In this document: piece by piece, positions 1-64,000 of the stretch
Numbering within the stretch: position 1 is the stretch's first letter
Layout: each line of letters begins with the position of its first letter
NCBI RefSeq assembly: GCF_017348835.2
Contig: NZ_CP071375.1
Source of the DNA: Escherichia coli
GTDB taxonomy: Bacteria > Pseudomonadota > Gammaproteobacteria > Enterobacterales > Enterobacteriaceae
Direction: 5' to 3' (one strand)
DNA length: 64,000 bases
Notes under the pieces: generated by a model
The model's input: the letters and a program-made list of their open reading frames with translations, nothing else
Database searches by the model: none
Told to the model about the DNA's origin: nothing
Translations under genes and position numbers: made by a program

Positions 1-805
1 CTTGGCGCGGGTTATGAATTTGTCGGGTAACCAGCAGGGATTGCGCCATCGCCTCACGGACCATGTAATCCGGCAAAAAACCAATCCCTTCACCTAAAAT
101 CTGGCACTGGCATTTGGTGTTGAAATCTGGCACCAGAATCGACTCCTGCCCATGCAGCAACCAGCCCACTTTTTTATTAATCGTATGTGCGGTGTCCTCC
201 ACCATAATATTAGGGTAGAGACGCAGCTGACTTTCGGCGATCGGCTCTGGCACAAAGGCTAACGGGTGATCCGGGGCGATGGCAAAGGCCCAGCGAATCG
301 CGCCAATCTCCGTGTAATCAATGCCGCCGCCGTCCAGCAGCGTGTCGGGCGCGCCAATAGCGATATTGGCCTGATTATTAATAATCGCATCCCAGACGCC
401 GTTATACACTTCGGTGGTGACGGTAATCTGGCAGGTAGGAAACTGCTTTTTCAGTACCTGCAATAAGCGCGCGGTGTGTTTAGGCGTATAAAGTAGCTGG
501 TTAATACAAATGCGAACCCGTGCTTCTATGCCCTGCGAAATAGTATCAATGCTACGTTTGATGGCGTGAAAATCATTCAGCAGGTCGGTAGCTTTGCGGA
601 AAAAATAACGCCCGGACTCCGTTAACTCAATGCTGCGGGTACTGCGAGTGAACAGCACCACATCCAGCCCCGTCTCCATACGCTTAATGGTGTAGCTAAT
701 GGCGGAAGTGGTTAAACCCAACTCTTCTGCGGCTTTACTGAAGCTGCCAAAACGCGCAGCGGTAGTAAATGCCAACAGATTCTCTTCGGTAAAAATTGAG
801 TTCAT
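1..805 (-). CDS. yahB: LysR-family transcriptional regulator, 5' part (C-terminus beyond window edge)
   Basis: Manual translation from the ATG at 803-805 (minus strand) gives MNSIFTEENLLAFTTAARFGSFSKAAEELGLTTSAISYTIKRMETGLDVVLFTR, a typical LysR HTH N-terminus; frame appears open to the window edge; synteny with yahC/yahD. Confidence 0.7.
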   Translation of the reverse strand, partial: MNSIFTEENLLAFTTAARFGSFSKAAEELGLTTSAISYTIKRMETGLDVVLFTRSTRSIELTESGRYFFRKATDLLNDFHAIKRSIDTISQGIEARVRICINQLLYTPKHTARLLQVLKKQFPTCQITVTTEVYNGVWDAIINNQANIAIGAPDTLLDGGGIDYTEIGAIRWAFAIAPDHPLAFVPEPIAESQLRLYPNIMVEDTAHTINKKVGWLLHGQESILVPDFNTKCQCQILGEGIGFLPDYMVREAMAQSLLVTRQIHNPRQ

Positions 806-896
806 TAAACCATTCCCGCCATTATCTAATATGAATTTCTCCAGGCATAACTGTAGAGGTATCAATTAAAGATGGGTAATCATTTTTGAATAACTT

Positions 897-1394
897 TTAA
901 TACCCGTCGCGTTTAGTCGTCGCTTCGCTTAATTTTTGTCCACCATATTCTGAAATTATCCCCACGCAGTTACCCGCCAGAAAACCCAGTAATGTCACCG
1001 TCCAGTTCATCCCGCTGGCAAAAAACAGCGTCATGCCGAGAAAGCCACCGGGAATAAATGACAGTAACCAGAAACGCCCTTGCCAGACCACCACCGCCGA
1101 GAAGGGTACGGTAGTAATTACGCTCGCCCAGAACGCGGACAGTCCACTTACAGAGGCCAGCCAACCAGCAGCCAGCGCGGCGAAAAACGCCCACACCATC
1201 CCGGAATAATTAACCGCCAGACTTCTGATAAACCCAGATTTACCGCCGCCTGCGGCATAAAAACTGCAAAAGGCGACGAAGCCAATGGTTCCTAATAATT
1301 CCCATCCCTGAGAGAGCCCGACATGTGAAGACACTAACTGCCAAAGCCCTGCACAAATACCGACGGTGACACCCGTTGCCGTGAGTCCGTTCAT
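897..1394 (-). CDS. yahC: small inner-membrane protein (165 aa)
   Basis: 165 aa hydrophobic ORF; length and position match yahC next to yahD. Confidence 0.75.
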   Translation of the reverse strand: MNGLTATGVTVGICAGLWQLVSSHVGLSQGWELLGTIGFVAFCSFYAAGGGKSGFIRSLAVNYSGMVWAFFAALAAGWLASVSGLSAFWASVITTVPFSAVVVWQGRFWLLSFIPGGFLGMTLFFASGMNWTVTLLGFLAGNCVGIISEYGGQKLSEATTKRDGY

Positions 1395-1651
1395 CTTGTT
1401 CCCCTCTGGTTAGACATGGACGAAAGCTACTCTTACATGTGCAGACTATAGAGAAATAAAACCTGATTGAGTGAAAGGGTATCGGGTCAAAGAAACAAAT
1501 ATTGCACTACCGCACACTGCGAAAAGATTGTTGAACATCATTCAACAAAAAGGCGAAATACGGCGAATTAAATTTAAGCGGGTTCTTTTATCAGATTATC
1601 GTTGCTATTCTCAATTCATCGAAAACAGCCACAAAAACCAGGGGAATGTGA

Positions 1652-2257
1652 ATGAGTATAAAAAATCTACCTGCCGACTATTTATTGGCTGCACAACAGG
1701 GTGATATCGATAAAGTAAAAACCTGCCTTGCGCTGGGTGTCGATATTAATACCTGCGATCGTCAGGGAAAAACGGCAATTACGCTGGCAAGTTTATATCA
1801 GCAATATGCCTGCGTTCAGGCATTAATTGACGCCGGAGCGGATATTAATAAACAAGATCATACCTGTTTAAATCCTTTTTTAATTAGCTGTCTGAACGAT
1901 GATTTAACGCTACTACGAATTATTTTACCGGCTAAACCCGATCTTAATTGCGTAACCCGTTTTGGCGGTGTCGGCCTGACGCCTGCCTGTGAAAAAGGCC
2001 ATTTAAGTATTGTAAAAGAGCTTTTGGCGCATACGGAAATTAACGTTAATCAGACCAACCATGTAGGCTGGACGCCGCTGCTGGAGGCGATTGTGCTTAA
2101 TGATGGCGGGATTAAACAGCAGGCGATTGTCCAGTTATTGCTGGAACACGGGGCCAGCCCGCACATGACGGATAAATATGGCAAAACGCCGCTGGAACTG
2201 GCGCGGGAACGGGGCTTTGAAGAGATTGCGCAGTTACTGATTGCCGCAGGTGCATAA
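1652..2257 (+). CDS. yahD: ankyrin-repeat protein (201 aa)
   Basis: Repeated GxTPL/A..G ankyrin-like motifs (GKTAITLA, GWTPLLEA, GKTPLELA); length 201 aa matches yahD. Confidence 0.85.
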   Translation: MSIKNLPADYLLAAQQGDIDKVKTCLALGVDINTCDRQGKTAITLASLYQQYACVQALIDAGADINKQDHTCLNPFLISCLNDDLTLLRIILPAKPDLNCVTRFGGVGLTPACEKGHLSIVKELLAHTEINVNQTNHVGWTPLLEAIVLNDGGIKQQAIVQLLLEHGASPHMTDKYGKTPLELARERGFEEIAQLLIAAGA

Positions 2258-2296
2258 ACCGGGAGGCTTGCTATCAACACACCAGAAAAACGGTGT

Positions 2297-3160
2297 GTGT
2301 GGGCGCTAACTGCGGATGCGGATTTTCTGGCGCAGCGGGGGCAAGGACAGGTTGAACAGGTCTTTGCCAGAGCGGTAAATATCGCACTCCCGGCTCGCCA
2401 GCAGTTGCTGACGCTGCTTTGTGAAGAGTACGACAATGCGCCAAACAGTTGTCGGTTGGCACTCACTCACTTTGATGGTCTGTTCCGGCATGGTGATAAG
2501 GTTCAGTTTGACGATCAAGGCATTACGGTTGGTCAACATCTTCATATAGAGATGAGTCGTTGTCGGCGTTGGCTGTCCCCAACCTTGCAAATGACCGCTG
2601 TGAATTTTCACCTTATCGCCTGGCAACAGTGGCACGACATTATTCATCAGCACCTGGGGGAAAATGAAACCCTGTTTAATTATCGCGGCGATAATCCGTT
2701 TTATCAGGCGTTAAATAAAGAATTACATATTAAACGACGGGCAGTTATTCAGACAGTAAACGATAAGCAAAATATCGCCTCAGCGGTCGCCAGTATGATG
2801 GGGTTAGGGATTGGCCTTACGCCATCAGCCGACGATTATTTAACAGGTCTGGCGCTTATTTTATTTATTCCCGGGCATCCGGCGGAAAAATACAAAGAGG
2901 AATTTTATCTCGGTCTGCAACGCGGCAGAAATAATACCACATTATTAAGTGCCATAACGCTGGAAGCCGCATTACAACAACGCTGCCGGGAAAATATTCA
3001 TCGTTTTATTCACAACATTATTTATGACATTCCTGGGAACGCAACTCAGGCAATAGAAAAAATTAAACATATTGGCTCCAGTTCCGGCTGCGACATGCTG
3101 TATGGCATGGCCGATGGTTGTGCGCTGAGCCAAACCTACGGAGGGAATTATGTCAGTTAA
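2297..3160 (+). CDS. yahE: DUF2877-family protein (YlbF-like), 287 aa
   Basis: 287 aa ORF directly upstream of and overlapping the FdrA-like gene; synteny. Confidence 0.75.
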   Translation: MWALTADADFLAQRGQGQVEQVFARAVNIALPARQQLLTLLCEEYDNAPNSCRLALTHFDGLFRHGDKVQFDDQGITVGQHLHIEMSRCRRWLSPTLQMTAVNFHLIAWQQWHDIIHQHLGENETLFNYRGDNPFYQALNKELHIKRRAVIQTVNDKQNIASAVASMMGLGIGLTPSADDYLTGLALILFIPGHPAEKYKEEFYLGLQRGRNNTTLLSAITLEAALQQRCRENIHRFIHNIIYDIPGNATQAIEKIKHIGSSSGCDMLYGMADGCALSQTYGGNYVS

Positions 3161-4697
3161 AATAGTCATTAAACCGAATACCTATTTTGATTCTGTCTCG
3201 CTGATGTCTATCTCCACGCGTGCAAATAAACTCGACGGCGTCGAGCAGGCATTTGTGGCGATGGCGACCGAAATGAACAAAGGTGTGCTGAAAAATTTAG
3301 GACTGCTGACGCCGGAGCTGGAACAGGCGAAAAACGGCGACCTGATGATTGTCATCAATGGTAAATCGGGTGCGGACAACGAGCAGTTGCTGGTGGAGAT
3401 TGAAGAACTGTTCAACACCAAAGCGCAAAGCGGCTCGCACGAGGCGCGTTACGCCACTATTGCCAGCGCCAAAAAGCATATCCCGGAAAGTAACCTGGCA
3501 GTGATTTCGGTCAACGGTCTGTTTGCCGCTCGCGAAGCGCGTCAGGCGCTGCAAAACGATCTTAACGTGATGCTGTTTTCCGATAACGTCTCGGTTGAAG
3601 ATGAACTGGCGCTCAAACAGTTGGCCCATGAAAAAGGGCTGCTGATGATGGGGCCGGACTGCGGCACGGCGATTATCAACGGCGCGGCGCTCTGCTTTGG
3701 TAACGCCGTGCGTCGCGGTAACATCGGTATTGTTGGCGCATCCGGCACCGGCAGCCAGGAGCTGAGCGTCCGCATTCATGAATTTGGCGGCGGCGTTTCG
3801 CAACTGATTGGCACCGGCGGGCGCGACCTGAGCGAGAAAATCGGCGGCCTGATGATGCTCGATGCCATCGGCATGCTGGAAAACGATCCGCAAACTGAAA
3901 TCATTGCGCTGATTTCAAAACCTCCCGCGCCTGCGGTGGCCCGTAAAGTGCTGGAACGCGCCCGCGCCTGCCGCAAGCCGGTGGTGGTCTGCTTCCTCGG
4001 TCGTGGCGAAACGCCGGTTGACGAGCAGGGGCTACAGTTTGCTCGCGGCAGCAAAGAAGCGGCGCTAAAAGCGGTGATGCTCTCCGGCGTGAAACAGGAA
4101 AATCTCGACCTGCATACGCTTAACCAGCCGTTGATTGCGGATGTGCGTGCGCGTCTGCAACCGCAGCAGAAATACATTCGTGGCCTGTTCTGCGGCGGCA
4201 CGTTGTGCGACGAAACCATGTTCGCGGTGATGGAAAAACATGGCGATGTCTACAGCAACATTCAGCCCGATCCGGAATTCCGCCTGAAAGATATCAACCG
4301 CAGCATCAAACACACCTTCCTCGACTTTGGCGATGACGACTTCACCAATGGCAAGCCGCATCCAATGATTGACCCCACCAACCGCATCAGTCGCTTGATC
4401 GAAGAGGCGCGCGATCCAGAAGTGGCGGTGATCGTGATGGATTTTGTGCTCGGATTTGGATCGCATGAAGATCCGGTCGGCTCCACCATCGAGGCGATCA
4501 AAGAAGCGAAAGCGATCGCCGCTGCCGAAGGACGCGAGTTGATCATTCTCGCCTATGTGCTGGGTACCGATCTTGATACGCCATCGTTAGAACAACAAAG
4601 CCAGATGCTGCTTGATGCCGGAGTGATTCTGGCGAGCAGCAGCACCAATACCGGATTGCTGGCGCGTGAATTTATCTGCAAAGGGGAGGAAGCCTGA
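3150..4697 (+). CDS. yahF: FdrA-like CoA-binding protein (succinyl-CoA synthetase alpha-like fold), 515 aa
   Basis: 515 aa; glycine-rich CoA-binding-like stretches (GIVGASGTGSQE); overlaps yahE end and abuts yahG start. Confidence 0.8.
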   Translation: MSVKIVIKPNTYFDSVSLMSISTRANKLDGVEQAFVAMATEMNKGVLKNLGLLTPELEQAKNGDLMIVINGKSGADNEQLLVEIEELFNTKAQSGSHEARYATIASAKKHIPESNLAVISVNGLFAAREARQALQNDLNVMLFSDNVSVEDELALKQLAHEKGLLMMGPDCGTAIINGAALCFGNAVRRGNIGIVGASGTGSQELSVRIHEFGGGVSQLIGTGGRDLSEKIGGLMMLDAIGMLENDPQTEIIALISKPPAPAVARKVLERARACRKPVVVCFLGRGETPVDEQGLQFARGSKEAALKAVMLSGVKQENLDLHTLNQPLIADVRARLQPQQKYIRGLFCGGTLCDETMFAVMEKHGDVYSNIQPDPEFRLKDINRSIKHTFLDFGDDDFTNGKPHPMIDPTNRISRLIEEARDPEVAVIVMDFVLGFGSHEDPVGSTIEAIKEAKAIAAAEGRELIILAYVLGTDLDTPSLEQQSQMLLDAGVILASSSTNTGLLAREFICKGEEA

Positions 4698-6115
4698 TGA
4701 GCCAGTCACTGTTTAGCCAACCATTGAACGTTATTAACGTCGGCATCGCCATGTTTAGCGATGACCTGAAAAAGCAGCATGTAGAAGTGACTCAACTCGA
4801 CTGGACGCCGCCGGGGCAGGGCAATATGCAGGTGGTGCAGGCGCTGGATAACATTGCCGATTCGCCGCTGGCAGACAAAATCGCCGCCGCTAACCAGCAG
4901 GCGCTGGAGCGCATTATCCAGTCGCATCCGGTGCTGATTGGTTTTGATCAGGCGATTAACGTGGTGCCTGGCATGACGCCGAAAACCATTCTTCACGCCG
5001 GGCCGCCGGTTACCTGGGAAAAAATGTGCGGCGCGATGAAAGGCGCGGTCACCGGGGCGCTGGTGTTCGAAGGGCTGGCGAAAGATCTCGACGAGGCGGC
5101 TGAACTGGCGGCCTCCGGGGAGATCACCTTCTCGCCGTGCCACGAACACGACTGTGTGGGATCGATGGCGGGTGTTACCTCGGCCTCGATGTTTATGCAC
5201 ATCGTAAAAAACAAAACCTACGGCAACATCGCTTATACCAACATGAGCGAGCAGATGGCGAAGATTTTGCGTATGGGCGCTAACGACCAGAGCGTGATTG
5301 ACCGCCTGAACTGGATGCGTGATGTGCAGGGACCAATACTGCGCGACGCGATGAAAATTATCGGCGAAATCGATCTGCGCTTAATGCTGGCGCAGGCGCT
5401 GCATATGGGCGATGAGTGCCATAACCGCAATAACGCCGGGACGACGCTGCTGATTCAGGCGCTGACGCCGGGGATTATTCAGGCGGGCTACTCCGTCGAG
5501 CAACAGCGCGAAGTGTTTGAGTTTGTCGCCAGCAGCGACTACTTCTCCGGCCCGACGTGGATGGCGATGTGTAAAGCGGCGATGGATGCGGCGCACGGCA
5601 TCGAATACAGCACCGTTGTTACCACCATGGCGCGTAACGGCGTCGAGTTCGGCCTGCGGGTCAGCGGCCTGCCGGGGCAGTGGTTTACCGGCCCAGCGCA
5701 GCAGGTCATCGGCCCGATGTTTGCTGGTTATAAGCCGGAAGATTCGGGGCTGGATATCGGCGACAGCGCCATCACAGAAACCTACGGTATTGGCGGGTTT
5801 GCCATGGCGACCGCGCCTGCAATCGTCGCGCTGGTGGGTGGCACGGTGGAAGAGGCTATCGATTTCTCCCGTCAGATGCGCGAAATCACCCTTGGCGAAA
5901 ACCCCAACGTCACCATTCCGCTGCTCGGTTTTATGGGCGTGCCGTCGGCAATCGACATCACCCGCGTGGGTAGCAGCGGCATTCTGCCGGTGATCAACAC
6001 CGCCATCGCCCATAAAGATGCGGGCGTCGGCATGATTGGCGCGGGCATTGTGCATCCGCCATTCGCCTGCTTCGAGAAAGCCATTCTTGGCTGGTGCGAA
6101 CGTTACGGCGTCTGA
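4697..6115 (+). CDS. yahG: DUF1116-family protein (YlbE-like), 472 aa
   Basis: 472 aa ORF; start shares a base with the yahF stop region (ATGA-type junction). Confidence 0.8.
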   Translation: MSQSLFSQPLNVINVGIAMFSDDLKKQHVEVTQLDWTPPGQGNMQVVQALDNIADSPLADKIAAANQQALERIIQSHPVLIGFDQAINVVPGMTPKTILHAGPPVTWEKMCGAMKGAVTGALVFEGLAKDLDEAAELAASGEITFSPCHEHDCVGSMAGVTSASMFMHIVKNKTYGNIAYTNMSEQMAKILRMGANDQSVIDRLNWMRDVQGPILRDAMKIIGEIDLRLMLAQALHMGDECHNRNNAGTTLLIQALTPGIIQAGYSVEQQREVFEFVASSDYFSGPTWMAMCKAAMDAAHGIEYSTVVTTMARNGVEFGLRVSGLPGQWFTGPAQQVIGPMFAGYKPEDSGLDIGDSAITETYGIGGFAMATAPAIVALVGGTVEEAIDFSRQMREITLGENPNVTIPLLGFMGVPSAIDITRVGSSGILPVINTAIAHKDAGVGMIGAGIVHPPFACFEKAILGWCERYGV

Positions 6116-6124
6116 CCTGCATGT

Positions 6125-6400
6125 TCATGCCGGATGCGGCGTGAACGCCTTATCCGGCCTTCGAATGGAACGAGAATCTGTAGGCCTGATAAGCGTAGCG
6201 CATCAGGCATTTGTCACCATTGCCGGATGCGGCGTGAACGCCTTATCCGGCCTACAAGTGGCGCAAGAATTTGTAGGCCTGATAAGCGTAGCGCATCAGG
6301 CATTTGTCACCATTGCCGGATGCGGCGTGAACGCCTTATCCGGCCTACGAGTGGCACGAGAATTTGTAGGCCTGATAAGCGTAGCGCATCAGGCAGTCTG
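6125..6400. repeat. BIME/REP array, about three units of GCCGGATGCGGCGTGAACGCCTTATCCGGCCTAC alternating with GTAGGCCTGATAAGCGTAGCGCATCAGGC
   Basis: Directly visible near-identical tandem palindromic units; produces spurious ORFs with repeated MRRERLIRP peptides. Confidence 0.9.
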
Positions 6401-6444
6401 GCGTTGGTCATAACCCCATCACCCTCTGTAGCGGACATAACAAC

Positions 6445-7395
6445 ATGAAAGAGCTTGTGGTCGTTGCCATTGGTGGCAACAGCATTATCAAAGATAACGC
6501 CAGCCAGTCGATTGAGCATCAGGCGGAGGCGGTGAAAGCCGTCGCCGATACGGTGCTGGAAATGCTGGCTTCCGATTACGACATTGTGCTGACCCACGGC
6601 AACGGGCCGCAGGTCGGTCTGGATTTACGCCGCGCGGAGATAGCCCACGAGCGCGAAGGGCTGCCCTTAACGCCGCTGGCGAACTGTGTGGCAGATACGC
6701 AAGGCGGCATTGGCTACCTGATCCAACAGGCGCTGAACAACCGGCTGGCGCGTCACGGCGAGAAGAAAGCCGTCACCGTGGTGACTCAGGTGGAAGTGGA
6801 TAAAAACGATCCAGGTTTTGCCCATCCCACCAAGCCCATCGGCGCATTCTTCAGTGAAAGCCAGCGTGACGAATTACAAAAGGCAAACCCTGACTGGTGT
6901 TTTGTTGAAGATGCCGGGCGGGGCTATCGCCGCGTGGTCGCCTCGCCGGAACCGAAACGTATTGTCGAAGCACCTGCCATTAAAGCGCTGATCCAACAAG
7001 GTTTTGTCGTAATTGGCGCGGGCGGCGGTGGAATTCCGGTAGTGCGTACTGACGCGGGGGATTACCAAAGCGTGGACGCGGTTATCGACAAAGATCTCTC
7101 TACCGCGCTGCTGGCCCGTGAAATTCACGCCGACATTCTGGTGATCACCACCGGGGTGGAAAAAGTGTGTATTCATTTTGGCAAACCCGAGCAGCAGGCG
7201 CTGGATCGCGTAGATATTGCCACCATGACTCGCTATATGCAGGAAGGACATTTCCCGCCCGGCAGCATGTTGCCAAAAATCATCGCCAGCCTGACGTTCC
7301 TGGAACAGGGCGGTAAAGAAGTGATTATCACCACGCCGGAATGCCTGCCAGCGGCGCTGCGCGGTGAAACGGGCACCCACATTATTAAAACGTAA
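6445..7395 (+). CDS. yahI: carbamate kinase paralogue (316 aa)
   Basis: N-terminus MKELVVVAIGGNSI and an internal GAGGGGIPVV motif typical of carbamate kinase family; length 316 aa. Confidence 0.85.
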   Translation: MKELVVVAIGGNSIIKDNASQSIEHQAEAVKAVADTVLEMLASDYDIVLTHGNGPQVGLDLRRAEIAHEREGLPLTPLANCVADTQGGIGYLIQQALNNRLARHGEKKAVTVVTQVEVDKNDPGFAHPTKPIGAFFSESQRDELQKANPDWCFVEDAGRGYRRVVASPEPKRIVEAPAIKALIQQGFVVIGAGGGGIPVVRTDAGDYQSVDAVIDKDLSTALLAREIHADILVITTGVEKVCIHFGKPEQQALDRVDIATMTRYMQEGHFPPGSMLPKIIASLTFLEQGGKEVIITTPECLPAALRGETGTHIIKT

Positions 7396-7404
7396 GGACG
7401 TAAG

Positions 7405-8787
7405 ATGAAAGAAAACAATAGCCGCCGTGAGTTTTTGAGCCAGAGCGGTAAGATGGTCACCGCCGCCGCGCTGTTTGGTACCTCTGTGCCGCTCGCCCAT
7501 GCGGCGGTCTCTGGCACCACAAACTGCGAAGCGAACAACACCATGAAAATCACTGACCCGCATTACTATCTCGACAACGTGCTGCTGGAAACTGGATTTG
7601 ACTACGAAAATGGCGTGGCGGTGCAGACCCGCACGGCGCGCCAGACCGTGGAGATTCAGGACGGCAAAATTGTCACCCTGCGCGAGAACAAGCAGCATCC
7701 GGACGCCACGCTGCCGCACTATGACGCTGGCGGTAAGCTGATGCTGCCCACCACCCGCGACATGCATATTCATCTCGACAAAACCTTTTACGGCGGGCCG
7801 TGGCGCTCGCTCAATCGTCCGGCAGGCACCACCATCCAGGACATGATTAAGCTTGAGCAGAAAATGCTGCCGGAGTTGCAACCATACACTCAGGAACGGG
7901 CGGAGAAACTGATCGATTTTTTGCAGTCGAAAGGTACTACCATTGCCCGCAGCCACTGCAATATCGAACCAGTTTCCGGCCTGAAAAATCTGCAAAATTT
8001 GCAGGCGGTGCTGGCGCGACGTCAGGCGGGCTTTGAGTGTGAAATCGTCGCCTTCCCGCAGCACGGTTTGCTGCTGTCGAAATCGGAACCCTTAATGCGT
8101 GAAGCAATGCAGGCGGGTGCGCATTACGTCGGCGGGCTGGACCCGACCAGTGTCGATGGCGCGATGGAAAAATCCCTCGATACCATGTTCCAGATTGCGC
8201 TGGACTACGACAAAGGCGTCGATATTCACCTGCACGAAACCACTCCGTCGGGCGTGGCAGCCATCAATTATATGGTTGAAACGGTAGAGAAAACGCCGCA
8301 ACTGAAAGGTAAGCTGACCATCAGCCACGCCTTTGCGCTGGCTACGCTCAACGAACAACAGGTAGATGAACTGGCGAATCGGATGGCGGCGCAGCAAATT
8401 TCTATCGCCTCGACGGTGCCGATTGGCACGCTGCATATGCCGCTCAAACAGTTGCACGACAAAGGCGTAAAAGTGATGACTGGCACTGACAGCGTTATCG
8501 ACCACTGGTCGCCTTATGGTCTGGGCGACATGCTGGAAAAAGCCAATCTCTACGCGCAGCTCTATATTCGTCCTAACGAACAGAACCTCTCCCGTTCGCT
8601 GTTTCTAGCCACTGGCGATGTATTGCCGCTGAATGAAAAAGGCGAGCGTGTATGGCCAAAAGCGCAGGATGACGCCAGCTTTGTGCTGGTGGACGCCTCC
8701 TGTTCCGCCGAGGCGGTGGCGCGTATCTCGCCGAGAACCGCAACGTTCCATAAAGGGCAACTGGTGTGGGGGAGTGTGGCAGGTTGA
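7405..8787 (+). CDS. yahJ: amidohydrolase-superfamily deaminase/hydrolase (460 aa), Tat/Sec-type signal-like N-terminus
   Basis: RREFL...AAALFG N-terminus, metal-binding HIHLD motif; length 460 aa. Confidence 0.8.
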   Translation: MKENNSRREFLSQSGKMVTAAALFGTSVPLAHAAVSGTTNCEANNTMKITDPHYYLDNVLLETGFDYENGVAVQTRTARQTVEIQDGKIVTLRENKQHPDATLPHYDAGGKLMLPTTRDMHIHLDKTFYGGPWRSLNRPAGTTIQDMIKLEQKMLPELQPYTQERAEKLIDFLQSKGTTIARSHCNIEPVSGLKNLQNLQAVLARRQAGFECEIVAFPQHGLLLSKSEPLMREAMQAGAHYVGGLDPTSVDGAMEKSLDTMFQIALDYDKGVDIHLHETTPSGVAAINYMVETVEKTPQLKGKLTISHAFALATLNEQQVDELANRMAAQQISIASTVPIGTLHMPLKQLHDKGVKVMTGTDSVIDHWSPYGLGDMLEKANLYAQLYIRPNEQNLSRSLFLATGDVLPLNEKGERVWPKAQDDASFVLVDASCSAEAVARISPRTATFHKGQLVWGSVAG

Positions 8788-9085
8788 TGCGCATTTGAAA
8801 CGCCTGCAACGGTGAATAGTAAGAGATTTAAGCCCCAGGGAGTGGGGCGGGAATGGTTTGCTAATGAATGATCCTGAACTTTATAATCTCCCGGCATAAT
8901 TTCCAGGGGATTATTTGAGAGAAATACACAAAAGTGAGTTTTAACAAAGGTATTTATCAGGCCATAAATGTGACCTGCTTCGGATAAAAAAGATTCAGTA
9001 TCGAAAAACCAATGATACTCTTGCTGATGGTTACCAACAGTAATTAAGATGTGATTTGTTTTTCCGTAATCGCAAAAATATTGCC

Positions 9086-9496
9086 ATGACCATAAAAGAA
9101 AAATTCTCACAAAAATATCCCCATGCTTCCTTTTGTACTTTTGGCGATTCAGCCGCGTTGGCCGATCACCTCGCAACGTTGATTGCGACTGGTGTTAAAA
9201 CAGCTTCCTGTGGTTCGCTGGCGGGATGTATTGAAGACAACGCATTTCCGATGATTGGTGAGTATAAGATTGTAGAAAATAGCCGTGGTGAGCCTGTATG
9301 TGTTATCAGAGTGATTGGCCTGCATTTACTGCGCTTTTCTGATGTCACCGCAGAGCTTGCCCGTAAGGAAGGTGAAGGTGACCTCAGTCTTGAATATTGG
9401 CGTAATGAACACCGTCGTTTTTTCCAGGCAGAAGGAAGCTATTCACCAGAAATGGACGTTATCTTTGAAGAATATGCCCTTATTGACGTTGTATAG
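9086..9496 (+). CDS. ASCH-domain (PUA-like) protein, about 136 aa
   Basis: ORF 9056..9496; the MTIKEKF start at 9086 is more plausible; ATLIATGVKTASCG resembles the ASCH GxKT core. Confidence 0.55.
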   Translation: MTIKEKFSQKYPHASFCTFGDSAALADHLATLIATGVKTASCGSLAGCIEDNAFPMIGEYKIVENSRGEPVCVIRVIGLHLLRFSDVTAELARKEGEGDLSLEYWRNEHRRFFQAEGSYSPEMDVIFEEYALIDVV

Positions 9497-9569
9497 ATAA
9501 CTATTTATCTACACGAAATAAGCTCACAAACATAAAATATCGCTAATTTTGTTTATTTTGCTGTTTTTT

Positions 9570-9588
9570 ACGTGATGAATGTCACACT
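9570..9588. promoter_or_regulatory. CRP-like half-site pair GTGA-N6-TCACA upstream of the ABC transporter
   Basis: Sequence acGTGAtgaatgTCACAct read directly; about 160 bp upstream of the binding-protein start codon. Confidence 0.35.
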
Positions 9589-9746
9589 TATTATTGCTGC
9601 CCGTTTTGTCCATATTTATAACCATATTTTTAATAGCTGCCTGAAATAGAGCTGTTTATTCTGCATAAAAATATTCGAAAATTCTTATTCTCTCCAGCGC
9701 GCTAATTTGGGCGAACACTTCCTGACTACCCTGCAATGAGGCTGAA

Positions 9747-10733
9747 ATGATGAATAAACGTTTTGTTATCAATATGGTGTCTTCGCTGTTATTAGGCGCT
9801 GCGCTAATTTCTGCGCCGCTCCAGGCAGCGGAAAAAGTCGTGGTGAATATTTCTAAAGTCGATGGTATGCCGTGGTTTAATCGCATGGGCGAAGGTGTGG
9901 TTGAGGCGGGTAAAGCCTTTGGTGTTAATGCCTCACAGGTGGGGCCTTCAAGTACTGATGCTCCGCAACAGGTTAAAATTATTGAGGATTTAATCGCCCG
10001 TAAGGTTAATGCAATTACTATCGTGCCAAACGATGCCAACGTGCTGGAACCGGTATTCAAAAAAGCGCGAGATGCCGGAATTGTGGTTCTGACCAACGAA
10101 TCCCCCGGTCAGCCAAGTGCTAACTGGGATATCGAAATCATTGATAACGAAAAATTTGCCGCTGAATATGTTGAGCATATGGCGAAACGCATGGGTGGCA
10201 AGGGCGGCTATGTGATTTACGTGGGTAGTTTGACCGTGCCGCAGCATAACTTATGGGCTGACTTGCTGGTGAAATACCAGAAAGAGCATTACCCGGATAT
10301 GCATGAAGTTACCCGCCGCATGCCGGTTGCCGAGAGTGTGGATGACTCACGTCGTACCACACTGGACCTGATGAAAACCTATCCTGACTTGAAAGCGGTT
10401 GTCTCCTTTGGTTCAAACGGTCCGATTGGCGCGGGACGTGCGGTGAAAGAGAAACGGGCGAAAAATAAAGTCGCAGTCTATGGCATGATGATCCCTTCAC
10501 AGGCGGCATCACTGATTAAAAGTGGTGATATCACCGAAGGGATTACTTACGATCCGGCCTCTGCAGGTTACGCACTCGCAGCCGTCGCCAGCACATTGCT
10601 GAAGGGTGAAGAGATCAAGCCTGGATTAGAAATGCAGAATCTGGGTAAGGCCGACGTAGATATGGATAAGCGAATTATCCGTTTCCATAAGGTATTACTG
10701 GTCAACAAAGACAATATCGACTCACTTTATTAA
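9747..10733 (+). CDS. periplasmic sugar-binding protein, LsrB/RbsB family (328 aa) with signal peptide
   Basis: Signal peptide MMNKRFVINMVSSLLLGAALISAPLQAAEK; C-terminal NKDNID motif shared with LsrB-type binding proteins. Confidence 0.85.
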   Translation: MMNKRFVINMVSSLLLGAALISAPLQAAEKVVVNISKVDGMPWFNRMGEGVVEAGKAFGVNASQVGPSSTDAPQQVKIIEDLIARKVNAITIVPNDANVLEPVFKKARDAGIVVLTNESPGQPSANWDIEIIDNEKFAAEYVEHMAKRMGGKGGYVIYVGSLTVPQHNLWADLLVKYQKEHYPDMHEVTRRMPVAESVDDSRRTTLDLMKTYPDLKAVVSFGSNGPIGAGRAVKEKRAKNKVAVYGMMIPSQAASLIKSGDITEGITYDPASAGYALAAVASTLLKGEEIKPGLEMQNLGKADVDMDKRIIRFHKVLLVNKDNIDSLY

Positions 10734-10781
10734 TCCATTTCTTCGGGGCGAAAGCCCCGATTCTTATTGCCAGGGGATGTT

Positions 10782-12266
10782 ATGGAAACCTTCCTTTCCC
10801 TTCGTCATATCAACAAAACGTTTCATGCCACGCGAGCGCTGCGCGATGTTTCTCTCGACTTTATGTCGGGTGAAGTGCACTGCCTTGCCGGGCAAAACGG
10901 CTGTGGTAAATCGACGTTGATTAAAATTATGTCCGGTGTTTATCGCCCGGATGAGGGAGCGGAAATTACGCTTGGTGGGAAAAACTGGTCAAAGCTGACA
11001 CCCGCCGCTTCGGTGGCGCAGGGGATTCAGGTGATTTATCAGGACCTCTCTTTATTTCCTAACCTGAGTGTCTGGGAGAATATCGCCGTGAATCACTATC
11101 ACCACGGTCTGTTTGTTAACCGCCGTCGTCTGCGTGAGGTGGCGCAGGCGGCAATGACCAGTATTAACGTCACATTGCCACTGGATACACTCGTTTCTGA
11201 GCTTTCAATTGCCCGCTGTCAGCTGGTGGCTATTTGCCGTGCACTGGCGCAGGACGCACGGTTGATCGTGATGGATGAACCAACCGCTTCGCTGACCCAT
11301 CAGGAAGTGCAAGGGTTATTACAGGTGGTGCATCAATTGCGTGAACGCGGGATCTGCGTGGTCTTCGTCAGTCATCGTCTGGAAGAAGTGATGGAAGTTT
11401 CCGAGCGTATTTCAGTGCTGAAAGATGGTGAGCTGGTCGGGACTTTTCCGGCTGCAGAGATGACCACAAAACAACTCGGTTTCCTGATGACCGGCCAGGA
11501 GTTTGAATATCAGGTGCGAGAGTTGTGGCAGGGAAAATCCAGCACCCCGGTGCTGGAGGTGCGTAATTTAAGTCGTCATGGGGAATATCTAAATATTAAC
11601 TTGCGGGTGGAAGCGGGCGAAGTGGTATCGATTGTTGGCCTGCTTGGTGCGGGGCGCACGGAATTATGTCTGAGTCTGTTTGGTATGACCCGACCGGATG
11701 CTGGCGAGATCCTCATCAACGGCCAGCCGGTTACACTGCATAGTAACCAGGACGCCATCCGCCACGGTATTGGTTATGTTTCGGAAGATCGCATGTCGCG
11801 CGGTTTGGTGATGGCGCAATCTATTGAAGACAACATCATTAGCACTGTTTTTCACAAGGTAAAAGATCGCTTCGGCTTTCTGAGTGAAACTAAAGTGCGT
11901 GACCTGGTGGACAGGCTAATCAAGGCATTGACCATCAAAGTCTCTGATCCTCATCTCCCGGTGAATACGCTTTCTGGTGGTAACGCGCAGCGAGTATCGA
12001 TCGCCAAATGGCTGGCGATTGGGCCACGACTGTTGATTCTCGATAGCCCGACAGTCGGTGTTGATATCGCCAACAAAGCAGGAATATACGGCATTATCAG
12101 CGATCTGGCGGCTCATGGCATTGCGGTATTGATGATCTGCGATGAAATTGAAGAAGCGTGGTATCAAAGCCACCGGATTTTGGTAATGCAAAAAGGTCAG
12201 ATCACCCATAGCTTCCTGCCTGACAGCAGTTCTCAGGCCAGGATTGCGGAGGTGGTAAATGGCTGA
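10782..12266 (+). CDS. sugar ABC transporter ATP-binding protein, duplicated ABC domains (about 494 aa)
   Basis: Two Walker A motifs (GQNGCGKST and GLLGAGRTE) and an ABC signature (LSGGNAQR); RbsA/LsrA-like architecture. Confidence 0.85.
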   Translation: METFLSLRHINKTFHATRALRDVSLDFMSGEVHCLAGQNGCGKSTLIKIMSGVYRPDEGAEITLGGKNWSKLTPAASVAQGIQVIYQDLSLFPNLSVWENIAVNHYHHGLFVNRRRLREVAQAAMTSINVTLPLDTLVSELSIARCQLVAICRALAQDARLIVMDEPTASLTHQEVQGLLQVVHQLRERGICVVFVSHRLEEVMEVSERISVLKDGELVGTFPAAEMTTKQLGFLMTGQEFEYQVRELWQGKSSTPVLEVRNLSRHGEYLNINLRVEAGEVVSIVGLLGAGRTELCLSLFGMTRPDAGEILINGQPVTLHSNQDAIRHGIGYVSEDRMSRGLVMAQSIEDNIISTVFHKVKDRFGFLSETKVRDLVDRLIKALTIKVSDPHLPVNTLSGGNAQRVSIAKWLAIGPRLLILDSPTVGVDIANKAGIYGIISDLAAHGIAVLMICDEIEEAWYQSHRILVMQKGQITHSFLPDSSSQARIAEVVNG

Positions 12267-13230
12267 ACTGAAAAAACGCCATGAATTCTGGCTGGCATTA
12301 CTGATTGTGGTGCTGTTTGTTGGCCTTGCCTGGCGCAGCGACGAGTTTCTGACATTCGGTAATTTGTACGATCTCGCCAATAACTATGCCATGTTGACTA
12401 TTCTCGCCTGTGGTTTGTTTGTGGTGTTGATTTCCGGTGGAATTGATATTTCGTTTCCAGCTATGACCATCATTGCGCAATACGGCATGGTGCTGTTGCT
12501 GCAAAAAATTGGTGGCAACTTCGCTGTCGCGTTTGCACTGGCGGGCTGCATCGGCATTTTACTTGGCTTAATTAACGCCTTACTGGTTAATCGCCTACGG
12601 GTGCCTTCTATCATCATCACTATCTCGACGCTGAATATTTTCTATGGCCTGCTGTTATGGTTGAGTAAAGGTGTGTGGCTGTACGACTTTCCGCCGTGGT
12701 TTGAGCAGGGGGTTATGTTGTTCAAGTACACCGATGCTGATGGCTATGACTATGGCCTTGGTCTGCCGCTGATCGCCATGATTACGGTGGTGCTGCTAAC
12801 AGCGTTTATCATGAATTTCACCAGTGTAGGGCGCAAAATTTATGCCCTTGGCGGGAACCGCGAATCAGCCAGTCGCATCGGCTTTAGCGTGCTGAAACTG
12901 CAACTTTTCGTCTATGGCTATATGGGATTGATGTCTGGCGCTGCGGGTGTAGTGCAGTCGTGGACGGTGATGACTGTCGCCCCCGATTCTCTTCTGGGTT
13001 ATGAGCTGACAGTACTGGCTGCGGTGGTGCTTGGCGGCACTAGTTTGCTCGGCGGGCACGGCACGTTAACCGGTACTTTGCTCGGCGTGGTGTTGTTGGC
13101 AGTGATGCAAAACGGGCTAAATTTATTGGGAGTCTCGTCTTACTGGCAAACATTGATCACCGGCATCATCATCGTTGCCAGCATTAGTGCCACGGCGTGG
13201 AGTCAGCATCAGAACCGGAGTCTGCTATGA
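12259..13230 (+). CDS. ABC transporter permease, RbsC-like (323 aa)
   Basis: Multi-TM hydrophobic ORF overlapping the ATPase stop by 8 bp. Confidence 0.8.
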   Translation: MAELKKRHEFWLALLIVVLFVGLAWRSDEFLTFGNLYDLANNYAMLTILACGLFVVLISGGIDISFPAMTIIAQYGMVLLLQKIGGNFAVAFALAGCIGILLGLINALLVNRLRVPSIIITISTLNIFYGLLLWLSKGVWLYDFPPWFEQGVMLFKYTDADGYDYGLGLPLIAMITVVLLTAFIMNFTSVGRKIYALGGNRESASRIGFSVLKLQLFVYGYMGLMSGAAGVVQSWTVMTVAPDSLLGYELTVLAAVVLGGTSLLGGHGTLTGTLLGVVLLAVMQNGLNLLGVSSYWQTLITGIIIVASISATAWSQHQNRSLL

Positions 13231-14183
13231 AAAAATCGTGGTGTAATAACGTTGAGTTTTACTTGATCGGCCTGCTGGTGCTAACTGTTGCCGCGTTCAG
13301 CATTACTATGCCGGAGATTTTCTGGTCGATAAGTAATTTCCAGTCCGTCGCTTCGCAAATGCCCGTGCTGGGCATTCTGGCGTTGGCTATGGCGGTGACC
13401 ATGCTTTGCGGTGGCATTAACTTGTCAATTATAGCCACTGCTAACGCCTGTTCACTGGTGATGGCGTGGGTGGCGACTCAGTATCCACCGGGTATTGCTA
13501 CGGTTGTCGCTACGTTACTGGCGGGCGCTGGCGCGGCGGTGATAATCGGTTTATGTAACGGCGTATTGATTGCTGGTATTCGAGTGTCGCCAATTCTTGC
13601 AACGCTTGGGATGATGACGTTGCTCAAAGGGATAAATATTCTGGTGACAGGTGGTAGCGCCATTGCCAATTATCCCTCATGGGTGCTGTGGTTGAATCAT
13701 GCGCAATGGTTCGGTATTCCGCTACCGATGTGGTTGTTTGCCGCAGTGGCACTGGGGCTGTGGATATTGCTGGAAAAAACGCCGCTCGGTAAAGCCATTT
13801 ACCTGATTGGGTCTAACGAACGAGCAACACTTTACTCCGGCATTAACACTCGTCGGGTGCTGATTTGGGTTTATGTCATTTCCGCCTTGCTTTGTGCGGT
13901 AGCGGCATTTTTGATGATGTCGAAACTCAACTCGGCTAAGGCCTCTTATGGCGAATCGTACTTGCTGGTGTCAATCCTCGCGGCAGTACTCGGCGGGGTT
14001 AATCCGGACGGCGGCAGCGGGCGGATAATTGGTATGGTGCTGGCGCTGTTTCTTCTGCAAATTATTGAAAGCGGCTTCAATATTCTCGGTATAAGCCCCT
14101 ACCTGACGATGGCCTTATGGGGAACGTTGCTGCTCTGTTTCATTCAGGCTCGCGGCATGTTGGGGCTGGATCGGGTGGTTTAA
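13227..14183 (+). CDS. ABC transporter permease, second subunit (about 318 aa)
   Basis: Multi-TM ORF; the MKKSW start forms an ATGA overlap with the preceding permease stop. Confidence 0.8.
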   Translation: MKKSWCNNVEFYLIGLLVLTVAAFSITMPEIFWSISNFQSVASQMPVLGILALAMAVTMLCGGINLSIIATANACSLVMAWVATQYPPGIATVVATLLAGAGAAVIIGLCNGVLIAGIRVSPILATLGMMTLLKGINILVTGGSAIANYPSWVLWLNHAQWFGIPLPMWLFAAVALGLWILLEKTPLGKAIYLIGSNERATLYSGINTRRVLIWVYVISALLCAVAAFLMMSKLNSAKASYGESYLLVSILAAVLGGVNPDGGSGRIIGMVLALFLLQIIESGFNILGISPYLTMALWGTLLLCFIQARGMLGLDRVV

Positions 14184-14269
14184 ATATTGGCTATATTCAA
14201 TGGACGCGTTTTGCCGCGATGACATATCAGGCGTCGCCAAATACACATAGCTAATCAGGAGTAAACACA

Positions 14270-15319
14270 ATGAAGATCAAAGCTGTTGGTGCATATTCCG
14301 CTAAACAACCACTTGAACCGATGGATATCACCCGGCGTGAACCGGGACCGAATGATGTCAAAATCGAAATCGCTTACTGTGGCGTCTGCCATTCCGATCT
14401 CCACCAGGTCCGTTCCGAGTGGGCGGGGACGGTTTACCCCTGCGTGCCGGGTCATGAAATTGTGGGGCGTGTGGTAGCCGTTGGTGATCAGGTAGAAAAA
14501 CATGCGCCGGGCGATCTGGTCGGTGTCGGCTGCATTGTCGACAGTTGTAAACATTGCGAAGAGTGTGAAGACGGGCTGGAAAACTACTGTGATCACATGA
14601 CCGGCACATATAACTCGCCGACGCCGGACGAACCGGGCCATACTCTGGGCGGCTACTCACAACAGATCGTCGTTCATGAGCGATATGTTCTGCGTATTCG
14701 TCACCCGCAAGAGCAGCTGGCGGCGGTGGCTCCTTTGTTGTGTGCAGGGATCACCACGTACTCGCCGCTACGTCACTGGCAGGCCGGGCCGGGTAAAAAA
14801 GTGGGCGTGGTCGGCATCGGCGGTCTGGGACATATGGGGATTAAGCTGGCCCACGCGATGGGGGCACATGTGGTGGCATTTACCACTTCTGAGGCAAAAC
14901 GCGAAGCGGCAAAAGCCCTGGGGGCCGATGAAGTTGTTAACTCACGCAATGCCGATGAGATGGCGGCTCATGTGAAGAGTTTCGATTTCATTTTGAATAC
15001 AGTAGCTGCGCCACATAATCTCGACGATTTTACCACCTTGCTGAAGCGTGATGGCACCATGACGCTGGTTGGTGTGCCTGCGACACCGCATAAATCGCCG
15101 GAAGTTTTCAACCTGATCATGAAACGCCGTGCGATAGCCGGTTCTATGATTGGCGGCATTCCAGAAACTCAGGAGATGCTCGATTTTTGCGCCGAACATG
15201 GCATCGTGGCTGATATAGAGATGATTCGGGCCGATCAAATTAATGAAGCCTATGAGCGAATGCTGCGCGGTGATGTGAAATATCGTTTTGTTATCGATAA
15301 TCGCACACTAACAGACTGA
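14270..15319 (+). CDS. yahK: Zn-dependent NADPH aldehyde reductase / alcohol dehydrogenase (349 aa)
   Basis: GHE motif (CVPGHEIVGRV), structural Zn Cys cluster (CKHCEECEDG), GxGxxG (GIGGLGHMG); 349 aa. Confidence 0.9.
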   Translation: MKIKAVGAYSAKQPLEPMDITRREPGPNDVKIEIAYCGVCHSDLHQVRSEWAGTVYPCVPGHEIVGRVVAVGDQVEKHAPGDLVGVGCIVDSCKHCEECEDGLENYCDHMTGTYNSPTPDEPGHTLGGYSQQIVVHERYVLRIRHPQEQLAAVAPLLCAGITTYSPLRHWQAGPGKKVGVVGIGGLGHMGIKLAHAMGAHVVAFTTSEAKREAAKALGADEVVNSRNADEMAAHVKSFDFILNTVAAPHNLDDFTTLLKRDGTMTLVGVPATPHKSPEVFNLIMKRRAIAGSMIGGIPETQEMLDFCAEHGIVADIEMIRADQINEAYERMLRGDVKYRFVIDNRTLTD

Positions 15320-15358
15320 AAAAATTAATAAATACGCTGTGGTTTAACATATTAACTT

Positions 15359-15392
15359 CGCTCTCCACTTAACTTTTTAGTTAAGGAGAGCG
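15359..15392 (+). terminator. stem-loop CGCTCTCCACTTAACT-TTTT-AGTTAAGGAGAGCG downstream of yahK
   Basis: Near-perfect 15-bp inverted repeat read directly, 40 nt after the yahK stop; not followed by a clean U-tract. Confidence 0.35.
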
Positions 15393-15561
15393 AAATAATA
15401 TCAAAGTAGCAGTAAAACCTATAACGTAAATTCAAATTGTTAAATTAACTCCCTCCAGTACACAATACTTCACACGTTAGTTATGAGCGATTTCTGATAG
15501 TGCCTGGTTTAATCAGAGCTTTATTATCTGCGACGTTTATTTTTATTTAAGAGAGATCGCG

Positions 15562-16377
15562 ATGATATCATTAAAAGCTCCGCACAATAATTTGATGCCA
15601 TATACGCAACAAAGCATACTTAATACGGTTAAAAACAATCAGTTACCAGAGGATATCAAAAGCTCCCTGGTTTCCTGTGTCGATATATTCAAGGTTTTGA
15701 TTAAACAATATTATGATTATCCTTATGATTGTCGTGATGATTTAGTCGATGACGACAAACTCATTCATCTCATGGCTGCCGTACGAGACTGTGAGTGGTC
15801 AGACGATAACGCACTCACTATAAATGTGCAGTTTAATGATTTCCCTGGATTTTATGACTGGATGGATTACCCTGATCACCCGGTTAAGTTTGTTTTTCGC
15901 ATACTTGAAAATCAAAAAGGGACAGTTTGGGTATATGACCAGGATGATGCGTTTCTTGATATTAAAGCAAACGTGCAGGCTGGACGCTTTACCGGGCTTA
16001 AGAAATTAGTGCAGTTTATCGATTCAGTGCGAACAGATTGCAAATGTATTCTTCTTGAACACCATATGCCTTTGCTGAGAATTTTCCCTAAAGGGAAAGA
16101 GTGTATGCATGTGGAAAAATGGCTTCGCGAAATGTCGTCTATTCCGGAGACAGACGCGCCCATTAAGCAGGCGCTTGCGCATGGATTATTATTACACTTA
16201 AAAAATATCTACCCTGTTTTTCCTGAATCACTGGTGATGTTATTGCTCTCTGTTCTGGACGTAAAAACATACAGAGATGACGCACGATTAAATGAATGGA
16301 TATCTAATAGAGTGCAGGAATTAGGTGACAGATATTATCCTGTAAATAAGCACGTTAAAATCCGCTACACTCTTTAG
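15562..16377 (+). CDS. yahL: hypothetical protein (271 aa)
   Basis: 271 aa ORF in the expected position between yahK and yahM. Confidence 0.7.
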   Translation: MISLKAPHNNLMPYTQQSILNTVKNNQLPEDIKSSLVSCVDIFKVLIKQYYDYPYDCRDDLVDDDKLIHLMAAVRDCEWSDDNALTINVQFNDFPGFYDWMDYPDHPVKFVFRILENQKGTVWVYDQDDAFLDIKANVQAGRFTGLKKLVQFIDSVRTDCKCILLEHHMPLLRIFPKGKECMHVEKWLREMSSIPETDAPIKQALAHGLLLHLKNIYPVFPESLVMLLLSVLDVKTYRDDARLNEWISNRVQELGDRYYPVNKHVKIRYTL

Positions 16378-16603
16378 TTCAGAAAGGGTTCCACCTGCAA
16401 GTTGTTATTCCACCAGAGAGTGAATGGCAATGCAGGTAATCATTTCATCTGTATATCCGTATGCCAAATGGCATTCCACCGCCTTTTTCGCCGATATTTT
16501 GTTGTGATCGGCGACGCTTCGCTTAAAAAAGCACCAGCAGTGGTTTTGCAGCTATGCGGTGTATAAAAAATGATCTCATGCAGATGTTTTGTGAATGTGT
16601 GGG

Positions 16604-16632
16604 TTGACATTCATATGAAAAAAATCATAATT
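16604..16632 (+). promoter_or_regulatory. near-consensus sigma70 promoter (TTGACA, 16-17 bp spacer, CATAAT/ATAATT)
   Basis: gggTTGACAttcatatgaaaaaaatCATAATtcc read directly; about 160 nt upstream of the yahM start. Confidence 0.35.
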
Positions 16633-16789
16633 CCATCATGTTTGTGTGGGGTCTTTTCTGTATCTTACGCATCGCTCTCAAGCCTGACAGAAAATATGCT
16701 GTAAGGCTCATATCAAAAACCGCCATTAGCTCATCAGGAAGAGCAGACGACAACCAGGATTGTTGTATGGTACGGGGTTCGAGGCCTCG

Positions 16790-17035
16790 ATGGCGGTCCA
16801 ACTTTTCAAAACTCTTCTGAATCAGATCCCCTTATTATCATCCCTGCAAAGTGGAACATTGCCATTGTTTGGCTATTCAGGACGGGTCAGACCAATGAAA
16901 AAAGCCCACACAGGGGAGAGTGGGCTGAAATGGGAAGCTAAAGACTCAAGTAAACTTATCGGAAATAAGGACCACGCATTACGGGGGCTATCATCGCCGA
17001 TGGCCGGGATTCGGCAAATCAGGTTGATTACGTAG
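16790..17035 (+). CDS. yahM: small hypothetical protein (81 aa)
   Basis: ORF 16760..17035; the internal Met at 16790 gives 81 aa, the length I recall for yahM. Confidence 0.5.
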   Translation: MAVQLFKTLLNQIPLLSSLQSGTLPLFGYSGRVRPMKKAHTGESGLKWEAKDSSKLIGNKDHALRGLSSPMAGIRQIRLIT

Positions 17036-17051
17036 AGAGTAAATTATCTGC

Positions 17052-17722
17052 TCACCGCTGCGTCACCCCTTCGTAAATCAGGCGTAGCGCGAATACACCA
17101 ATAATTGCACCAATAACCCGACTGGCAACGCGTTGCATACGCCCATAAGCACGACGCACAGCGGGCAAAGAAAACGCCTGACTAAGAAAGACTCGCCAGA
17201 TAACTGATGCGAGCACAATCCCCGCCCAGGCCATTAAACGTGCCCATGTTGGTGTTTCGGCATTTAATGTTACTGAGAAAATACTGATAAAAAATAAAAC
17301 GGTTTGCGGGTTAGAGAGATCGGTAATTAATCCGCGGCGAAAAAAGACATACCAGGGGCGCTAATCGGTTGTTGTAGTGTGCTCATTTGCGGTGTTGACT
17401 GGCGGCGCATGCTACACCACGCAAACCATAAGAGATAAGCGCCGCCGACGATTCTGATAAGCGAAAAAATCTCCTCACACTGCGTAATTAGCGTTGCAAG
17501 ACCAAACAAACCCAACCCGGAATAAAATGCATCGCCCAGCGCCACGCCCAGTCCGGTCAGCACTCCTGCGCGTCGACCGGAAGCCAGGCTGGTTTGTACT
17601 ACCACAAAAAGATTGGCTCCCGGATTAAAAAAAGTAATCACGAACAGTCCTACGGTCAGGTAAACGGCGTGCAAAGGATCCATAGTGATTTCATCCATAA
17701 ATAAGTGAAGTAACTTCATCAT
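17052..17722 (-). pseudogene. yahN: LysE/RhtB-family amino-acid exporter, apparently disrupted by a -1 frameshift in a poly-T tract
   Basis: Two minus-strand ORFs (17327..17722 and 17052..17234) in different frames; combined span 671 nt versus 672 nt expected for 223 aa plus stop; frame break at a T-homopolymer near 17339-17345. Confidence 0.55.
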
Positions 17723-17868
17723 ATTTCTACCAAAAATAATCGGGTGCGAGAGAGATCACAAAGTGTCTTATTTCCGGTTACTGGCGTTTATGCCCTGACT
17801 GAACTAATTATTAATCAACCCAATAATGTGGGTGGGTGATAGTGTGATAACAACTCTGGAGCCGTAAT

Positions 17869-18144
17869 ATGAAAATAATCTCTAAAATGTTAGTCGGTGC
17901 GTTAGCGTTTGCCGTTACCAATGTCTATGCCGCTGAATTGATGACCAAAGCGGAATTTGAAAAAGTCGAATCGCAATATGAAAAAATAGGTGATATTTCA
18001 ACCAGCAATGAAATGTCGACCGCAGACGCGAAAGAAGATTTGATCAAAAAAGCGGATGAAAAAGGGGCTGATGTGTTGGTACTGACCTCCGGTCAAACTG
18101 ACAATAAGATCCACGGCACGGCAAATATTTATAAGAAGAAGTAA
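17869..18144 (+). CDS. yahO: small periplasmic DUF1471-family protein (91 aa) with signal peptide
   Basis: Signal peptide [21 protein letters not shown]; 91 aa. Confidence 0.85.
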
Positions 18145-18241
18145 TTCTGAATCCTATGTAAACATGCCCGATGCGTAAGTTTACTGGTGATCATCTATTG
18201 AAATTTATGCCGGATAAAGCGTTCGCGCTGCATTCGGCAGT

Positions 18242-19828
18242 TCAGCTTTTCAGCCGCCGCCAGAACGTCGTCCGACTGATGCCTAAATAATTCGCCGCTG
18301 CTGTTTTATCGCCTTTAAATTTCTCCAGTGCCTGTTGTGGTGTCAGTAAGCGTGGAGCGGGAATTTTCGCCGACTCGCGCGCCAGTTCCGGCAGTAGCAG
18401 CTGCAAAAACTGCGGCTTTAAATCCGGCGTCGGTTCCACACTTAAAAACAGCGCCAGTCGCTCCATCATATTGCGCAGTTCACGAATATTACCTGGCCAG
18501 TCGTAGCGCAGCAGCACGGTTTCACTTGCCTGTAACCCCTGGCGTAATGCAGCAGAAAATGGGGCGGAGAGCGCCGCCAGAGACACTTTCAAAAAGCTTT
18601 CCGCCAGTGGCAGAATATCTGCCACCCGCTCGCGCAGTGGTGGCAATTGCAGACGCAAAATACTCAGCCGATAAAACAGATCACGGCGAAACTGCCCTTG
18701 CCGCATATCTTCTTCCAGATTGCAGTGAGTGGCGCTAATGACCCGCACATCCACCGGAACAGGCTGATGCCCGCCGACGCGGGTGACCTCTTTTTCTTCC
18801 AGCACCCGCAGCAGCCGGGTCTGCAACGGCAGCGGCATTTCGCCAATCTCATCGAGAAACAGCGTGCCGCCGTGGGCGATTTCAAACAGCCCGGCGCGTC
18901 CTCCGCGTCGCGAGCCGGTAAACGCCCCTTCCTCATAGCCAAACAGCTCCGCTTCCAGCAGCGATTCGGCAATCGCCCCGCAGTTGACGGCAACAAACGG
19001 ATGCGACTTTTTGCCCTGTCGCGCATCGTGGCGGGCAAAGTATTCCCGATGAATTGCCTGGGCCGCCAGCTCTTTGCCCGTCCCCGTTTCCCCCTCAATC
19101 AACACCGCCGCACTGGAGCGGGCATACAGCAAAATAGTCTGCCGTACTTGTTCCATCTGTGGTGATTGACCGAGCATATCGCCCAGCACGTAACGAGTAC
19201 GCAGGGCGTTGCGGGTGGCATCGTGAGTGTTATGGCGTAACGACATGCGCGTCATATCCAGCGCATCGCTGAACGCCTGGCGCACGGTGGCGGCGGAATA
19301 GATAAAAATTCCGGTCATTCCGGCTTCTTCTGCCAGATCGGTAATCAGCCCCGCGCCGACCACCGCTTCGGTGCCGTTAGCTTTTAGCTCGTTAATCTGC
19401 CCGCGTGCGTCTTCTTCGGTAATGTAGCTACGTTGGTCGAGGCGCAAATTAAAGGTTTTTTGAAACGCCACCAGTGCCGGAATAGTTTCCTGATAAGTGA
19501 CAACGCCGATAGAAGAGGTGAGCTTTCCGGCTTTTGCCAGTGCCTGTAACACATCGTAGCCGCTCGGTTTAATCAAAATAACTGGCACTGACAGGCGGCT
19601 TTTCAGGTACGCGCCGTTAGAGCCAGCGGCGATGATGGCGTCGCAGCGTTCGTTTGCCAGTTTCTTGCGGATATAGGTCACTGCTTTTTCAAAGCCAAGC
19701 TGAATAGGGGTAATGTTCGCCAGGTGATCAAACTCGAGGCTGATATCGCGAAACAGCTCGAATAAGCGCGTTACAGATACCGTCCAGATAACCGGTTTGT
19801 CGTCATTCAGCCGTGGTGGATGTGCCAT
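18242..19828 (-). CDS. prpR: sigma54-dependent propionate catabolism activator (NtrC family)
   Basis: AAA+ sigma54-interaction motifs ([14 protein letters not shown]) and a C-terminal HTH; ORF 18242..19840 with the likely start [10 protein letters not shown] at 19828. Confidence 0.9.
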
Positions 19829-19871
19829 AGCGCACCGCAAAGTTAAGATACCGAATATTGGGTTTAGTCTT

Positions 19872-19929
19872 GTTTCATAATTGTTGCAATGAAACGCGGT
19901 GAAACATTGCCTGAAACGTTAACTGAAAC
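19872..19929. promoter_or_regulatory. PrpR-type upstream activating sequence: palindrome GTTTCAT-N10-ATGAAAC followed by phased TGAAAC direct repeats
   Basis: Read directly in the prpR-prpB divergent region; TGAAAC copies at about 19890, 19900, 19912, 19924. Confidence 0.5.
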
Positions 19930-20004
19930 GCATATTTGCGGATTAGTTCATGACTTTATCTCTAACAAATTGAAATTAAAGATTTAATTTTATTAAGTCA
20001 ATTG

Positions 20005-20020
20005 TGGCACACCCCTTGCT
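20005..20020 (+). promoter_or_regulatory. sigma54 promoter (TGGCAC-N5-TTGCT) for prpBCDE
   Basis: Exact -24/-12 consensus TGGCACaccccTTGCT about 45 bp upstream of the prpB ATG; adjacent sigma54 activator PrpR. Confidence 0.8.
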
Positions 20021-20066
20021 TTGTCTTTATCAACGAAAATAACAAGTTGATAACAAAGGATGGGCT

Positions 20067-20957
20067 ATGTCTCTACACTCTCCAGGTAAAGCGTTTCGCG
20101 CTGCACTGACTAAAGAAAATCCATTGCAGATTGTTGGCACCATTAACGCCAACCATGCGCTGTTGGCGCAGCGTGCCGGATATCAGGCAATTTATCTCTC
20201 CGGCGGTGGCGTGGCGGCAGGGTCGCTGGGGCTGCCCGATCTCGGTATTTCTACTCTTGATGACGTGCTGACAGATATTCGCCGTATCACCGACGTTTGT
20301 TCGCTGCCGCTGCTGGTGGATGCGGATATCGGTTTTGGTTCTTCGGCCTTTAACGTGGCGCGTACGGTGAAATCGATGATTAAAGCCGGTGCGGCAGGAT
20401 TGCATATTGAAGATCAGGTTGGTGCGAAACGCTGCGGTCATCGTCCGAATAAAGCGATCGTCTCGAAAGAGGAGATGGTGGATCGGATCCGCGCGGCGGT
20501 GGATGCGAAAACCGATCCTGATTTTGTGATCATGGCGCGCACCGATGCGCTGGCGGTTGAAGGACTGGATGCGGCGATTGAGCGTGCACAGGCCTATGTT
20601 GAAGCGGGTGCCGAGATGTTGTTCCCGGAGGCGATTACCGAACTCGCCATGTACCGCCAGTTTGCCGATGCGGTGCAGGTGCCAATCCTCGCCAACATTA
20701 CCGAATTTGGTGCCACGCCGCTGTTTACCACCGACGAATTACGCAGCGCCCATGTCGCAATGGCGCTGTACCCGCTTTCAGCGTTCCGCGCCATGAACCG
20801 TGCCGCTGAACATGTCTACAACGTCCTGCGCCAGGAAGGCACGCAGAAAAGCGTCATCGACACCATGCAGACCCGCAACGAGCTGTACGAAAGCATCAAC
20901 TACTACCAGTACGAAGCGAAGCTCGACGACCTGTTTGCCCGTAGCCAGGCGAAATAA
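20067..20957 (+). CDS. prpB: 2-methylisocitrate lyase
   Basis: 296 aa; recognised sequence and operon context. Confidence 0.92.
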
Positions 20958-20974
20958 AAAACGCCCGTTGATTG

Positions 20975-21080
20975 TATTCGACAGCCGATGCCTGATGCGT
21001 CGCTGACGCGAATTATCAGGCCTACGGGATGCACTGAACTGTAGGTCGGATAAGACGCATAGCGTCGCATCCGACAACAA
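20975..21080. repeat. REP element pair between prpB and prpC
   Basis: GCCTGATGCGTCGCTGACGCG...GTAGGTCGGATAAGACGCATAGCGTCGCATCCGAC palindromic units. Confidence 0.85.
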
Positions 21081-21117
21081 TCTCGACCCTACAAATGATA
21101 ACAATGACGAGGACAAC

Positions 21118-22287
21118 ATGAGCGACACAACGATCCTGCAAAACAGTACCCATGTCATTAAACCGAAAAAATCGGTGGCACTTTCTGGCGTTCCGGCGGG
21201 CAATACGGCGCTCTGCACCGTGGGTAAAAGTGGCAATGACTTGCATTACCGTGGCTACGATATTCTTGATCTGGCGGAACATTGCGAATTTGAAGAAGTG
21301 GCGCATCTGCTGATCCACGGCAAACTGCCGACCCGTGACGAACTCGCCGCCTACAAAACGAAACTGAAAGCCCTGCGCGGTTTACCGGCTAACGTGCGTA
21401 CCGTGCTGGAAGCCTTACCGGCGGCGTCACACCCGATGGATGTTATGCGCACCGGCGTTTCCGCGCTCGGCTGCACGCTGCCAGAAAAAGAGGGGCATAC
21501 CGTCTCTGGTGCGCGGGATATTGCCGACAAACTGCTGGCATCACTTAGCTCGATTCTCCTTTATTGGTATCACTACAGCCATAACGGCGAACGTATCCAG
21601 CCGGAAACCGATGACGACTCCATCGGCGGTCACTTCCTGCATCTGCTGCATGGCGAAAAGCCATCGCAAAGCTGGGAAAAGGCGATGCATATTTCGCTGG
21701 TGCTGTACGCCGAACACGAGTTTAACGCCTCCACCTTTACCAGCCGGGTGATTGCGGGTACTGGCTCTGATATGTATTCCGCGATTATTGGCGCGATTGG
21801 CGCACTGCGCGGGCCGAAACACGGCGGGGCGAATGAAGTCTCGCTGGAGATCCAGCAACGCTACGAAACGCCAGACGAAGCCGAAGCAGATATCCGCAAG
21901 CGCGTGGAAAACAAAGAAGTGGTCATTGGTTTTGGGCATCCGGTTTATACCATCGCCGACCCGCGCCACCAGGTGATTAAACGTGTGGCGAAGCAGCTCT
22001 CGCAGGAAGGCGGCTCGCTGAAGATGTACAACATCGCCGATCGTCTGGAAACGGTGATGTGGGAGAGCAAAAAGATGTTCCCCAATCTCGACTGGTTCTC
22101 CGCTGTTTCCTACAACATGATGGGCGTTCCCACCGAGATGTTCACACCACTGTTTGTTATCGCCCGCGTCACCGGCTGGGCGGCGCACATTATCGAACAA
22201 CGTCAGGACAACAAAATTATCCGTCCTTCCGCCAATTATGTTGGACCGGAAGACCGCCAGTTTGTCGCGCTGGATAAGCGCCAGTAA
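21118..22287 (+). CDS. prpC: 2-methylcitrate synthase
   Basis: 389 aa citrate-synthase family ORF in the prp operon. Confidence 0.92.
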
Positions 22288-22320
22288 ACCTCTACGAATA
22301 ACAATAAGGAAACGTACCCA

Positions 22321-23772
22321 ATGTCAGCTCAAATCAACAACATCCGCCCGGAATTTGATCGTGAAATCGTTGATATCGTCGATTACGTGATGAACTACGA
22401 AATCAGCTCCAAAGTGGCCTACGACACCGCACATTACTGCCTGCTCGACACGCTCGGCTGCGGTCTTGAAGCTCTCGAATACCCAGCCTGTAAAAAACTG
22501 CTGGGGCCAATTGTCCCCGGCACCGTCGTACCTAACGGCGTGCGCGTCCCCGGAACTCAGTTCCAGCTCGACCCCGTCCAGGCGGCATTTAACATCGGCG
22601 CGATGATCCGTTGGCTCGATTTCAACGATACCTGGCTGGCGGCGGAGTGGGGGCATCCTTCCGACAACCTCGGCGGCATTCTGGCAACGGCAGACTGGCT
22701 TTCGCGCAACGCGGTCGCCTGCGGCAAAGCGCCGTTGACCATGAAACAGGTGCTGACCGCAATGATCAAAGCCCATGAAATTCAGGGCTGCATCGCGCTG
22801 GAAAACTCCTTTAACCGCGTCGGCCTCGACCACGTTCTGTTAGTGAAAGTGGCTTCCACCGCCGTGGTCGCCGAAATGCTCGGCCTGACCCGCGAGGAAA
22901 TTCTCAACGCTGTTTCGCTGGCGTGGGTGGACGGTCAGTCGCTGCGCACCTATCGCCATGCGCCGAACACCGGCACGCGTAAATCCTGGGCGGCGGGCGA
23001 TGCCACTTCCCGCGCGGTACGTCTGGCACTGATGGCGAAAACGGGCGAAATGGGTTACCCGTCAGCCCTGACCGCGCCGGTATGGGGCTTCTACGACGTC
23101 TCCTTTAAAGGTGAATCGTTCCGCTTCCAGCGTCCGTACGGTTCCTACGTTATGGAAAATGTGCTGTTCAAAATCTCCTTCCCGGCGGAGTTCCACTCCC
23201 AGACGGCAGTTGAAGCGGCGATGACGCTCTATGAACAGATGCAGGCAGCAGGCAAAACGGCGGCGGATATCGAAAAAGTGACCATTCGCACCCACGAAGC
23301 CTGTATTCGCATCATCGACAAAAAAGGGCCGCTCAATAACCCGGCAGACCGCGACCACTGCATTCAGTACATGGTGGCGATCCCGCTGTTATTCGGGCGC
23401 TTAACGGCGGCAGATTACGAAGACAACGTTGCGCAAGATAAACGCATTGATGCCCTGCGCGAGAAGATCAATTGCTTTGAAGATCCGGCATTTACCGCTG
23501 ACTACCACGACCCGGAAAAACGCGCCATCGCCAATGCCATTACCCTTGAGTTCACCGACGGCACACGATTTGAAGAAGTGGTGGTGGAGTACCCAATTGG
23601 TCATGCTCGCCGCCGTCAGGATGGCATTCCGAAGCTGGTGGATAAATTCAAAATCAATCTCGCGCGCCAGTTCCCGACTCGCCAGCAGCAGCGCATTCTG
23701 GAGGTTTCTCTCGACAGAGCTCGCCTGGAACAGATGCCGGTCAATGAGTATCTCGACCTGTACGTCATTTAA
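22321..23772 (+). CDS. prpD: 2-methylcitrate dehydratase
   Basis: 483 aa MmgE/PrpD family ORF. Confidence 0.92.
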
Positions 23773-23811
23773 GTAAACGGCGGTAAGGCGTAAGTTCAAC
23801 AGGAGAGCATT

Positions 23812-25698
23812 ATGTCTTTTAGCGAATTTTATCAGCGTTCGATTAACGAACCGGAGCAGTTCTGGGCCGAGCAGGCCCGGCGTATTGACTGGCAGACGCC
23901 CTTTACGCAAACGCTTGATCACAGCAATCCGCCGTTTGCCCATTGGTTTTGTGAAGGCCGAACCAACTTGTGTCACAACGCTATCGACCGCTGGCTGGAG
24001 AAACAGCCAGAGGCGCTGGCGCTGATTGCCGTCTCTTCGGAAACAGAAGAAGAGCGCACCTTTACCTTTCGTCAGCTGCATGACGAAGTGAATGCGGTGG
24101 CGTCAATGCTGCGCTCGCTGGGCGTGCAGCGTGGCGATCGGGTGCTGGTGTATATGCCGATGATTGCCGAAGCGCATATTACCCTGCTGGCCTGCGCGCG
24201 CATTGGCGCTATTCATTCGGTGGTGTTTGGGGGATTTGCCTCGCACAGCGTGGCGGCGCGAATTGATGACGCTAAACCGGTGCTGATTGTCTCGGCTGAT
24301 GCCGGAGCGCGCGGTGGCAAAATCATTCCCTATAAAAAATTGCTCGACGATGCGATAAGTCAGGCGCAGCATCAGCCGCGCCACGTTTTGCTGGTGGATC
24401 GCGGACTGGCGAAAATAGCGCGCGTCAGCGGGCGGGATGTCGATTTCGCGTCGTTGCGCCATCAACACATCGGCGCGCGGGTGCCAGTGGCGTGGCTGGA
24501 ATCCAACGAAACCTCCTGCATTCTCTACACTTCCGGCACGACCGGCAAACCTAAAGGCGTGCAGCGTGACGTCGGCGGATATGCGGTGGCGCTGGCGACC
24601 TCGATGGACACCATTTTTGGCGGCAAAGCGGGCGGTGTGTTCTTTTGTGCTTCGGATATCGGCTGGGTGGTGGGGCATTCGTATATCGTCTACGCGCCGC
24701 TGCTGGCGGGGATGGCGACTATCGTTTACGAAGGATTACCGACCTGGCCGGACTGCGGCGTGTGGTGGAAAATCGTCGAGAAATATCAGGTTAGCCGGAT
24801 GTTCTCAGCGCCGACCGCCATTCGCGTACTGAAAAAATTCCCTACCGCTGAAATTCGCAAACACGATCTCTCGTCGCTGGAAGTGCTCTATCTGGCTGGA
24901 GAACCGCTGGACGAGCCGACCGCCAGTTGGGTGAGCAATACGCTGGATGTGCCGGTCATCGACAACTACTGGCAGACCGAATCCGGCTGGCCGATTATGG
25001 CGATTGCTCGCGGTCTGGACGACAGGCCGACGCGTCTGGGAAGCCCCGGCGTGCCGATGTATGGCTATAACGTGCAGTTGCTTAATGAAGTCACCGGCGA
25101 ACCGTGTGGCGTCAACGAGAAAGGGATGCTGGTGGTGGAAGGGCCGCTGCCTCCGGGTTGTATTCAGACCATCTGGGGCGACGACGACCGTTTTGTGAAG
25201 ACGTACTGGTCGTTGTTTTCCCGCCCGGTGTACGCCACTTTTGACTGGGGTATCCGCGATGCTGACGGTTATCACTTTATCCTCGGGCGCACTGATGATG
25301 TGATTAACGTTGCCGGGCATCGGCTGGGCACGCGCGAGATTGAAGAGAGTATTTCCAGTCATCCGGGCGTTGCCGAAGTGGCGGTGGTTGGGGTGAAAGA
25401 TGCGCTGAAAGGGCAGGTGGCGGTAGCGTTTGTCATTCCGAAAGAGAGCGACAGTCTGGAAGACCGAGACGTGGCGCACTCGCAAGAGAAGGCGATTATG
25501 GCACTGGTGGACAGCCAGATTGGCAACTTTGGCCGCCCGGCGCACGTCTGGTTTGTCTCGCAATTGCCGAAAACGCGATCAGGAAAAATGCTGCGCCGCA
25601 CGATCCAGGCGATTTGCGAAGGACGCGATCCTGGGGATCTGACGACCATTGATGATCCGGCGTCGTTGGATCAGATCCGCCAGGCGATGGCAGACTAA
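23812..25698 (+). CDS. prpE: propionyl-CoA synthetase
   Basis: 628 aa acyl-CoA synthetase with the AMP-binding motif YTSGTTGKPKG. Confidence 0.92.
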   Translation: MSFSEFYQRSINEPEQFWAEQARRIDWQTPFTQTLDHSNPPFAHWFCEGRTNLCHNAIDRWLEKQPEALALIAVSSETEEERTFTFRQLHDEVNAVASMLRSLGVQRGDRVLVYMPMIAEAHITLLACARIGAIHSVVFGGFASHSVAARIDDAKPVLIVSADAGARGGKIIPYKKLLDDAISQAQHQPRHVLLVDRGLAKIARVSGRDVDFASLRHQHIGARVPVAWLESNETSCILYTSGTTGKPKGVQRDVGGYAVALATSMDTIFGGKAGGVFFCASDIGWVVGHSYIVYAPLLAGMATIVYEGLPTWPDCGVWWKIVEKYQVSRMFSAPTAIRVLKKFPTAEIRKHDLSSLEVLYLAGEPLDEPTASWVSNTLDVPVIDNYWQTESGWPIMAIARGLDDRPTRLGSPGVPMYGYNVQLLNEVTGEPCGVNEKGMLVVEGPLPPGCIQTIWGDDDRFVKTYWSLFSRPVYATFDWGIRDADGYHFILGRTDDVINVAGHRLGTREIEESISSHPGVAEVAVVGVKDALKGQVAVAFVIPKESDSLEDRDVAHSQEKAIMALVDSQIGNFGRPAHVWFVSQLPKTRSGKMLRRTIQAICEGRDPGDLTTIDDPASLDQIRQAMAD

Positions 25699-25704
25699 GG
25701 TAAT

Positions 25705-26062
25705 GTCGGATGCGTCGCGTGGCGCATCCGACACCATGCGCCGATGCCTGATGCGACGCTGACGCGTCTTATCATGCCTACAGGTCTGAACCGTAGGTCG
25801 GATAAGGCGTTCGCGCCGCATCCGACACCGTGTGCAGATGCCTGATGCGACGCTGACGCGTCTTATCATGCCTACAGGCCTGAACCGTAGGTCGGATAAG
25901 GCGCTCGCGCCGCATCCGACACCGTGCGCAGATGCCTGATACGACGCAGGCGCGTCTTATCATGCCTACAGGCCTGAACCGCAGGTCGGATAAGGCGTTC
26001 GCGCCGCATCCGACACCATGCGCCGATGCCTGATGCGACGCTGGCGCGTCTTATCATGCCTG
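25705..26062. repeat. BIME/REP array (about four units) between prpE and codB
   Basis: Repeated CCGATGCCTGATGCGACGCTGACGCGTCTTATCATGCCTACAGG...GTAGGTCGGATAAGGCG units; generates nested spurious ORFs on the minus strand. Confidence 0.9.
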
Positions 26063-26132
26063 CCCACTGTTTTTACACCGATAATTTTCCCCCACCTTTT
26101 TGCACTCATTCATATAAAAAATATATTTCCCC

Positions 26133-26146
26133 ACGAAAACGATTGC
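26133..26146. promoter_or_regulatory. PurR-box-like sequence ACGAAAACGATTGC upstream of codB
   Basis: Matches the PUR-box core (ACGCAAACGTTTGC-like) by eye; codBA is a known PurR target. Confidence 0.45.
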
Positions 26147-26214
26147 TTTTTATCTTCAGATGAATAGAATGCGGCGGATTTTTTGGGTTTCAAACAGCAA
26201 AAAGGGGGAATTTC

Positions 26215-27474
26215 GTGTCGCAAGATAACAACTTTAGCCAGGGGCCAGTCCCGCAGTCGGCGCGGAAAGGGGTATTGGCATTGACGTTCGTCATGCTGGG
26301 ATTAACCTTCTTTTCCGCCAGTATGTGGACCGGCGGCACTCTCGGAACCGGTCTTAGCTATCATGATTTCTTCCTCGCAGTTCTCATCGGTAATCTTCTC
26401 CTCGGTATTTACACTTCATTTCTCGGTTACATTGGCGCAAAAACCGGCCTGACCACTCATCTTCTTGCTCGCTTCTCGTTTGGTGTTAAAGGCTCATGGC
26501 TGCCTTCACTGCTGCTGGGCGGCACCCAGGTTGGCTGGTTTGGCGTTGGCGTGGCGATGTTTGCTATTCCGGTGGGCAAGGCAACCGGGCTGGATATTAA
26601 TTTGCTGATTGCCGTTTCCGGTTTACTGATGACCGTCACCGTCTTCTTTGGCATTTCGGCGCTGACGGTTCTTTCGGTGATTGCGGTTCCGGCTATTGCC
26701 TGCCTTGGCGGTTATTCCGTGTGGCTGGCCGTTAACGACATGGGCGGTCTGGACGCATTAAAAGCGGTCGTTCCCGCACAACCGTTAGATTTCAATGTCG
26801 CGCTGGCGCTGGTTGTGGGGTCATTTATCAGCGCGGGTACGCTCACCGCTGACTTTGTCCGCTTTGGTCGCAATGCCAAACTGGCGGTGCTGGTGGCGAT
26901 GGTGGCCTTTTTCCTCGGCAACTCGTTGATGTTTATTTTCGGTGCAGCGGGCGCTGCGGCACTGGGGATGGCGGATATCTCTGATGTGATGATTGCTCAG
27001 GGCCTGCTGTTGCCTGCGATTGTGGTGCTGGGGCTAAATATCTGGACCACCAACGATAACGCGCTCTATGCGTCGGGTTTAGGTTTCGCCAACATTACCG
27101 GGATGTCGAGCAAAACCCTTTCGGTAATCAACGGTATTATCGGTACGGTCTGTGCATTATGGCTGTATAACAATTTTGTCGGCTGGTTGACCTTCCTTTC
27201 GGCAGCTATTCCTCCAGTGGGTGGCGTGATCATTGCCGACTATCTGATGAACCGTCGCCGCTATGAGCACTTTGCGACCACGCGTATGATGAGTGTCAAT
27301 TGGGTGGCGATTCTGGCGGTCGCCTTGGGGATTGCCGCAGGCCACTGGTTACCGGGAATTGTTCCGGTCAACGCAGTATTAGGTGGCGCGCTGAGCTATC
27401 TGATCCTTAACCCGATTTTGAATCGTAAAACGACAGCAGCAATGACGCATGTGGAGGCTAACAGTGTCGAATAA
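26215..27474 (+). CDS. codB: cytosine permease (GTG start)
   Basis: 419 aa, 12-TM NCS1 family; N-terminus [19 protein letters not shown]. Confidence 0.92.
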
Positions 27475-28747
27475 CGCTTTACAAACAATTATTAACGCCC
27501 GGTTACCCGGCAAAGAGGGGCTGTGGCAGATTCATTTTCACGACGGAAAAATCAGCGCCATTGATGCGCAATCCGGCGTGATGCCCGTAACTGAAAACAG
27601 CCTTGATGCCGAACAAGGTTTAGTTATACCGCCATTTGTGGAGCCGCATATTCACCTGGACACCACGCAAACCGCCGGACAACCGAACTGGAATCAGTCT
27701 GGCACGCTGTTCGAAGGCATTGAACGCTGGGCCGAGCGCAAAGCGTTATTAACCCATGACGATGTGAAACAACGCGCATGGCAAACGCTGAAATGGCAGA
27801 TTGCCAACGGCATTCAGCATGTGCGTACCCATGTCGATGTTTCGGATGCAACGCTAACTGCGCTGAAAGCAATGCTGGAAGTGAAGCAGGAAGTCGCGCC
27901 GTGGATTGATCTGCAAATCGTCGCCTTCCCTCAGGAAGGGATTTTGTCGTATCCCAACGGTGAAGCGTTGCTGGAAGAGGCGTTACGCTTAGGGGCAGAT
28001 GTAGTGGGGGCGATTCCGCATTTTGAATTTACCCGCGAATACGGCGTGGAGTCGCTGCATAAAACCTTCGCCCTGGCGCAAAAATACGACCGTCTCATCG
28101 ACGTTCACTGTGATGAGATCGATGACGAGCAGTCGCGCTTTGTCGAAACCGTTGCTGCCCTGGCGCACCGTGAAGGCATGGGCGCGCGAGTCACCGCCAG
28201 CCACACCACGGCAATGCACTCCTATAACGGGGCGTATACCTCGCGCCTGTTCCGCTTGCTGAAAATGTCCGGTATTAACTTTGTCGCCAACCCGCTGGTC
28301 AATATTCATCTGCAAGGACGTTTCGATACGTATCCAAAACGTCGCGGCATCACGCGCGTTAAAGAGATGCTGGAGTCCGGCATTAACGTCTGCTTTGGTC
28401 ACGATGATGTCTTCGATCCGTGGTATCCGCTGGGAACGGCGAATATGCTGCAAGTGCTGCATATGGGGCTGCATGTTTGCCAGTTGATGGGCTACGGGCA
28501 GATTAACGATGGCCTGAATTTAATCACCCACCACAGTGCCAGAACGTTGAATTTGCAGGATTACGGCATTGCCGCCGGAAACAGCGCCAACCTGATTATC
28601 CTGCCGGCTGAAAATGGATTTGATGCGCTGCGCCGTCAGGTTCCGGTACGTTATTCTGTACGTGGCGGCAAGGTGATTGCCAGCACACAACCGGCACAAA
28701 CCACCGTATATCTGGAGCAGCCAGAAGCCATCGATTACAAACGGTGA
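27464..28747 (+). CDS. codA: cytosine deaminase (GTG start, 427 aa)
   Basis: ORF 27449..28747; GTG at 27464 gives [16 protein letters not shown]; overlaps the codB 3' end. Confidence 0.92.
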
Positions 28748-28779
28748 TCGGCTGGGCTGTGTGTTGACAAAGCGAGCGT

Positions 28780-28870
28780 AGTTTATGCCGGATGCGGCGT
28801 GAACGCCTTATCCGGCCTACGTAGAGCACTGAACTCGTAGGCCTGATAAGCGTAGCGCATCAGGCAATTG
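28780..28870. repeat. REP pair between codA and cynR
   Basis: GCCGGATGCGGCGTGAACGCCTTATCCGGCCTAC ... GTAGGCCTGATAAGCGTAGCGCATCAGGC. Confidence 0.85.
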
Positions 28871-28879
28871 TGTCAGTGG

Positions 28880-29779
28880 CTACCGTGATTCATTCCCGCC
28901 AACATCCGCGCATTCCTCCAATGCCATGTGCAAAAATGCCTTCGCAGCGGCAGTCTGCCAGCTATTTTTCCGCCGCAACAAAACCGCCGTTCTCTCCAGT
29001 AGTGGCGGGGCAAGAGAAATAGCTTTAAGCCCGTCATGTTGTGTGGCAATCGCTGCTGGTAACAATGTGGAAAGGGAAGTGCGGCGAATCAGCTCCAGAA
29101 CCGCGCTAATTGAGTTCGCCTCAATGACCACCTGTGGATGTAGCCCCGCTTTCTCGCAGTAGTGGTCAATTTGCTCTCTGGTGGCAAATTCCGCGCTGAG
29201 CAGGACCAGCTTTTCATCATGCAAGCGACTCAACGCCACCTGTTCACAGGCAGCCAGCGGATGATGTTGCGCCACGACTAACGCTAAACTTTCTGTCAGT
29301 AAAGGAATTGCCTCCAGCTCCGGCGAATGCACAGGCGCGAAGGCAATCCCAACGTCCAACTCGTCGCGACAAAGCAGATCTTCGATTTTCTCCTGCGACA
29401 TTTCCTGTAGCTGGAGCGTGATGCCGGGGTAGCGCGCATAGAAATCCGCCATTAAAGGGCCGATAAAGTAGCTTGTAAAGGTGGGAGTGACGGCGATACG
29501 CAGCGATCCTCGCGTCAGATCGGCAACATCATGAATCGCCCGTTTACCCGCTCCCAGTTCCTGTAACGCCTGGCTGGCGTACTGTCGCCAGACTTCTCCT
29601 GCATCAGTGAGACGAATCGTTCGCCCGCTACGGTCAAACAGCGGCACGCCTAAACTCTCCTCTAACTGGCGAATCTGCTGAGAAAGCGCAGGCTGGGAGA
29701 CGTGCAACGCACTGGCTGCACGGGTGAAGCTGCCATGTTCAGCCACGGCAAGAAAGTAATTGATATGTCGAGAGAGCAT
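28880..29779 (-). CDS. cynR: LysR-family activator of the cyn operon (299 aa)
   Basis: ORF 28880..29803; start [36 protein letters not shown] at 29779. Confidence 0.9.
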
Positions 29780-29888
29780 TCGCCAACCTATAAGTAAATC
29801 CAATAGAACTCATCATAAATGAGACTTTTACCTTATGACAATCGGCGAGTAGTCTGCCTCTCATTCCAGAGACAGACAGAGGTTAACG

Positions 29889-30548
29889 GTGAAAGAGATT
29901 ATTGATGGATTCCTTAAATTCCAGCGCGAGGCATTTCCGAAGCGGGAAGCCTTGTTTAAACAGCTGGCGACACAGCAAAGCCCGCGCACACTTTTTATCT
30001 CCTGCTCCGACAGCCGTCTGGTCCCTGAGCTGGTGACGCAACGTGAGCCTGGCGATCTGTTCGTTATTCGCAACGCGGGCAATATCGTCCCTTCCTACGG
30101 GCCGGAACCCGGTGGCGTTTCTGCTTCGGTGGAGTATGCCGTCGCTGCGCTTCGGGTATCTGACATTGTGATTTGCGGTCATTCCAACTGTGGCGCGATG
30201 ACCGCCATTGCCAACTGTCAGTGCATGGACCATATGCCTGCCGTCTCCCACTGGCTGCGTTATGCCGATTCAGCCCGCGTCGTTAATGAGGCGCGCCCGC
30301 ATTCCGATTTACCGTCAAAAGCTGCGGCGATGGTACGTGAAAACGTCATTGCTCAGTTGGCTAATTTGCAAACTCATCCATCGGTGCGCCTGGCGCTCGA
30401 AGAGGGGCGGATCGCCCTGCACGGCTGGGTCTACGACATTGAAAGCGGCAGCATCGCAGCGTTTGACGGCGCAACCCGCCAGTTTGTGCCACTGGCCGCT
30501 AATCCTCGCGTTTGTGCCATACCGCTACGCCAACCGACCGCAGCGTAA
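29889..30548 (+). CDS. cynT: beta-class carbonic anhydrase
   Basis: 219 aa; beta-class carbonic anhydrase family by reading and cyn operon context. Confidence 0.92.
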
Positions 30549-30560
30549 CCTTATTTTTAA

Positions 30561-31049
<489 letters not shown>

Positions 31050-31081
31050 CAGCCATGCGCAACCATCAAAAGACGTTCACG

Positions 31082-32236
31082 ATGCTGCTGGTTCTGGTGC
31101 TGATTGGTCTTAATATGCGACCACTGCTCACCTCCGTCGGGCCACTGCTACCGCAATTGCGCCAGGCAAGCGGAATGAGCTTTAGCGTGGCTGCCCTGTT
31201 GACCGCTCTTCCGGTGGTCACCATGGGCGGGCTGGCGCTGGCCGGAAGCTGGCTTCATCAGCATGTCAGCGAACGTCGCAGCGTCGCCATCAGTTTGTTG
31301 CTGATTGCCGTCGGTGCATTGATGCGTGAGCTTTACCCCCAAAGTGCGCTGCTGCTTAGCAGCGCACTGCTTGGTGGGGTGGGGATCGGCATCATTCAGG
31401 CGGTGATGCCTTCGGTGATTAAACGGCGGTTTCAGCAGCGCACGCCACTGGTGATGGGGCTGTGGTCCGCGGCTCTGATGGGCGGCGGTGGACTTGGCGC
31501 CGCCCTGACGCCCTGGTTAGTTCAACATAGCGAAACCTGGTATCAAACACTCGCCTGGTGGGCGCTGCCTGCCGTTGTTGCGCTCTTTGCCTGGTGGTGG
31601 CAAAGCGCCCGCGAGGTCGCCTCTTCCCACAAGACAACAACCACTCCGGTTCGCGTGGTATTTACTCCCCGCGCGTGGACGCTGGGTGTTTACTTCGGTC
31701 TGATTAACGGTGGTTACGCCAGCCTGATTGCCTGGTTACCCGCCTTCTATATTGAGATTGGTGCCAGCGCGCAGTACAGCGGTTCCTTGCTGGCATTGAT
31801 GACGCTTGGGCAAGCCGCAGGAGCTTTGCTGATGCCTGCTATGGCTCGCCATCAGGATCGGCGCAAACTGTTAATGCTGGCGCTGGTGTTACAACTGGTG
31901 AGGTTCTGCGGCTTTATCTGGCTGCCGCTGCAATTGCCGGTATTGTGGGCGATGGTGTGTGGGTTAGGTCTGGGTGGCGCGTTTCCGCTCTGTTTGCTGC
32001 TGGCGCTCGATCACTCTGCGCAACCAGCTATTGCTGGCAAGCTGGTGGCGTTTATGCAGGGGATCGGTTTTATCATCGCCGGGCTTGCCCCGTGGTTTTC
32101 TGGTGTGCTGCGTAGTATCAGCGGCAATTACCTGATGGACTGGGCATTTCATACGCTGTGCGTCGTTGGGCTGATGATCATAACCCTGCGCTTTGCACCA
32201 GCACGTTTTCCGCAGCTGTGGGTCAAAGAGGCATGA
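31082..32236 (+). CDS. cynX: MFS cyanate transporter (384 aa)
   Basis: ORF 31055..32236; start MLLVLVLIGLNMRPLL at 31082. Confidence 0.88.
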   Translation: MLLVLVLIGLNMRPLLTSVGPLLPQLRQASGMSFSVAALLTALPVVTMGGLALAGSWLHQHVSERRSVAISLLLIAVGALMRELYPQSALLLSSALLGGVGIGIIQAVMPSVIKRRFQQRTPLVMGLWSAALMGGGGLGAALTPWLVQHSETWYQTLAWWALPAVVALFAWWWQSAREVASSHKTTTTPVRVVFTPRAWTLGVYFGLINGGYASLIAWLPAFYIEIGASAQYSGSLLALMTLGQAAGALLMPAMARHQDRRKLLMLALVLQLVRFCGFIWLPLQLPVLWAMVCGLGLGGAFPLCLLLALDHSAQPAIAGKLVAFMQGIGFIIAGLAPWFSGVLRSISGNYLMDWAFHTLCVVGLMIITLRFAPARFPQLWVKEA

Positions 32237-32239
32237 TGC

Positions 32240-32332
32240 GACGCTTGTTCCTGCGCTTTGTTCATGCCGGATGCGGCTAACGTAGATCACTGAACTTGTA
32301 GGCCTGATAAGCGCAGCGCATCAGGCAATTTT
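32240..32332. repeat. REP pair between cynX and lacA
   Basis: GCCGGATGCGGCTAACG...GTAGGCCTGATAAGCGCAGCGCATCAGGC. Confidence 0.8.
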
Positions 32333-32338
32333 TATAAT

Positions 32339-32950
32339 TTAAACTGACGATTCAACTTTATAATCTTTGAAATAATATTGCTTATCCCGGTCGTTTATTT
32401 CGCGAATAACCCGACAAGGAACGCCAGCCGCCACGACGTTTGGTGGAATGTCTTTTGTGACGATACTACCCGCGCCAATAACAGAATTATCCCCGATGGT
32501 GACGCCTGGATTAATAACCACATGACTTCCGATCCAGACGTTATTGCCAATCGTTATCGGAAAAGAGTACATCTCGCCGTTTTTTCTCAATTCATGGTGT
32601 ACAGGGTGTCCCGTAACGGAAAGAGTAACGTTGGGTGCAATCAGTACGTTATCACCGATTGTTACCGTGTAGTCATCGACAATGGTTAAATTGAAATTTG
32701 CATAAAAATTGCGGCCTATATGGATGTTGGAACCGTAAGAGAAATAGACAGGCGGTTCTACCCAGGCGTTTTCCCCTACCTTGGCAAACATTTCTTTAAT
32801 CAGGCTTTCTCTTTTTTCAACTTCTGATGGATGCGAGTGATTAAACTCATACATTAACGTTTTCCCACGAAGTCTTTTTTCCGGTAAGCCTTCGCACATA
32901 TCGGTAAATAGCTTGCCTGCTTTTATTCTTTCTGTCATCGACATGTTCAT
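32339..32950 (-). CDS. lacA: galactoside O-acetyltransferase (203 aa)
   Basis: ORF 32339..33001 is artificially extended into a REP; true start MNMSMTERIKAGKLFTDM; hexapeptide-repeat acyltransferase. Confidence 0.92.
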   Translation of the reverse strand: MNMSMTERIKAGKLFTDMCEGLPEKRLRGKTLMYEFNHSHPSEVEKRESLIKEMFAKVGENAWVEPPVYFSYGSNIHIGRNFYANFNLTIVDDYTVTIGDNVLIAPNVTLSVTGHPVHHELRKNGEMYSFPITIGNNVWIGSHVVINPGVTIGDNSVIGAGSIVTKDIPPNVVAAGVPCRVIREINDRDKQYYFKDYKVESSV

Positions 32951-32974
32951 TGCGATCATTCCGTCCTGATATGT

Positions 32975-33010
32975 TGGTCGGATAAGGCGCTCGCGCCGCA
33001 TCCGACATTG
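32975..33010. repeat. REP unit in the lacY-lacA intergenic region
   Basis: GGTCGGATAAGGCGCTCGCGCCGCATCCGAC. Confidence 0.8.
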
Positions 33011-33015
33011 ATTGC

Positions 33016-34314
<1,299 letters not shown>

Positions 34315-34320
34315 TTATTA

Positions 34321-37433
<3,113 letters not shown>

Positions 37434-37439
37434 TCACAC

Positions 37440-37469
37440 AACATACGAGCCGGACACATAGAGTGTAAA
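37440..37469 (-). promoter_or_regulatory. lacZ promoter (-10 TATGTT, -35 TTTACA, 18-bp spacer)
   Basis: Hexamers read directly on the minus strand; spacer carries three substitutions relative to K-12 as I recall it. Confidence 0.9.
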
Positions 37470-37481
37470 GCCTGGGGTGCC

Positions 37482-37505
37482 TAATGAGTGAGCTGACTCA
37501 CATTA
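37482..37505 (-). promoter_or_regulatory. CAP/CRP site of the lac promoter
   Basis: TAATGTGAGTCAGCTCACTCATTA; one central substitution relative to the K-12 site as I recall it; both TGTGA/TCACT arms intact. Confidence 0.9.
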
Positions 37506-37525
37506 ATTGCGTTGCGCTCACTGCC
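37505..37525 (-). promoter_or_regulatory. lac operator O3 (overlaps the lacI 3' end)
   Basis: Reverse complement GGCAGTGAGCGCAACGCAATT; 92 bp from the O1 centre. Confidence 0.85.
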
Positions 37526-38600
37526 CGCTTTCCAGCCGGGAAACTTGGCGTGCCAGCTGCATTAATGAATCGGCCAACGCGCGGGGAGAGGCGGTTTGCG
37601 TCTTGGGCGCCAGGGTGGTTTTTCTTTTCACCAGAGAGACGGGCAAAAGCTGATTGCCCTTCACCGCCTGGCCCTGAGAGAGTTGCAGCAAGCGGTCCAC
37701 GCTGGTTTGCCCCAGCAGGCGAAAATCCTGTTTGATGGTGGTTAACGGCGGGATATAACACGAGCTGTCTTCGGTATCGTCGTATCCCACTACCGAGATA
37801 TCCGCACCAACGCGCAACCCGGACTCGGTAATGGCGCGCATTGCGCCCAGCGCCATCTGATCGTTGGCAACCAGCATCGCAGTGGGAACGATGCCCTCAT
37901 TTAGCATTTGCATGGTTTGTTGAAAACCGGACATGGCACTCCAGTCGCCCTCCCGTTCCGCTATCGGCTGAATTTGATTGCGTGTGAGATATTTATGCCA
38001 GCCCGCCAGACGCAGACGCGCCGAGACAGAACTTAATGGGCCCGCTAACAGCGCGATTTGCTGGTGACCCAATGCGACCAGATGCTCCACGCCCAGTCGC
38101 GTACCGTCTTCATGGGAGAAAATAATACTGTTGATGGGAGTCTGGTCAGAGACATCAAGAAATAACGCCGGAACATTAGCGCAGGCAGCTTCCACAGCAA
38201 TGGCATCCTGGTCATCCAGCGGATAGTTAATGATCAGCCCACTGACGCGTTGCGCGAGAAGATTGTGCACCGCCGCTTTACAGGCTTCGACGCCGCTTCG
38301 TTCTACCATCGACACCACCACGCTGGCACCCAGTTGATCGGCGCGAGATTTAATCGCCGCGACAATTTGTGACGGCGCGTGCAGGGCCAGACTGGAGGTG
38401 GCAACGCCAATCAGCAACGACTGTTTCCCCGCCAGTTGTTGTGCCACGCGGTTGGGAATGTAATTCAGCTCCGCCATCGCCGCTTCCACTTTTTCCCGCG
38501 TTTTCGCAGAAACGTGGCTGGCCTGGTTCACCACGCGGGAAACGGTCTGATAAGAGACTCCGGCATACTCTGCGACATCGTATAGCGTTACTGGTTTCAC
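37518..38600 (-). CDS. lacI: lactose repressor (GTG start, 360 aa)
   Basis: ORF 37518..38609; GTG at 38598-38600 gives MKPVTLYDVAEYAGVSYQTVSRVVNQ. Confidence 0.97.
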   Translation of the reverse strand: MKPVTLYDVAEYAGVSYQTVSRVVNQASHVSAKTREKVEAAMAELNYIPNRVAQQLAGKQSLLIGVATSSLALHAPSQIVAAIKSRADQLGASVVVSMVERSGVEACKAAVHNLLAQRVSGLIINYPLDDQDAIAVEAACANVPALFLDVSDQTPINSIIFSHEDGTRLGVEHLVALGHQQIALLAGPLSSVSARLRLAGWHKYLTRNQIQPIAEREGDWSAMSGFQQTMQMLNEGIVPTAMLVANDQMALGAMRAITESGLRVGADISVVGYDDTEDSSCYIPPLTTIKQDFRLLGQTSVDRLLQLSQGQAVKGNQLLPVSLVKRKTTLAPKTQTASPRALADSLMQLARQVSRLESGQ

Positions 38601-38670
38601 ATTCACCACCCTGAATTGACTCTCTTCCGGGCGCTATCATGCCATACCGCGAAAGGTTTTGCGCCATTCG
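38601..38670 (-). promoter_or_regulatory. lacI promoter (-35 GCGCAA, -10 CATGAT), embedded in the 3' end of the upstream regulator gene
   Basis: Reverse complement reads GAATGGCGCAAAACCTTTCGCGGTATGGCATGATAGCGCCCGGAAGAGAGTCAATTCAGGGTGGTGAAT, the classical lacI promoter sequence. Confidence 0.85.
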
Positions 38671-39590
38671 GCGGGGCTGACGCCGAAGTGAGATTTAAAA
38701 TGCTGACGCCAGGTCACAGGTGAGAGAAAACCCACCTCAGCCGCTATCCGCTCCACGGGCAACTGACTGGATCCCAACAGTTCCTGGCTACGGCGTAAGC
38801 GTTCAGTAATGAGCCATTCGGCGATACTCGAACCGGTCGCTTTCATAAAATGGCGAGTTAATGTGCGGCGACTCATCATTACTCGCTGCGCCAGCGAGTC
38901 GAGATCATGCTGTTGCGCAATGTTTTGCCGCAGGTAATCCAGCAGGAGATTAATGCGTTCATCAAGGGTATTTTTCGGCACTGGTTGCTCAATAAACTGC
39001 GCCTGACCGCCAGTGCGATATGGCGGTACGACCATCCGTCGGGCAATATGGTTAGCATAGTCGCTGCCAAAATGTTGCCGAACAATATACAAACAGCAAT
39101 CCAGCGCCGCGGCAGTACCGGCAGAGGTAATAATGCCGTCATCGTCTACGTACAACGCGTTAATATCCAGATGTGTTTGTGGAAAACGTGCCTGAAATTC
39201 ACGCTCGAACTCCCAGTGCGTGGCGGCACGCTTATTTTTCAGTAAACCTGCATAGCCGAGCACAAACGTGCCCAGGCAAAGCCCGACAATCTGTGCGCCG
39301 TTATCCCGTGCGGTCGTTAAGGCTTCCAGCAGTTTTTGTGGCGGTTTTTGTGTAATGGTTCCCCAGTAAGGAATTATCACAATATCTGCCTGGATGACTG
39401 CGGTATAGTCATGGGTGGCGGTTACGGAAAACCCATCGGCAGAGTCCACGTTTCCCGGCTTTTCAGCGCAGATAATTACGTGAAAGTGTTTTTTCTCCGC
39501 CATTTTTTCGCTAAATACGATAAACGGTACGGAAAGGTGAAAAGGACTAAAACCGGCAACGGCGATAATGGCAACAGTTAGCGGGCGCAT
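38637..39590 (-). CDS. DJ-1/PfpI-domain plus AraC-type HTH transcriptional regulator (GlxA/FtrA-like), 317 aa
   Basis: N-terminal DJ-1-like domain with the conserved Cys nucleophile elbow (QIVGLCLGTFVL); C-terminal AraC HTH (RRTLTRHF, SPAEWRKTF). Confidence 0.8.
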   Translation of the reverse strand: MRPLTVAIIAVAGFSPFHLSVPFIVFSEKMAEKKHFHVIICAEKPGNVDSADGFSVTATHDYTAVIQADIVIIPYWGTITQKPPQKLLEALTTARDNGAQIVGLCLGTFVLGYAGLLKNKRAATHWEFEREFQARFPQTHLDINALYVDDDGIITSAGTAAALDCCLYIVRQHFGSDYANHIARRMVVPPYRTGGQAQFIEQPVPKNTLDERINLLLDYLRQNIAQQHDLDSLAQRVMMSRRTLTRHFMKATGSSIAEWLITERLRRSQELLGSSQLPVERIAAEVGFLSPVTWRQHFKSHFGVSPAEWRKTFRGMA

Positions 39591-39609
39591 AACACTCTTT
39601 ATCTCCGAA

Positions 39610-40398
39610 TTAGAATGTCAACGTTTCACCATCTTCTGGTACGTTCACAAATTCGATAATTTGATTATCTCTGGCGTATTCCTTGAGCGCATCACGCGTC
39701 AGCAAACAGTGGTTTACGGCCTCCATATGTGTCGCGACAATTTGCGCTTCTGGCAGGGTAAAATGTGTTTTGAGAATATCTTCTGCTCCCATAATTATCG
39801 CGCCATGCCCCAGAACATGCGCAAATCCGGCATTCAACACAACCACTTCTGGTTGGAAAGTTAGCATTGTAGCCTCGACGTCGTCACGCCAGAGGGTATC
39901 GCCACCCAGATAGAGCGTTTTCTCTGTCGGGTGCTGGAAAACAACGCCGCAGGCTGCGCCTAAACGCTTCGCCATAGCCGGGTCGGCATAGGTGCGATCG
40001 GAGCCGTGCTGCCCTGTCGTTTTATGCAGAGTAATATCGCCAAATTTAGTCTCGTCGGTAAGTACGGTAAGATGCGTAAATCCTTGTTTATTCAGTGATT
40101 CAGCATCTTGCTCATTTTGCACATAAATCAGTTTATCTTTAGGGACGACGCGGGAGGCTGTTTCGTCCCAGTGATCTTCATGCAAATGGGTCACGATTAG
40201 GGCGTCAACGTTGAGTAACGTTGTTAAATCGCACGGTAATTCTACCGTTGGATTGCGGATTTCTGCGCGTGCCGTTCCGGCAAAACCCGGATAACTTCCT
40301 TTAGGCGCGAGTAACGGGTCGATAAGAAATGTTTTGCCAGCGTATTGGATAATTTGGGTGGCATTACGAATTTGCGTAATTTTCATGATTTGCTCCAC
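39610..40398 (-). CDS. metallo-beta-lactamase-fold hydrolase (262 aa)
   Basis: HxHxDH motif (THLHEDHWDE) plus downstream His/Asp ligands; 19 bp upstream of the regulator on the same strand. Confidence 0.8.
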   Translation of the reverse strand: MEQIMKITQIRNATQIIQYAGKTFLIDPLLAPKGSYPGFAGTARAEIRNPTVELPCDLTTLLNVDALIVTHLHEDHWDETASRVVPKDKLIYVQNEQDAESLNKQGFTHLTVLTDETKFGDITLHKTTGQHGSDRTYADPAMAKRLGAACGVVFQHPTEKTLYLGGDTLWRDDVEATMLTFQPEVVVLNAGFAHVLGHGAIIMGAEDILKTHFTLPEAQIVATHMEAVNHCLLTRDALKEYARDNQIIEFVNVPEDGETLTF

Positions 40399-40500
40399 AT
40401 CACAGTATTGATGTCATTAGCGTAGCGTGCAGCCCGTACTGTGCATGTGGGCAAATGGGCGAATAACGATGAGAATGGGCCAAATTACACATTGGCGTAA

Positions 40501-41334
40501 CTAGCGTAAATGCACGCCGCTTCGCCGTCCGGCTACCAGAATAGCCTGTGATTCAACCCCTTCTTCGATCTGTTTTGCTACCCGTTGTAGCGCCGGAAGA
40601 TGCTTTTCCGCTGCCTGTTCGATGGTCATTGCGCTCGCCATATACACCAGATTCAGACAGCCAATCACCCGTTGTTCACTGCGCAGCGGTACGGCGATAG
40701 AGGCGATCTTTTCCTCCTGATCCCAGCCGCGGTAGTTCTGTCCGTAACCCTCTTTGCGCGCGCGCGCCAGAATGGCTTCCAGCTTTAACGGTTCCCGTGC
40801 CAGTTGATAGTCATCACCGGGGCGGGAGGCTAACATTTCGATTAATTCCTTGCGTTCTTGTTCCGGGCAAAAGGCCAGCCAGGTCAGGCCCGAGGCGGTT
40901 TTCAGAAGCGGTAAACGTCGCCCGACCATTGCCCGGTGAAAAGATAATCGGCTGAAACGATGGGTGGTTTCGCGTACCACCATTGCATCAACATCCAGCG
41001 TGGACACATCTGTCGGCCATACCACTTCGCGCAACAGATCGCCCAGCAGTGGGGCCGCCAGTGCAGAAATCCACTGTTCGTCACGAAATCCTTCGCTTAA
41101 TTGCCGCACTTTGATGGTCAGACGAAAACTATCATCGGAGGGACTGCGCCGGACATATCCCTCTTCCAGTAACGTCTCCAGCAGTCGCCGCACAGTGGTG
41201 CGATGCAGACCGCTGAGTTCCGCCAGCAGCCCGACGCTGGCACCGCCTTCAAGTTTATTTAACATATTTAATAACATTAGACCGCGGGTTAAGCCGCGCA
41301 CGGTTTTGTATTCCGTCTGCTCATTGTTCTGCAT
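40501..41334 (-). CDS. mhpR: IclR-family activator of the mhp operon (277 aa)
   Basis: ORF 40501..41448; recognised start MQNNEQTEYKTVRGLTRGLMLLNML at 41334. Confidence 0.9.
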   Translation of the reverse strand: MQNNEQTEYKTVRGLTRGLMLLNMLNKLEGGASVGLLAELSGLHRTTVRRLLETLLEEGYVRRSPSDDSFRLTIKVRQLSEGFRDEQWISALAAPLLGDLLREVVWPTDVSTLDVDAMVVRETTHRFSRLSFHRAMVGRRLPLLKTASGLTWLAFCPEQERKELIEMLASRPGDDYQLAREPLKLEAILARARKEGYGQNYRGWDQEEKIASIAVPLRSEQRVIGCLNLVYMASAMTIEQAAEKHLPALQRVAKQIEEGVESQAILVAGRRSGVHLR

Positions 41335-41366
41335 ATTAATTGACATTTCTATAGTTAAAACAACGT

Positions 41367-41383
41367 TGTGCACCTGGTGCACA
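41367..41383. promoter_or_regulatory. MhpR operator palindrome TGTGCACCTGGTGCACA
   Basis: Perfect inverted repeat read directly in the mhpR-mhpA divergent region. Confidence 0.7.
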
Positions 41384-41524
41384 TTCGGGCATGTTTTGAT
41401 TGTAGCCGAAAACACCCTTCCTATACTGAGCGCACAATAAAAAATCATTTACATGTTTTTAACAAAATAAGTTGCGCTGTACTGTGCGCGCAACGGCATT
41501 TTGTCCGAGTCGTGAGGTACTGAA

Positions 41525-43189
41525 ATGGCAATACAACACCCTGACATCCAGCCTGCTGTTAACCATAGCGTTCAGGTGGCGATCGCTGGTGCCGGTCCGG
41601 TCGGGCTGATGATGGCGAACTATCTCGGCCAGATGGGCATTGACGTGCTGGTGGTGGAGAAACTCGATAAGTTGATCGACTACCCGCGTGCGATTGGTAT
41701 TGATGACGAGGCGCTGCGCACCATGCAGTCGGTTGGCCTGGTCGATAATGTTCTGCCGCATACTACGCCGTGGCACGCGATGCGTTTTCTCACCCCGAAA
41801 GGCCGCTGTTTTGCTGATATTCAGCCAATGACCGATGAATTTGGCTGGCCGCGCCGTAACGCCTTTATTCAGCCACAGGTCGATGCGGTGATGCTGGAAG
41901 GGTTGTCGCGTTTTCCGAATGTGCGCTGCTTGTTTTCCCGCGAGCTGGAGGCCTTCAGCCAGCAAAATGACGAAGTGACCTTGCACCTGAAAACGGCAGA
42001 AGGGCAGCGGGAAACGGTCAAAGCCCAGTGGCTGGTAGCCTGTGACGGTGGAGCAAGTTTTGTCCGTCGCACTCTGAATGTGCCGTTTGAAGGTAAAACT
42101 GCGCCAAATCAGTGGATTGTGGTAGATATCGCCAACGATCCGTTAAGTACGCCGCATATCTATTTATGTTGCGATCCGGTGCGCCCGTATGTTTCTGCCG
42201 CGCTGCCTCATGCGGTACGTCGCTTTGAATTTATGGTGATGCCGGGAGAAACCGAAGAACAGCTGCGTGAGCCGCAAAATATGCGCAAGCTGTTAAGCAA
42301 AGTGCTGCCTAATCCGGACAATGTTGAATTGATTCGCCAGCGTGTCTACACCCACAACGCGCGACTGGCGCAACGTTTCCGTATTGATCGCGTACTGCTG
42401 GCGGGCGATGCCGCGCACATCATGCCGGTATGGCAGGGGCAGGGCTATAACAGTGGTATGCGCGACGCCTTTAACCTCGCATGGAAACTGGCGTTGGTTA
42501 TCCAGGGGAAAGCCCGCGATGCGCTGCTCGATACCTATCAACAAGAACGTCGCGATCACGCCAAAGCGATGATTGACCTGTCCGTGACGGCGGGCAACGT
42601 GCTGGCTCCGCCGAAACGCTGGCAGGGTACGTTACGTGACGGCGTTTCCTGGCTGCTGAATTATCTGCCGCCAGTAAAACGCTACTTCCTCGAAATGCGC
42701 TTCAAGCCGATGCCGCAATATTACGGCGGTGCGCTGGTGCGTGAGGGCGAGGCGAAGCACTCTCCGGTCGGCAAGATGTTTATTCAGCCGAAAGTCACGC
42801 TGGAAAACGGCGACGTGACGCTACTCGATAACGCGATCGGCGCGAACTTCGCGGTAATTGGCTGGGGATGCAATCCACTGTGGGGGATGAGCGACGAGCA
42901 AATCCAGCAGTGGCGCGCGTTGGGCACACGCTTCATTCAGGTGGTGCCGGAAGTGCAAATTCATACCGCACAGGATAACCACGACGGCGTACTACGCGTG
43001 GGGGATACGCAAGGTCGCCTGCGTAGCTGGTTCGCGCAACACAATGCTTCGCTGGTGGTGATGCGTCCGGATCGCTTTGTTGCCGCCACCGCCATTCCGC
43101 AAACCCTGGGCAAGACCCTGAATAAACTGGCGTCGGTAATGACGCTGACCCGCCCTGATGCCGACGTTTCTGTCGAAAAGGTAGCCTGA
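41525..43189 (+). CDS. mhpA: 3-(3-hydroxyphenyl)propionate hydroxylase (FAD monooxygenase)
   Basis: 554 aa; FAD-binding GAGPVG motif near the N-terminus. Confidence 0.92.
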
Positions 43190-43190
43190 T

Positions 43191-44135
43191 ATGCACGCTT
43201 ATCTTCATTGTCTTTCCCACTCGCCGCTGGTGGGGTATGTCGACCCGGCACAAGAGGTACTCGATGAGGTCAATGGCGTGATTGCCAGCGCCCGCGAGCG
43301 TATTGCGGCTTTCTCCCCTGAACTGGTGGTGCTGTTTGCGCCAGATCACTACAACGGCTTTTTCTATGACGTGATGCCACCGTTCTGTTTAGGCGTTGGA
43401 GCGACGGCAATTGGTGATTTCGGCAGTGCGGCAGGAGAGCTGCCCGTGCCTGTGGAGCTGGCGGAGGCCTGTGCGCATGCCGTCATGAAGAGCGGGATCG
43501 ATCTTGCCGTTTCTTACTGTATGCAGGTGGACCACGGGTTCGCCCAGCCGCTGGAGTTCCTGCTCGGTGGGCTGGATAAGTTGCCAGTTCTGCCTGTGTT
43601 CATCAACGGTGTCGCCACGCCGCTGCCCGGTTTCCAGCGTACCCGCATGTTGGGTGAAGCCATTGGACGTTTCACCAGCACTCTCAATAAACGCGTGCTG
43701 TTCCTGGGTTCCGGTGGGCTTTCCCATCAGCCGCCGGTGCCCGAACTGGCGAAAGCCGATGCCCATATGCGCGACCGTCTGTTGGGGAGCGGGAAAGATT
43801 TACCCGCCAGTGAGCGCGAATTGCGTCAGCAAAGGGTGATTAGCGCCGCTGAGAAGTTTGTTGAGGATCAGAGAACTCTGCATCCGCTCAACCCGATTTG
43901 GGATAACCAGTTCATGACTTTGCTGGAGCAGGGACGCATACAGGAACTGGATGCCGTCAGTAACGAAGAGCTTTCCGCCATTGCCGGAAAGTCGACACAT
44001 GAAATCAAAACCTGGGTCGCCGCTTTTGCCGCTATTTCTGCATTTGGCAACTGGCGTAGCGAAGGGCGTTATTACCGCCCAATCCCGGAGTGGATTGCCG
44101 GATTTGGCTCGTTAAGCGCCAGAACAGAGAACTGA
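43191..44135 (+). CDS. mhpB: 2,3-dihydroxyphenylpropionate 1,2-dioxygenase (extradiol)
   Basis: 314 aa. Confidence 0.92.
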
Positions 44136-44137
44136 AT

Positions 44138-45019
44138 ATGCAGGAGAAGATGATGAGTTATCAGCCACAAACCGAAGCCGCCACCAGCCGTTTTCTGAAT
44201 GTAGAAGAAGCGGGTAAAACGCTGCGCATCCATTTTAATGACTGCGGACAAGGCGACGAAACCGTTGTCCTGCTGCATGGTTCCGGCCCGGGTGCTACTG
44301 GCTGGGCGAACTTCAGCCGCAATATCGATCCGCTGGTAGAGGCGGGCTATCGGGTGATCCTGCTGGATTGTCCGGGTTGGGGCAAGAGCGATTCGATCGT
44401 TAATAGTGGTTCGCGATCGGATCTTAATGCACGAATCCTGAAAAGCGTGGTGGATCAACTGGATATCGCCAAAATCCACCTGCTGGGCAACTCGATGGGT
44501 GGCCATAGTTCTGTGGCGTTCACCCTTAACTGGCCGGAGCGCGTCGGCAAACTGGTGCTGATGGGCGGCGGTACGGGCGGCATGAGTTTGTTTACGCCGA
44601 TGCCAACCGAAGGTATTAAGCGACTGAATCAGCTGTATCGTCAGCCGACTATCGAAAACCTGAAGCTGATGATGGATATCTTCGTTTTTGATACCAGCGA
44701 TTTGACCGACGCCCTGTTTGAAGCGCGCCTGAATAATATGCTGTCGCGCCGCGATCACCTGGAAAACTTTGTTAAGAGCCTGGAAGCCAATCCGAAACAG
44801 TTCCCGGATTTTGGCCCACGTCTGGCGGAAATCAAAGCGCAAACCCTGATTGTCTGGGGGCGCAACGACCGCTTTGTGCCGATGGATGCGGGTCTGCGTC
44901 TGCTGTCCGGCATTGCCGGTTCTGAACTGCATATCTTCCGCGACTGTGGTCACTGGGCGCAGTGGGAACATGCCGACGCTTTCAATCAACTGGTGCTGAA
45001 TTTCCTCGCACGTGCTTAA
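44138..45019 (+). CDS. mhpC: 2-hydroxy-6-ketonona-2,4-dienedioate hydrolase (alpha/beta hydrolase)
   Basis: ORF 44090..45019; GNSMGG nucleophile elbow; start taken at [10 protein letters not shown]. Confidence 0.9.
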
Positions 45020-46781
<1,762 letters not shown>

Positions 46782-46785
<4 letters not shown>

Positions 46786-47795
46786 ACGGTAAAAAACTTT
46801 ATATCTCGGACGTCACGTTGCGTGACGGTATGCACGCCATTCGTCATCAGTATTCGCTGGAAAACGTTCGCCAGATTGCCAAAGCACTGGACGATGCCCG
46901 CGTGGATTCGATTGAAGTGGCCCATGGCGACGGTTTGCAGGGGTCCAGCTTTAACTATGGTTTCGGCGCACATAGCGACCTTGAATGGATTGAAGCAGCG
47001 GCGGATGTGGTGAAGCACGCCAAAATCGCGACGTTGTTGCTGCCAGGAATCGGCACTATTCACGATCTGAAAAATGCCTGGCAGGCTGGCGCGCGGGTGG
47101 TTCGTGTGGCTACGCACTGTACCGAAGCTGATGTTTCCGCCCAGCATATTCAGTATGCCCGCGAACTCGGAATGGACACCGTTGGTTTTCTGATGATGAG
47201 CCATATGACCACGCCGGAGAATCTCGCCAAGCAGGCAAAGCTGATGGAAGGCTACGGTGCGACCTGTATTTATGTGGTGGATTCTGGCGGTGCGATGAAC
47301 ATGAGCGATATCCGTGACCGTTTCCGCGCCCTGAAAGCAGTGCTGAAACCAGAAACGCAAACGGGCATGCACGCTCACCATAACCTGAGTCTTGGCGTGG
47401 CGAACTCTATCGCGGCGGTGGAAGAGGGCTGCGACCGAATCGACGCCAGCCTCGCGGGAATGGGCGCGGGCGCAGGTAACGCGCCGCTGGAAGTATTTAT
47501 TGCCGCCGTGGATAAACTGGGTTGGCAGCATGGGGCCGATCTCTATGCGTTAATGGATGCCGCTGACGACCTGGTGCGTCCGTTGCAGGATCGACCGGTA
47601 CGAGTCGATCGCGAAACGCTGGCGCTGGGATACGCTGGTGTTTACTCCAGCTTCCTGCGTCACTGTGAAACGGCGGCGGCGCGTTATGGCTTAAGCGCGG
47701 TGGATATTCTCGTTGAGCTGGGCAAACGCCGGATGGTTGGCGGCCAGGAGGATATGATCGTCGACGTGGCGCTGGATCTGCGCAACAACAAATAA
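46782..47795 (+). CDS. mhpE: 4-hydroxy-2-oxovalerate aldolase
   Basis: 337 aa; ATGA overlap with mhpF. Confidence 0.92.
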
Positions 47796-47829
47796 TATTG
47801 ACTGCCGAGAACGTGCATTTTGTATGCCC

Positions 47830-48085
<256 letters not shown>

Positions 48086-48172
48086 CCCGTAGGCAGTCAT
48101 TAAATGGTTCTGATTACGCGGCTGGCAATGTATCAGTCGCGATTCACCTGCACTCGCAACGAGGTTCATCTT

Positions 48173-49384
48173 ATGTCGACTCGTACCCCTTCATCATCTT
48201 CATCCCGCCTGATGCTGACCATCGGGCTTTGTTTTTTGGTCGCTCTGATGGAAGGGCTGGATCTTCAGGCGGCTGGCATTGCGGCGGGTGGCATCGCCCA
48301 GGCTTTCGCACTCGATAAAATGCAAATGGGCTGGATATTCAGCGCCGGAATACTCGGTTTGCTACCCGGCGCGTTGGTTGGCGGAATGCTGGCGGACCGT
48401 TATGGTCGTAAGCGTATTTTGATTGGCTCAGTTGCGCTGTTTGGTTTGTTCTCGCTGGCAACGGCGATTGCCTGGGATTTCCCCTCACTGGTCTTTGCGC
48501 GGCTGATGACCGGTGTCGGGCTGGGGGCGGCGTTGCCGAATCTTATCGCCCTGACGTCTGAAGCCGCGGGTCCACGTTTTCGTGGGACGGCAGTGAGCCT
48601 GATGTATTGCGGTGTTCCCATTGGCGCGGCGCTGGCGGCGACACTGGGTTTCGCGGGGGCAAACTTAGCATGGCAAACGGTGTTTTGGGTAGGTGGTGTG
48701 GTGCCGTTGATTCTGGTGCCGCTATTAATGCGCTGGCTGCCGGAGTCGGCGGTTTTCGCTGGCGAAAAACAGGCTGCGCCACCACTGCGTGCGTTATTTG
48801 CGCCAGAAACGGCAACCGCGACGCTGCTGCTGTGGTTGTGTTATTTCTTCACTCTGCTGGTGGTCTACATGTTGATCAACTGGCTACCGCTGCTTTTGGT
48901 GGAGCAAGGATTCCAGCCATCGCAGGCGGCAGGGGTGATGTTTGCACTGCAAATGGGTGCGGCGAGCGGGACGTTAATGTTGGGCGCATTGATGGATAAG
49001 CTGCGTCCAGTAACCATGTCGCTACTGATTTATAGCGGCATGTTAGCTTCGCTGCTGGCGCTTGGAACGGTGTCGTCATTTAACGGTATGTTGCTGGCGG
49101 GATTTGTCGCGGGGTTGTTTGCGACAGGTGGGCAAAGCGTTTTGTATGCCCTGGCACCGTTGTTTTACAGTTCGCAGATCCGCGCAACAGGTGTGGGAAC
49201 AGCCGTGGCGGTAGGGCGTCTGGGGGCTATGAGCGGTCCGTTACTGGCCGGGAAAATGCTGGCATTAGGCACTGGCACGGTCGGCGTAATGGCCGCTTCT
49301 GCACCGGGTATTCTTGTTGCTGGGTTGGCGGTGTTTATTTTGATGAGTCGGAGATCAAGAATGCAGCCGTGTGCCGATGCCTGA
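48173..49384 (+). CDS. mhpT: MFS 3-hydroxyphenylpropionate transporter (403 aa)
   Basis: ORF 48104..49384; start MSTRTPSSSSSRLMLTIGL at 48173. Confidence 0.88.
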   Translation: MSTRTPSSSSSRLMLTIGLCFLVALMEGLDLQAAGIAAGGIAQAFALDKMQMGWIFSAGILGLLPGALVGGMLADRYGRKRILIGSVALFGLFSLATAIAWDFPSLVFARLMTGVGLGAALPNLIALTSEAAGPRFRGTAVSLMYCGVPIGAALAATLGFAGANLAWQTVFWVGGVVPLILVPLLMRWLPESAVFAGEKQAAPPLRALFAPETATATLLLWLCYFFTLLVVYMLINWLPLLLVEQGFQPSQAAGVMFALQMGAASGTLMLGALMDKLRPVTMSLLIYSGMLASLLALGTVSSFNGMLLAGFVAGLFATGGQSVLYALAPLFYSSQIRATGVGTAVAVGRLGAMSGPLLAGKMLALGTGTVGVMAASAPGILVAGLAVFILMSRRSRMQPCADA

Positions 49385-49485
49385 CGCGCCTTATTAAGCA
49401 GGGGCGAAAGGGACTTGCCCCCAATACACCCACGGCGTTTACAGGTATACTCGCTAAAAATTATTCAGCGGGTTTGGAAACAAAG

Positions 49486-50025
49486 ATGGCAAAACTTACC
49501 TTACAAGAGCAGTTGCTCAAAGCAGGATTAGTCACCAGCAAAAAAGCGGCGAAGGTCGAGAGAACGGCGAAAAAATCGCGCGTTCAGGCGCGTGAAGCTC
49601 GGGCGGCGGTAGAAGAAAATAAAAAGGCACAGCTTGAGCGTGATAAACAGCTTAGCGAACAGCAAAAACAAGCGGCGTTGGCGAAAGAATATAAAGCTCA
49701 GGTGAAGCAGCTTATTGAAATGAACCGGATCACCATTGCCAATGGCGATATTGGTTTTAACTTCACTGATGGCAATCTGATTAAGAAGATTTTTGTCGAT
49801 AAGCTCACACAGGCGCAGTTGATTAATGGTCGTCTGGCGATTGCCCGCTTGTTGGTCGATAACAATAGCGAAGGTGAATACGCCATTATTCCCGCCAGCG
49901 TTGCCGATAAAATTGCTCAGCGTGATGCCAGCAGTATTGTGTTGCACAGCGCGCTCAGTGCCGAAGAGCAGGATGAAGACGATCCGTATGCCGACTTCAA
50001 AGTGCCTGATGATTTGATGTGGTAA
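49486..50025 (+). CDS. yaiL: DUF2058 family protein (179 aa)
   Basis: ORF 49369..50025; start MAKLTLQEQLLKAGLVTSKK at 49486. Confidence 0.85.
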   Translation: MAKLTLQEQLLKAGLVTSKKAAKVERTAKKSRVQAREARAAVEENKKAQLERDKQLSEQQKQAALAKEYKAQVKQLIEMNRITIANGDIGFNFTDGNLIKKIFVDKLTQAQLINGRLAIARLLVDNNSEGEYAIIPASVADKIAQRDASSIVLHSALSAEEQDEDDPYADFKVPDDLMW

Positions 50026-50034
50026 ACATAGATA

Positions 50035-50145
50035 AGTCGTGCGCAGATGCCTGATGCGACGCTTACGCGTCTTATCATGCCTACGGCTCATGGGCGAAAT
50101 GTAGGCCGGATAAGGCGTTCACGCCGCATCCGGCAGTTGTGCACT
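50035..50145. repeat. REP pair between yaiL and frmB
   Basis: GCCTGATGCGACGCTTACGCGTCTTATCATGCCTAC ... GTAGGCCGGATAAGGCGTTCACGCCGCATCCGGCA. Confidence 0.85.
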
Positions 50146-50149
50146 ATTA

Positions 50150-50983
50150 TCAACGCATATTCAGTTTATTGGCGTGGTAGGCAATATGCTCGCCAATAAA
50201 ACTGGAGACAAAATAATAGCTGTGGTCGTAACCCTCGTGATAACGGATTAACGTCTTGATATTCATCTCCTGGCAGATCTTTTCAAGATTTGGAGTCCGC
50301 AGCTGTTCCGCGTAAAAATCATCACTCAACCCCTGATCAACCATTATTTCCGCAACGCGTTGACCTTGTGAAATAAGACTCACCGGGTCGTAATACAACC
50401 AGGCATCTTTATTTTCACCAAGATATGCAGCAAAGGCTTGCTGTCCCCACGGTACTTGCGATGGGGAGACAATGGGCGAAAACGCCGAGACGCTGACATA
50501 TTCATCTGGGTTACGTAACGCCAACACCAGCGCGCCCAGCCCGCCCATAGAATGACCTGAGATAGACTTTCTGGTCGTTGCCGGAAAATGATGCATCACT
50601 AAATCCGGCAGCTCGTTGCGGATATAGTCATACATTTTGTAATGTTCATTCCACGGCGCTTGCGTCGCGTTCAGGTAAAATCCGGCACCTTGCCCGAGAT
50701 CGTAACGGTCGGCATTTGCGACATGACTGCCTCGCGGACTGGTGTCCGGCGCAACAACAATAATGTTGTGCTCAGCCGCGTAACGCTGCATCCCCGATTT
50801 AGTAATGAAATTCTGCTCATTGCAGGTCAGGCCTGAAAGCCAGTACAGCACCGGCAATTTTTCATTCGCGGCTTTTGGTGGGAGATAGACGCCGACATTC
50901 ATTTCACATTTCAGTGATGCGGAATAATGCCGATACACATTTTGCCAGCCGCCAAAGCTGGCATGTTTTTCAATGAGTTCCAT
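50150..50983 (-). CDS. frmB: S-formylglutathione hydrolase
   Basis: 277 aa esterase with the GHSMGG nucleophile elbow. Confidence 0.92.
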   Translation of the reverse strand: MELIEKHASFGGWQNVYRHYSASLKCEMNVGVYLPPKAANEKLPVLYWLSGLTCNEQNFITKSGMQRYAAEHNIIVVAPDTSPRGSHVANADRYDLGQGAGFYLNATQAPWNEHYKMYDYIRNELPDLVMHHFPATTRKSISGHSMGGLGALVLALRNPDEYVSVSAFSPIVSPSQVPWGQQAFAAYLGENKDAWLYYDPVSLISQGQRVAEIMVDQGLSDDFYAEQLRTPNLEKICQEMNIKTLIRYHEGYDHSYYFVSSFIGEHIAYHANKLNMR

Positions 50984-51075
50984 CAGTCATTATCTCACGG
51001 TTAATCCCCCGGACGGCTGCCCGGGGAGAGTATTAAGAACCCCGTCTGAACTGGACGGGGTAAACCAGCGGGAAA

Positions 51076-52215
<1,140 letters not shown>

Positions 52216-52219
52216 TCAG

Positions 52220-52495
52220 CTATTTAAGATAGGCACGAACCAGTTCAATAGTGTCGTCAACGGATTGGCTGACTTCGCGGCTGTAGCAGTCATTTCGGTC
52301 AAACGTTTCCCGGATATGGCTTTCAAGCACTTCTGCCATCAGCCCATTAGCCGCGCCCCGAACGGCAGCGATCTGTTGGAGTATGGCACGGCATTCGGCA
52401 TCACTCTCCAGCGACCGTTCCAGAGCATCAATCTGCCCTCGAATACGACGAACTCGAGTAAGGACCTTTTTCTTCTCTTCCGGAGTACTGGGCAT
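52220..52495 (-). CDS. frmR: formaldehyde-responsive repressor (CsoR/RcnR family, 91 aa)
   Basis: ORF 52220..52516; start [30 protein letters not shown] at 52495. Confidence 0.92.
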
Positions 52496-52520
52496 TTCGC
52501 ACCTCATCATCTGCATGCAA

Positions 52521-52571
52521 TATACTATAGGGGGGTATGCTATATGTCAATGCATACCCCCCTATAGTATA
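52521..52571. promoter_or_regulatory. 51-bp palindrome (20-bp perfect arms TATACTATAGGGGGGTATGC / GCATACCCCCCTATAGTATA) upstream of frmR; probable FrmR operator
   Basis: Read directly; 26 bp upstream of the frmR start; G6/C6 tracts typical of CsoR/RcnR-family operators. Confidence 0.75.
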
Positions 52572-52654
52572 TAACACTGGAGAATAATTGTTGTCCGAAG
52601 CCTAACCAGGTGAACGGTCCCTCAAGACAGATGGGGACCGTTTATGTGCTATTT

Positions 52655-53713
52655 TTATGCCGCATCCGCTAAAACAAACATCCCGTAAGGATGGATTTCG
52701 AGGTAATAGTGCTCACCAATATCGGGCTGTAAACGGGTGGCGTTTACTTGTAATAGAATCTCCTGTCCATGCCACTCTACGGTCACTTCGTACTGCGGCC
52801 CCATGTAGGCGACATGGCGAATAACACAACGCTGACTCTCTTCGCCGTGATTGCTTAAGGTGATGGCTTCCGGGCGAACGCCGACGGTGCCGCTACCTTG
52901 CGCCGGGAAATGCGCCGCGCGCGGCAGGCGATAACCGTAGATATCGACATACTCTTCGCTAAAGTTCGCCGGGAACAGGTTGGCGTCGCCCATAAAACTT
53001 GCCATAAATCGGGAGGCTGGCTGACGATAGAGATCCTGCGGTGAGCCAATTTGCATGATGTGACCTTTATTCATCACCAGCACAGTGTCGGACACCGCGA
53101 AAGCTTCACTTTGATCGTGAGTGACGTAGAGCGACGTGATATTAAACTGCTTTTGCAGCTCGCGGATCTTATCGCGCATACTGCGGCGCAGGTTGGCATC
53201 GAGGTTACTTAACGGCTCATCAAACAGCAGCACCTTTGGCTTGAGGATCAACGCGCGGGCCAGTGCCACTCGCTGTTGCTGACCACCGGAAATCTGATCG
53301 ACATAGCGGTCCTCGAAGCCTTCCAGATCCACCATTGCCAGCGCCTCCTTCACCCGCTGTTTCACTTCGCTACGCGAGACGCCAAGCATCTTCAGCCCGT
53401 AGCCAACGTTTTCACCCAGCGACATATGCGGGAACAGAGCGTATGACTGAAACACCATGCAGATATCGCGCTGTTGAATGGAACGATGCGTGACATCTTC
53501 GCCATCAATAAAAATTTGCCCTTCGCTCGGTTTTTCCAGCCCGGCAACCAGACGCAAAATGGTGGTTTTGCCACAGCCGGAAGGACCGAGCAGCGTCACC
53601 ATTTGCCCTTGTGGAATGGTGAGATTGATATTGTCGATAACCGTATTACTGCCGAATCGTTTAGTGACGTTGCGCAGTTCAACAAAATTTTTCTGACTCA
53701 TATTGCGCTCCAT
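52655..53713 (-). CDS. afuC: ABC transporter ATP-binding protein (FbpC/AfuC-like, 352 aa)
   Basis: Walker [10 protein letters not shown], signature ISGGQQQRV, Walker B LLFDEPLS. Confidence 0.85.
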
Positions 53714-55791
53714 TACGCCTGGTTTTTGGCTTTAGAACGGGAGATACGAGCTTCTCCGATCAGCCAGTCAAAGAGGAAAATAATCGCCAGCATCACCACG
53801 ATCAGAATCGAACCATAGGCGATGGCTACGCCATATTCGCCGTCTTCAACGCGGTTAAGAATGTAGGCGGTTGCCACGCGGGTGTCCGGCGTGACGAGAA
53901 AGACGATGGCGCTGACCGTCGTGATGGCCCGCACAAAGCTGTAGATCAGGGCCGAGAGAATGGCCGGACGCAGCAGCGGCAGTAAAATGTGGGTTATGGT
54001 TCGCAAGGAACCCGCGCGCAGGCTGAGTGAGGCTTCATCCAGCGATTTGTCGATCTGCCCCAGACCCGCAATCCCGGCGCGAATACCCACCGGAACGTTA
54101 CGCATCACCATCGAGATAATCACAATTGCCGCCGTTCCGGTGAGATAAACCGGAGCGCTGTTAAAGGCAAGAATATACGAAACGCCCGCCACCGTACCCG
54201 GTACGGCAAAGCACAGCATGGTGGTGAACTCGATGGTCTTTTTGCCTTTGAATTGTTGACGCACCACCACCCAGGCGATGAGCAGGCCAAAGATAGCGGT
54301 AATGGGAGCGGCAATCCCGGCGTAGAGCAGGGTATCCAGCAGTGAAGGCCACGCGCCGTCGCTCATTCCCTGACCAAATAGCTTGATAAAGTTATCCAGC
54401 GTCAGGGTGTAGTCCACGCCCCAGTTCACCGTGAAGCTGCCGTAGAAAATGCTGCCGTAGAGCAGGGCGTTAAAGGCAATCCATATCGCAAGTATGGCGA
54501 CCACGCTCCACACCAGGGTGACCGGTAGCGGCTGGACGTCGCCACGGTAGGATTTGCCGGAAACCGTGACGTAAGAGCGTTTACCAATCCACATATACTG
54601 GATGCAGAACACCAGCAGCGAGAACAGCAGCAGGAAAGCGCCAAGGGTGCTGGCGGCCTGATAATCCAGCTGCGAGCCGGTAATATAGAAGTAAATTTGC
54701 GTCGCCAGTACGTCGAAGTTACCGCCAAGTACCAGCGGGTTACTGAAATCAGCCAGTGACTGTACCACGACGATTAAAAAGGCATTGGCGAGTGCGGGCT
54801 TCAACAACGGCACAAACACGCCGTTAAAGGTTTGCCAGCGGCTGGCGCGCAGGGTGTAGGAGGCCTCTTCCAGCGAGGGATGAATGGTTTTAATGGCCCC
54901 GTCGAGGATCATAAATGCCATTGGCGTGAATGCCAGAACCTGTGCCAGCCAGATCCCGGTAAAACCGTACAGCCAGTTGGTGTTGGTCAGCCCAAACCAC
55001 TCCACCATAAATTCCGTAACATAGCCGGAGCGCCCCATCATGAGCGTCACGCCTAAGCCGACCACAAACGGTGGCGTAACGATGGGCAAAATGGAAAAGA
55101 TGCGACCAATAATGGCGCTGCGTTTAGCGATGCGCGTGGTATAAATCGCCAGCACCAGGCCGAAGAAAGTACAGCCTATCCCCACCGCTATCGACAAGAC
55201 GATAGAGTTGACGATCACCTGAACAATATGTGCCTGCGAGAGCACGGTCATAAACGCCAGCGGGGCGAACTCTCCCGCGTCGTTGGTGAACATCGGGATA
55301 AAAATGGCGATGCTCGGCCAGACGATAAAAATGCCAATCAGCGCCACAATCGCAATCAGTGAGCCGATCACGAAGCGGTCGCCGCCCAGCCATTCGAGGC
55401 GGGTTAAGGCCAGCGTCATAATCGCGCCTAGTTCAACAAACAGCACGATGGCGGCGTAGCCTAAACCGCGTCCAGCCACGGTGGCGCTGATGACGATAAA
55501 CGCCATACAGAGCAATGCCCAGCTGGCATCAAAATAATGACGACTACGCTGTTCGCGTGTGGCCTCACGAAACGGGCGAACCAGCAACAGACTCGGTAAC
55601 AAATACCACAGCCAGCTGATATTAAAATGCGACCAGCCATAAGCCTCGAGGATCTCATCACTCGTGGACTCCAGCAGGCCATAATCGAGGCTCCAGCTCG
55701 GCAACAGTATAAATGCCAGCCAGCCCAGCAAAACCCAAAGGAAAATCGCATCCCGCTTTTTCACGGGATGGAGTGCAAGTGTCTGTGACAT
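53713..55791 (-). CDS. afuB: ABC transporter permease, fused two-domain (FbpB/AfuB-like, 692 aa)
   Basis: 692 aa polytopic ORF with two permease domains; start overlaps afuC. Confidence 0.85.
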
Positions 55792-55859
55792 AGCAGTTCC
55801 GGTATGGTTGGCCGGGGCAGGCGTTTGTGCTGCACCCGGTAAATACGCCTAATGCGGGT

Positions 55860-56891
55860 TTATTTACCCATCTTCACTTCGCTGACCCATTTATTAATCA
55901 ATGCCTTACGAACATCCGTGGAACCATATTTATCCATGTCGTAGTTGATTAATTTCAGGTCGTCGAGCTTCAGCGAATTTGGCGACGTTTCGGCGGTGGT
56001 ATTGGTCAGGATCTGATAAGACTTCCCTTTCTTCCACGCCAGTTCCTGAGCTTCTTTTGATAATACCCAGTCCACAAACAGTTTGGCGTTGTCGAGGTTG
56101 CGCGCGCCTTTCAGAATGCTGACGCCGCCAATTTCGTAGCCCGTACCTTCACACGGGGAAATCAACTCCAGCGGCGCGCCCTGTTCTTTTTCCAGCGAGT
56201 AGTCATGCAGGAAGCCAATACCAATCGCCGTTTCGCCACGGGCGGCGTTACGTGCCGGGGCTATGCCTGATTTGGTGTACTGAGAGACGTTGGCGTTCAG
56301 TTGTTTTAGATAATCAAAGGCCTGATCTTCCCCCCACAGCTGCGCAAAAGTAGCCAGGGCGGTGTAGGCAGTACCGGAACTTTGCGGATCGGCAATTTGA
56401 ATTTCGCCTTTATATTCCGGTTTGGTGAGATCTTTCCAGCACTTCGGCACCGGCAGGTTTTTCTCTTTCAGACGATCGGTGTTTACGCCAAAACCGAGGA
56501 TCCCCACATAAACGGCAGAGGACAGATTCCCTTTCACTTTTGCCGGATCGCGGAATTTCTCCATGATCTGCTCAAGGTTAGGGGATTTATACGCCTGTAG
56601 CAGGCCCATCTCGCCAGCCTGCGATTGCGGGTCTAAAGTGCCGCCGTACCAGACGTCAGCCTGGGGGTTTTTCTTTTCAGCATCGACTTTTGCCAGGGTG
56701 CTTCCGGAACCGTTGCGGATAAACGAGGTTTTTACATCATATTTCTCGCCAAACGCTTTGGTTTCGGCCTCACACATTTCATTGGTGGCGCTGCAATAGA
56801 CCACCAGCCGGCCTTTTGCCTGCGCGGCACCCGTTAAAGTCGCCAGCGCAACGGCAGAAGCAATCAGAGTAGAGGTAAAGGTCATTTTCAT
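55860..56891 (-). CDS. afuA: periplasmic substrate-binding protein (AfuA-like, about 343 aa) with signal peptide
   Basis: ORF 55860..57218 runs antisense through the upstream gene; real start MKMTFTSTLIASAVALATLTGAAQA at 56891, overlapping the upstream gene stop by 4 bp. Confidence 0.8.
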   Translation of the reverse strand: MKMTFTSTLIASAVALATLTGAAQAKGRLVVYCSATNEMCEAETKAFGEKYDVKTSFIRNGSGSTLAKVDAEKKNPQADVWYGGTLDPQSQAGEMGLLQAYKSPNLEQIMEKFRDPAKVKGNLSSAVYVGILGFGVNTDRLKEKNLPVPKCWKDLTKPEYKGEIQIADPQSSGTAYTALATFAQLWGEDQAFDYLKQLNANVSQYTKSGIAPARNAARGETAIGIGFLHDYSLEKEQGAPLELISPCEGTGYEIGGVSILKGARNLDNAKLFVDWVLSKEAQELAWKKGKSYQILTNTTAETSPNSLKLDDLKLINYDMDKYGSTDVRKALINKWVSEVKMGK

Positions 56892-58204
56892 TGTTTTATC
56901 CTTCGAGCGTGAGTGGTGGTGATGCCCGCCATCAGTAACGGCATCAGCAGTAAACCCATAAGTACTGCGGCGACCGAGAGTAAACTGAACATTCCCGGCC
57001 AGCCGTAGCGTTCGATGACCAGCGACAGCGGCCAGCCTGCCAGCGCCGCGCCAAGGTAAGCGAACAGGCCGAGAAATCCGGTGATTGAACCCGCCGCAGC
57101 TTTGTGCCCACACTCCACCGCCGCAAGTCCAATCAGCATTTGTGGGCCAAAGACGAAAAAGCCCACGGTAAAAAAGCACACTGCCAGCAGAGCGTAGTGA
57201 TGAACCGGTGCCAGCCACAGTGCGGCGACTGACACCATCAATCCCAACGTGAACAGCAAAATCATTGGCGCTCGTTGCCCGCTAAACAGCAAATCCGATC
57301 CCCATCCGGCAAATAACGCGCCGAGTAAGCCGCCCACTTCAAACAGCATTACCGTGGCGTTGGCGCTGAGCAGGTTGACACCGTGGCTTTCCGTCAGCCA
57401 GATATTGCCCCAGTCGTTAAGCGCAATCCGGATCACATAAACCAGTACATAAGAGACGCCCAGTATCCAGATCAGCGGATTTTGCAGCATGGTGGTGCGC
57501 AACATTTGCCACAGCCCCATCGGCGGACTTTGTTGTTCCTGACGTAACTCCAGCGGATCGTGACGCCAGTGACCAACTGTCGGTAATCCCTCTTCCTGGG
57601 GCGTGCCTTTGAGTTGTAGTGTTAACCAGATCCCTAATGCCATGCTGATTATCCCCGGTGTCAGCATCGCGGCCTGCCAGCCCCACCAGTGGGCGGCAAA
57701 GGCGCTAATCAGCGGAATAATCGCTCCGCCAATGTTGATCGACATATTCCAGCAGCCCCACCAGAAACCGCGCTCATTGCGTGAGTACCAGTGGGTCAGC
57801 AAGCGGGCACACGGTGGCCATCCCCAACCCTGAAAAAAACCGTTCAGTGTCCAGACCACAAGCAGAAGCGTAAGTGATTCGCCAAAGGCAAACACCACGT
57901 TCAATAACCCGGTGGCGAACAAGCCAACGCCCATAAAACCGCGTTGTCCGTGGCTGTCATGCCACAGTCCGGCGGTAAATTTCGACAATCCGTAGCTGAG
58001 ATAAAACAGCGAACCCAGCAGGCCAATGTCGCCTTTATCCAGTCCGAGGTCGGTTTGTAGCGCCGGAAGGACGTAATTCACGCTTTTTCGCGTCAGATAA
58101 AATGCGGCGTAGCCAATAATCATGCACATCAGCAATCGCGGACGTAATGTCCGGTAGCATTGATTAATTTCTCTCGCTGAACGCGCGTGCATGGTTGTCT
58201 CCAT
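56888..58204 (-). CDS. MFS sugar-phosphate sensor/transporter, UhpC-like (438 aa)
   Basis: High similarity by eye to UhpC (YLTRKS, NGFFQGWGWPPCARLLTHWYSRNERG, DWGNIWLTESHGV). Confidence 0.85.
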   Translation of the reverse strand: METTMHARSAREINQCYRTLRPRLLMCMIIGYAAFYLTRKSVNYVLPALQTDLGLDKGDIGLLGSLFYLSYGLSKFTAGLWHDSHGQRGFMGVGLFATGLLNVVFAFGESLTLLLVVWTLNGFFQGWGWPPCARLLTHWYSRNERGFWWGCWNMSINIGGAIIPLISAFAAHWWGWQAAMLTPGIISMALGIWLTLQLKGTPQEEGLPTVGHWRHDPLELRQEQQSPPMGLWQMLRTTMLQNPLIWILGVSYVLVYVIRIALNDWGNIWLTESHGVNLLSANATVMLFEVGGLLGALFAGWGSDLLFSGQRAPMILLFTLGLMVSVAALWLAPVHHYALLAVCFFTVGFFVFGPQMLIGLAAVECGHKAAAGSITGFLGLFAYLGAALAGWPLSLVIERYGWPGMFSLLSVAAVLMGLLLMPLLMAGITTTHARRIKQ

Positions 58205-58276
58205 GTTGCTGACTATATGAAAATGAAAGTGAAAGGGGATGAGAGAAAATCCGGGATACCTAAGACTTTTTCCTGG

Positions 58277-59818
58277 TTATCCGGCGATTTGTTGCAAAAA
58301 TGTGGGCAAGTTAACAATTACCCGCGTGCCGTGCTGTTTTTCGAGCGTTAAGTCGCCGCCCAGGGCGCTGACGCGCTCACGCATCCCCTGAATGCCAAAT
58401 CCGGCCATTTTCCCGCTGGCGATCCCCACACCGTTGTCGCTGACTTCCAGATGCAATACCTCTCCCTGCTGGCGCAGGATAATCGTCACTTCGCTGGCTT
58501 CGGCGTGTTTACAGATGTTATTAAGCAACTCCTGCAATAACCGATACAAGGTAAAGCGCACCGTTTCGTTTTCTGGTGTGGAGTTCAGTTGATAGGCAAA
58601 CTGGCAATGAATGCCGCGTTCACTAAAGGCAAATTCATTAATCAGATGCAACAACGCTTCGCGAAATGTCAGTTCATCAAGCGCGGGAGGCCGCAACTGG
58701 CGCAGCAATTGGCGGGTGGAAAGATGAATGCGGCGGGCGAGCTCATTGATTTGGCTGGCTGCGGATTGAATTTGCGCCGGATCACGCGCCCGCTTCACCA
58801 GTTGCGACTGGATCTGAATGGCGGTGATGTTCTGACCGATTTCGTCGTGCAGCTCTCGCGCCAGGTTTTTTCGCGTGTCCTCCTCGGTGTGGATCAGCTT
58901 TTCCGCCAATGCCCGCCGCGCTGCCAGCTCGGCCTCCAGCCGTTGTCGGTAATGGTGCAGGTTTAGCGCCAGATGTTGCTGGCGACTGATGGCAATGCCC
59001 AGGCCAATTCCCAGCAAGGCCTGGGTCGCGAGGAAAATCTCCAGCTCCACCAGGTTACTAAAGCCCACGCCAATCTGGCGGGCGATGGTGATCATCATGC
59101 TGCCCAAAAGCCCGGAGAGTACGCCACCTTGCCAGCCAAATTTCCACGCCATCACCACATTGGGCAAAAAGACCACGATCAACAGCAGACGTTCAATTTC
59201 AGGTGACAGCACCATCTGAGTGCCGATACCAATAATAAAAAACAGGCTACACCAGATGATTAAAGAGGTACGCAAGGGGGGATTATGCGTATCGAGTCCC
59301 AGGAGCTGGTAGCGATGCTGCTGGCGCAGAAACTCAAAGATAAGATAGACAAACGGCGTCAGTAATACGCCGCCGGTAAATGAGGTCAAACCCGGCAGCA
59401 TTATTGGGCCTGACATAAAAGGGGAGAGCAGGGCGGTATTCAACAATGAAGCTGCCGTGACAGTGGCTAACAGCAACGTCAGACGCTGCCAGTAAAGTGG
59501 AAAACGGTGCCAGAAGTTTTGCGCAAGGAGGGCAGGAAACAGGCTAATAACCGGCGTTGCCAGCATGAGATAACCGTTCAATAGCTGTTCACTATGGAGC
59601 CAGAACATCATCAGCAAAGGGGGGAGCACCAACGCAGGCCAGTAGCGGCGAGAGAGCAAAATAACAAGGGCGAGATAAACTCCCTGCGGGAGAAACAACA
59701 CCGCCTGTTGACCGTTATTGGTCAGATAAAAGCTGAGCGTCCACAGCATCAGCCAGCCGGTTCCCCAGGCCAGCACAATAAACAGCGAAATCACCCAATG
59801 ACGAAGATTGCGCGACAT
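58277..59818 (-). CDS. membrane sensor histidine kinase, UhpB-like (513 aa)
   Basis: Multi-TM N-terminus; H-box ELHDEIGQ; C-terminal HATPase motifs (DNGVGI, GFGIQGMRER). Confidence 0.85.
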   Translation of the reverse strand: MSRNLRHWVISLFIVLAWGTGWLMLWTLSFYLTNNGQQAVLFLPQGVYLALVILLSRRYWPALVLPPLLMMFWLHSEQLLNGYLMLATPVISLFPALLAQNFWHRFPLYWQRLTLLLATVTAASLLNTALLSPFMSGPIMLPGLTSFTGGVLLTPFVYLIFEFLRQQHRYQLLGLDTHNPPLRTSLIIWCSLFFIIGIGTQMVLSPEIERLLLIVVFLPNVVMAWKFGWQGGVLSGLLGSMMITIARQIGVGFSNLVELEIFLATQALLGIGLGIAISRQQHLALNLHHYRQRLEAELAARRALAEKLIHTEEDTRKNLARELHDEIGQNITAIQIQSQLVKRARDPAQIQSAASQINELARRIHLSTRQLLRQLRPPALDELTFREALLHLINEFAFSERGIHCQFAYQLNSTPENETVRFTLYRLLQELLNNICKHAEASEVTIILRQQGEVLHLEVSDNGVGIASGKMAGFGIQGMRERVSALGGDLTLEKQHGTRVIVNLPTFLQQIAG

Positions 59819-60447
59819 TAATGCCCCGCCAGCAGATGGTGGTCGAGCGCAAAATGTACCAGTTCAATGGTGCTATGGCAGTTCAGTTTTCCCAGCACAT
59901 TGGCGCGATGCACATGTACCGTTTTATGACTGAGTTCGAGTTTAAAGGCGATCTCTTTAACGCTGTCTCCTTTGACCAGTAAATCAAACACTTCACGTTC
60001 TCGTGGGGTGAGAATTTCCAGCGCCTGGGCGGGTTGCCCGCCGCCGCGTAAAGCCCGAATCGCATCGGCACAGAGATAATGCCCGCCCAGCCCGACCGAG
60101 CGCACCGCCTGCACTAACTCTTCCGGCCCACAGCGTTTGGTTAAATACCCGCTGGCACCGGCATCCAGCGCGCTTTGCACAAAGGTTGGCGCGTCATAAA
60201 TGCTAAGAATAATGGCGCGAAATTGCGGTTTTTGTGCACGCAGGCGCTTAAGCAAACTGAGGCCGTTTTCGTCCGGCATGGCAATATCAATGACGGCAAC
60301 ATTGACGTCATCACGGATTAATGCCGACCATGCCTGCGCGGCACTACTGTACTGACCAATGACCTCCAGATCGTCTTCCAGAGAGAGTAATTGTGCGAAG
60401 CCAGAGCGCACCACCACATGGTCATCCACCAGCACTACCCGAATCAT
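59818..60447 (-). CDS. response regulator, NarL/FixJ family, UhpA-like (209 aa)
   Basis: Receiver domain (VVLVDDH...IDIAMPD) and LuxR-type HTH (EIAFKLELSHKTVHVHRANVLGKL). Confidence 0.85.
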   Translation of the reverse strand: MIRVVLVDDHVVVRSGFAQLLSLEDDLEVIGQYSSAAQAWSALIRDDVNVAVIDIAMPDENGLSLLKRLRAQKPQFRAIILSIYDAPTFVQSALDAGASGYLTKRCGPEELVQAVRSVGLGGHYLCADAIRALRGGGQPAQALEILTPREREVFDLLVKGDSVKEIAFKLELSHKTVHVHRANVLGKLNCHSTIELVHFALDHHLLAGH

Positions 60448-60749
60448 ACTTTTCTTCTCTTATTATCTAATTCTCCTATCATGCATCACGGCGCGGCGCT
60501 GGCAATCAACCAGCGACAGATATGGAATGGATGTAACAAAATGGCAATAATTTGCCGGAGCGCGCACATCTTATCTGTCTTGTGAACCGGCGGGATACGT
60601 TCGCCAAAACCGCAAAATGTGCAAACTCGCTAACCATTGCCGATTTTTTTCTAAAAACGCTTTGTTCTTAACAAGACCTTTTAATTCCTTTATCAAACTG
60701 ACCCGCAACGAAATACTGCTCCCATAACAAGACAGGGGAGCAGACAATC

Positions 60750-61712
60750 ATGGCAATTTCATCGCGTAACACTCTTCTTGCCGCACTGGCATTCATCGCT
60801 TTTCAGGCGCAGGCGGTGAACGTCACCGTGGCGTATCAAACCTCAGCCGAACCGGCGAAAGTGGCTCAGGCCGACAACACCTTTGATAAAGAAAGCGGAG
60901 CAACCGTGGACTGGCGTAAGTTTGACAGCGGAGCCAGCATCGTGCGGGCGCTGGCTTCAGGCGACGTGCAAATCGGCAACCTCGGTTCCAGCCCGTTAGC
61001 GGTTGCAGCCAGCCAACAGGTGCCGATTGAAGTCTTCTTGCTGGCGTCAAAACTGGGTAACTCCGAAGCGCTGGTGGTAAAGAAAACTATCAGCAAACCG
61101 GAAGATCTGATTGGCAAACGCATCGCCGTACCGTTTATCTCCACCACCCACTACAGCCTGCTGGCGGCGCTGAAACACTGGGGCATTAAACCCGGGCAAG
61201 TGGAGATTGTGAACCTGCAGCCGCCCGCGATTATCGCTGCCTGGCAGCGGGGAGATATTGATGGTGCTTATGTCTGGGCACCGGCGGTTAACGCCCTGGA
61301 AAAAGACGGCAAGGTGTTGACCGATTCTGAACAGGTCGGGCAGTGGGGCGCGCCAACGCTGGACGTTTGGGTGGTGCGCAAAGATTTTGCCGAGAAACAT
61401 CCTGAGGTCGTGAAAGCGTTCGCTAAAAGCGCCATCGATGCTCAGCAACCGTACATTGCTAACCCAGACGTGTGGCTGAAACAGCCGGAAAACATCAGCA
61501 AACTGGCGCGTTTAAGCGGCGTGCCTGAAGGTGACGTTCCGGGGCTGGTGAAGGGGAATACCTATCTGACGCCGCAGCAACAAACGGCAGAACTGACCGG
61601 ACCGGTGAACAAAGCGATCATCGACACCGCGCAGTTTTTGAAAGAGCAGGGCAAGGTCCCGGCTGTAGCGAATGATTACAGCCAGTACGTTACCTCGCGC
61701 TTCGTGCAATAA
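60750..61712 (+). CDS. tauA: taurine ABC transporter periplasmic binding protein
   Basis: 320 aa with signal peptide. Confidence 0.9.
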   Translation: MAISSRNTLLAALAFIAFQAQAVNVTVAYQTSAEPAKVAQADNTFDKESGATVDWRKFDSGASIVRALASGDVQIGNLGSSPLAVAASQQVPIEVFLLASKLGNSEALVVKKTISKPEDLIGKRIAVPFISTTHYSLLAALKHWGIKPGQVEIVNLQPPAIIAAWQRGDIDGAYVWAPAVNALEKDGKVLTDSEQVGQWGAPTLDVWVVRKDFAEKHPEVVKAFAKSAIDAQQPYIANPDVWLKQPENISKLARLSGVPEGDVPGLVKGNTYLTPQQQTAELTGPVNKAIIDTAQFLKEQGKVPAVANDYSQYVTSRFVQ

Positions 61713-61724
61713 AAGGAGGCGCAG

Positions 61725-62492
61725 ATGCTGCAAATCTCTCATCTTTACGCCGATTATGGCGGCAAACCGGTACTGGAAGATATCAACCTGACGCTGGAAA
61801 GCGGCGAGCTACTGGTGGTGCTGGGGCCGTCCGGCTGCGGTAAAACCACCCTGCTGAATTTGATTGCCGGTTTTGTGCCTTATCAGCATGGCAGCATTCA
61901 ACTGGCGGGTAAGCGTATTGAGGGGCCGGGAGCAGAGCGTGGCGTAGTTTTTCAGAATGAAGGGCTACTACCGTGGCGCAATGTACAGGACAACGTGGCG
62001 TTCGGCCTGCAATTGGCAGGTATAGAGAAAATGCAGCGACTGGAAATCGCGCACCAGATGCTGAAAAAAGTGGGGCTGGAAGGCGCAGAAAAACGCTACA
62101 TCTGGCAGCTTTCCGGTGGTCAACGTCAGCGGGTGGGGATTGCCCGCGCGCTGGCGGCGAATCCCCAGCTGTTATTACTCGACGAACCGTTTGGTGCGCT
62201 GGACGCCTTCACCCGCGACCAGATGCAAACCCTGCTGCTGAAACTCTGGCAGGAGACGGGCAAGCAGGTGCTGTTGATTACCCACGATATAGAAGAAGCG
62301 GTGTTTATGGCGACTGAACTGGTTCTGCTTTCATCCGGCCCTGGCCGTGTGCTGGAGCGGCTGCCGCTCAACTTTGCTCGCCGCTTTGTTGCGGGAGAGT
62401 CGAGCCGCAGCATCAAGTCCGATCCACAATTCATCGCCATGCGCGAATATGTTTTAAGCCGCGTATTTGAGCAACGGGAGGCGTTCTCATGA
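61725..62492 (+). CDS. tauB: taurine ABC transporter ATP-binding protein
   Basis: 255 aa; Walker [10 protein letters not shown], signature LSGGQRQRV. Confidence 0.9.
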
Positions 62493-63316
62493 GTGTGCTC
62501 ATTAATGAAAAACTGCATTCGCGGCGGCTGAAATGGCGCTGGCCGCTCTCGCGTCAGGTGACCTTAAGCATTGGCACGTTAGCGGTTTTACTCACTGTAT
62601 GGTGGACGGTGGCGGCGCTGCAACTGATTAGCCCGCTGTTTTTGCCGCCGCCGCAACAAGTACTGGCAAAACTGCTCACCATTGCCGGACCGCAGGGATT
62701 TATGGACGCCACGCTGTGGCAGCATCTGGCAGCCAGCCTGACGCGCATTGTGCTGGCGCTACTCGCGGCGGTGTTGATCGGCATTCCGGTCGGGATCGCC
62801 ATGGGGCTAAGCCCGACGGTGCGCGGCATTCTGGATCCGGTAATCGAACTTTATCGTCCGGTGCCACCGCTGGCTTATTTACCACTGATGGTGATCTGGT
62901 TTGGTATTGGCGAAACCTCGAAGATCTTACTGATCTATTTAGCGATTTTTGCGCCGGTGGCGATGTCGGCGCTGGCAGGGGTGAAAAGCGCGCAGCAGGT
63001 TCGCATTCGTGCCGCCCAGTCGCTGGGTGCCAGCCGTGCGCAGGTGCTGTGGTTTGTCATTTTGCCCGGCGCGCTGCCGGAAATCCTCACCGGATTACGT
63101 ATTGGTCTGGGTGTGGGCTGGTCTACGCTGGTGGCGGCGGAGCTGATTGCCGCGACGCGCGGTTTAGGATTTATGGTTCAGTCAGCGGGTGAATTTCTCG
63201 CGACTGACGTGGTGCTGGCGGGGATCGCGGTGATTGCGATTATCGCCTTTCTTTTAGAACTGGGTCTGCGCGCGTTACAGCGCCGCCTGACGCCCTGGCA
63301 TGGAGAAGTACAATGA
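62489..63316 (+). CDS. tauC: taurine ABC transporter permease
   Basis: 275 aa; ATGA overlaps with tauB and tauD. Confidence 0.9.
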
Positions 63317-64000
63317 GTGAACGTCTGAGCATTACCCCGCTGGGGCCGTATATCGGAGCACAAATTTCGGGTGCCGACCTGACGCGCCCGTTAAGCGATA
63401 ATCAGTTTGAACAACTTTACCATGCTGTACTGCGCCATCAGGTGGTGTTTCTGCGCGATCAAGCCATTACGCCGCAGCAGCAACGCGCGCTGGCCCAGCG
63501 TTTTGGTGAACTGCATATTCACCCTGTTTACCCTCATGCCGAAGGGGTTGACGAGATCATCGTGCTGGATACCCATAACGATAATCCGCCAGATAACGAC
63601 ACCTGGCATACCGATGTGACATTTATTGAAACGCCACCCGCAGGGGCGATTCTGGCAGCGAAAGAGTTACCTTCGACCGGCGGCGATACGCTCTGGACCA
63701 GCGGTATTGCGGCCTATGAGGCGCTCTCTGTTCCCTTCCGCCAGCTGCTGAGCGGGCTGCGTGCGGAGCATGATTTTCGTAAATCGTTCCCGGAATACAA
63801 ATACCGCAAAAGCGAGGAGGAACATCAACGCTGGCGCGAGGCGGTCGCGAAAAACCCGCCGTTGCTACATCCGATGGTGCGAACGCATCCGGTGAGCGGT
63901 AAACAGGCGCTGTTTGTGAATGAAGGCTTTACTACGCGAATTGTTGATGTGAGCGAGAAAGAGAGCGAAGCCTTGTTAAGTTTTTTGTTTGCCCATATCA
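63313..64000 (+). CDS. tauD: taurine dioxygenase (alpha-ketoglutarate dependent), 5' part only
   Basis: Manual translation from the ATG at 63313 gives [52 protein letters not shown]; runs to the window edge. Confidence 0.88.
   Translation, partial: MSERLSITPLGPYIGAQISGADLTRPLSDNQFEQLYHAVLRHQVVFLRDQAITPQQQRALAQRFGELHIHPVYPHAEGVDEIIVLDTHNDNPPDNDTWHTDVTFIETPPAGAILAAKELPSTGGDTLWTSGIAAYEALSVPFRQLLSGLRAEHDFRKSFPEYKYRKSEEEHQRWREAVAKNPPLLHPMVRTHPVSGKQALFVNEGFTTRIVDVSEKESEALLSFLFAHI

Follow-up and report, generated by a model that had tools for sequence, protein, structure and literature searches.

In the 64,000-nucleotide stretch of Escherichia coli DNA analysed here (the window), positions 19872–20020 are very probably the cis-regulatory module of the prpBCDE operon, comprising a PrpR UAS, an IHF-type spacer and a sigma-54 promoter. 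We base this reading on the identities of the flanking genes, the statistics of the repeat cluster, orthology with Salmonella, conservation, and the co-occurrence of the repeats with PrpR. The first-pass annotation had described a prpR–prpB control region with the architecture expected for PrpR-activated sigma-54 transcription, and this description is supported by equivalog matches for the genes, by the half-site of the enhancer CGTTTCATGAAACG, by an orthologous sigma-54 site and by the co-occurrence of hexamer and regulator. The succession of enhancer, spacer and promoter is the standard layout of an enhancer-dependent sigma-54 promoter. The elements and genes are as follows, with distances given relative to the predicted transcription start.

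18242–19828, minus strand: prpR, encoding a 528-aa sigma-54-dependent activator (NCBIfam NF011953 equivalog, 1009 bits; also the TIGR02329 equivalog).
19872–19895: distal dyad GTTTCAT-N10-ATGAAAC, composed of L1 (19872–19877) and R1 (19890–19895) and spanning roughly −159 to −136.
19900–19905, plus strand: R2, TGAAAC; tgaaat in E. albertii and missing in Salmonella and Citrobacter.
19912–19917, plus strand: R3, TGAAAC; matching, by ungapped alignment, the right half of GTTTCATGAAAC, the proximal dyad of Salmonella and Citrobacter.
19924–19929, plus strand: R4, TGAAAC; tgacac in Salmonella and Citrobacter, with TGAAACgttaacTGAAACg the same in Serratia.
19963–19975, minus strand: IHF-like site TAACAAATTGAAA at about −68 to −56 within the AT-rich spacer; it departs from WATCAANNNNTTR at one base.
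20005–20020, plus strand: PprpB, sigma-54 −24/−12 promoter TGGCACACCCCTTGCT, 47 nt upstream of the prpB ATG, with the predicted +1 near 20031.
20067–25698, plus strand: prpBCDE, the 2-methylcitrate cycle operon, with NCBIfam equivalogs for all four genes and the RefSeq annotation of the identical strain.
20067–20957, plus strand: prpB.
21118–22287, plus strand: prpC.
22321–23772, plus strand: prpD.
23812–25698, plus strand: prpE.

The matches of prpR and of prpBCDE to their NCBIfam equivalog models lie far over the model cut-offs, and the locus sits in the familiar yah-prp-codBA-cyn-lac segment. The prpR start at 19828 agrees with the RefSeq start codon. Pfam divides the protein into PrpR_N (PF06506), the Sigma54_activat AAA+ domain (PF00158), AAA_lid_14 and HTH_8 (PF02954), and its translation has GAFTGS as the sigma-54-contacting loop. 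RefSeq annotates coding sequences only at this locus, leaving the regulatory sites unmarked.

The PrpR/sigma-54 prp switch is already known and underlies the pPro propionate-inducible vectors as well as propionate biosensors. Transcription of prpBCDE requires PrpR with its co-activator 2-methylcitrate, sigma-54 and IHF, and cAMP-CRP activates both PprpR and PprpB (PMC5566544, PMC10101121). The K-12 PprpB used in pPro (Lee & Keasling 2005; Lee et al. 2005) is the same locus as that of our window. The K-12/B-type allele, represented by BLR(DE3), is 98.3% identical to the window over 241 bp, with all hexamers and the −24/−12 element identical; the window allele has two private substitutions in the array–promoter spacer, found in only 2 of 5220 records, and neither lies in a functional element. 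The rearrangement of the E. coli enhancer relative to Salmonella and the family-wide half-site arrays described below are possibly the only points not yet reported, and the motif may already have been described by Suvorova et al. in 2012.

A direct reading of 19600–20300 places GTTTCAT at 19872–19878, followed by 10 nt (aattgttgca) and by ATGAAAC at 19889–19895. The palindrome named by the first-pass annotation, GTTTCAT-N10-ATGAAAC at 19872–19895, is exact to the base, with N counted as 10 in the window. The hexamer search, run over all 64 kb, locates plus-strand TGAAAC copies here with starts at 19890, 19900, 19912 and 19924, together with one minus-strand copy at 19872–19877. The direct copies had been described as lying about one helical turn apart, and start-to-start distances of 10, 12 and 12 bp (mean 11.3) bear this out, with a cumulative drift of ∼0.24 turn across the four copies. 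In all, the array holds one leftward and four rightward TGAAAC(R) half-sites between about −159 and −102, that is, five hexamers in 58 bp, which start at −159, −141, −131, −119 and −107 relative to the predicted +1.

The −24/−12 element, claimed as a perfect TGGCAC-N5-TTGCT, is indeed present at 20005–20020, and the +1 was predicted by setting the C of its GC dinucleotide (20019) as −12. The element aligns with Salmonella TGGCATAGCCTTTGCTTT, orthology here being defined by alignment, and it is kept in the prp orthologs examined. Upstream of Salmonella prpB, TGGCATAGCCTTTGCTTT was bound by sigma-54 in S. Typhimurium ChIP-chip (PMC3844500; Samuels et al. 2013), and expression of S. Typhimurium prpBCDE is 45-fold sigma-54-dependent (PMC3844500). 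For the sigma-54 holoenzyme, a gSELEX peak lies in the K-12 prpR/prpB spacer (PMC8743547). A consensus scan of 19780–20120, which is a weak test, returned no sigma-70-like −35/−10 site on either strand, and PprpR was not placed by the same scan.

The cluster stands out against its surroundings. TGAAAC occurs 37 times in the whole window against 36.95 expected, so there is no global enrichment, and the hexamer search found no second cluster in the 64 kb. When the window was shuffled 2000 times with dinucleotides preserved, the densest 60-bp interval held at most three hexamers and five in 58 bp was never reached; in shuffles of the 226-bp intergenic segment, four hexamers were reached once in 5000. 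The exact sequence TGGCAC-N5-TTGC has a single occurrence in the 64 kb, counting both strands. At least one exact sigma-54 core appeared in 25 of 100 shuffled windows, and the core alone is therefore not significant window-wide. What lends it significance is its location, on the prpB strand and 47 nt before the prpB ATG, together with its orthology to a site that has been verified.

Within E. coli, the 241-bp control region was found in 5218 of 5426 complete genomes, and that of strain PE164 is 100% identical to ours. Of 5220 E. coli records, 4523 share the 70-bp span of the array without a single difference. No other part of the control region varies nearly as much as the 69-bp spacer at 19936–20004, which is identical in 2 of the 5220 records and matched at all in 3070, and the window has substitutions of its own there, for example aaaGattt and aagTcaatt. 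In the aligned E. coli alleles, substitutions in the array region (GCGG to GTGG, attgCc to attgAc, and others in the flanks) all fall outside the hexamers; E. albertii alone has an altered hexamer, reading tgaaat at 19900. The −24/−12 core is likewise invariant among the aligned alleles except for a change of TGGCAC to TGGCAT in E. albertii. The distal dyad is unchanged in the sampled Escherichia alleles, and it is collinear and kept in Citrobacter and Salmonella.

Several further observations concern the locus as a whole. In the E. coli genomes collection, nine of 5221 control-region matches lie on plasmid-typed records rather than on chromosomes. E. coli SCPM-O-B-9504 (NZ_CP144930.1) has a truncated prpR between two IS1A copies, with the control region split from prpB, an arrangement that represents an IS-mediated rearrangement of the prp locus. 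The prpB–prpC spacer of the window (20975–21080) contains two REP-type palindromes, gcctgatgcgtcgctgacgcgaattatcaggcctac and gtaggtcggataagacgcatagcgtcgcatccgac, with sub-threshold matches to naRNA4 (RF02564). A search of 19700–21300 for non-coding RNA gave no Rfam match in the control region, and the only sub-threshold, REP-related matches were those between prpB and prpC.

We compared the window with Salmonella loci, found via partial PrpR proteins, and with loci from E. albertii, Citrobacter, Photorhabdus and Serratia. Escherichia, Citrobacter and Salmonella can be aligned without gaps over the whole array, as shown for two of them:

E. coli: GTTTCAtaattgttgcaaTGAAACgcggTGAAACattgccTGAAACgttaacTGAAACg
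Salmonella: GTTTCAtaaatgttgcaaTGAAACagggcgattcGTTTCATGAAACgttagctgacacg

The E. coli region and that of Salmonella, the subject of Palacios & Escalante-Semerena (2000, 2004), are alike in their divergent prpR and prpBCDE genes, their collinear distal dyad, the TGAAAC that forms the right half of the proximal dyad, and an AT-rich spacer. Where Salmonella has GTTTCA as the left half of its proximal dyad, E. coli has attgcc (19906–19911). They also differ at 19900 and 19924, where the perfect TGAAAC copies of E. coli correspond to cgattc and tgacac in Salmonella. The array is 25 bp nearer the promoter in E. coli, with the first hexamer at −159 as opposed to −184, and the −24/−12 element reads TGGCAC...TTGCT in the E. 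coli window but TGGCAT...TTGCT in Salmonella.

A review table that cites a 2004 study gives the PrpR enhancer for Salmonella as CGTTTCATGAAACG (PMC4987338), and this sequence is the Salmonella/Citrobacter proximal dyad. Its contiguous 12–14-bp dyad is missing in the E. coli region, where only the right half (19912–19917) is found. The half-site of CGTTTCATGAAACG nevertheless occurs five times in the E. coli region, and the distal dyad that E. coli has in common with Salmonella is intact. In Serratia, two leftward copies are followed by TGAAACcgcgatTGAAACgttaacTGAAACg, the same 12–12 triple as E. coli 19900/19912/19924, with R2 aligning with copy 1. The last 19 bases of this TGAAAC-N6-TGAAAC-N6-TGAAAC triple are identical to those of E. 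coli. Because Serratia shares the triple, the direct-repeat arrangement is not a quirk of E. coli.

In the Salmonella assemblies GCA_017844845.1 and GCA_017844835.1 prpR is fragmented, and the former, the one of the two whose upstream region was read, has CGGCAT in place of TGGCAT as its −24 element. In GCA_023286045.1 the distal half-site reads GTTTTA, and its PrpR is recorded only as a partial protein that reaches the contig end. In some lineages of Salmonella, PrpR may be undergoing decay along with its cis sites.

The same hexamer accompanies PrpR well beyond these genera. We assembled 18 PrpR-linked upstream regions from gamma- and betaproteobacteria, the window included, and found at least three exact hexamers in 15 of them and four to five in E. 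coli and its closest relatives. A typical array has three to six copies and lies upstream of the −24/−12 element wherever the latter is recognisable. Such arrays precede the sigma-54 promoter beside the PrpR gene in Escherichia, Citrobacter, Salmonella, Photorhabdus, Serratia and the Oxalobacteraceae/Burkholderiaceae. The usual order is a GTTTCA block followed by a TGAAAC block, the exception being an L-R-L-R order in Salmonella and Citrobacter. A purine follows TGAAAC on its 3′ side at 66 of 72 sites, and we therefore take the unit to be TGAAAC(R).

Spacing within the arrays depends on orientation. Of 33 distances between neighbours in the same orientation, 20 are 10–13 bp and five more are 22–23 bp, and the betaproteobacterial arrays contain three to four direct copies at 10–11 bp. 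After close relatives are collapsed to lineages, 19 of 26 gaps fall in {10–13, 21–24}, with a binomial probability of ∼1e-6 against a uniform null of 6–35 bp; the test is a rough one, since the lineages remain partly dependent even after collapsing. The phased repeat pattern proposed for E. coli thus has comparative support from these 19 same-orientation gaps. The spacing between starts of inverted copies (6, 9, 17–18 and 26–32 bp) is far less constrained, and this variation among taxa does not readily fit a single rigid geometry of a dimer.

As a negative control, we used the remainder of a genome-wide locus scan in which 14 of 80 loci were PrpR-type and the others encoded generic AAA+ activators. 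Two of these 66 non-PrpR sigma-54 activator loci (254 kb) have at least three hexamers in 60 bp, where ∼0.1 such clusters are expected by chance in 254 kb, and both look like genuine arrays adjoining other activators. One, in a Bacillota MAG (locus L015, 3152–3177), is the array GTTTCAtttTGAAACaatgcGTTTCA; the other, in a Desulfofervidaceae MAG (locus L019, 2445–2481), consists of TGAAACA in three copies, the gaps being 20 and 11. A related HTH specificity may extend beyond PrpR.

A variant of the motif is seen in Xanthomonas massiliensis, where a sigma-54-type PrpR with 46% identity lies beside a −24/−12 promoter. In place of GTTTCA/TGAAAC, the repeats at this locus are GTTTCG/CGAAAC, and they lie ∼30–75 nt downstream of the prpR start, in the orientation of prpB. 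The recognition helix of this protein is LGVSRTTLWRWLR, compared with LGISRTT[F/L]WRRLK in E. coli and its closest relatives, and some betaproteobacterial recognition helices end in RKLR or RKIK. Covariation of recognition helix and motif, judged on CGAAAC in X. massiliensis against TGAAAC, was too weak to use. We also considered the X. citri PrpR palindrome GTTGCAA-N2-TTGCAAC, which is similar to the central TTGCAA of the distal dyad in E. coli, and set it aside.

The IHF-like site of the window has perfect counterparts in the betaproteobacterial prp orthologs, at −56 to −44. The Salmonella spacer contains no match to the IHF consensus WATCAANNNNTTR at one mismatch or fewer, and in Salmonella IHF is genetically required, according to work cited in PMC5566544. 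For CRP, a weighted consensus scan of the intergenic region gave best 22-mers with 6–7 of the 10 core positions of TGTGA-N6-TCACA, among them the 22-mer at 19914–19935, which has 6 of 10 and overlaps R3–R4. A CRP site has been reported to overlap the PrpR operator (PMC9452892), and one CRP site to serve both divergent prp promoters (PMC3105977).

Around the predicted start of PprpB transcription lies an inverted repeat, TTATCAAC-N11-GTTGATAA (20027–20053), with a perfect IHF-consensus match, TAACAAGTTGATA, inside it at 20040–20052 (about +9 to +21). This inverted repeat is kept in E. albertii and Citrobacter and is missing in Salmonella. A hairpin in the 5′ leader was rejected, as the RNA fold of 20027–20075 is weak (−7.7 kcal/mol, z = −1.7) and not significant.

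Taken with the published requirements, these elements suggest how the switch would operate. The sigma-54 RNA polymerase would form a stable closed complex at 20005–20020, while PrpR would be tethered to the hexamer array through its C-terminal Fis-type HTH. Binding of 2-methylcitrate to the N-terminal domain of PrpR would give rise to an active AAA+ oligomer, which IHF-assisted looping would carry to the polymerase. ATP hydrolysis, relayed by the GAFTGS loop, would then lead to promoter opening, with cAMP-CRP adding catabolite control at both divergent promoters. In this scheme the dependence on 2-methylcitrate, sigma-54, IHF and CRP is taken from the literature, and the elements, their clustering, orthology, conservation and co-occurrence with PrpR are from the present analysis.

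Each hexamer could plausibly dock one PrpR DNA-binding domain and, by extrapolation, R2–R4 may be occupied by PrpR in E. coli, which has no contiguous consensus dyad. The ∼11–12-bp phasing would line up several PrpR protomers and so nucleate the hexamer. Their placement on one face of the DNA, as the first-pass annotation suggested, would be only approximate because each 12-bp step rotates the site by ∼50°. We infer rather than observe this placement, because of these ∼50° steps, because the footprints were reportedly dyads and because the Fis-type domains of this family as a rule bind DNA as dimers.

The main alternative is that the dyads alone matter, with symmetric PrpR dimers bound to the distal dyad at 19872–19895 and R2–R4 being debris of a lost dyad or weak auxiliary half-sites. 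The Fis-type DNA-binding domains of the NtrC family classically bind inverted repeats as dimers. Palacios and Escalante-Semerena, in 2004, reportedly found Salmonella PrpR footprints, the only ones available, over two dyad-symmetric sites, not direct repeats, and the proximal dyad was reportedly the higher-affinity site in that study. The enhancer listed for Salmonella in the review table is itself a dyad (PMC4987338). Degeneration of R2 in E. albertii and of R4 in Salmonella and Citrobacter points the same way, and the Salmonella prpR–PprpB cassette outperforms the E. coli cassette ∼3-fold in expression when both are tested in one host (PMC5566544), as might be expected if the enhancer of E. 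coli were the weaker. However, no sampled E. coli allele has a change in R2–R4, whereas the intervening spacers and the downstream region vary, Serratia has the same triple, including the identical TGAAACGTTAACTGAAACG, and the betaproteobacterial arrays are built of three to four direct copies at 10–11 bp. The invariance of R2–R4 and the Serratia triple weaken the dyad-only explanation, which we regard as rather unlikely.

It is improbable that the array serves mainly another regulator, such as cAMP-CRP, or PprpR as an autoregulatory PrpR operator, instead of acting as the prpBCDE enhancer. With just 44 nt between the distal dyad and the prpR ATG, the array and the prpR promoter must overlap, and both the published overlap of the CRP site with the PrpR operator (PMC9452892) and the use of a single CRP site by both promoters (PMC3105977) fit such a role, as does the position of the best CRP-like 22-mer across R3–R4. 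That match is nevertheless poor, at 6 of 10 core positions, and across classes whose intergenic sequences differ greatly, it is PrpR rather than CRP that the hexamer follows. PprpR has moreover been reported to be propionate-independent (PMC5566544), and roles for CRP or at PprpR could add to enhancer function without replacing it. An origin of the repeats by chance, as low-complexity sequence in AT-rich intergenic DNA, or as a mobile-element remnant, is so improbable that it can be set aside: the hexamer is unenriched window-wide and a quarter of shuffled windows contain an exact sigma-54 core, but shuffling never reproduced the cluster, which is conserved across genera and classes and resembles neither Rfam families nor repeats elsewhere in the window. 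Its conservation and co-occurrence with PrpR refute this origin.

Within the favoured reading of 19872–20020 as a PrpR-dependent module, we tentatively raise a broader idea, to which we give distinctly less than even weight: PrpR enhancers might be, instead of fixed dyads, evolvable arrays of 7-bp TGAAAC(R) half-sites, arranged in opposed blocks with ∼11–12-bp phasing, in which each half-site receives one flexibly tethered HTH. If this is true, half-sites would turn over freely, and the proximal dyad of E. coli would have been stripped of its left half, with a Serratia-like triple used instead. The arrangement would then be part of the reason why the E. coli cassette has a lower output than that of Salmonella, and DNA recognition by PrpR would be atypical for an NtrC-family activator. 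The practical value of the analysis is that it maps the E. coli elements to the base, which the RefSeq annotation does not. The difference between the E. coli arrangement and the footprinted Salmonella arrangement bears on the engineering of PprpB through the hexamers that could be altered, the constraint of the overlapping CRP site and the strength of the Salmonella cassette.

The module can be set beside the classical control regions NtrC-glnAp2, NorR-norV, PspF-pspA and XylR-Pu, which likewise have a site array ∼100–160 bp upstream of a −24/−12 element. In these systems an IHF-type bend lies between the two, and multiple sites nucleate the AAA+ oligomer. The classical enhancers, however, use dyads bound by dimers, whereas the PrpR arrays are opposed blocks of 6–7-bp half-sites, with direct repeats at ∼11–12 bp and a highly variable spacing of inverted copies.

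Follow-up and report, generated by a model that had tools for sequence, protein, structure and literature searches.

REP palindromes and BIME-2-type arrays of a 64-kb Escherichia coli region, and the reading frames embedded in them

Introduction

The gap between prpE and codB of Escherichia coli can hold a series of palindromes that alternate in orientation and recur at a constant spacing, and two other gaps in the same region are built alike. Three questions arise from this locus: to which family the repeats belong, what they do for the genes on either side, and whether the open reading frames (ORFs) that run through such arrays are genes. The answer at which we arrive, and of which we are highly confident, is that the repeats are E. 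coli REP sequences organised in BIME-2-type arrays, with spurious embedded ORFs and a likely local role as hairpins of the 3′ UTR.

A REP is defined as an imperfect palindrome of 30-40 nt with a 5′ GTAG (Ton-Hoang et al. 2012, PMC3333891). REPs are combined into two kinds of larger element: BIME-1 has one y/z1 pair and a long L linker to which IHF binds, and in BIME-2 y/z2 units with short linkers are arrayed in tandem in multiple copies (PMC3333891). The stretch of DNA that was analysed, here called the window, comprises 64 kb from yahB to tauD and is 100% identical to the minus strand of E. coli PE164 (NZ_CP114128.1), a pig isolate. Gene positions were taken from the PGAP annotation, in which prpE stops at 25698 and codB starts at 26215.

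Results and discussion

REP units of the window

Tandem Repeats Finder detected three tandem arrays, the only ones in the window, located between yahG and yahI (6128-6395, period 93, 2.9 copies), between prpE and codB (25723-26061, period 94, 3.6 copies, 93% matches) and between mhpE and mhpT (47836-48079, period 101, 2.4 copies). A separate repeat search resolved the prpE-codB repeats into three in-register copies with a spacing of 94 nt and an identity of 92-100%. Scanning the window with a pattern in the orientation of the GTAG head yielded 26 REP units, and an nhmmer profile constructed from these added a degenerate unit in the yahO/prpR gap and a palindrome without a head at the beginning of the prpE-codB array, giving a total of 27 REP units of 30-37 nt and one headless palindrome (Table 1). 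The abundance of REPs is far above chance: a looser IUPAC REP pattern matched 13 times, compared with 0.01 matches expected (mean of 100 dinucleotide-preserving shuffles).

According to the PGAP gene map all REP units are intergenic. They occupy exactly nine gaps by pattern scan and nhmmer, which confirms the estimate of at least nine made in a first-pass annotation of the window. The same annotation had described the large arrays as consisting of three or four units; this is correct if a unit is taken to be a REP pair, but not for single REPs, of which there are six in yahG-yahI, seven plus the headless palindrome in prpE-codB and five in mhpE-mhpT. REP23 is the K-12 name of the yahG-yahI array (PMC11551758, PMC4765031), and the units of this array are identical to those of the codA/cynR gap. 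The Z-like REP of the yahO/prpR gap and the stop codon of prpR are 2 nt apart, and degenerate REP remnants at ~32231-32280 overlap the 3′ end of cynX. Curated REP features were also sought in the copy of the K-12 record NC_000913.3 that we used, where none are listed.

Table 1. Positions of REP units, arrays and associated annotations in the window
Feature	Position	Strand or order of units	Remarks
Z/short-Y BIME array, yahG-yahI (REP23 in K-12)	6128-6395		6 REPs, three pairs, period 93 nt
PGAP 'hypothetical protein' WP_053884098.1, yahH equivalent	6165-6413	+	82 aa; 31-aa translations of the REP pair
Degenerate single Z-like REP, convergent yahO/prpR gap	18209-18239	+	nhmmer E = 1.9e-4
Head-to-head Y/Z pair, prpB-prpC gap inside the prpBCDE operon	20989-21076		15-nt linker
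BIME array, prpE-codB	25704-26063	headless Z-derived palindrome, then Y-,Z+,Y-,Z+,Y-,Z+,Y-	7 REPs
Headless palindrome, first unit of prpE-codB	25704-25733		perfect 13-bp stem, no GTAG head, no stem mismatch
Y-type REPs, prpE-codB	25745-25781, 25839-25875, 25933-25969, 26027-26063	-	
Z-type REPs, prpE-codB	25793-25827, 25887-25921, 25981-26015	+	
Rfam naRNA4 matches, prpE-codB	25796-25872, 25890-25966, 25984-26060	+	
Z/short-Y pair, convergent codA/cynR gap	28786-28866		
Single short-Y REP, convergent cynX/lacA gap	32298-32327	+	
Single Z-type REP, lacY-lacA gap inside the lac operon	32973-33007	+	8 nt past the lacY stop
BIME array, mhpE-mhpT	47843-48079	Z-,Y+,Z-,Y+,Z-	5 REPs, 2.5 pairs, period 101 nt
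Y/Z pair, convergent yaiL/frmB gap	50048-50135		

Hairpin structure and family assignment

Folded as RNA, single REP units form a stem, an internal loop and a second stem with energies between -12.9 and -21.3 kcal/mol (z between -3.3 and -5.0), and the headless palindrome folds at -23.2 kcal/mol (z = -5.9). For the whole prpE-codB array of 380 nt a value of -185.8 kcal/mol was obtained, compared with -148 ± 6 for shuffled sequences (z = -5.9). In a stem alignment of 27 units (19 of them distinct) 96.6% of the cells are paired, as against 19-39% when the partner is shifted by 1-3 columns. Changes on both sides were present at four of the 11 stem pairs (CG/UA, GC/UA, GC/AU), and none of 500 shuffles reached the observed covariation score; the stem is preserved by compensatory changes. 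The GTAG head is found in 21 of the 27 aligned units, the remainder carrying GAAG, GCAG (twice), GTTG, GTAG-A or TTAT in its place. All full units have the AA/GC internal loop (alignment columns 12-13 and 28-29), which is removed in the headless palindrome.

The units fall into distinct Y and Z classes in the alignment. The Z units of mhpE-mhpT are the same as the published TGCCGGATGCGGCGTAAACGCCTTATCCGGCCTAC, and units of the window are identical to three REP query sequences of Durrant et al. 2024 (PMC11208160). The Rfam model RF02564 (naRNA4) gave seven matches, distributed over all three large arrays, with 69.3-84.9 bits at a gathering threshold of 59.5 bits. Matches to queries that contain an array were obtained in 5,425 of 5,426 genomes, the median number of matching places in a genome being 18-32. 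Within the arrays, which comprise 2.4-3.6 copies of the pair, the strands alternate strictly, with linkers of 11-17 nt where two units meet head to head and of 11-12 nt where they meet tail to tail. A CRISPR-like tandem repeat is ruled out by this strict alternation of inverted units, which are not separated by unique spacers.

BIME-1 (RIP/RIB) likewise consists of one Y and one Z REP in inverted orientation but is present in single copy and has a long L linker with an IHF site. This class was rejected for the window, as the longest linker has 17 nt, the IHF consensus WATCAANNNNTTR has no match in any of the nine REP-bearing gaps and the arrays are multi-copy. The same three properties make the arrays BIME-2-like, an assignment by linkers, copy number and absence of IHF sites and not by z1/z2 subtype. 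With the E. coli REP/BIME-2 elements of Gilson, Bachellier and Hofnung (PMC3333891) the repeats share the length of the palindrome, the GTAG head and the stem mismatch as well as the inverted alternation of Y and Z, short linkers, extragenic placement and strain-variable copy number. All REP/BIME features of the window have already been described for E. coli. The REP/BIME identity proposed in the first-pass annotation is borne out by the GTAG head, the palindrome, the inverted alternation, the compensatory stem changes, the identity to published sequences and the Rfam matches.

Architecture of the prpE-codB array

If the headless palindrome is counted, the prpE-codB array consists of four inverted Z/Y pairs. 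Compared with canonical BIME-2 it shows three minor variants, and nothing essential differs. All four Y units have an additional A·G stem mismatch, their head end reading ATCATGCCTAC on the plus strand. The Z units have GGTCGG/CCGACC where other arrays have GGCCGG/CCGGCC, which amounts to a compensatory double change. The third variant is the headless first palindrome. A comparison of alleles identifies it as a diverged Z unit: strain 2009C-3133 has a complete Z REP at this position, whose GTAG overlaps the TAG stop codon of prpE.

The units within the array differ from each other by 3-8 mismatches, and their variants recur in the arrays of other strains. One recent burst of amplification was rejected on these grounds. 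The array is a mosaic that presumably arose by repeated unequal exchange, and it would expand and contract when its directly repeated 94-nt units slip or exchange unequally.

Variation of copy number between strains

How many tandem BIMEs a particular locus carries is known to differ from strain to strain (Ton-Hoang et al., PMC3333891). We compared strains in spread samples from 5,426 complete E. coli genomes, counting the REPs in the fetched alleles; the comparison of unit numbers had been suggested in the first-pass annotation and revealed whole-unit polymorphism at both prpE-codB and yahG-yahI. All three large arrays differ by whole periods among the sampled strains. At prpE-codB there is one REP in BL21-type strains and TW10722, three in K-12, four in 2009C-3133, five in CP53, seven in the window and 15 in strain 107; at yahG-yahI the numbers are zero in 19AR0646, two in CUWW06, six in the window, eight in K-12 and ten in O157:H7. 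Because single-REP alleles of prpE-codB occur commonly (BL21, TW10722) and the yahG-yahI gap can be free of REPs, a large array is dispensable.

Binding of the transposase TnpA_REP/RayT depends on the GTAG head together with the mismatch in the stem, and the enzyme can recombine BIMEs in vitro (PMC3333891). It was detected in 3,575 of the 5,426 genomes. In PE164 we examined the locus between yafL and lfhA, the only one where rayT is known to reside, and found hicA-hicB in its place, a known replacement in the B1 clade. RayT may have been involved in the growth of the arrays historically; for present-day changes of copy number in the strain of the window, host recombination or slippage is the more likely route.

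REPs are also targets of the insertion sequence IS621, whose bridge RNA recognises ATCAGGCCTAC (Choi 2003, Durrant 2024). Seven exact ATCAGGCCTAC targets are present in the window, all in Y units of gaps other than prpE-codB, one of them at 21015 in prpB-prpC. No exact target was found in the prpE-codB array of the window because all four Y units read ATCATGCCTAC. In at least seven other genomes IS621 is inserted in the prpE-codB array, the junction ATCAGGCCT^AC being the natural target. The window is therewith a confirmatory example of whole-unit BIME polymorphism, of REPs as IS621 landing sites and of the exclusion of REPs from promoter gaps that is described below.

Placement and presumed function

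REPs are present in none of the six divergent gaps, in four of the five convergent gaps and in five of the 45 co-directional gaps of the window; they are placed downstream of a gene and never in a gap that contains promoters only. The first-pass annotation had located them at convergent or operon-terminal positions. The first part agrees with the four occupied convergent gaps, but three of the nine occupied gaps (yahG-yahI, prpB-prpC and lacY-lacA) lie inside operons. At seven gene ends a REP is situated no more than 15 nt from the stop codon. For prpE this distance is 5 nt, which is the interval between its stop codon and the headless palindrome.

The prpE-codB array is likely to serve as a local hairpin element of the 3′ UTR that stabilises the upstream mRNA and partly attenuates read-through. 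This assumption is modelled on REP325, the array between yjdM and yjdN, where the upstream yjdM mRNA is stabilised and transcription into yjdN is attenuated, the latter with partial dependence on Rho (preprint 10.64898/2026.03.23.713779). REP325 is the best functional analogy, as a dual stabiliser and attenuator, because it belongs to the same repeat family, as judged by the covariance model, and is likewise a multi-pair array between co-directional genes; the arrays of the window differ from it in locus and flanking genes. By this analogy, the hairpins in the 3′ UTR of prpBCDE would block exonucleolytic decay of the upstream mRNA in 3′-to-5′ direction and would partly attenuate read-through into codBA, presumably in a Rho-dependent way. 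The first hairpin may in addition impede terminating ribosomes, since it begins so closely behind the prpE stop codon; for REPs located up to 15 nt from the end of an ORF, a connection with translational control and with the stalling of terminating ribosomes has been reported (PMC12306157, citing Liang 2015). In the DNA itself, Y units could be preferred cleavage sites of gyrase, whose cleavage is enriched in BIME-2 and there mostly in Y units (PMC6379681).

Placement and stem conservation are also the observations by which a functional element can be weighed against neutral or selfish DNA that has no measurable local effect and is kept by RayT- or slippage-driven amplification and weak selection. 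Both could be due to a preference for certain insertion sites and to the needs of transposase recognition, and the extreme polymorphism of copy number, which includes REP-free and single-REP alleles, as well as the role of the arrays as landing pads for IS621 would be expected of such DNA. REP effects are, moreover, context-dependent and not uniform across the genome, with no general gain in half-life for REP-terminated mRNAs (preprint 10.64898/2026.03.23.713779). We nevertheless consider neutrality unlikely, in view of the strict exclusion from divergent promoter gaps, the proximity to stop codons, the stem-preserving compensatory changes and the effects on neighbouring gene expression that have been measured for REP325 and further REPs.

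The copy number of the prpE-codB array, which extends from 1 to 15 REPs, could be a heritable and strain-specific dial that sets the stability of prpE mRNA, the efficiency of translation termination and read-through into codBA. In strains of the hicAB type, which have lost RayT, the number would go on changing by host recombination or slippage only, and the array would incidentally be shielded from insertion of IS621 by its Y units with ATCATGCCTAC. We regard this extended proposal as speculative and rather improbable.

A quite different function would follow from the naRNA4 matches if the arrays were genes for naRNA4-like RNAs that act with HU in bridging distant stretches of cruciform-forming REP DNA and in condensing the chromosome. 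All three large arrays match the model above its gathering score, and the RNA of REP325 was reported to bind HU and to affect the size of the nucleoid (Qian et al. 2015, PMC4550694). The Rfam model was, however, derived from one BIME array, namely REP325; it labels any BIME-2 array as an sRNA gene, and a match demonstrates membership in a family of DNA repeats, not expression. In yahG-yahI and mhpE-mhpT the matches run antisense to the genes on either side, and the copy number between strains has minima of 0 or 1 and maxima of 10 or 15. A preprint that includes the original senior author (10.64898/2026.03.23.713779) finds neither nucleoid compaction nor a stable HU-DNA-RNA ternary complex nor Hi-C contacts between REPs, and we therefore hold the arrays to be RNA genes of this kind with very low probability. 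Ordinary intrinsic (Rho-independent) termination of the prp operon, which strong GC-rich hairpins directly after its last gene might suggest, is a similarly remote explanation, given that a terminator scan of 25500-26400 revealed no hairpin with a U-tract on the plus strand, that the only T-run (TGTTTTT at ~26070) follows ~9 nt beyond the last stem and that units of this kind are found within operons as well (prpB-prpC, lacY-lacA).

Reading frames embedded in the arrays and the status of yahH

The peptide MRRERLIRP is the translation of a Z-type REP from its tail end. There are nine exact copies of it and three more with one substitution, in each case on a Z-type unit. The first-pass annotation had considered it as the recurring mark of nested spurious ORFs, and it is indeed present wherever Z units sit, in five or six gaps. 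A second peptide, GCGVNALSGL, which is the motif of 'YahH', has its coding sequence in ten Z units that are spread over five gaps of the window.

Long reading frames are a matter of the period. In the yahG-yahI array two of the three plus-strand frames are free of stop codons throughout because 93 nt correspond to 31 codons, whereas the arrays with periods of 94 and 101 nt change the frame at each unit and contain only short ORFs. REP arrays with a period that is a multiple of three will thus provide long stop-free ORFs that annotation pipelines call as genes. The yahH gene of K-12 (b0322) is found at the same place as the yahG-yahI array of the window, and its 106-aa product, made up of successive 31-aa repeats, results from translating the 93-nt pair unit in frame. 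The two arrays represent orthologous loci with eight REPs in K-12 and six, that is one pair fewer, in the window, where the called product has 82 instead of 106 aa. K-12 YahH comes to its end where the final unit has lost 1 nt; this deletion is absent from the window, in which the frame remains open to 6413.

The lengths annotated or claimed for YahH vary from 82 aa in PE164 over 98 aa (O157) and 106 aa (K-12) to 154 aa (Neuhaus et al.). No coding sequence is called where yahG-yahI has two REPs or fewer, which applies to 30 of the 53 sampled genomes that hold the locus and was confirmed in two of the fetched alleles. We compared 13 units from four strains. An indel of 1 nt in the linker shifts the frame in three of the 13 yahG-yahI units, once in the middle of the array in O157. 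Variable sites are concentrated in the linkers (9/28, compared with 3/65 in the REPs; Fisher p = 8e-4) and are distributed over codon positions 1, 2 and 3 as 4, 5 and 2, without an excess at third positions at the low power of n = 11. A search of the yahH product against Pfam and NCBIfam gave nothing above cut-off; the best family match was NF033228 with 32.5 bits at a cut-off of 35 bits, in a low-complexity stretch of 13 residues. Looking up the three YahH-type products as exact protein clusters gave no match either, probably owing to their GTG or other alternative start codons, which had been rendered as V instead of M.

The embedded ORFs, yahH among them, therefore appear to be artefacts of GC-rich and stop-poor palindromes. 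The proposal of the first-pass annotation that yahH coincides with an array and is probably not a gene is supported by copy number, indels, the pattern of variation and the missing family match. It is also in line with the literature, in which yahH has been described as 'filled with REP23 sites' (PMC11551758) and has been taken out of an annotation on account of its REP content (PMC4765031). The main value of the present analysis is one of annotation hygiene, as it concerns the 82-aa PGAP call made here and YahH of K-12 and O157.

In opposition to this, yahH and the other array ORFs could be taken for real, translated and recently evolved genes, in line with the 'triple function' that Neuhaus et al. 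suggest for the locus. In EHEC, ribosome footprints were reported on X002/yahH, an ORF of 465 nt, with an RPKM of 56, a coverage of 0.61 and an RCV of 0.64 (Neuhaus et al. 2016, PMC4765031), and at long arrays RefSeq K-12 and PGAP continue to list YahH or a hypothetical protein. The footprints were, however, mapped with Bowtie defaults and no filter for uniqueness, no peptide was identified by MS and the footprint pattern was 'very regular' (PMC4765031). This published claim of translation is weak, and conservation of the ORF was not found across strains. The claim does not outweigh the comparative result: an ORF that is missing at two REPs or fewer, that is shifted in frame by indels, that varies by REP and linker and not by codon position, and whose motif is scattered over ten Z units is in our view hardly a gene. 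Non-unique mapping is of consequence at this locus, given that 21-33% of the 20-25-mers of the yahG-yahI array recur outside the array within 114 kb of PE164.

Variation of the prpE-codB array and insertion of IS621

The BIME array between prpE and codB opens with a headless unit. This unit (window 25704-25733) is a perfect palindrome that lacks both the GTAG head and the stem mismatch of a REP. It resembles a Z REP in which the 5' arm has been 'corrected' to match the 3' arm, as would result from template switching at a quasipalindrome. Strain 2009C-3133 has a complete Z REP at this position (396-430 of the stretch L005), whose GTAG overlaps the TAG stop codon of prpE.

The orthologous array has been entered by IS621 in at least seven E. 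coli genomes. IS621 is an element of the IS110 family that is equipped with a bridge RNA. Its junction in the prpE-codB array reads CTTATCAGGCCT^AC and corresponds to the natural IS621 target ATCAGGCCTAC. Seven exact copies of the target are found in the window, all of them in REP gaps other than the prpE-codB gap, and the prpE-codB array of PE164 itself contains none; all four of its Y units read ATCATGCCTAC.

Coordinates of features in the window and in related stretches
Feature	Location	Strand	Remark
ASCH-domain gene and AI-2-type sugar ABC transporter	window 9086-14183		between yahJ and yahK; absence checked against the K-12 map
MBL-fold hydrolase and GlxA-family regulator	window 38637-40386		between lacI and mhpR
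fbpC/ABC transporter, uhpC-like receptor and two-component system	window 52655-60447		between frmR and tauA
Exact IS621 target	window 21015	+	
Exact IS621 targets	window 6180, 6273, 6366, 28837, 32298, 47996	-	
IS621 copy in prpE-codB array	1478-2768 of stretch L014 (NZ_AP022409.1)		
hicA-hicB	PE164 record 3958543-3959170 (L013)		outside the window

Status of the REP transposase

In PE164, hicA-hicB lies between yafL and lfhA, the position occupied in K-12 by rayT, the gene for TnpA_REP. This arrangement is the replacement of rayT by hicAB described for the B1 clade (Ton-Hoang 2012, PMC3333891). A search of 5,426 complete genomes detected rayT in only 3,575. PE164 is thus probably devoid of a REP transposase, and the expanded array of seven REPs plus one headless unit therefore resides in a strain that probably lacks this enzyme.

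Other REP gaps and the strand of naRNA4 matches

In the strain represented by NZ_CM132279.1 (L010, 397-490) the yahG-yahI gap measures 94 nt and harbours no REP; it carries another hairpin repeat, CCCTTCTCCCTTCTGGGGAGAGGG, which resembles the enterobacterial 'box C' elements. The gap is thus filled by different repeat families across strains. The prpB-prpC gap comprises 160 nt with two REPs in the window (20958-21117) versus 439 nt in K-12 (349573-350011), and an intra-operon REP site is therefore also variable in size among strains. Upstream of the intact REP at 32298, degenerate REP remnants (GCATGATGCGACGCTTG... and ATGCCGGATGCGGCTAACG, window 32231-32280) overlap both the cynX 3' end and the beginning of the cynX-lacA gap.

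Of the three large arrays, only that of prpE-codB has its matches to the Rfam model naRNA4 (window 25796-26060, +) in sense orientation to the flanking genes. The matches are antisense in the yahG-yahI (6183-6345, -) and mhpE-mhpT (47898-48076, -) arrays, which shows that the DNA repeat, and not an expressed sRNA, is what the model recognises.

Further features of the window

The sequence CCCACGAAAACGATTGCTTTTT (window 26120-26145), located downstream of the array and upstream of codB, is similar to a PurR operator; it is identical in K-12. Three gene blocks of the window are missing from K-12 at the corresponding positions, at lacI-mhpR and frmR-tauA presumably so, going by the K-12 gene order. 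The gene yahN for a LysE-family exporter (window 17052-17722, -) is annotated as frameshifted and hence as a pseudogene in PE164.

Follow-up and report, generated by a model that had tools for sequence, protein, structure and literature searches.

Old and common polymorphisms in the intact lac promoter region of a non-K-12 Escherichia coli

Introduction

L8 and L29 in the CRP half-sites and UV5 in the -10 are the classical laboratory mutations of the Escherichia coli lac promoter, single-base changes with large effects. In a survey of natural variation, lac promoters from 91 strains of E. coli were mapped onto Sort-Seq energy matrices, which placed the natural SNPs at weakly acting bases, with a predicted change in binding energy of less than 1 kBT (Razo-Mejia et al. 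2014, bioRxiv 10.1101/003772). Conservation of the N6 centre of CRP sites is at best very weak (PMC2504297). Expression measurements on 18 of 26 natural lacZ promoter variants gave a spread in transcription of ∼3-fold, and two SNPs alone, one 7 bp before and the other 6 bp after the ATG, tracked a phenotype, namely noise in glucose (Vlkova & Silander 2022, 10.1101/2022.03.17.484780). Differences between strains in lac regulation have in large part been assigned to the trans background in work with a reporter that used a common Plac, which also found that the CRP-RNAP interaction parameter carries a phylogenetic signal (Phillips et al. 2019).

Here, we compare with these systems the lac control region in a 64,000-nt stretch of E. 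coli DNA (the window, by which we mean the whole stretch analysed). The control region is on the minus strand, and the interval 37440-37505, on which a preliminary description of the window had focused, falls within the lacI-lacZ intergenic region. That description regarded the base changes in the promoter spacer and CAP site as natural variants by which this strain may differ in lac induction.

Results and discussion

Architecture of the control region

The window was aligned with the lacI-lacZ intergenic region of K-12 MG1655 (NC_000913, 366306-366427), and the resulting features are collected in Table 1. All three operators, the -35 and -10 hexamers, the length of the spacer, the CRP half-sites, the Shine-Dalgarno (SD) sequence and the ATG are identical to those of K-12. 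The operators had been described as intact at 401 and 92 bp, and the exact matches bear this out, with centres at 37423 (O1), 37022 (O2) and 37515 (O3) that place O2 401 bp downstream and O3 92 bp upstream of O1. Such matches are expected by chance 0–0.01 times (0 for the exact 21-mer of O1). The preserved hexamers and the 18-bp spacer of the preliminary description were likewise recovered in the alignment, and a sigma-70 promoter scan returned the same call for the window and K-12 alleles. By homology with K-12, the transcription start (+1) would be at 37433, so that it is overlapped by O1.

Table 1. Features of the lac region in the window, with substitutions given on the minus strand relative to K-12 MG1655.
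Feature	Position	Strand	Remarks
lacI	37518..38600	-	Intact, 360 aa, GTG start; T141A and N333K relative to K-12
O3 auxiliary operator GGCAGTGAGCGCAACGCAATT	37505-37525	-	Exact, as K-12; centre at -82; overlaps lacI stop codon
CAP site TAATGTGAGTCAGCTCACTCATTA	37505..37482	-	22-bp CRP site at 37484..37505, centred at -61.5
CRP half-site TGTGA	37502..37498	-	Intact
CAP-site substitution	37495 (-62)	-	K-12 T > window C; adjacent to the dyad, at position 11 of 22 (centre between 37495 and 37494)
CRP half-site TCACT	37491..37487	-	Intact
lacP1 -35 hexamer TTTACA	37469..37464	-	As in K-12
18-bp spacer CTCTATGTGTCCGGCTCG	37463..37446	-	Length as in K-12
Spacer substitution	37461 (-28)	-	K-12 T > window C
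Spacer substitution	37456 (-23)	-	K-12 C > window T
Spacer substitution	37455 (-22)	-	K-12 T > window G
lacP1 -10 hexamer TATGTT	37445..37440	-	As in K-12
Substitution abutting O1	37434 (-1)	-	K-12 G > window A
O1 primary operator AATTGTGAGCGGATAACAATT	37413-37433	-	Exact 21-mer, as K-12; +1 to +21
Shine-Dalgarno AGGA	37406..37403	-	Followed by the +32 T
Substitution between SD and ATG	37402 (+32)	-	K-12 A > window T
lacZ	34321..37395	-	Intact, 1,024 codons; codon 2 is ACC (37390 = C)
O2 auxiliary operator, inside lacZ	37012-37032	-	Exact, as K-12
lacY	33016..34269	-	Intact; 0 amino-acid differences from K-12
lacA	32339..32950	-	Intact; ATG start

Since every binding site is conserved, established knowledge of the lac system would extend to the window. 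The sigma-70 promoter would be a weak one, to which cAMP-CRP bound at -61.5 would recruit RNA polymerase (class I), while LacI tetramers on O1 would loop to O3 or O2 and so repress transcription. The identity of all binding sites leads us to infer that transcription from +1 would be IPTG/allolactose-inducible and cAMP-CRP-dependent.

Six bases that differ from K-12

Six of the 122 intergenic bases differ between the window and K-12 MG1655 (-62, -28, -23, -22, -1 and +32), none of them in an operator, a hexamer, a CRP half-site or the SD. The changes therefore avoid the half-sites and the -10, where L8, L29 and UV5 lie. Three spacer substitutions and one central T to C change in the CAP site had been proposed relative to K-12. 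The alignment with NC_000913 shows that the K-12 reference used there was correct and that the promoter is not identical to that of K-12, the spacer changes being those at -28, -23 and -22 and the CAP-site change that at -62. The -1 G>A and +32 A>T changes, and the strand, had been omitted. Within the N6 of the CRP site position 3 alone differs from K-12, and the +32 site is the polymorphism that Vlkova & Silander (10.1101/2022.03.17.484780) describe as -7 from the ATG.

When O1, the intergenic part of O3, the CRP half-sites, -35, -10 and SD are counted as 'critical' (60 of the 122 positions), no substitution is found at a position contributing strongly to CRP, RNA polymerase or LacI binding (0/6; hypergeometric P=0.015, post hoc), and the published mapping of natural SNPs gives less than 1 kBT. 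Neither do the spacer changes create or destroy overlapping sigma-70-like hexamers in the promoter scan, in which the window equals K-12.

An inverted repeat surrounds the O1 core at 37400-37446, with a perfect 13-nt inner arm and 89% identity over 19 nt overall. It is the A at -1 that makes the 13-nt repeat perfect; the K-12 G at this position, which appears to be derived (see below), breaks it and is the single mismatch of the textbook O1-flanking repeat.

Allele frequencies in E. coli

The frequency of each allele was determined with allele-specific 40-mer megablast queries, a match requiring an exact 28-mer spanning the site, against 5,426 complete E. coli genomes, of which ∼5,339 carry the lac region; as a RefSeq sample, this set is clonally biased. 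The window C at -62 is present in 2,544 genomes (48%) and the K-12 T in 2,799. For the spacer positions -28/-23/-22, the window combination C/T/G occurs in 1,041 genomes (19.5%) and the K-12 combination T/C/T in 2,776, with T/C/G in a further 946 and C/C/G in 353. At -1 the window A is the majority allele (4,376 genomes, 82%). Carriers of the C/T/G spacer include ST131, Nissle 1917 and LF82, which identifies it as the spacer of phylogroup B2, and in an alignment of ten alleles the B2, E and F representatives have most of the window bases in common. No SNP in the intergenic region is private to the window when compared with five phylogroup representatives, and the flagged alleles, each found in 19.5–48% of genomes, are neither private nor rare. 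The differences between the window and K-12 are thus old, common polymorphisms that separate, roughly, A/B1 from B2/D/E/F-type alleles.

Comparison with individual alleles places the window more precisely. The B2 alleles (ATCC 11775 and PSUO2; ST131, Nissle 1917 and LF82 by 40-mer) have the C/T/G spacer, -62C, -1A and +32T in common with the window, but add -38 G>T and a G>A in O3, and their lacZ codon 2 is ACT. ATCC 11775, the E. coli type strain (L005), differs further by a G>A inside O1 (GAGCGAATAAC); repression is more likely to be affected by these operator changes than by any of the changes in the window. In SMS-3-5 (phylogroup F) the intergenic region is the same as that of the window except for a C at -23. 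This -23C, together with ACT at codon 2 (the TT genotype), distinguishes SMS-3-5, O55:H7 and O157:H7 (F/E) from the window, and O55:H7 also has -39 G>C. O55:H7 CB9615 resembles the window in its LacI, which has the same protein accession, and in a pair of genes upstream of lacI (see below).

Polarity of the changes

To polarise the changes we drew on loci from Escherichia, Citrobacter and Kluyvera found by an O1-core scan of GTDB species representatives, which recovered E. whittamii, Escherichia sp. E1V33, the representative of a divergent 'E. coli' cluster, Citrobacter sedlakii and Kluyvera spp. The same scan returned exact lac O1 cores in assemblies of Streptomyces, SAR11, cyanobacteria, Bacillus and other taxa (loci L012-L055), mostly on short contigs. 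Such cores in unrelated taxa most likely represent cloning-vector contamination of public assemblies, and were left out of the comparison.

All three Escherichia outgroups carry -62C, -23C, -1A and +32T, while -22G and -28C are each present in two of the three. Since the three outgroups agree with the window at -62, -1 and +32, it is K-12 (A/B1) that appears derived and the window ancestral at these positions, although recombination could blur the polarity. K-12 is probably also derived at -22, where the outgroups are not unanimous. Of the changes flagged in the preliminary description, only -23T would be a derived base of the window, and this base is common to phylogroup B2.

The description of these bases as natural variants of the strain is therefore only partly supported. 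Its sequence facts stand, and it is true in principle that the CRP-site centre and the spacer can tune a promoter, but the alleles are common and characterise lineages. Their high frequency, the derived state of K-12 at -62 and the weakly acting positions at which published surveys place such changes make a strain-specific framing misleading.

Flanking genes and chromosomal context

Over 40,181 bp the window has a single mismatch to the pig isolate E. coli PE164 (99.998% identity), and its identity to K-12 is 96.5–98.3% throughout. The lac region sits in a full-length chromosomal setting (mhp, lacI, lacZYA, cyn, cod and prp) that is syntenic with both K-12 and PE164, and it is the LacI of PE164 whose protein accession is also that of LacI in O55:H7 CB9615. 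lacZ differs from its K-12 counterpart by 3.19% at the nucleotide level, with 28 amino-acid differences. The Jukes-Cantor distance of the intergenic region to K-12 (0.051) is below the dS of both lacZ (0.105) and lacI (0.061), so the promoter is not unusually diverged. We considered whether the lac region might be recently imported or unusually diverged, and rejected this on the K-12 identity of 96.5–98.3% across the window and an intergenic divergence lower than the flanking dS.

Divergence from K-12 is uneven along the operon, dS falling from 0.105 in lacZ to 0.031 in lacY and 0.015 in lacA, a pattern that suggests a mosaic history by recombination. Six SNPs private to the window, relative to the five phylogroup representatives, are clustered within 37 bp at 37267-37231, with others at 37189, 37167 and 37071. 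These positions correspond to lacZ codons ∼43-110, and the changes in the N-terminal part of LacZ include T45A, P48H, Q50R, R60Q and C77R, among others; the cluster could stem from recombination over a short tract or be a hypervariable patch. The lacA start at 32950 is ATG in the window and is annotated as TTG in K-12, a difference that could affect the efficiency of LacA translation.

Several further features of the window lie outside the lac operon. Between lacI and mhpR a 1.8-kb block (38637-40398, minus strand), absent from K-12, SMS-3-5 and IAI1, encodes a GlxA-type regulator (DJ-1/PfpI with an AraC HTH) and an MBL-fold hydrolase. Its presence in O55:H7 CB9615, and as a remnant in ATCC 11775, marks the block as a presence/absence polymorphism. 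A second block of ∼5 kb between yahJ and yahK, also absent from K-12, contains four genes for a sugar-type ABC transporter (9747-14183, plus strand), comprising a Peripla_BP_4 binding protein, a double-ABC ATPase and two BPD_transp_2 permeases. Intergenic repeats of ∼100 bp, some of them in tandem, are found at 6123-6400, 20976-21078, 25705-26061, 28778-28871, 47835-48095 and 50035-50142; these families match one another as well as several intergenic sites of K-12, and are probably REP/BIME-type elements.

A rare haplotype built from common alleles

Common as the flagged alleles are, the exact 181-bp allele of the window is present in only two of the 5,426 genomes, PE164 and F2_81, both from pigs. 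Its rarity stems from the combination of T at +32 with ACC at lacZ codon 2, and not from the flagged SNPs. This combination, the 'TC genotype' (+32 T at 37402 and C at the third base of codon 2, at 37390, both on the minus strand), occurs in 27 genomes, as against 2,887 with AC and 2,401 with TT. The latter two are, respectively, the 'high-noise' and 'low-noise' classes in glucose of Vlkova & Silander (10.1101/2022.03.17.484780), whose two phenotype-tracking SNPs are thus +32 and lacZ codon 2 and none of the flagged sites. The TC genotype is also found in E. whittamii and in the divergent Escherichia representative, and in the window it may have been retained from an ancestor, regained by reversion or brought in on a small recombination tract.

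The window haplotype as a whole therefore consists of a B2-type spacer without the B2 changes at -38 and in O3, plus the TC genotype. One account of its origin is that the promoter is a recombinant mosaic, in which a non-B2 lac region has received the B2-type -23T, or has a junction near the lacZ start that gives rise to TC, or both. We regard this as possible, though on balance doubtful. It would explain why -23T, which otherwise goes with the B2-specific -38T, is found without it here (20 of 1,042 records matched by the 40-mer lack -38T), and the scarcity of both the TC combination and the exact 181-bp allele points the same way, as do the uneven divergence of the operon and the private-SNP patch in lacZ. 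On the other hand, TC in E. whittamii and the divergent Escherichia representative means that the combination could equally be retained ancestry or a single reversion, as has also been suggested in the literature (10.1101/2022.03.17.484780), and a single C>T at -23 could easily recur. Nor does the nearest relative switch sharply at the promoter in 400-bp windows: when distances to A, B1, E, F, B2 and two outgroups were profiled, no clear recombination breakpoint emerged there. A mosaic concerns the origin of the haplotype alone, and is compatible with the promoter being an ordinary allele. It is very unlikely, in our view, that the haplotype is a recombinant or relict allele with a noise or basal-expression phenotype of its own, intermediate between those of AC and TT.

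Expected effect on expression

The differences would lie at positions contributing little to the binding of CRP, RNA polymerase or LacI. To the directly observed sequence, intact architecture, allele frequencies and polarity of the changes we add an expectation of effect size drawn from published work: any change in lac expression relative to K-12 is expected to be at most small, much less than 1 kBT for each site and inside the ∼3-fold natural range, and a modest quantitative difference is possible. We therefore consider it highly probable (roughly 0.92) that the lacI-lacZYA control region in the window is an ordinary one from a non-K-12 lineage, fully functional, and that its differences from K-12 are old, common and of at most small effect.

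A stronger form of the tuning idea is that -62C lowers CRP affinity or bending and that the spacer changes alter RNA polymerase binding or overlapping weak upstream promoters, and, as part of the same reading, that the lineage's catabolite sensitivity or induced level is substantially unlike that of K-12. Both parts seem to us improbable. The idea draws on the K-12 T at -62, with which, unlike C, the site has the T.A centre of the symmetric consensus for CRP (PMC2504297), on the up to ∼3-fold differences between natural variants (10.1101/2022.03.17.484780), and on the differences between strains in lac regulation, with a phylogenetic signal in the CRP-RNAP parameter (Phillips et al. 2019). Much of that between-strain variation is, however, trans-acting, and the only SNPs that tracked phenotype among the measured natural variants were those at +32 and lacZ codon 2. 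In the window all strongly acting positions are avoided, the promoter scan is the same for both alleles and the published energy-matrix mapping remains below 1 kBT; moreover, the alleles are phylogroup-wide at frequencies of 20–50%, and not confined to one strain.

That errors of sequencing or assembly account for the differences, or that the region is lac sequence of a cloning vector, has a negligible probability and is refuted by the matching genomes and the chromosomal context. The same 181 bp are found in two independent complete genomes, each allele recurs in hundreds to thousands of others, and the region sits in the full-length context from mhp to prp; vector lac fragments, in addition, would have the K-12 allele.

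Conclusions

Natural variation at the flagged sites has been described in published surveys, so that what is seen in the window is real, ordinary and already known; the small effect of such variation on CRP, RNA polymerase and LacI binding has likewise been surveyed and in part measured. Were the TC genotype to have a distinct noise phenotype, it would offer a natural test of which SNP close to the start codon is causal, a minor refinement. For the species, the lac promoter of K-12 represents a single allele within an old polymorphism, and at -62, -1 and +32 it would be a derived form and not the 'wild-type'.

Follow-up and report, generated by a model that had tools for sequence, protein, structure and literature searches.

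O island 19 (OI-19) of Escherichia coli O157:H7 is described in two reviews as a segment of 1834 bp that carries z0442 (ovrA) and z0443. OvrA is a published activator of ler/LEE1 that binds the LEE1 promoter, while z0443 is listed in these reviews as a gene of unknown function whose deletion gave no virulence phenotype. The literature treats the island as an O157-specific acquisition.

The sax genes, originally from Pseudomonas syringae, provide the second point of comparison. SaxA converts an isothiocyanate into an amine and carbonyl sulfide (PMC7303113, PMC7036374), and members of its family are widespread in the Enterobacterales (PMC7036374). Here we compare both systems with the interval between mhpR and lacI in a stretch of E. 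coli DNA of 64,000 nt, referred to throughout as the window, and we arrive at a different history for the island, a predicted function for z0443 and an origin for the lacI promoter.

Results

All of the features described below lie on the minus strand of the window, where the gene order is mhpR, an MBL-fold gene, a regulator with DJ-1 and AraC domains, and lacI. In the 277-aa form of the RefSeq annotation mhpR occupies 40501..41334, its longest open reading frame extending to 41448, and its TAG stop codon (40503..40501) forms the left edge of the module, while lacI (37518..38600) begins with a GTG at 38600. The MBL gene (39610..40386, 258 aa) runs from an ATG at 40386 to a stop codon at 39612..39610 and encodes the motif THLHEDHWD (HxHxDH). 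It is followed by a gap of 19 nt (39609..39591) and then by the regulator gene (38637..39590, 317 aa), a GlxA-type protein in which a DJ-1/PfpI domain precedes the C-terminal AraC HTH, ending in EWRKTFRGMA and a stop. An earlier note on this DNA had described two co-oriented genes, 19 nt apart, between mhpR and lacI, and all of its statements about the sequence were confirmed. Its domain calls also held in profile searches, with Pfam HTH_18 (3.4e-19) and DJ-1_PfpI (3.2e-12) found in the regulator and an MBL fold, as Lactamase_B_2 (1.3e-11), in the hydrolase.

The module is already known. The two-gene interval is OI-19, with ovrA (z0442) and z0443, and the regulator is the published OvrA, a gene name that some RefSeq records already use. 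As in OI-19, open reading frames for an AraC-type regulator and a hypothetical protein fill about 1.83 kb between lacI and mhpR, and the net gain in size over K-12 is 1824 nt (1831 nt from the mhpR stop to GAATGG, against 7 nt). The orthologues ECs_0399 and ECs_0400 of strain Sakai (tblastn for ECs_0399) occupy the same position with 99% protein identity to the window pair, and at the DNA level OI-19 of EDL933/Sakai is 99.0-99.1% identical. The window strain is itself not O157:H7; over this module it is 100% identical to the pig strain PE164 and 99.5% identical to an O145 strain. Because the locus is catalogued and its regulator published, the finding as first written is no discovery. Nothing in the literature searched ties the lacI promoter to ovrA, or z0443 to SaxA, and these two connections seem to be unreported there, as does the reading of the island as ancestral and later lost.

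The z0443 protein matches Pectobacterium SaxA (PDB 6BRM) along its full length (residues 1-258 against 1-259; E 1.5e-87, 54% identity). Both proteins have the MBL fold, the same length, the HxHxDH motif and the other metal ligands, and residues H67, H69, D71, H72, H127, D163 and H220 are invariant in an alignment of z0443 that includes 6BRM. They differ in that the E. coli gene is chromosomal, at a fixed site, and not plasmid-borne; furthermore, a signal peptide, which some Pseudomonas homologues have, is absent from its product. When E. coli is compared with Citrobacter, the two genes give pN values of 0.13-0.15 and pS values of 0.68-0.80, and, as far as sequence can tell, both are functional and under purifying selection. 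The earlier note had left the substrate of the hydrolase open among lactones, amides and small aromatics, and this has given way to the strong full-length homology to SaxA. We infer that z0443 encodes an isothiocyanate hydrolase, which would convert R-N=C=S and water to R-NH2 and COS.

An identity of 54% is not proof that the substrate is the same as that of SaxA, and the MBL protein might instead act on another electrophile, an ester or lactone, or a gut metabolite, OvrA then being mainly a regulator of virulence or of other functions with an effector unrelated to isothiocyanates. This would suit the reported OvrA target, which is LEE1 and not z0443, and the presence of the family in many bacteria without a plant association, for which the SaxA authors suggest 'additional purposes' (PMC7036374). 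It would also suit the databases, in which no specific NCBIfam model covers the protein (the nearest, metal-dependent hydrolase PRK00685, falls below its cut-off) and a second solved homologue, 3RPC, is merely a 'possible metal-dependent hydrolase'. We nevertheless judge such a substrate unlikely, as the full-length match is to a demonstrated isothiocyanate hydrolase with every metal ligand kept, the catalytic properties of the family are preserved in all five of its clusters (PMC7036374), and the same gene pair with the same upstream box recurs in Pectobacterium, whose saxA is a proven determinant of isothiocyanate resistance.

An OvrA-like regulator lies beside the SaxA-like gene in 71 of 80 species loci, directly downstream and co-oriented in 60 of them (Pectobacterium included) and upstream in a further 11. 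The conserved 40-nt box in the window, TTTGGCCCATTCTCATCGTTATTCGCCCATTTGCCCACAT (40445..40484), is a putative regulator site some 60-100 nt 5' of the MBL ATG. It is unique in the 64 kb when both strands are scored, with a PWM score of 41.3 against 8.1 for the next best site, and some 50 of 81 loci have a related box 89-146 nt ahead of their SaxA-like gene. Three Pectobacterium loci (L051, L055 and L056) show the whole arrangement, a GlxA-type regulator adjoining SaxA and a related box upstream. OvrA would thus be the cognate AraC-type activator of the MBL gene, probably binding the box (40484..40445), which would abut the operon promoter. The footprint published for OvrA at LEE1, GACATTTAATGATAATG, is rich in AT, scores -17.7 with the PWM and bears no resemblance to the GC-rich box, and a weak match to the box (6.6) is present elsewhere in LEE1. 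OvrA would then recognise two dissimilar sites, unless something else binds the box.

Cys105 of OvrA, part of the motif GLCLG, is kept without exception in 71 of 71 regulators. It aligns, within a matching G-x-C-x-G elbow, with the catalytic Cys of InhA (isonitrile hydratase, PDB 3NON/6NI5), which is the closest solved relative of the sensor domain (E 3e-13). InhA is a stand-alone enzyme, whereas the DJ-1 domain of OvrA is fused to a DNA-binding domain, and with Cys105 this domain is a likely electrophile sensor. The two-domain architecture is that of FtrA/GlxA, and NF006902 (FtrA) is the best NCBIfam match (residues 5-314), but the score of 323 bits lies below the curated equivalog cut-off of 425, so that OvrA is a relative of the FtrA family and not FtrA. 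Against such a role, in Pseudomonas viridiflava saxC is not induced by isothiocyanate and saxA is induced only slightly (PMC12903958). A GlxA-type regulator and an isochorismatase-family gene adjoin SaxA in a Pseudomonas locus, which fits the description of saxA, saxB and saxC, and it is on architecture and that description (PMC12903958) that we equate the DJ-1 plus AraC regulator beside SaxA with SaxC. Examples lie directly upstream of SaxA (L071, ORF 4768..5757) or are divergent from it (L081 and L089). These SaxC-type regulators share only 33-46% identity with OvrA and, in Pseudomonas, are placed upstream of SaxA, as opposed to downstream in the Enterobacterales.

From GAATGGCGC (38669; -69) to the lacI start GTGAAACCAGTAACG the window equals K-12 base for base. 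The earlier note had placed the divergence from K-12 immediately upstream of GAATGGCGC and had given K-12 a gap of less than 100 bp between mhpR and lacI; comparison with K-12 bears out the first, and the gap is 76 nt in K-12-type genomes. The last 33 nt of ovrA (38637..38669), encoding EWRKTFRGMA and the stop, are thus unchanged in K-12, in which they form the core of the lacI promoter. The classical promoter would place the start of transcription some 28 nt ahead of the GTG. We take its elements to be those of Calos (1978), a -35 hexamer GCGCAA and a -10 hexamer CATGAT with a 17-nt spacer, and on this assignment they lie at 38659..38664 and 38636..38641 in the window, where the spacing counts to 17 nt. 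The suggestion that both hexamers fall in coding sequence is right for the -35, which sits within the Trp-Arg-Lys codons TGG-CGC-AAA, and needs a minor correction for the -10, which takes in the final sense codon, the TGA stop (38639..38637) and a single base past ovrA, and is therefore not wholly coding.

Read in frame, the promoter bases of K-12 encode the OvrA C-terminal motif EWRKTFR. The longer motif SPAEWRKTFR is common to nearly all of the 120 OvrA orthologues listed, with few single-residue variants, and these include orthologues from Leclercia and Enterobacter that have no lac neighbour. As EWRKTFR is also found where lacI is not adjacent, the lacI promoter derives from an ovrA gene. 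The overlap of tail and promoter is real homology and not chance, and the K-12 lacI promoter is the leftover last 33 nt of ovrA after deletion of the module.

In strains that carry the module, transcription of lacI most probably begins at its own unchanged promoter, with read-through from the operon possible but not required. The ovrA stop is only 36 nt from the lacI GTG, the two genes are co-oriented, and a consensus scan for promoters and terminators, uninformative in that it also missed the known weak lacI promoter, called no terminator-like site or hairpin on that strand between ovrA and lacI, so that read-through is possible. Dependence of lacI on read-through or occlusion, as suggested in the earlier note, finds no support in these data and is conjecture. 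That lacI in these strains should be set mainly by transcripts from the upstream operon, or lowered by occlusion of its promoter, appears to us decidedly improbable, for the promoter is identical to that of K-12 up to -69 and the topology of K-12 is alike, with a co-oriented mhpR at its own short distance upstream of lacI, which leaves nothing in the topology special to the window strain.

Among 5426 complete E. coli genomes, the full module is present in 435, with 99-100% identity across them, the K-12-type junction in 4460, and in 487 (B2-like) the last 99 nt of ovrA (38637..38735) persist beside lacI as a pseudogene remnant. The window and this remnant agree base for base as far as 38735, and the deletion that produced it corresponds to ~38736..~49418, or ~10.7 kb; since a fragment of ovrA was retained, a lineage that has no module today once had it. 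In Citrobacter sedlakii (L018) the order mhpR–MBL–ovrA–lacI–lacZ is the same, with the same overlap of tail and promoter, and lac genes adjoin the MBL-ovrA pair in 12 of 12 Citrobacter loci. The conserved OvrA tail, the synteny with C. sedlakii and the B2 remnant all support the proposal of the earlier note that K-12 carries a deletion scar, and, far from being present at this position in most E. coli, the two genes occur in 8% of complete genomes, while the tail of the regulator is an exact match to the K-12 promoter.

The repeat CGCC(G)AATG is present at both edges of the module, its left copy being CGCCAATG (40490..40497), a candidate deletion microhomology for the short junction of the K-12 and E. 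coli W type, and its right copy CGCCGAATG (38665..38673), at the deletion endpoint. The W-type junction, TAATGCCGCCGAATGG, matches the predicted recombination product of these repeats at 13 of 16 bases and was found in at least 30 genomes among those listed, in which partial matches make the identity bands hard to separate. The decamer at the K-12 junction, TGACACCATC, fits neither module edge well and lies five transitions from the W-type allele, and a search for GACACCATC and its sub-words inside the module, on the relevant strand, returned no match to explain it. The best 80 genome matches included no Escherichia species other than E. coli, which tells weakly against an ancestral module. 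The region upstream of lacI in Citrobacter does not keep a longer relic of ovrA; homology ends near -68, and the following 40 nt agree no better than chance would have it (8-12 of 40 identical; null best-of-offsets mean 14.3).

Discussion

We propose that a two-gene operon already stood between mhpR and lacI when Escherichia and Citrobacter parted, and that most E. coli lineages would later have lost it. In the common short form about 1.82 kb would have been removed, with endpoints immediately past the mhpR stop and a little ahead of the lacI -35, and with recombination between CGCCAATG and CGCCGAATG as the likely mechanism, in one event or several, and B2-type strains would have undergone a separate and independent loss of the ~10.7 kb. 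As the lacI promoter lies within the last ~11 codons and stop of ovrA, every surviving deletion had to keep the ovrA tail. The activation of LEE1/ler by OvrA in EHEC would be a later co-option. Taken as a whole, this account of an old saxA-like–ovrA operon, its deletion history, its isothiocyanate function and OvrA as cognate activator is one that we consider probable.

Where the OI-19 literature sees acquisition by O157, our analysis points to ancestral presence and loss elsewhere, together with a SaxA-type enzyme. The converse, that OI-19 is a horizontally acquired island of the O157/phylogroup-E lineage, the K-12 arrangement being ancestral and the overlap produced by an incoming ovrA that recombined with an existing promoter, accords with the low frequency of the module in complete genomes, with the stress laid on horizontal transfer and plasmid carriage in the saxA literature (PMC7036374), and with Citrobacter lacI genes apart from ovrA, in which tail-homologous promoter begins only at about -68, so that a lacI unit from near -69 exists independently of full ovrA, but it is contradicted already by the ovrA fragment of B2-type genomes and further by the in-frame motif in the K-12 promoter, by the gene order held in common with C. 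sedlakii and by the absence of any integrase, transposase or island-type repeat within the 1.83 kb, and we hold it to be very improbable. The O-island 'acquisition' is, on the history that we prefer, recast as an ancestral module that was lost elsewhere and not gained by O157.

Very many cloning vectors carry the lacI promoter and its lacIq derivative, and the origin of this promoter as a fossil of ovrA may help to explain why it is weak and non-consensus. With the link between z0443 and SaxA, there is an obvious candidate for the signal of the EHEC regulator OvrA, and isothiocyanate tolerance becomes a candidate trait of O157 and related strains; isothiocyanates such as allyl isothiocyanate are in use as food antimicrobials. 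A further step, which we offer as speculation and think unlikely to prove right in full, is that OvrA senses isothiocyanates of dietary or plant origin, which would modify Cys105, and switches on the saxA-like gene through the box, the same signal being wired in EHEC to LEE1/ler, with possible read-through into lacI. If this is true, exposure to compounds from crucifers in the gut of ruminants or humans would directly tune attaching-and-effacing virulence, and most commensal E. coli, having lost the module, would differ in niche.

The module between mhpR and lacI

Two co-oriented genes lie between mhpR (stop TAG, 40503..40501, minus strand) and lacI (start GTG, 38600, minus strand), with the anatomy that the earlier note had described. 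A 258-residue MBL-fold ORF (ATG at 40386, stop codon 39612..39610, minus strand), in which THLHEDHWD provides the HxHxDH motif, is followed after 19 nt by a 317-residue regulator ORF (39590..38637, minus strand) ending in SPAEWRKTFRGMA*. The profile searches proposed for both proteins returned HTH_18 (3.4e-19) and DJ-1_PfpI (3.2e-12) for the regulator and Lactamase_B_2 (1.3e-11) for the enzyme (Pfam). The longest mhpR ORF (window 40501-41448, ATG 41448) encodes 315 residues, matching the Sakai annotation; the 277 residues given by RefSeq PGAP (start 41334) reflect a discrepancy in annotated start only.

This object is the already known O island 19, described as 1834 bp containing z0442 (ovrA) and z0443 (reviews PMC8565820, PMC10877973), with a published regulator, OvrA. 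According to the passages on OvrA in these reviews, which cite Liu et al. (2020, J Infect Dis 221:820), the protein binds the LEE1 promoter site GACATTTAATGATAATG and activates ler. The whole interval was found in 435 of 5426 complete E. coli genomes (8%), among them O157:H7 Sakai, where the genes are ECs_0399 and ECs_0400; the regulator carries the label 'ovrA: OI-19-encoded virulence regulator OvrA' in some RefSeq records. The window is not O157, and its module is 100% identical to that of pig isolate PE164, 99.5% to that of an O145 strain and 99.0-99.1% to those of O157:H7.

The enzyme matched 6BRM, 'metal-dependent isothiocyanate hydrolase SaxA', over its full length in a PDB sequence search (E 1.5e-87; residues 1-258 against 1-259 at 54% identity in the multiple alignment), the second match being 3RPC, and the expected MBL metal ligands H67, H69, D71, H72, H127, D163 and H220 are invariant in the alignment. 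SaxA converts isothiocyanates to an amine and carbonyl sulfide (PMC7036374, PMC7303113), and its family forms five clusters, widespread in Enterobacterales, all of which keep the catalytic properties (PMC7036374). An NCBIfam search with the enzyme returned no specific model, which accounts for its generic RefSeq name. A literature search for a link between z0443 and SaxA found none, and the SaxA identity that the alignment points to appears new relative to the literature searched. Public data also hold shortened E. coli MBL proteins (P0123, 222 aa; P0144, 183 aa; P0219, 174 aa), one flagged partial by its source; short contigs may explain others. If real, they would mean a disrupted enzyme gene in some module-bearing strains.

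Origin of the lacI promoter

We take the classical lacI promoter (Calos 1978) to comprise a -35 GCGCAA, a 17-nt spacer and a -10 CATGAT. With these hexamers the -35 (38664..38659, minus strand) falls within ovrA codons TGG-CGC-AAA and the -10 (38641..38636, minus strand) spans the ovrA TGA stop (38639..38637), so that the promoter lies across the last codons and stop of the regulator, largely as had been claimed, and the ovrA tail aligns exactly with the K-12 promoter sequence. The window equals K-12 from GAATGGCGC on, with divergence beginning directly upstream; lacI and mhpR are 76 nt apart in a K-12-type genome, and the 33 nt retained in K-12 (GAATGGCGCAAAACCTTTCGCGGTATGGCATGA) are the codons for EWRKTFRGMA*. 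SPAEWRKTFR recurs, with a few single-residue variants, in almost every one of the 120 closest OvrA orthologues listed, including Leclercia and Enterobacter genes in unrelated contexts with no lac genes nearby. Since an in-frame OvrA C-terminal motif in a promoter would not arise by chance, these alignments indicate that the lacI promoter derives from an ovrA gene. This origin from the ovrA 3' end, shared with Citrobacter, appears new relative to the literature searched.

A terminator scan of the window found no terminator-like structure between ovrA and lacI, and operon transcripts can therefore probably enter lacI. Nothing indicates, however, that lacI depends on such read-through, as its promoter is base-identical to that of K-12, which likewise has a co-oriented gene, mhpR, upstream of lacI.

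Ancestral presence and loss

Three locus states were scored among the 5426 genomes: the full module (435, 8%), the short K-12-type mhpR–lacI junction (4460, 82%), and lacI with a 99-nt ovrA 3' pseudogene remnant and yaiL, mhpR to mhpT being missing (487, 9%). The last includes UTI89, Nissle 1917 and E2348/69 and is here termed B2-type after the affiliation of these strains. Its remnant matches the window without a difference as far as 38735, and its deletion corresponds to window ~38736 to ~49418, so this lineage, now without the module, formerly carried it. The 5' portion of ovrA, the saxA-like gene, mhpR, mhpABCDFE and mhpT are gone, and lacI and the remnant are fused to the yaiL upstream region. 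Citrobacter sedlakii (L018) has the order mhpR–MBL–ovrA–lacI–lacZ with the same tail and promoter (GAATGGCGAAAAACCTTTCGCGGTATGGCATGATAGCG), and lac genes adjoin the enzyme–regulator pair in 12 of 12 Citrobacter species loci. Between E. coli and Citrobacter both genes give pN 0.13-0.15 and pS 0.68-0.80, which points to strong purifying selection. The tail motif, the B2 remnant, the C. sedlakii order and the purifying selection together argue that this 'O island' is ancestral and was then lost, at least twice independently. The K-12 state was thus rightly read as a deletion scar, on the evidence of the ovrA-derived codons in its promoter, the B2 remnant and Citrobacter synteny.

The distance from the mhpR stop to GAATGG is 1831 nt in the window versus 7 nt (CACCATC) in K-12, a net 1824 nt. 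A direct repeat has its mhpR-side copy, CGCCAATG, at 40497..40490 and its lacI-side copy, CGCCGAATG, at 38673..38665 (both minus strand), and recombination within it is predicted to yield TAGTTACGCCGAATGG. The junction allele of E. coli W and O121:H19, TAATGCCGCCGAATGG, found in at least 30 listed genomes, agrees with this product at 13 of 16 bases, and the K-12 allele TGACACCATCGAATGG differs from it by five changes, all transitions (L002, 1631-1640, compared with L090, E. coli OkiPb01692; window 40490-40503 and 38665-38676). These fall within 10 nt (TGACACCATC in K-12 versus TAATGCCGCC in E. coli W, O121:H19 and others), and the flanks are far less divergent. The two alleles may reflect either a single old deletion followed by mutation or two distinct deletions. 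On the right, the loss stops 5 nt upstream of the lacI -35 hexamer; a deletion extending beyond this point would presumably lower lacI expression and be selected against.

In most Citrobacter an opposite-strand methyltransferase gene separates ovrA from lacI (~200 aa in the C. freundii complex: L004 6955-7743; also L010-L012, L014, L017, L019 and L020). The separated lacI keeps its own degenerate tail/promoter copy (12-19 of 25 nt identical, -35 to -10 part), further upstream of which similarity to ovrA is at chance level, and the tail is hence present twice in these loci, which fits poorly with the rest of the picture. C. youngae (L015) retains only ~110 nt of the insert. In some other Citrobacter species (L013, L016 and L021) a lacI orthologue is absent between the pair and lacZ; ovrA, too, is missing from L016, and in L021 its match is split in two, suggesting a frameshifted or disrupted gene.

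A conserved enzyme–regulator pair

Scanning the SaxA alignment against one genome per species gave 80 listed loci. In 60 of them a co-oriented OvrA-like gene (51-80% identity) follows immediately downstream, across Citrobacter, Enterobacter, Klebsiella, Leclercia, Pantoea, Erwinia, Pectobacterium, Serratia, Vibrio, Marinomonas and Geomonas; a 43-46% identical homologue lies upstream in 11 (Pseudomonas, Stutzerimonas, Advenella and others), and no OvrA-like neighbour was found in the other nine, several at contig ends. One Pseudomonas sp. locus (L071, 2507-6783) has a GlxA-type regulator immediately upstream of a SaxA homologue with an N-terminal extension (~50 aa, signal-like), together with another GlxA-type regulator and a gene of the isochorismatase family. 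Its content agrees with the published roles, in which saxA encodes the hydrolase, saxB is uncharacterised and saxC encodes the transcriptional regulator (PMC12903958), and the locus probably corresponds to the saxC/saxB/saxA cluster.

A box with the consensus tTGgCCCrATyyCATCG-N5-tGnCC-N4-gnCcac is found 89-146 nt upstream of the start codon of the SaxA-like gene in about 50 of 81 loci, which range from E. coli to Vibrio and Marinomonas; across 2.1 Mb of locus sequence, both strands counted, its loose core pattern occurs only 180 times. A PWM derived from the remaining loci gives the window copy (40484..40445, minus strand) a score of 41.3, and no other site on the two strands of the 64 kb exceeds 8.1. 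The box contains direct repeats (GCCCAT...GCCCAT..GCCCAC) and ends ~20 nt upstream of -10-like hexamers (e.g. TATACT in Pectobacterium and Pantoea), a layout that would be expected for an AraC-type activator site abutting a -35. As box and regulator are co-conserved, we infer that OvrA would bind the box. At odds with this, the published LEE1 site, at -201..-185 relative to the ler ATG in Sakai, is AT-rich and does not resemble it (PWM -17.7). The sole box-like match elsewhere in the LEE1 upstream region is weak (PWM 6.6); this match, GTGTCCTAATTTGATAGATAAACGTTATCTCACAT (L094, O157:H7 Sakai, roughly -121 to -82 relative to the ler ATG, which is at locus position 40283), is distinct from the published footprint.

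Among solved structures, isonitrile hydratases are closest to the N-terminal domain of OvrA (E 3e-13). The catalytic cysteine in their nucleophile elbow aligns with OvrA Cys105 (in GLCLG), which is invariant in 71 of 71 regulators found beside SaxA-like genes. Isothiocyanates are thiol-reactive electrophiles, and it is plausible that covalent or catalytic engagement of Cys105 by isothiocyanate would be the inducing signal. The P. viridiflava response does not fit this picture: isothiocyanate failed to induce saxC and, at the sampled time point, induced saxA only slightly (PMC12903958). The SaxA-like/OvrA-like pairing across many species, with its upstream box, appears new relative to the literature searched. 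The finding of the earlier note is real and concerns a known island; the three apparently new points, on the enzyme, the lacI promoter and the pairing, are useful but incremental.

Follow-up and report, generated by a model that had tools for sequence, protein, structure and literature searches.

What explains an exceptionally long, perfect palindrome with G- and C-tracts placed immediately upstream of frmR, the gene of a formaldehyde-responsive repressor? The DNA analyzed here (the "window", a single stretch of 64 kb) comes from the lac-mhp-yaiL-frmBAR region of the E. coli chromosome. A query of 611 bp matched E. coli strains PE164 and F2_81 at 100% identity, and RefSeq annotates frmA, frmR and fbpC there. 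We asked what the palindrome contains, where it lies relative to the frm promoter, how far it is conserved, and whether its symmetry has a role of its own.

The palindrome and its operon

An earlier note, made from the letters of the window, had placed two 20-nt arms and an 11-nt spacer at 52521-52571. The palindrome and its spacer are as described, but each outer end was drawn one base short. The arms are 21 nt long and 100% complementary (52520-52540, ATATACTATAGGGGGGTATGC; 52552-52572, GCATACCCCCCTATAGTATAT), and the full element reads ATATACTATAGGGGGGTATGC-TATATGTCAAT-GCATACCCCCCTATAGTATAT, with TATATGTCAAT as the 11-nt spacer. The 26 bp that the note counted to the frmR start is about right from its own coordinate; 24 bp lie between 52520 and the A of the ATG (52495). 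The features of the locus, with predicted elements marked as such, are:

50150-50983, minus strand: frmB, S-formylglutathione hydrolase (TIGR02821, 395 bits; K-12 gene order)
51076-52185, minus strand: frmA, S-(hydroxymethyl)glutathione dehydrogenase (TIGR02818, 743 bits; RefSeq annotation)
52220-52495, minus strand: frmR, 91 aa, start MPSTPEEK, first gene of frmRAB (RefSeq annotation)
52520-52572, minus strand: whole palindrome, 53 bp (21-nt arms plus 11-nt spacer), very probably the bipartite FrmR operator overlapping the frm promoter (Pfrm)
52522-52538, minus strand: proximal FrmR site, ATACCCCCCTATAGTAT on the frmR strand, between the -35 and the transcription start and overlapping the -10
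52522-52527, minus strand: predicted -10 hexamer TAGTAT, inside the proximal arm (alternative TATAGT at 52529-52524)
52545-52550, minus strand: -35 hexamer TTGACA of Pfrm, within the central spacer of the palindrome
52554-52570, minus strand: distal FrmR site, ATACTATAGGGGGGTAT on the frmR strand and ATACCCCCCTATAGTAT on the plus strand, upstream of the -35; conserved in Escherichia and in two-site relatives

The description of the palindrome as long and perfect was accurate: among perfect inverted repeats with loops of up to 30 nt it ranks first in the 64-kb window. By our own arithmetic, about 1e-7 to 1e-6 perfect inverted repeats of 21 nt are expected by chance per 64 kb; the palindrome cannot be a chance match. 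The runner-up in the same ranking is a REP-like repeat with 14-nt arms (47864-47908, CTTATCCGGCCTAC), and the third-longest, with 13-nt arms, lies in the lac operator region (37406-37440).

The gene downstream of the palindrome encodes FrmR. Its product scores 188 bits against the NCBIfam FrmR equivalog NF008464 (cutoff 133) and 68.6 bits against the RcnR equivalog (cutoff 138), and so is not RcnR; it also matches PF02583 (82.9 bits). Pro2, Cys35 and His60, the residues with sensor roles in FrmR (PMC5146963), are all present in the translation. The genes that follow, frmA and frmB, encode glutathione-dependent formaldehyde detoxification.

Two FrmR sites around one promoter

Each arm of the palindrome holds one 17-bp unit of the form ATAC-N9-GTAT with a G6 or a C6 tract. 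These two units are the only matches to ATAC-N9-GTAT in the 64 kb, and the same search gave no further sites that would point to a wider FrmR regulon within the window. Both units have the sequence and the position by which type I sites of the CsoR/RcnR family are defined (PMC5146963). Their G6 (52530-52535) and C6 (52557-52562) tracts fall within the 3-8 bp given for the G/C tract, each tract is flanked by ATAC...GTAT with ATA-G6-TAT nested inside, and the element lies 24 bp upstream of a CsoR/RcnR-family gene, frmR, over the predicted -35 and -10. The shorter 12-bp ATA-G6-TAT was considered as the core inverted repeat and rejected, the cross-species matrix preferring ATAC(T)-N-(A)GTAT with the C-run off-centre.

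The distal and proximal sites are mirror copies of one another, and 32 bp, or about three helical turns, separate their centres. The element appears as a long perfect palindrome because each site mirrors the other right through its asymmetric centre (TATAG plus the G-tract); the long palindrome is thus a by-product of two mirrored sites. The earlier note had called the length unusual for an operator, a view we do not share, because the element reads as two 17-bp sites plus a spacer that carries the -35.

A consensus scan of 52400-52760 found a single sigma-70-like promoter, on the minus strand (TTGACA, 17 nt, TAGTAT; 10/12 positions), with a predicted transcription start at ~52515-52518. Its -35 is in the spacer of the palindrome and its -10 in the proximal arm, in agreement with the note's proposal that the operator overlaps the frmRAB promoter. 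The -35 is bracketed by both FrmR sites and the -10 is covered by the proximal one; this is the geometry needed by a repressor that excludes RNA polymerase. Previous work put the centre of the palindrome at -29 relative to a start that was predicted, not mapped (Denby 2016, PMC5146963).

Three in-frame ATGs (52516, 52510 and 52507, minus strand) precede the annotated frmR start and would give a 98-aa ORF; the first of them (52516) falls within the predicted transcription-start region. They are presumably unused, because the extended protein would be without the free N-terminal Pro2 required for formaldehyde sensing.

The feature itself is already known: a paper of 2016 contains the element, its interpretation by tandem type I sites and the proposal of two tetramers. 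In it, Denby et al. (Sci Rep 6:38879, PMC5146963, Fig. 6a) identified tandem type I FrmR sites in a 'large inverted repeat' of E. coli Pfrm and modelled two FrmR tetramers on the repeat, with both faces of one tetramer engaging the two sites as the alternative. The earlier note's suggestion that more than one tetramer binds agrees with that model. In bio-layer interferometry, EcFrmR bound the whole Pfrm fragment and not the control PydhY, and formaldehyde sped up dissociation; Pro2-Cys35 methylene bridges widen the DNA-binding face from ~35 Å to ~45 Å (PMC5146963). For Salmonella, a C6 site with T/A-rich inverted repeat flanks was found to bind two tetramers, and mutation of one flanking repeat abolished FrmR binding (Osman 2015, 2016).

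When the two ATAC-N9-GTAT sites were set around the -35 of promoter J23100, the result was full FrmR-dependent repression with 40-fold induction (PMC11127321, 2024). In the same study, one of two hybrid promoters gave no response, and repression was lost when the native promoter was shortened, even though both sites were still present. These failures suggest that the sites may need flanking DNA or adequate FrmR dosage. In the literature that we covered, we found no footprint, single-site mutagenesis or mapped start for the E. coli operator.

We conclude that the palindrome is very probably the operator of an auto-regulated frmRAB promoter, made up of two 17-bp type I CsoR/RcnR-family sites of the form ATAC-N9-GTAT. 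This conclusion draws on the anatomy of the element, its overlap with the promoter, the recurrence of the site in other species and the identification of the regulator as FrmR, while FrmR binding to Pfrm and its release by formaldehyde are taken from PMC5146963 and FrmR control through transplanted sites from PMC11127321. The earlier note had named the palindrome as the FrmR operator, and that assignment is upheld by the FrmR equivalog downstream (188 bits against a cutoff of 133), by the presence of ATAC-N9-GTAT ahead of frmR in 65 of the 80 species compared, and by PMC5146963. When formaldehyde is absent, FrmR tetramers would sit on the sites and deny RNA polymerase access to the frmRAB promoter. 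Formaldehyde would then cross-link Pro2 to Cys35 between subunits, widening the DNA-binding face; FrmR would leave the DNA and frmRAB would be transcribed. We infer which protein surface contacts which base, as well as the stoichiometry on the E. coli operator.

The closest named system is the K-12 Pfrm operator (PMC5146963), which is the same element at the same locus and position, with the same ATAC/GTAT repeats, G/C-rich N9 centres and a -35 in the spacer. It differs at one base: K-12 has T in place of the window's G at 52539, immediately next to the ATAC-N9-GTAT core, and its perfect arms are 19 nt instead of 21 nt. The distance between site centres is 32 bp as measured here and 31 as stated in PMC5146963.

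The RcnR operator (rcnR-rcnA) resembles the frm operator in having a PF02583 repressor, G6 tracts with short AT-rich inverted repeats, and two sites per promoter. As quoted in PMC5146963 from Iwig and Chivers 2009, it consists of two TACT-G6-N-AGTA type I sites (TACTGGGGGGNAGTA) with centres 19 bp apart. These half-sites and their spacing, TACT-N7-AGTA, are contained in the cross-species FrmR consensus ATACTCCCCTATAGTAT. The RcnR operator differs from the present one in its centre distance (19 vs 32 bp), in controlling divergent genes, and in responding to Ni and Co rather than formaldehyde. Salmonella Typhimurium frmRA (Osman 2015, 2016) is like E. coli in having a C6 tract and a T/A-rich inverted repeat upstream of frmR, and tetramers that are released by formaldehyde. 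In contrast to E. coli, the description there is of a single C6 site (Osman 2016), two tetramers binding to a probe of 33 bp, and the promoter was called 'distinct' by the authors; the two FrmR proteins are 52% identical, the genomic location is another one, and frmB is absent.

Distribution of the site and of the palindrome

For comparison across species we used 80 frmR loci, one genome per species, with FrmR proteins of 52-99% identity. An exact ATAC-N9-GTAT occurs in the 160 bp upstream of frmR for 65 of these 80 species, as against an average of 0.24 in shuffled upstream regions and a rate of 0.002 per 160 bp elsewhere in these loci. These 65 species contribute 62 distinct exact-match promoter sequences, in which ATAC/GTAT is invariant. 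The E. coli proximal arm differs from the proximal-site consensus (ATACTCCCCTATAGTAT) at one position.

The majority of species, including alpha- and beta-proteobacteria, Xanthomonadales, Tatumella and Actinobacillus, have a single site abutting TTGAC, without the long palindrome. Nearly all promoters with two sites have TTGAC between them; in Aeromonas and Deefgea the element there is TTGAT or TTGCA. The two sites are spaced 32 bp apart in Escherichia and in Deefgea, and 33 bp apart in Erwinia endophytica. A clade with FrmR at 84-91% identity, which includes plasmid-borne cassettes, likewise has two sites, spaced 34-35 bp apart, with the tract GTGGAG/CTCCAC and not G6/C6; its arms are perfect over 18-21 nt in three loci (L010, L011 and L019) and have 1-4 mismatches in the others. 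The two sites of Erwinia endophytica are direct repeats, with 2 mismatches when read directly vs 7 when read as inverted.

The single-site majority and the direct repeats of Erwinia endophytica therefore identify the 17-bp site as the conserved functional unit. Two sites around the -35 are, on this comparison of promoters, an elaboration of certain lineages, and even two-site promoters do not all show strict mirror symmetry. According to the earlier note, absence of the palindrome from other frmRAB promoters would speak against its reading. What is conserved is the 17-bp site, most species having no long palindrome; this refutes the idea that the palindrome as such is required, without refuting that of an FrmR operator. 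The comparison thus places the published element in a wider context, with the 17-bp site as the conserved unit across proteobacteria and the long palindrome as a lineage-specific form that is dispensable for FrmR control elsewhere. The sites already serve as parts of formaldehyde and methylglyoxal biosensors, and the conservation and allele data could be used for engineering Pfrm variants and for predicting FrmR regulons.

Plasmid-borne frmR-frmA cassettes of Enterobacterales (e.g., on Edwardsiella anguillarum plasmid 1) share with E. coli two mirrored ATAC-N9-GTAT sites, TTGAC between them, and an FrmR that is 90% identical. They differ in the GTGGAG/CTCCAC tract, in centres 34 bp apart, in perfect arms of 18-21 nt and in a 17-nt spacer. 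The Edwardsiella anguillarum copy (L010:2380-2780) has a perfect palindrome of its own, TATACTATAGTGGAGTAT-N17-ATACTCCACTATAGTATA. This plasmid-borne frmR with its palindrome was found on 487 PLSDB plasmids, mostly conjugative (257 of them at ≥99% identity), with Klebsiella, Enterobacter, Citrobacter, Escherichia, Salmonella and others as hosts, and near-identical copies occur in chromosomal contigs of unrelated genera (L011, L019). Three further loci from unrelated genera (L007, L008 and L012; Klebsiella grimontii, a Citrobacter freundii MAG and Maribrevibacterium harenarium) have a nearly identical frmR promoter, in which the distal unit is ATAC-N10-GTAT (10-nt centre) and TTGAT lies between the sites. 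The sequence similarity suggests horizontal spread of a further frm cassette, one whose operator is a variant.

Within E. coli, a 111-bp block with the palindrome is present in 5411 of 5426 genomes, whatever the upstream gene. The exact palindrome of the window is the majority allele (3551 of 5363 genomes), as counted with a 61-nt query for which ≥99% identity was taken as the window form; 1813 genomes had at least one difference. K-12 and about a third of E. coli genomes have at least one mismatch in the palindrome. Among the sampled E. coli and E. albertii variants, changes in one arm have no compensating change in the other. The C6 tract of E. coli 201609 (L084) is interrupted in the proximal arm alone (CCCCTC), E. 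coli 2012C-4227 (L086) has TTAACA in place of the -35 TTGACA, plus other changes, and an E. albertii locus (L002) has ATACTCCCC in the proximal arm. The two E. coli promoter variants may alter frmRAB expression.

One natural genome, E. coli FJ_Ec_21 (L083; NZ_CP143627.1:3528745-3528877), has a K-12-type allele in which the inner 15 nt, corresponding to 52539-52553 of the window, are inverted (GCATTGACATATAGA to TCTATATGTCAATGC). The inversion lies between 19-nt perfect arms, so that the -35/-10 core faces away from frmR, which no longer has a -35. A search with the FJ_Ec_21 allele found the flipped form in 1 of 5415 E. coli genomes, and the flip is either a real arm-mediated inversion or an assembly error. 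This count led us to reject an invertible promoter switch in favour of a rare event or a fault of assembly.

Upstream of frmR, and on its strand, lies a gene for an fbpC-type ABC ATPase, where K-12 has yaiO. This gene is part of an fbpC-type ABC transporter operon within 52587-57218 (minus strand), whose ORFs encode the ATPase (52655-53713), a permease of 692 aa (53713-55791) and a binding protein (from 55860). The flank is shared by only 450 of 5426 E. coli genomes, O157:H7 strains among them. Homology between fbpC-type and yaiO-type flanks ends ~17-20 bp upstream of the distal arm. At 52613-52642, in the gap that separates the fbpC stop codon from the frm promoter, is a perfect 9-bp stem (AACGGTCCC/GGGACCGTT) with a loop of 12 nt; it is followed by no U-run on the minus strand and by a T-rich tail on the plus strand, and it is absent from K-12, where the sequence is different.

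Other explanations of the symmetry

Could the palindrome have been selected for its structure, as a supercoil-dependent cruciform or as an RNA hairpin that acts as a terminator or insulator against read-through from fbpC, with FrmR binding secondary? As single-stranded DNA the element does form a 21-bp stem of -22.2 kcal/mol (z = -7.2 vs shuffles). The exact inversion of the inner 15 nt in FJ_Ec_21 suggests that the arms can pair or recombine. The Escherichia and plasmid clades have different tract sequences, each mirrored in both arms, but such mirrored changes are also expected if both arms bind the same protein. The 11-nt loop holds a consensus -35, and a loop of this length disfavours cruciform extrusion. 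An RNA hairpin is hard to reconcile with the lack of a U-run after the stem on the minus strand, and with the predicted start, which lies downstream and would leave the palindrome untranscribed. Most species run frmR control with one site and without the long palindrome, the two sites of Erwinia endophytica are in direct orientation, and the arm-breaking variants of E. coli and E. albertii are uncompensated. Neither the terminator scan nor Rfam indicated an intrinsic terminator or a structured RNA at the palindrome; the Rfam scan of 52200-52800 gave only sub-threshold matches to miRNA hairpins (20-27 bits vs gathering scores of 73-90). The palindrome was also rejected as a terminator for the fbpC operon, as it has no U-run and the sole terminator-like match of the scan is inside the fbpC coding region (52693-52679). 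A selected cruciform or hairpin function is unlikely, and selection for structure with FrmR binding as a secondary feature is very improbable. The cruciform-prone structure raised in the earlier note finds no support as a function, given the -35 in the spacer, the uncompensated E. coli variants and the direct sites of one two-site species.

It is extremely improbable that the palindrome is a recombination or mobile-element repeat at the edge of a variable region, without regulatory function. Such a repeat would account for the end of flank homology so near the distal arm, and for the related palindrome that accompanies frmR on hundreds of conjugative plasmids. However, in every context the palindrome keeps a fixed distance to frmR and is never separated from the gene by the breakpoint; there is one copy per genome and no second one in the window, and promoter hexamers lie within it. 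The core motif is also found upstream of frmR in distant proteobacteria with unrelated flanks. We give as little credence to a mirror symmetry that serves a second, divergent promoter or another regulator, the distal arm then having a role unrelated to FrmR. The distal arm does contain the mirrored TATAGT/TAGTAT on the plus strand, and a full promoter core reads outward in the genome with the flipped spacer. Yet the normal allele has no plus-strand match to a -35, and the promoter scan found a promoter on the minus strand only. Whether the upstream gene is fbpC or yaiO, it is co-oriented with frmR and leaves nothing for a divergent promoter to drive; moreover, both transplanted sites work as FrmR sites (PMC11127321).

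The FrmR operator, with its two 17-bp sites, accommodates one further possibility, which we consider doubtful: the mirror symmetry, including that of the non-symmetric centres, may be no accident. It could be an elaboration, limited to Escherichia and the plasmid-borne frm clade, that helps FrmR to form a higher-order complex of two-fold symmetry with the DNA around the -35. Along the lines speculated on by Denby et al., such a complex could consist of two cooperating tetramers, or of a single tetramer engaged through both its faces. The same mirror symmetry also allows inversion of the spacer to re-orient the core promoter, as seen in the FJ_Ec_21 genome.

Follow-up and report, generated by a model that had tools for sequence, protein, structure and literature searches.

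The afuABC operon ends 159 bp ahead of the start codon of frmR (52495) in the 64,000-nucleotide stretch of Escherichia coli DNA analysed here (the window), and a short inverted repeat stands between the two. This arrangement raises the question of whether the repeat terminates afuABC transcripts before they reach frmR, whether it marks the place where a genomic island joined the chromosome, or whether it has some other role. A sequence-only reading had noted a GGTCCC/GGGACC stem-loop immediately past the afuC stop, next to the frmR control region, and had offered it as a terminator insulating frmR from island read-through or as a mark of the insertion junction. The stem-loop is present where it was described, and the two six-base arms are the core of a longer, perfect 9-bp stem. 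As set out below, this hairpin is real but ordinary; it lies within the left margin of the known island OI-20 and is most likely the 3' stem-loop of an operon's RNA.

A stable hairpin follows the afuC stop codon

Both the sequence and an inverted-repeat listing give a perfect 9-bp inverted repeat with a 12-nt loop (Table 1), in which six of the pairs are G-C, so that the stem falls among the GC-rich stems of 5-14 bp expected of intrinsic terminators. It starts 12 nt past the afuC stop codon TAA (52657-52655), the last of the operon, which is where 3' stem-loops are classically found. The hairpin lies on the upstream side of the frmR -35 hexamer, 63 bp away from it; measured from the frmR transcription start it is roughly 95-125 bp upstream, outside the FrmR operator.

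Table 1 Features of the afuC-frmR and tauA regions (window coordinates)
Feature	Position	Strand	Remarks
frmB/fghA	50150-50983	-	
frmA	51076-52185	-	
frmR	52220-52495	-	first gene of frmRAB (annotation, translation)
FrmR operator palindrome	52520-52572	-	21-bp arms; contains the frmR promoter
frmR promoter -10, TAGTAT	52527-52522	-	within operator palindrome
frmR promoter -35, TTGACA	52550-52545	-	within operator palindrome
Left junction, core DNA/island DNA	52587-52588		core side common to K-12 and empty-site strains
Island-specific spacer, afuC stop to junction	52588-52654	-	67 nt; afuC 3' untranslated region
Hairpin	52613-52642	-	arms 52613-52621 and 52634-52642, loop 52622-52633 (sequence, fold, inverted-repeat listing)
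Hairpin left arm	52613-52621		AACGGTCCC (inverted repeat)
Hairpin loop	52622-52633		TCAAGACAGATG, 12 nt
Hairpin right arm	52634-52642		GGGACCGTT (inverted repeat)
afuC (annotated fbpC)	52655-53701	-	ATPase, last gene of afuABC (PE164 RefSeq annotation, 100% identical; ORF list)
afuB	53713-55791	-	
Inverted copy of loop 10-mer	60573-60582	-	CAAGACAGAT; 24-33 nt inside island right end (60605/60606 vs empty site)
tauA leader hairpin	60716-60743	+	CTGCTCCC-ATAACAAGACAG-GGGAGCAG; 8-bp stem, 12-nt loop

Fold prediction bears out the stem-loop on both strands, with energies well beyond those of shuffled sequence. Transcribed in the direction of afuC (- strand), the 36-nt hairpin RNA reaches -17.0 kcal/mol (z = -4.3), a value equalled by none of 200 shuffles, and the 61-nt hairpin RNA of the + strand reaches -23.1 kcal/mol (z = -3.5). 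Two extra pairs inside the loop are predicted for the window strain and are gone in other haplotypes. The whole window holds seven distinct sites with a perfect 9-bp inverted repeat and a loop of 3-14 nt (15 registers, vs 4.1 ± 2.4 in Markov simulations), so the afuC hairpin is not unique there. Simple arithmetic gives a chance expectation of only about 0.003 such repeats in the 67-nt spacer, and the placement directly after the last stop codon of the operon is therefore not random.

Membership of a known RNA family was rejected, as nothing in Rfam 15 reaches the gathering score: no family match overlaps 52613-52642, and the eight matches below that score (E up to 10) all lie either over the palindrome of the FrmR operator or in afuC near 53016-53082. 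A small + strand open reading frame, with ATG at 52644 behind a Shine-Dalgarno-like GGGGA, was likewise set aside, having only 14 codons and reading ATC in haplotype N96.

The hairpin lies inside the left edge of island OI-20

To place the island junction, we compared 52400-52900 with 5426 complete E. coli genomes by megablast. The frmR gene and its promoter were matched in 5415 genomes, and in all but 450 of these the match ended at query base 188 (window 52587). A direct alignment with K-12 breaks at the same point, which fixes the left edge of the island at 52587/52588. The hairpin is thus wholly island-specific, 25 bp inside that edge, and the objection that it might lie in DNA shared with K-12, and so be unrelated to the junction, falls away. 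The 73-bp piece 52588-52660 is found in 450 of the 5426 genomes, in one copy per genome and always beside fbpC/afuC.

In the 100% identical strain PE164 the island stands between tauA and frmR, and its annotated genes are a response regulator, a MASE1 histidine kinase, a uhpC-like gene, afuA, afuB and afuC. The island is OI-20 (fusKR, the uhpC-like gene and afuABC) of EHEC O157:H7; according to Sit et al. 2015 (PMC4546632), OI-20 contains the FusKR fucose sensor and the AfuABC transporter for hexose and heptose phosphates. The frmR-tauA site exists in three states among the 5426 complete genomes: the K-12 type, with yaiO to yaiS, in 4370; the OI-20 type, with afu, in 450; and an empty type, in which frmR and tauA are divergent across a 305-bp spacer, in 576, ST131 included. 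This polymorphism neatly illustrates how alternative gene blocks can occupy a single site of the core genome.

The left breakpoints of the yaiO-yaiS and OI-20 blocks are 11 bp apart. Against the empty site the island comprises 52588-60605, a place occupied there by 69 unrelated bp. In the comparison with K-12, the right-hand break falls at 60711/60712, 38 bp ahead of the tauA ATG. No repeat of at least 14 nt pairs the two island ends, no tRNA gene was found in 45000-64000, and the annotated island genes of PE164 include no integrase or transposase. The GC content of the island equals that of its flanks, with no anomaly. The blocks at this site look like alternatives swapped by recombination in the flanks rather than the product of a simple insertion.

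The suggestion that the hairpin marks the insertion junction is not borne out by these results, since the breakpoint is 25 bp away from it and neither significant flanking repeats nor a tRNA gene, an integrase or a transposase accompany it. Compared with O-island/K-island boundaries (Perna 2001, as relayed for OI-20 by Sit et al. 2015, PMC4546632), the locus is similar in that alternative gene blocks occupy the site and mobility genes are absent. It differs in that the hairpin stands inside the edge instead of forming the breakpoint, and in that the island has no att-like direct repeat, tRNA, integrase or transposase.

Residual homology between the afuC-frmR spacer and the K-12 yaiO-frmR spacer was also considered and rejected: short collinear matches are visible by eye only, and the alignment is no better than that of shuffled sequences (P 0.14-0.72). 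Separately, the empty-site spacer (L098 2747-2767) contains GATGTTTGTTAAAAATAGCA, which corresponds to the afuC 3' end minus 16 nt, inverted. This 21-nt match (window 52682-52647, - strand) consists of GATGTTTGTT and AAAAATAGCA in inverted orientation and was discarded as probably due to chance, with individual E-values of 0.15 and 0.6.

Terminator features are incomplete on both strands

The hairpin resembles the Rho-independent terminators of E. coli in its GC-rich stem, placed directly behind the stop codon that closes the operon, and in its strong predicted folding. It differs from them in the tail, the loop and the outcome of terminator scans. Read in the afuC direction, the bases that follow the stem are CACCUGGUU, which fall short of five U in eight nucleotides; counted over CACCUGGUUAGGCUU, U occupies three of the first nine bases and none of the first four. 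The loop, at 12 nt, is longer than the 3-8 nt of intrinsic terminators, the U-rich run is on the opposite strand, and two consensus terminator scans called nothing at the hairpin on either strand. Because no U-tract follows the stem in the afuC sense, the hairpin does not qualify there as a canonical intrinsic terminator, and the proposal that it terminates read-through from the island is not supported. Insulation of frmR by the hairpin is no more than a possibility.

On the + strand the tail UUUAUGUGCUAUUUUUAUG is an interrupted U-run, with 5 U in the 8 nt past the last G-C pair, and the corresponding tail UUUAUGUG has the required number only when counted from that pair. An intrinsic terminator acting on this strand, or in both directions, could stop transcripts from the frmR side before they enter afuC in antisense, and the greater stability of the + strand stem would suit such a role, as would this U-rich run. 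The mirror image of the FrmR operator even provides a weak promoter-like sequence (ATGTCA, 16 nt, TAGTAT; 8 of 12 positions matched), yet the scans found no + strand gene and no promoter at threshold that would feed the hairpin. Moreover, the interrupted U-run overlaps the stop codon and last codons of afuC and may simply be coding and stop-codon composition, the loop is long here too, and positions 52646 and 52647 of the tail vary between haplotypes. On this evidence, we regard a + strand or bidirectional terminator as improbable.

A terminator-like site, CATCCTTACGGGATG followed by TTTGTTTTAG, was also seen within the last 13 codons of afuC (52693-52679, - strand). Such sites are expected by chance about 0.9 times per kb, and the stem of this one is lost in the K-12 paralogue of afuC.

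The stem is invariant among intact haplotypes

The window was compared with the haplotypes of N96, E200086, MB53 and a lineage with a 99%-identical AfuC (L089/L094), which amounts to only 4-5 intact OI-20 haplotypes. Between the operator and the stop codon 16 of 79 positions vary among them; four of these are in the loop, and none is among the 18 positions of the stem (hypergeometric P = 0.009). No compensatory stem changes occur among the 4-5 haplotypes, so an RNA structure, a DNA palindrome and low local diversity would all be compatible with the conservation seen.

The sole substitution seen in the stem is a C to T change carried by genomes CP057162.1 and CP057688.1, where the hairpin is split by an insertion. 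An IS50-like element of the IS4 family is inserted in the loop (L095 4580-6131, CP057162.1; also L096, L009 and L093), with ends CTGTCTCTTATACACAA and CTGTCTCTTGATCAGATCT, a transposase of 457 aa and a 9-bp target duplication, CTTGTCTTG, and it parts afuC from frmR in one Escherichia lineage. The hairpin was therefore already destroyed in the lineage with the stem substitution.

A perfect palindrome with two invariant arms might also be the DNA site of a dimeric regulator, with two 9-bp half-sites whose centres are 21 bp apart, and part of the loop/arm motif does recur in the fusR-tauA intergenic region. Such a site would, however, be downstream of a gene and outside the known FrmR operator, about 100 bp ahead of the frmR start site. 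The arm AACGGTCCC is not enriched in the window either (14 matches with at most one mismatch, vs 12.7 expected), and we find a regulator site very hard to credit.

Other afuC genes are followed by unrelated stem-loops

The afuC paralogue of K-12 in CP4-6 is 85% identical to that of OI-20 and has a truncated afuB and IS1 as neighbours (L006 2393-2500). The homology between the two genes is lost exactly at the stop codon, after which the CP4-6 copy is followed by REP elements and a convergent mmuM. We extended the comparison to 80 afuC loci of other Enterobacterales, 79 of them long enough to fold. In none of the 80 is frmR downstream of afuC; the commonest context is a convergent mmuM (37 of 80). 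Neither the spacer nor the hairpin sequence was found in the afuC-downstream DNA of the 79, and the hairpin sequence is confined to Escherichia carriers of OI-20. The idea that the hairpin travels with afuC was rejected on these grounds, as the downstream DNA of the CP4-6 paralogue and of the 79 other species is unrelated and frmR is absent there.

The first 60 nt past afuC in the 79 loci nevertheless fold with a median of -23 kcal/mol, and 67% of them have z < -2. Their sequences are unrelated to that of the OI-20 hairpin, and many of them resemble REP elements. As a rule, then, afuC is followed by a 3' stem-loop whose sequence turns over, which by analogy fits a generic function at the RNA end.

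In position and kind of structure the hairpin resembles REP/BIME elements and stem-loops that stabilise 3' untranslated regions, such as the REP sequence that follows afuC in K-12 CP4-6; the likeness extends to many other Enterobacterales, and by analogy the expected function would be the same, a barrier to exonucleases. Unlike REP/BIME elements, it is single copy in each genome and unrelated to the REP consensus. We also rejected its being itself a REP/BIME or mobile repeat, in view of one copy per genome, occurrence in 450 genomes only and no repeat match.

The restriction of the sequence to Escherichia OI-20 carriers (none of 79 other species with afuC), together with the seven comparable sites in the window and the lack of covariation, may instead suggest that the hairpin has no function, being a chance palindrome or a relic of the recombination that placed OI-20, carried along with the island. 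This would leave unexplained why the stem is invariant while loop and flanks vary (P 0.009), and why the site is one typical of functional 3' hairpins, with analogues in other species. We consider the absence of function possible but on the whole unlikely.

Proposed role at the 3' end of the afuABC mRNA

Stable 3' stem-loops and REP elements shield upstream mRNA from exonucleases, and after Rho-dependent termination, transcripts are usually shortened from the 3' end until such a stem-loop is reached. We propose, with a probability of about 0.5, that the hairpin is the 3'-end stem-loop of the afuABC mRNA, acting as an exonuclease barrier and at most as a weak terminator. This assignment draws on position, stability, stem invariance and analogy, while the function at the RNA level is extrapolated from general knowledge. 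Once polymerase has passed the afuC stop codon, the RNA would fold into the 9-bp GC-rich stem. As no U-tract follows, the hairpin alone would probably not release polymerase efficiently, and it would be at most a weak pause or termination site. Termination would take place further downstream, Rho-dependent or leaky, and would be followed by trimming to the hairpin, which likely blocks 3'-to-5' exonucleases and so would define and stabilise the 3' end of the afuABC mRNA.

Any shielding of the frmR promoter from read-through would be partial, and would be shared with the RNA hairpin of the FrmR operator and with bound FrmR. Denby et al. 2016 (PMC5146963) describe the operator palindrome as a large inverted repeat with its centre at -29 of Pfrm. 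In a read-through RNA from afuC, the operator palindrome would fold as a perfect 21-bp stem, an RNA hairpin that is, by prediction, much stronger than that of afuC. The entire 171-nt afuC-frmR spacer (52490-52660, - strand) folds at -73 kcal/mol (z -6.8), so that the small hairpin is not the sole structure between the two genes. For read-through into frmR, the stem of the operator palindrome may outweigh it.

The hairpin itself matters little, being a structure of a routine kind that closes an accessory operon. Of wider interest is that the gap between afuABC and frmR holds no canonical terminator, so that afuABC expression could leak into frmRAB. In strains that carry OI-20, for example O157:H7, expression of a sugar-phosphate transporter could in this way reach the formaldehyde-detoxification operon.

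The loop motif recurs in the tauA leader and at the right end of the island

When the junction sequences were aligned, the afuC hairpin fell onto the leader of tauA, which forms a hairpin of its own (-14.5 kcal/mol, z -5.7) that is identical in K-12. The two hairpins have in common TCCC, CAAGACAG, GGGGA, the strand and the loop length of 12 nt, and among the 23 perfect hairpins of the window with stems of at least 8 bp, the tauA leader is the only one that shares a 6-mer with the afuC hairpin loop. The alignment of the two has P 0.03-0.14.

A 10-mer of the loop (52623-52632) is also repeated in inverted orientation near the right end of the island, so that the pair lies 24-35 nt inside the island ends, with P 0.035-0.10 for such an end-to-end inverted repeat against random pairs from the window. 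In all, the 8-mer CAAGACAG, which the 10-mer extends by two bases, has three copies in the 64-kb window (52623-52632 on the + strand, 60573-60582 on the - strand and 60728-60735 on the + strand) vs 1.07 expected, a number that was also reached in 8 of 100 shuffles.

The inverted copy of CAAGACAG near the right end and the direct one in the tauA leader hairpin hint at a shared origin, which would favour a functionless relic over the mRNA 3'-end stem-loop preferred above, but the resemblances are statistically marginal (P 0.03-0.14). They amount to no more than a weak hint that relics of the island's formation may persist at its ends. Spelled out, common descent would link the tauA leader hairpin with the afuC hairpin and with the inverted copy of the afuC loop and arm at the right end (60573-60590), all of them footprints of the placement of OI-20 between frmR and tauA; they may, for example, include a decayed duplicate of the tauA leader, or be old subterminal inverted repeats of a now immobile element. 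We regard common descent as a long shot, although the hairpin would then really mark how the island was built.

Two further observations concern tauA itself. The 3' arm of its leader hairpin contains the Shine-Dalgarno sequence GGGAG, 6 nt ahead of the ATG at 60750, so that the predicted structure could sequester the ribosome-binding site. Upstream of it, the K-12 type of the tauA promoter region (60600-60711 vs L008 2539-2650) is highly diverged from the version common to OI-20 and empty-site strains, while conserved islands, among them GCCG.TTTTTT.CTAA.AA and TAATTC.TTTA, are kept in ungapped register; the divergence ends sharply, giving way to near identity from 38 bp before the tauA ATG.
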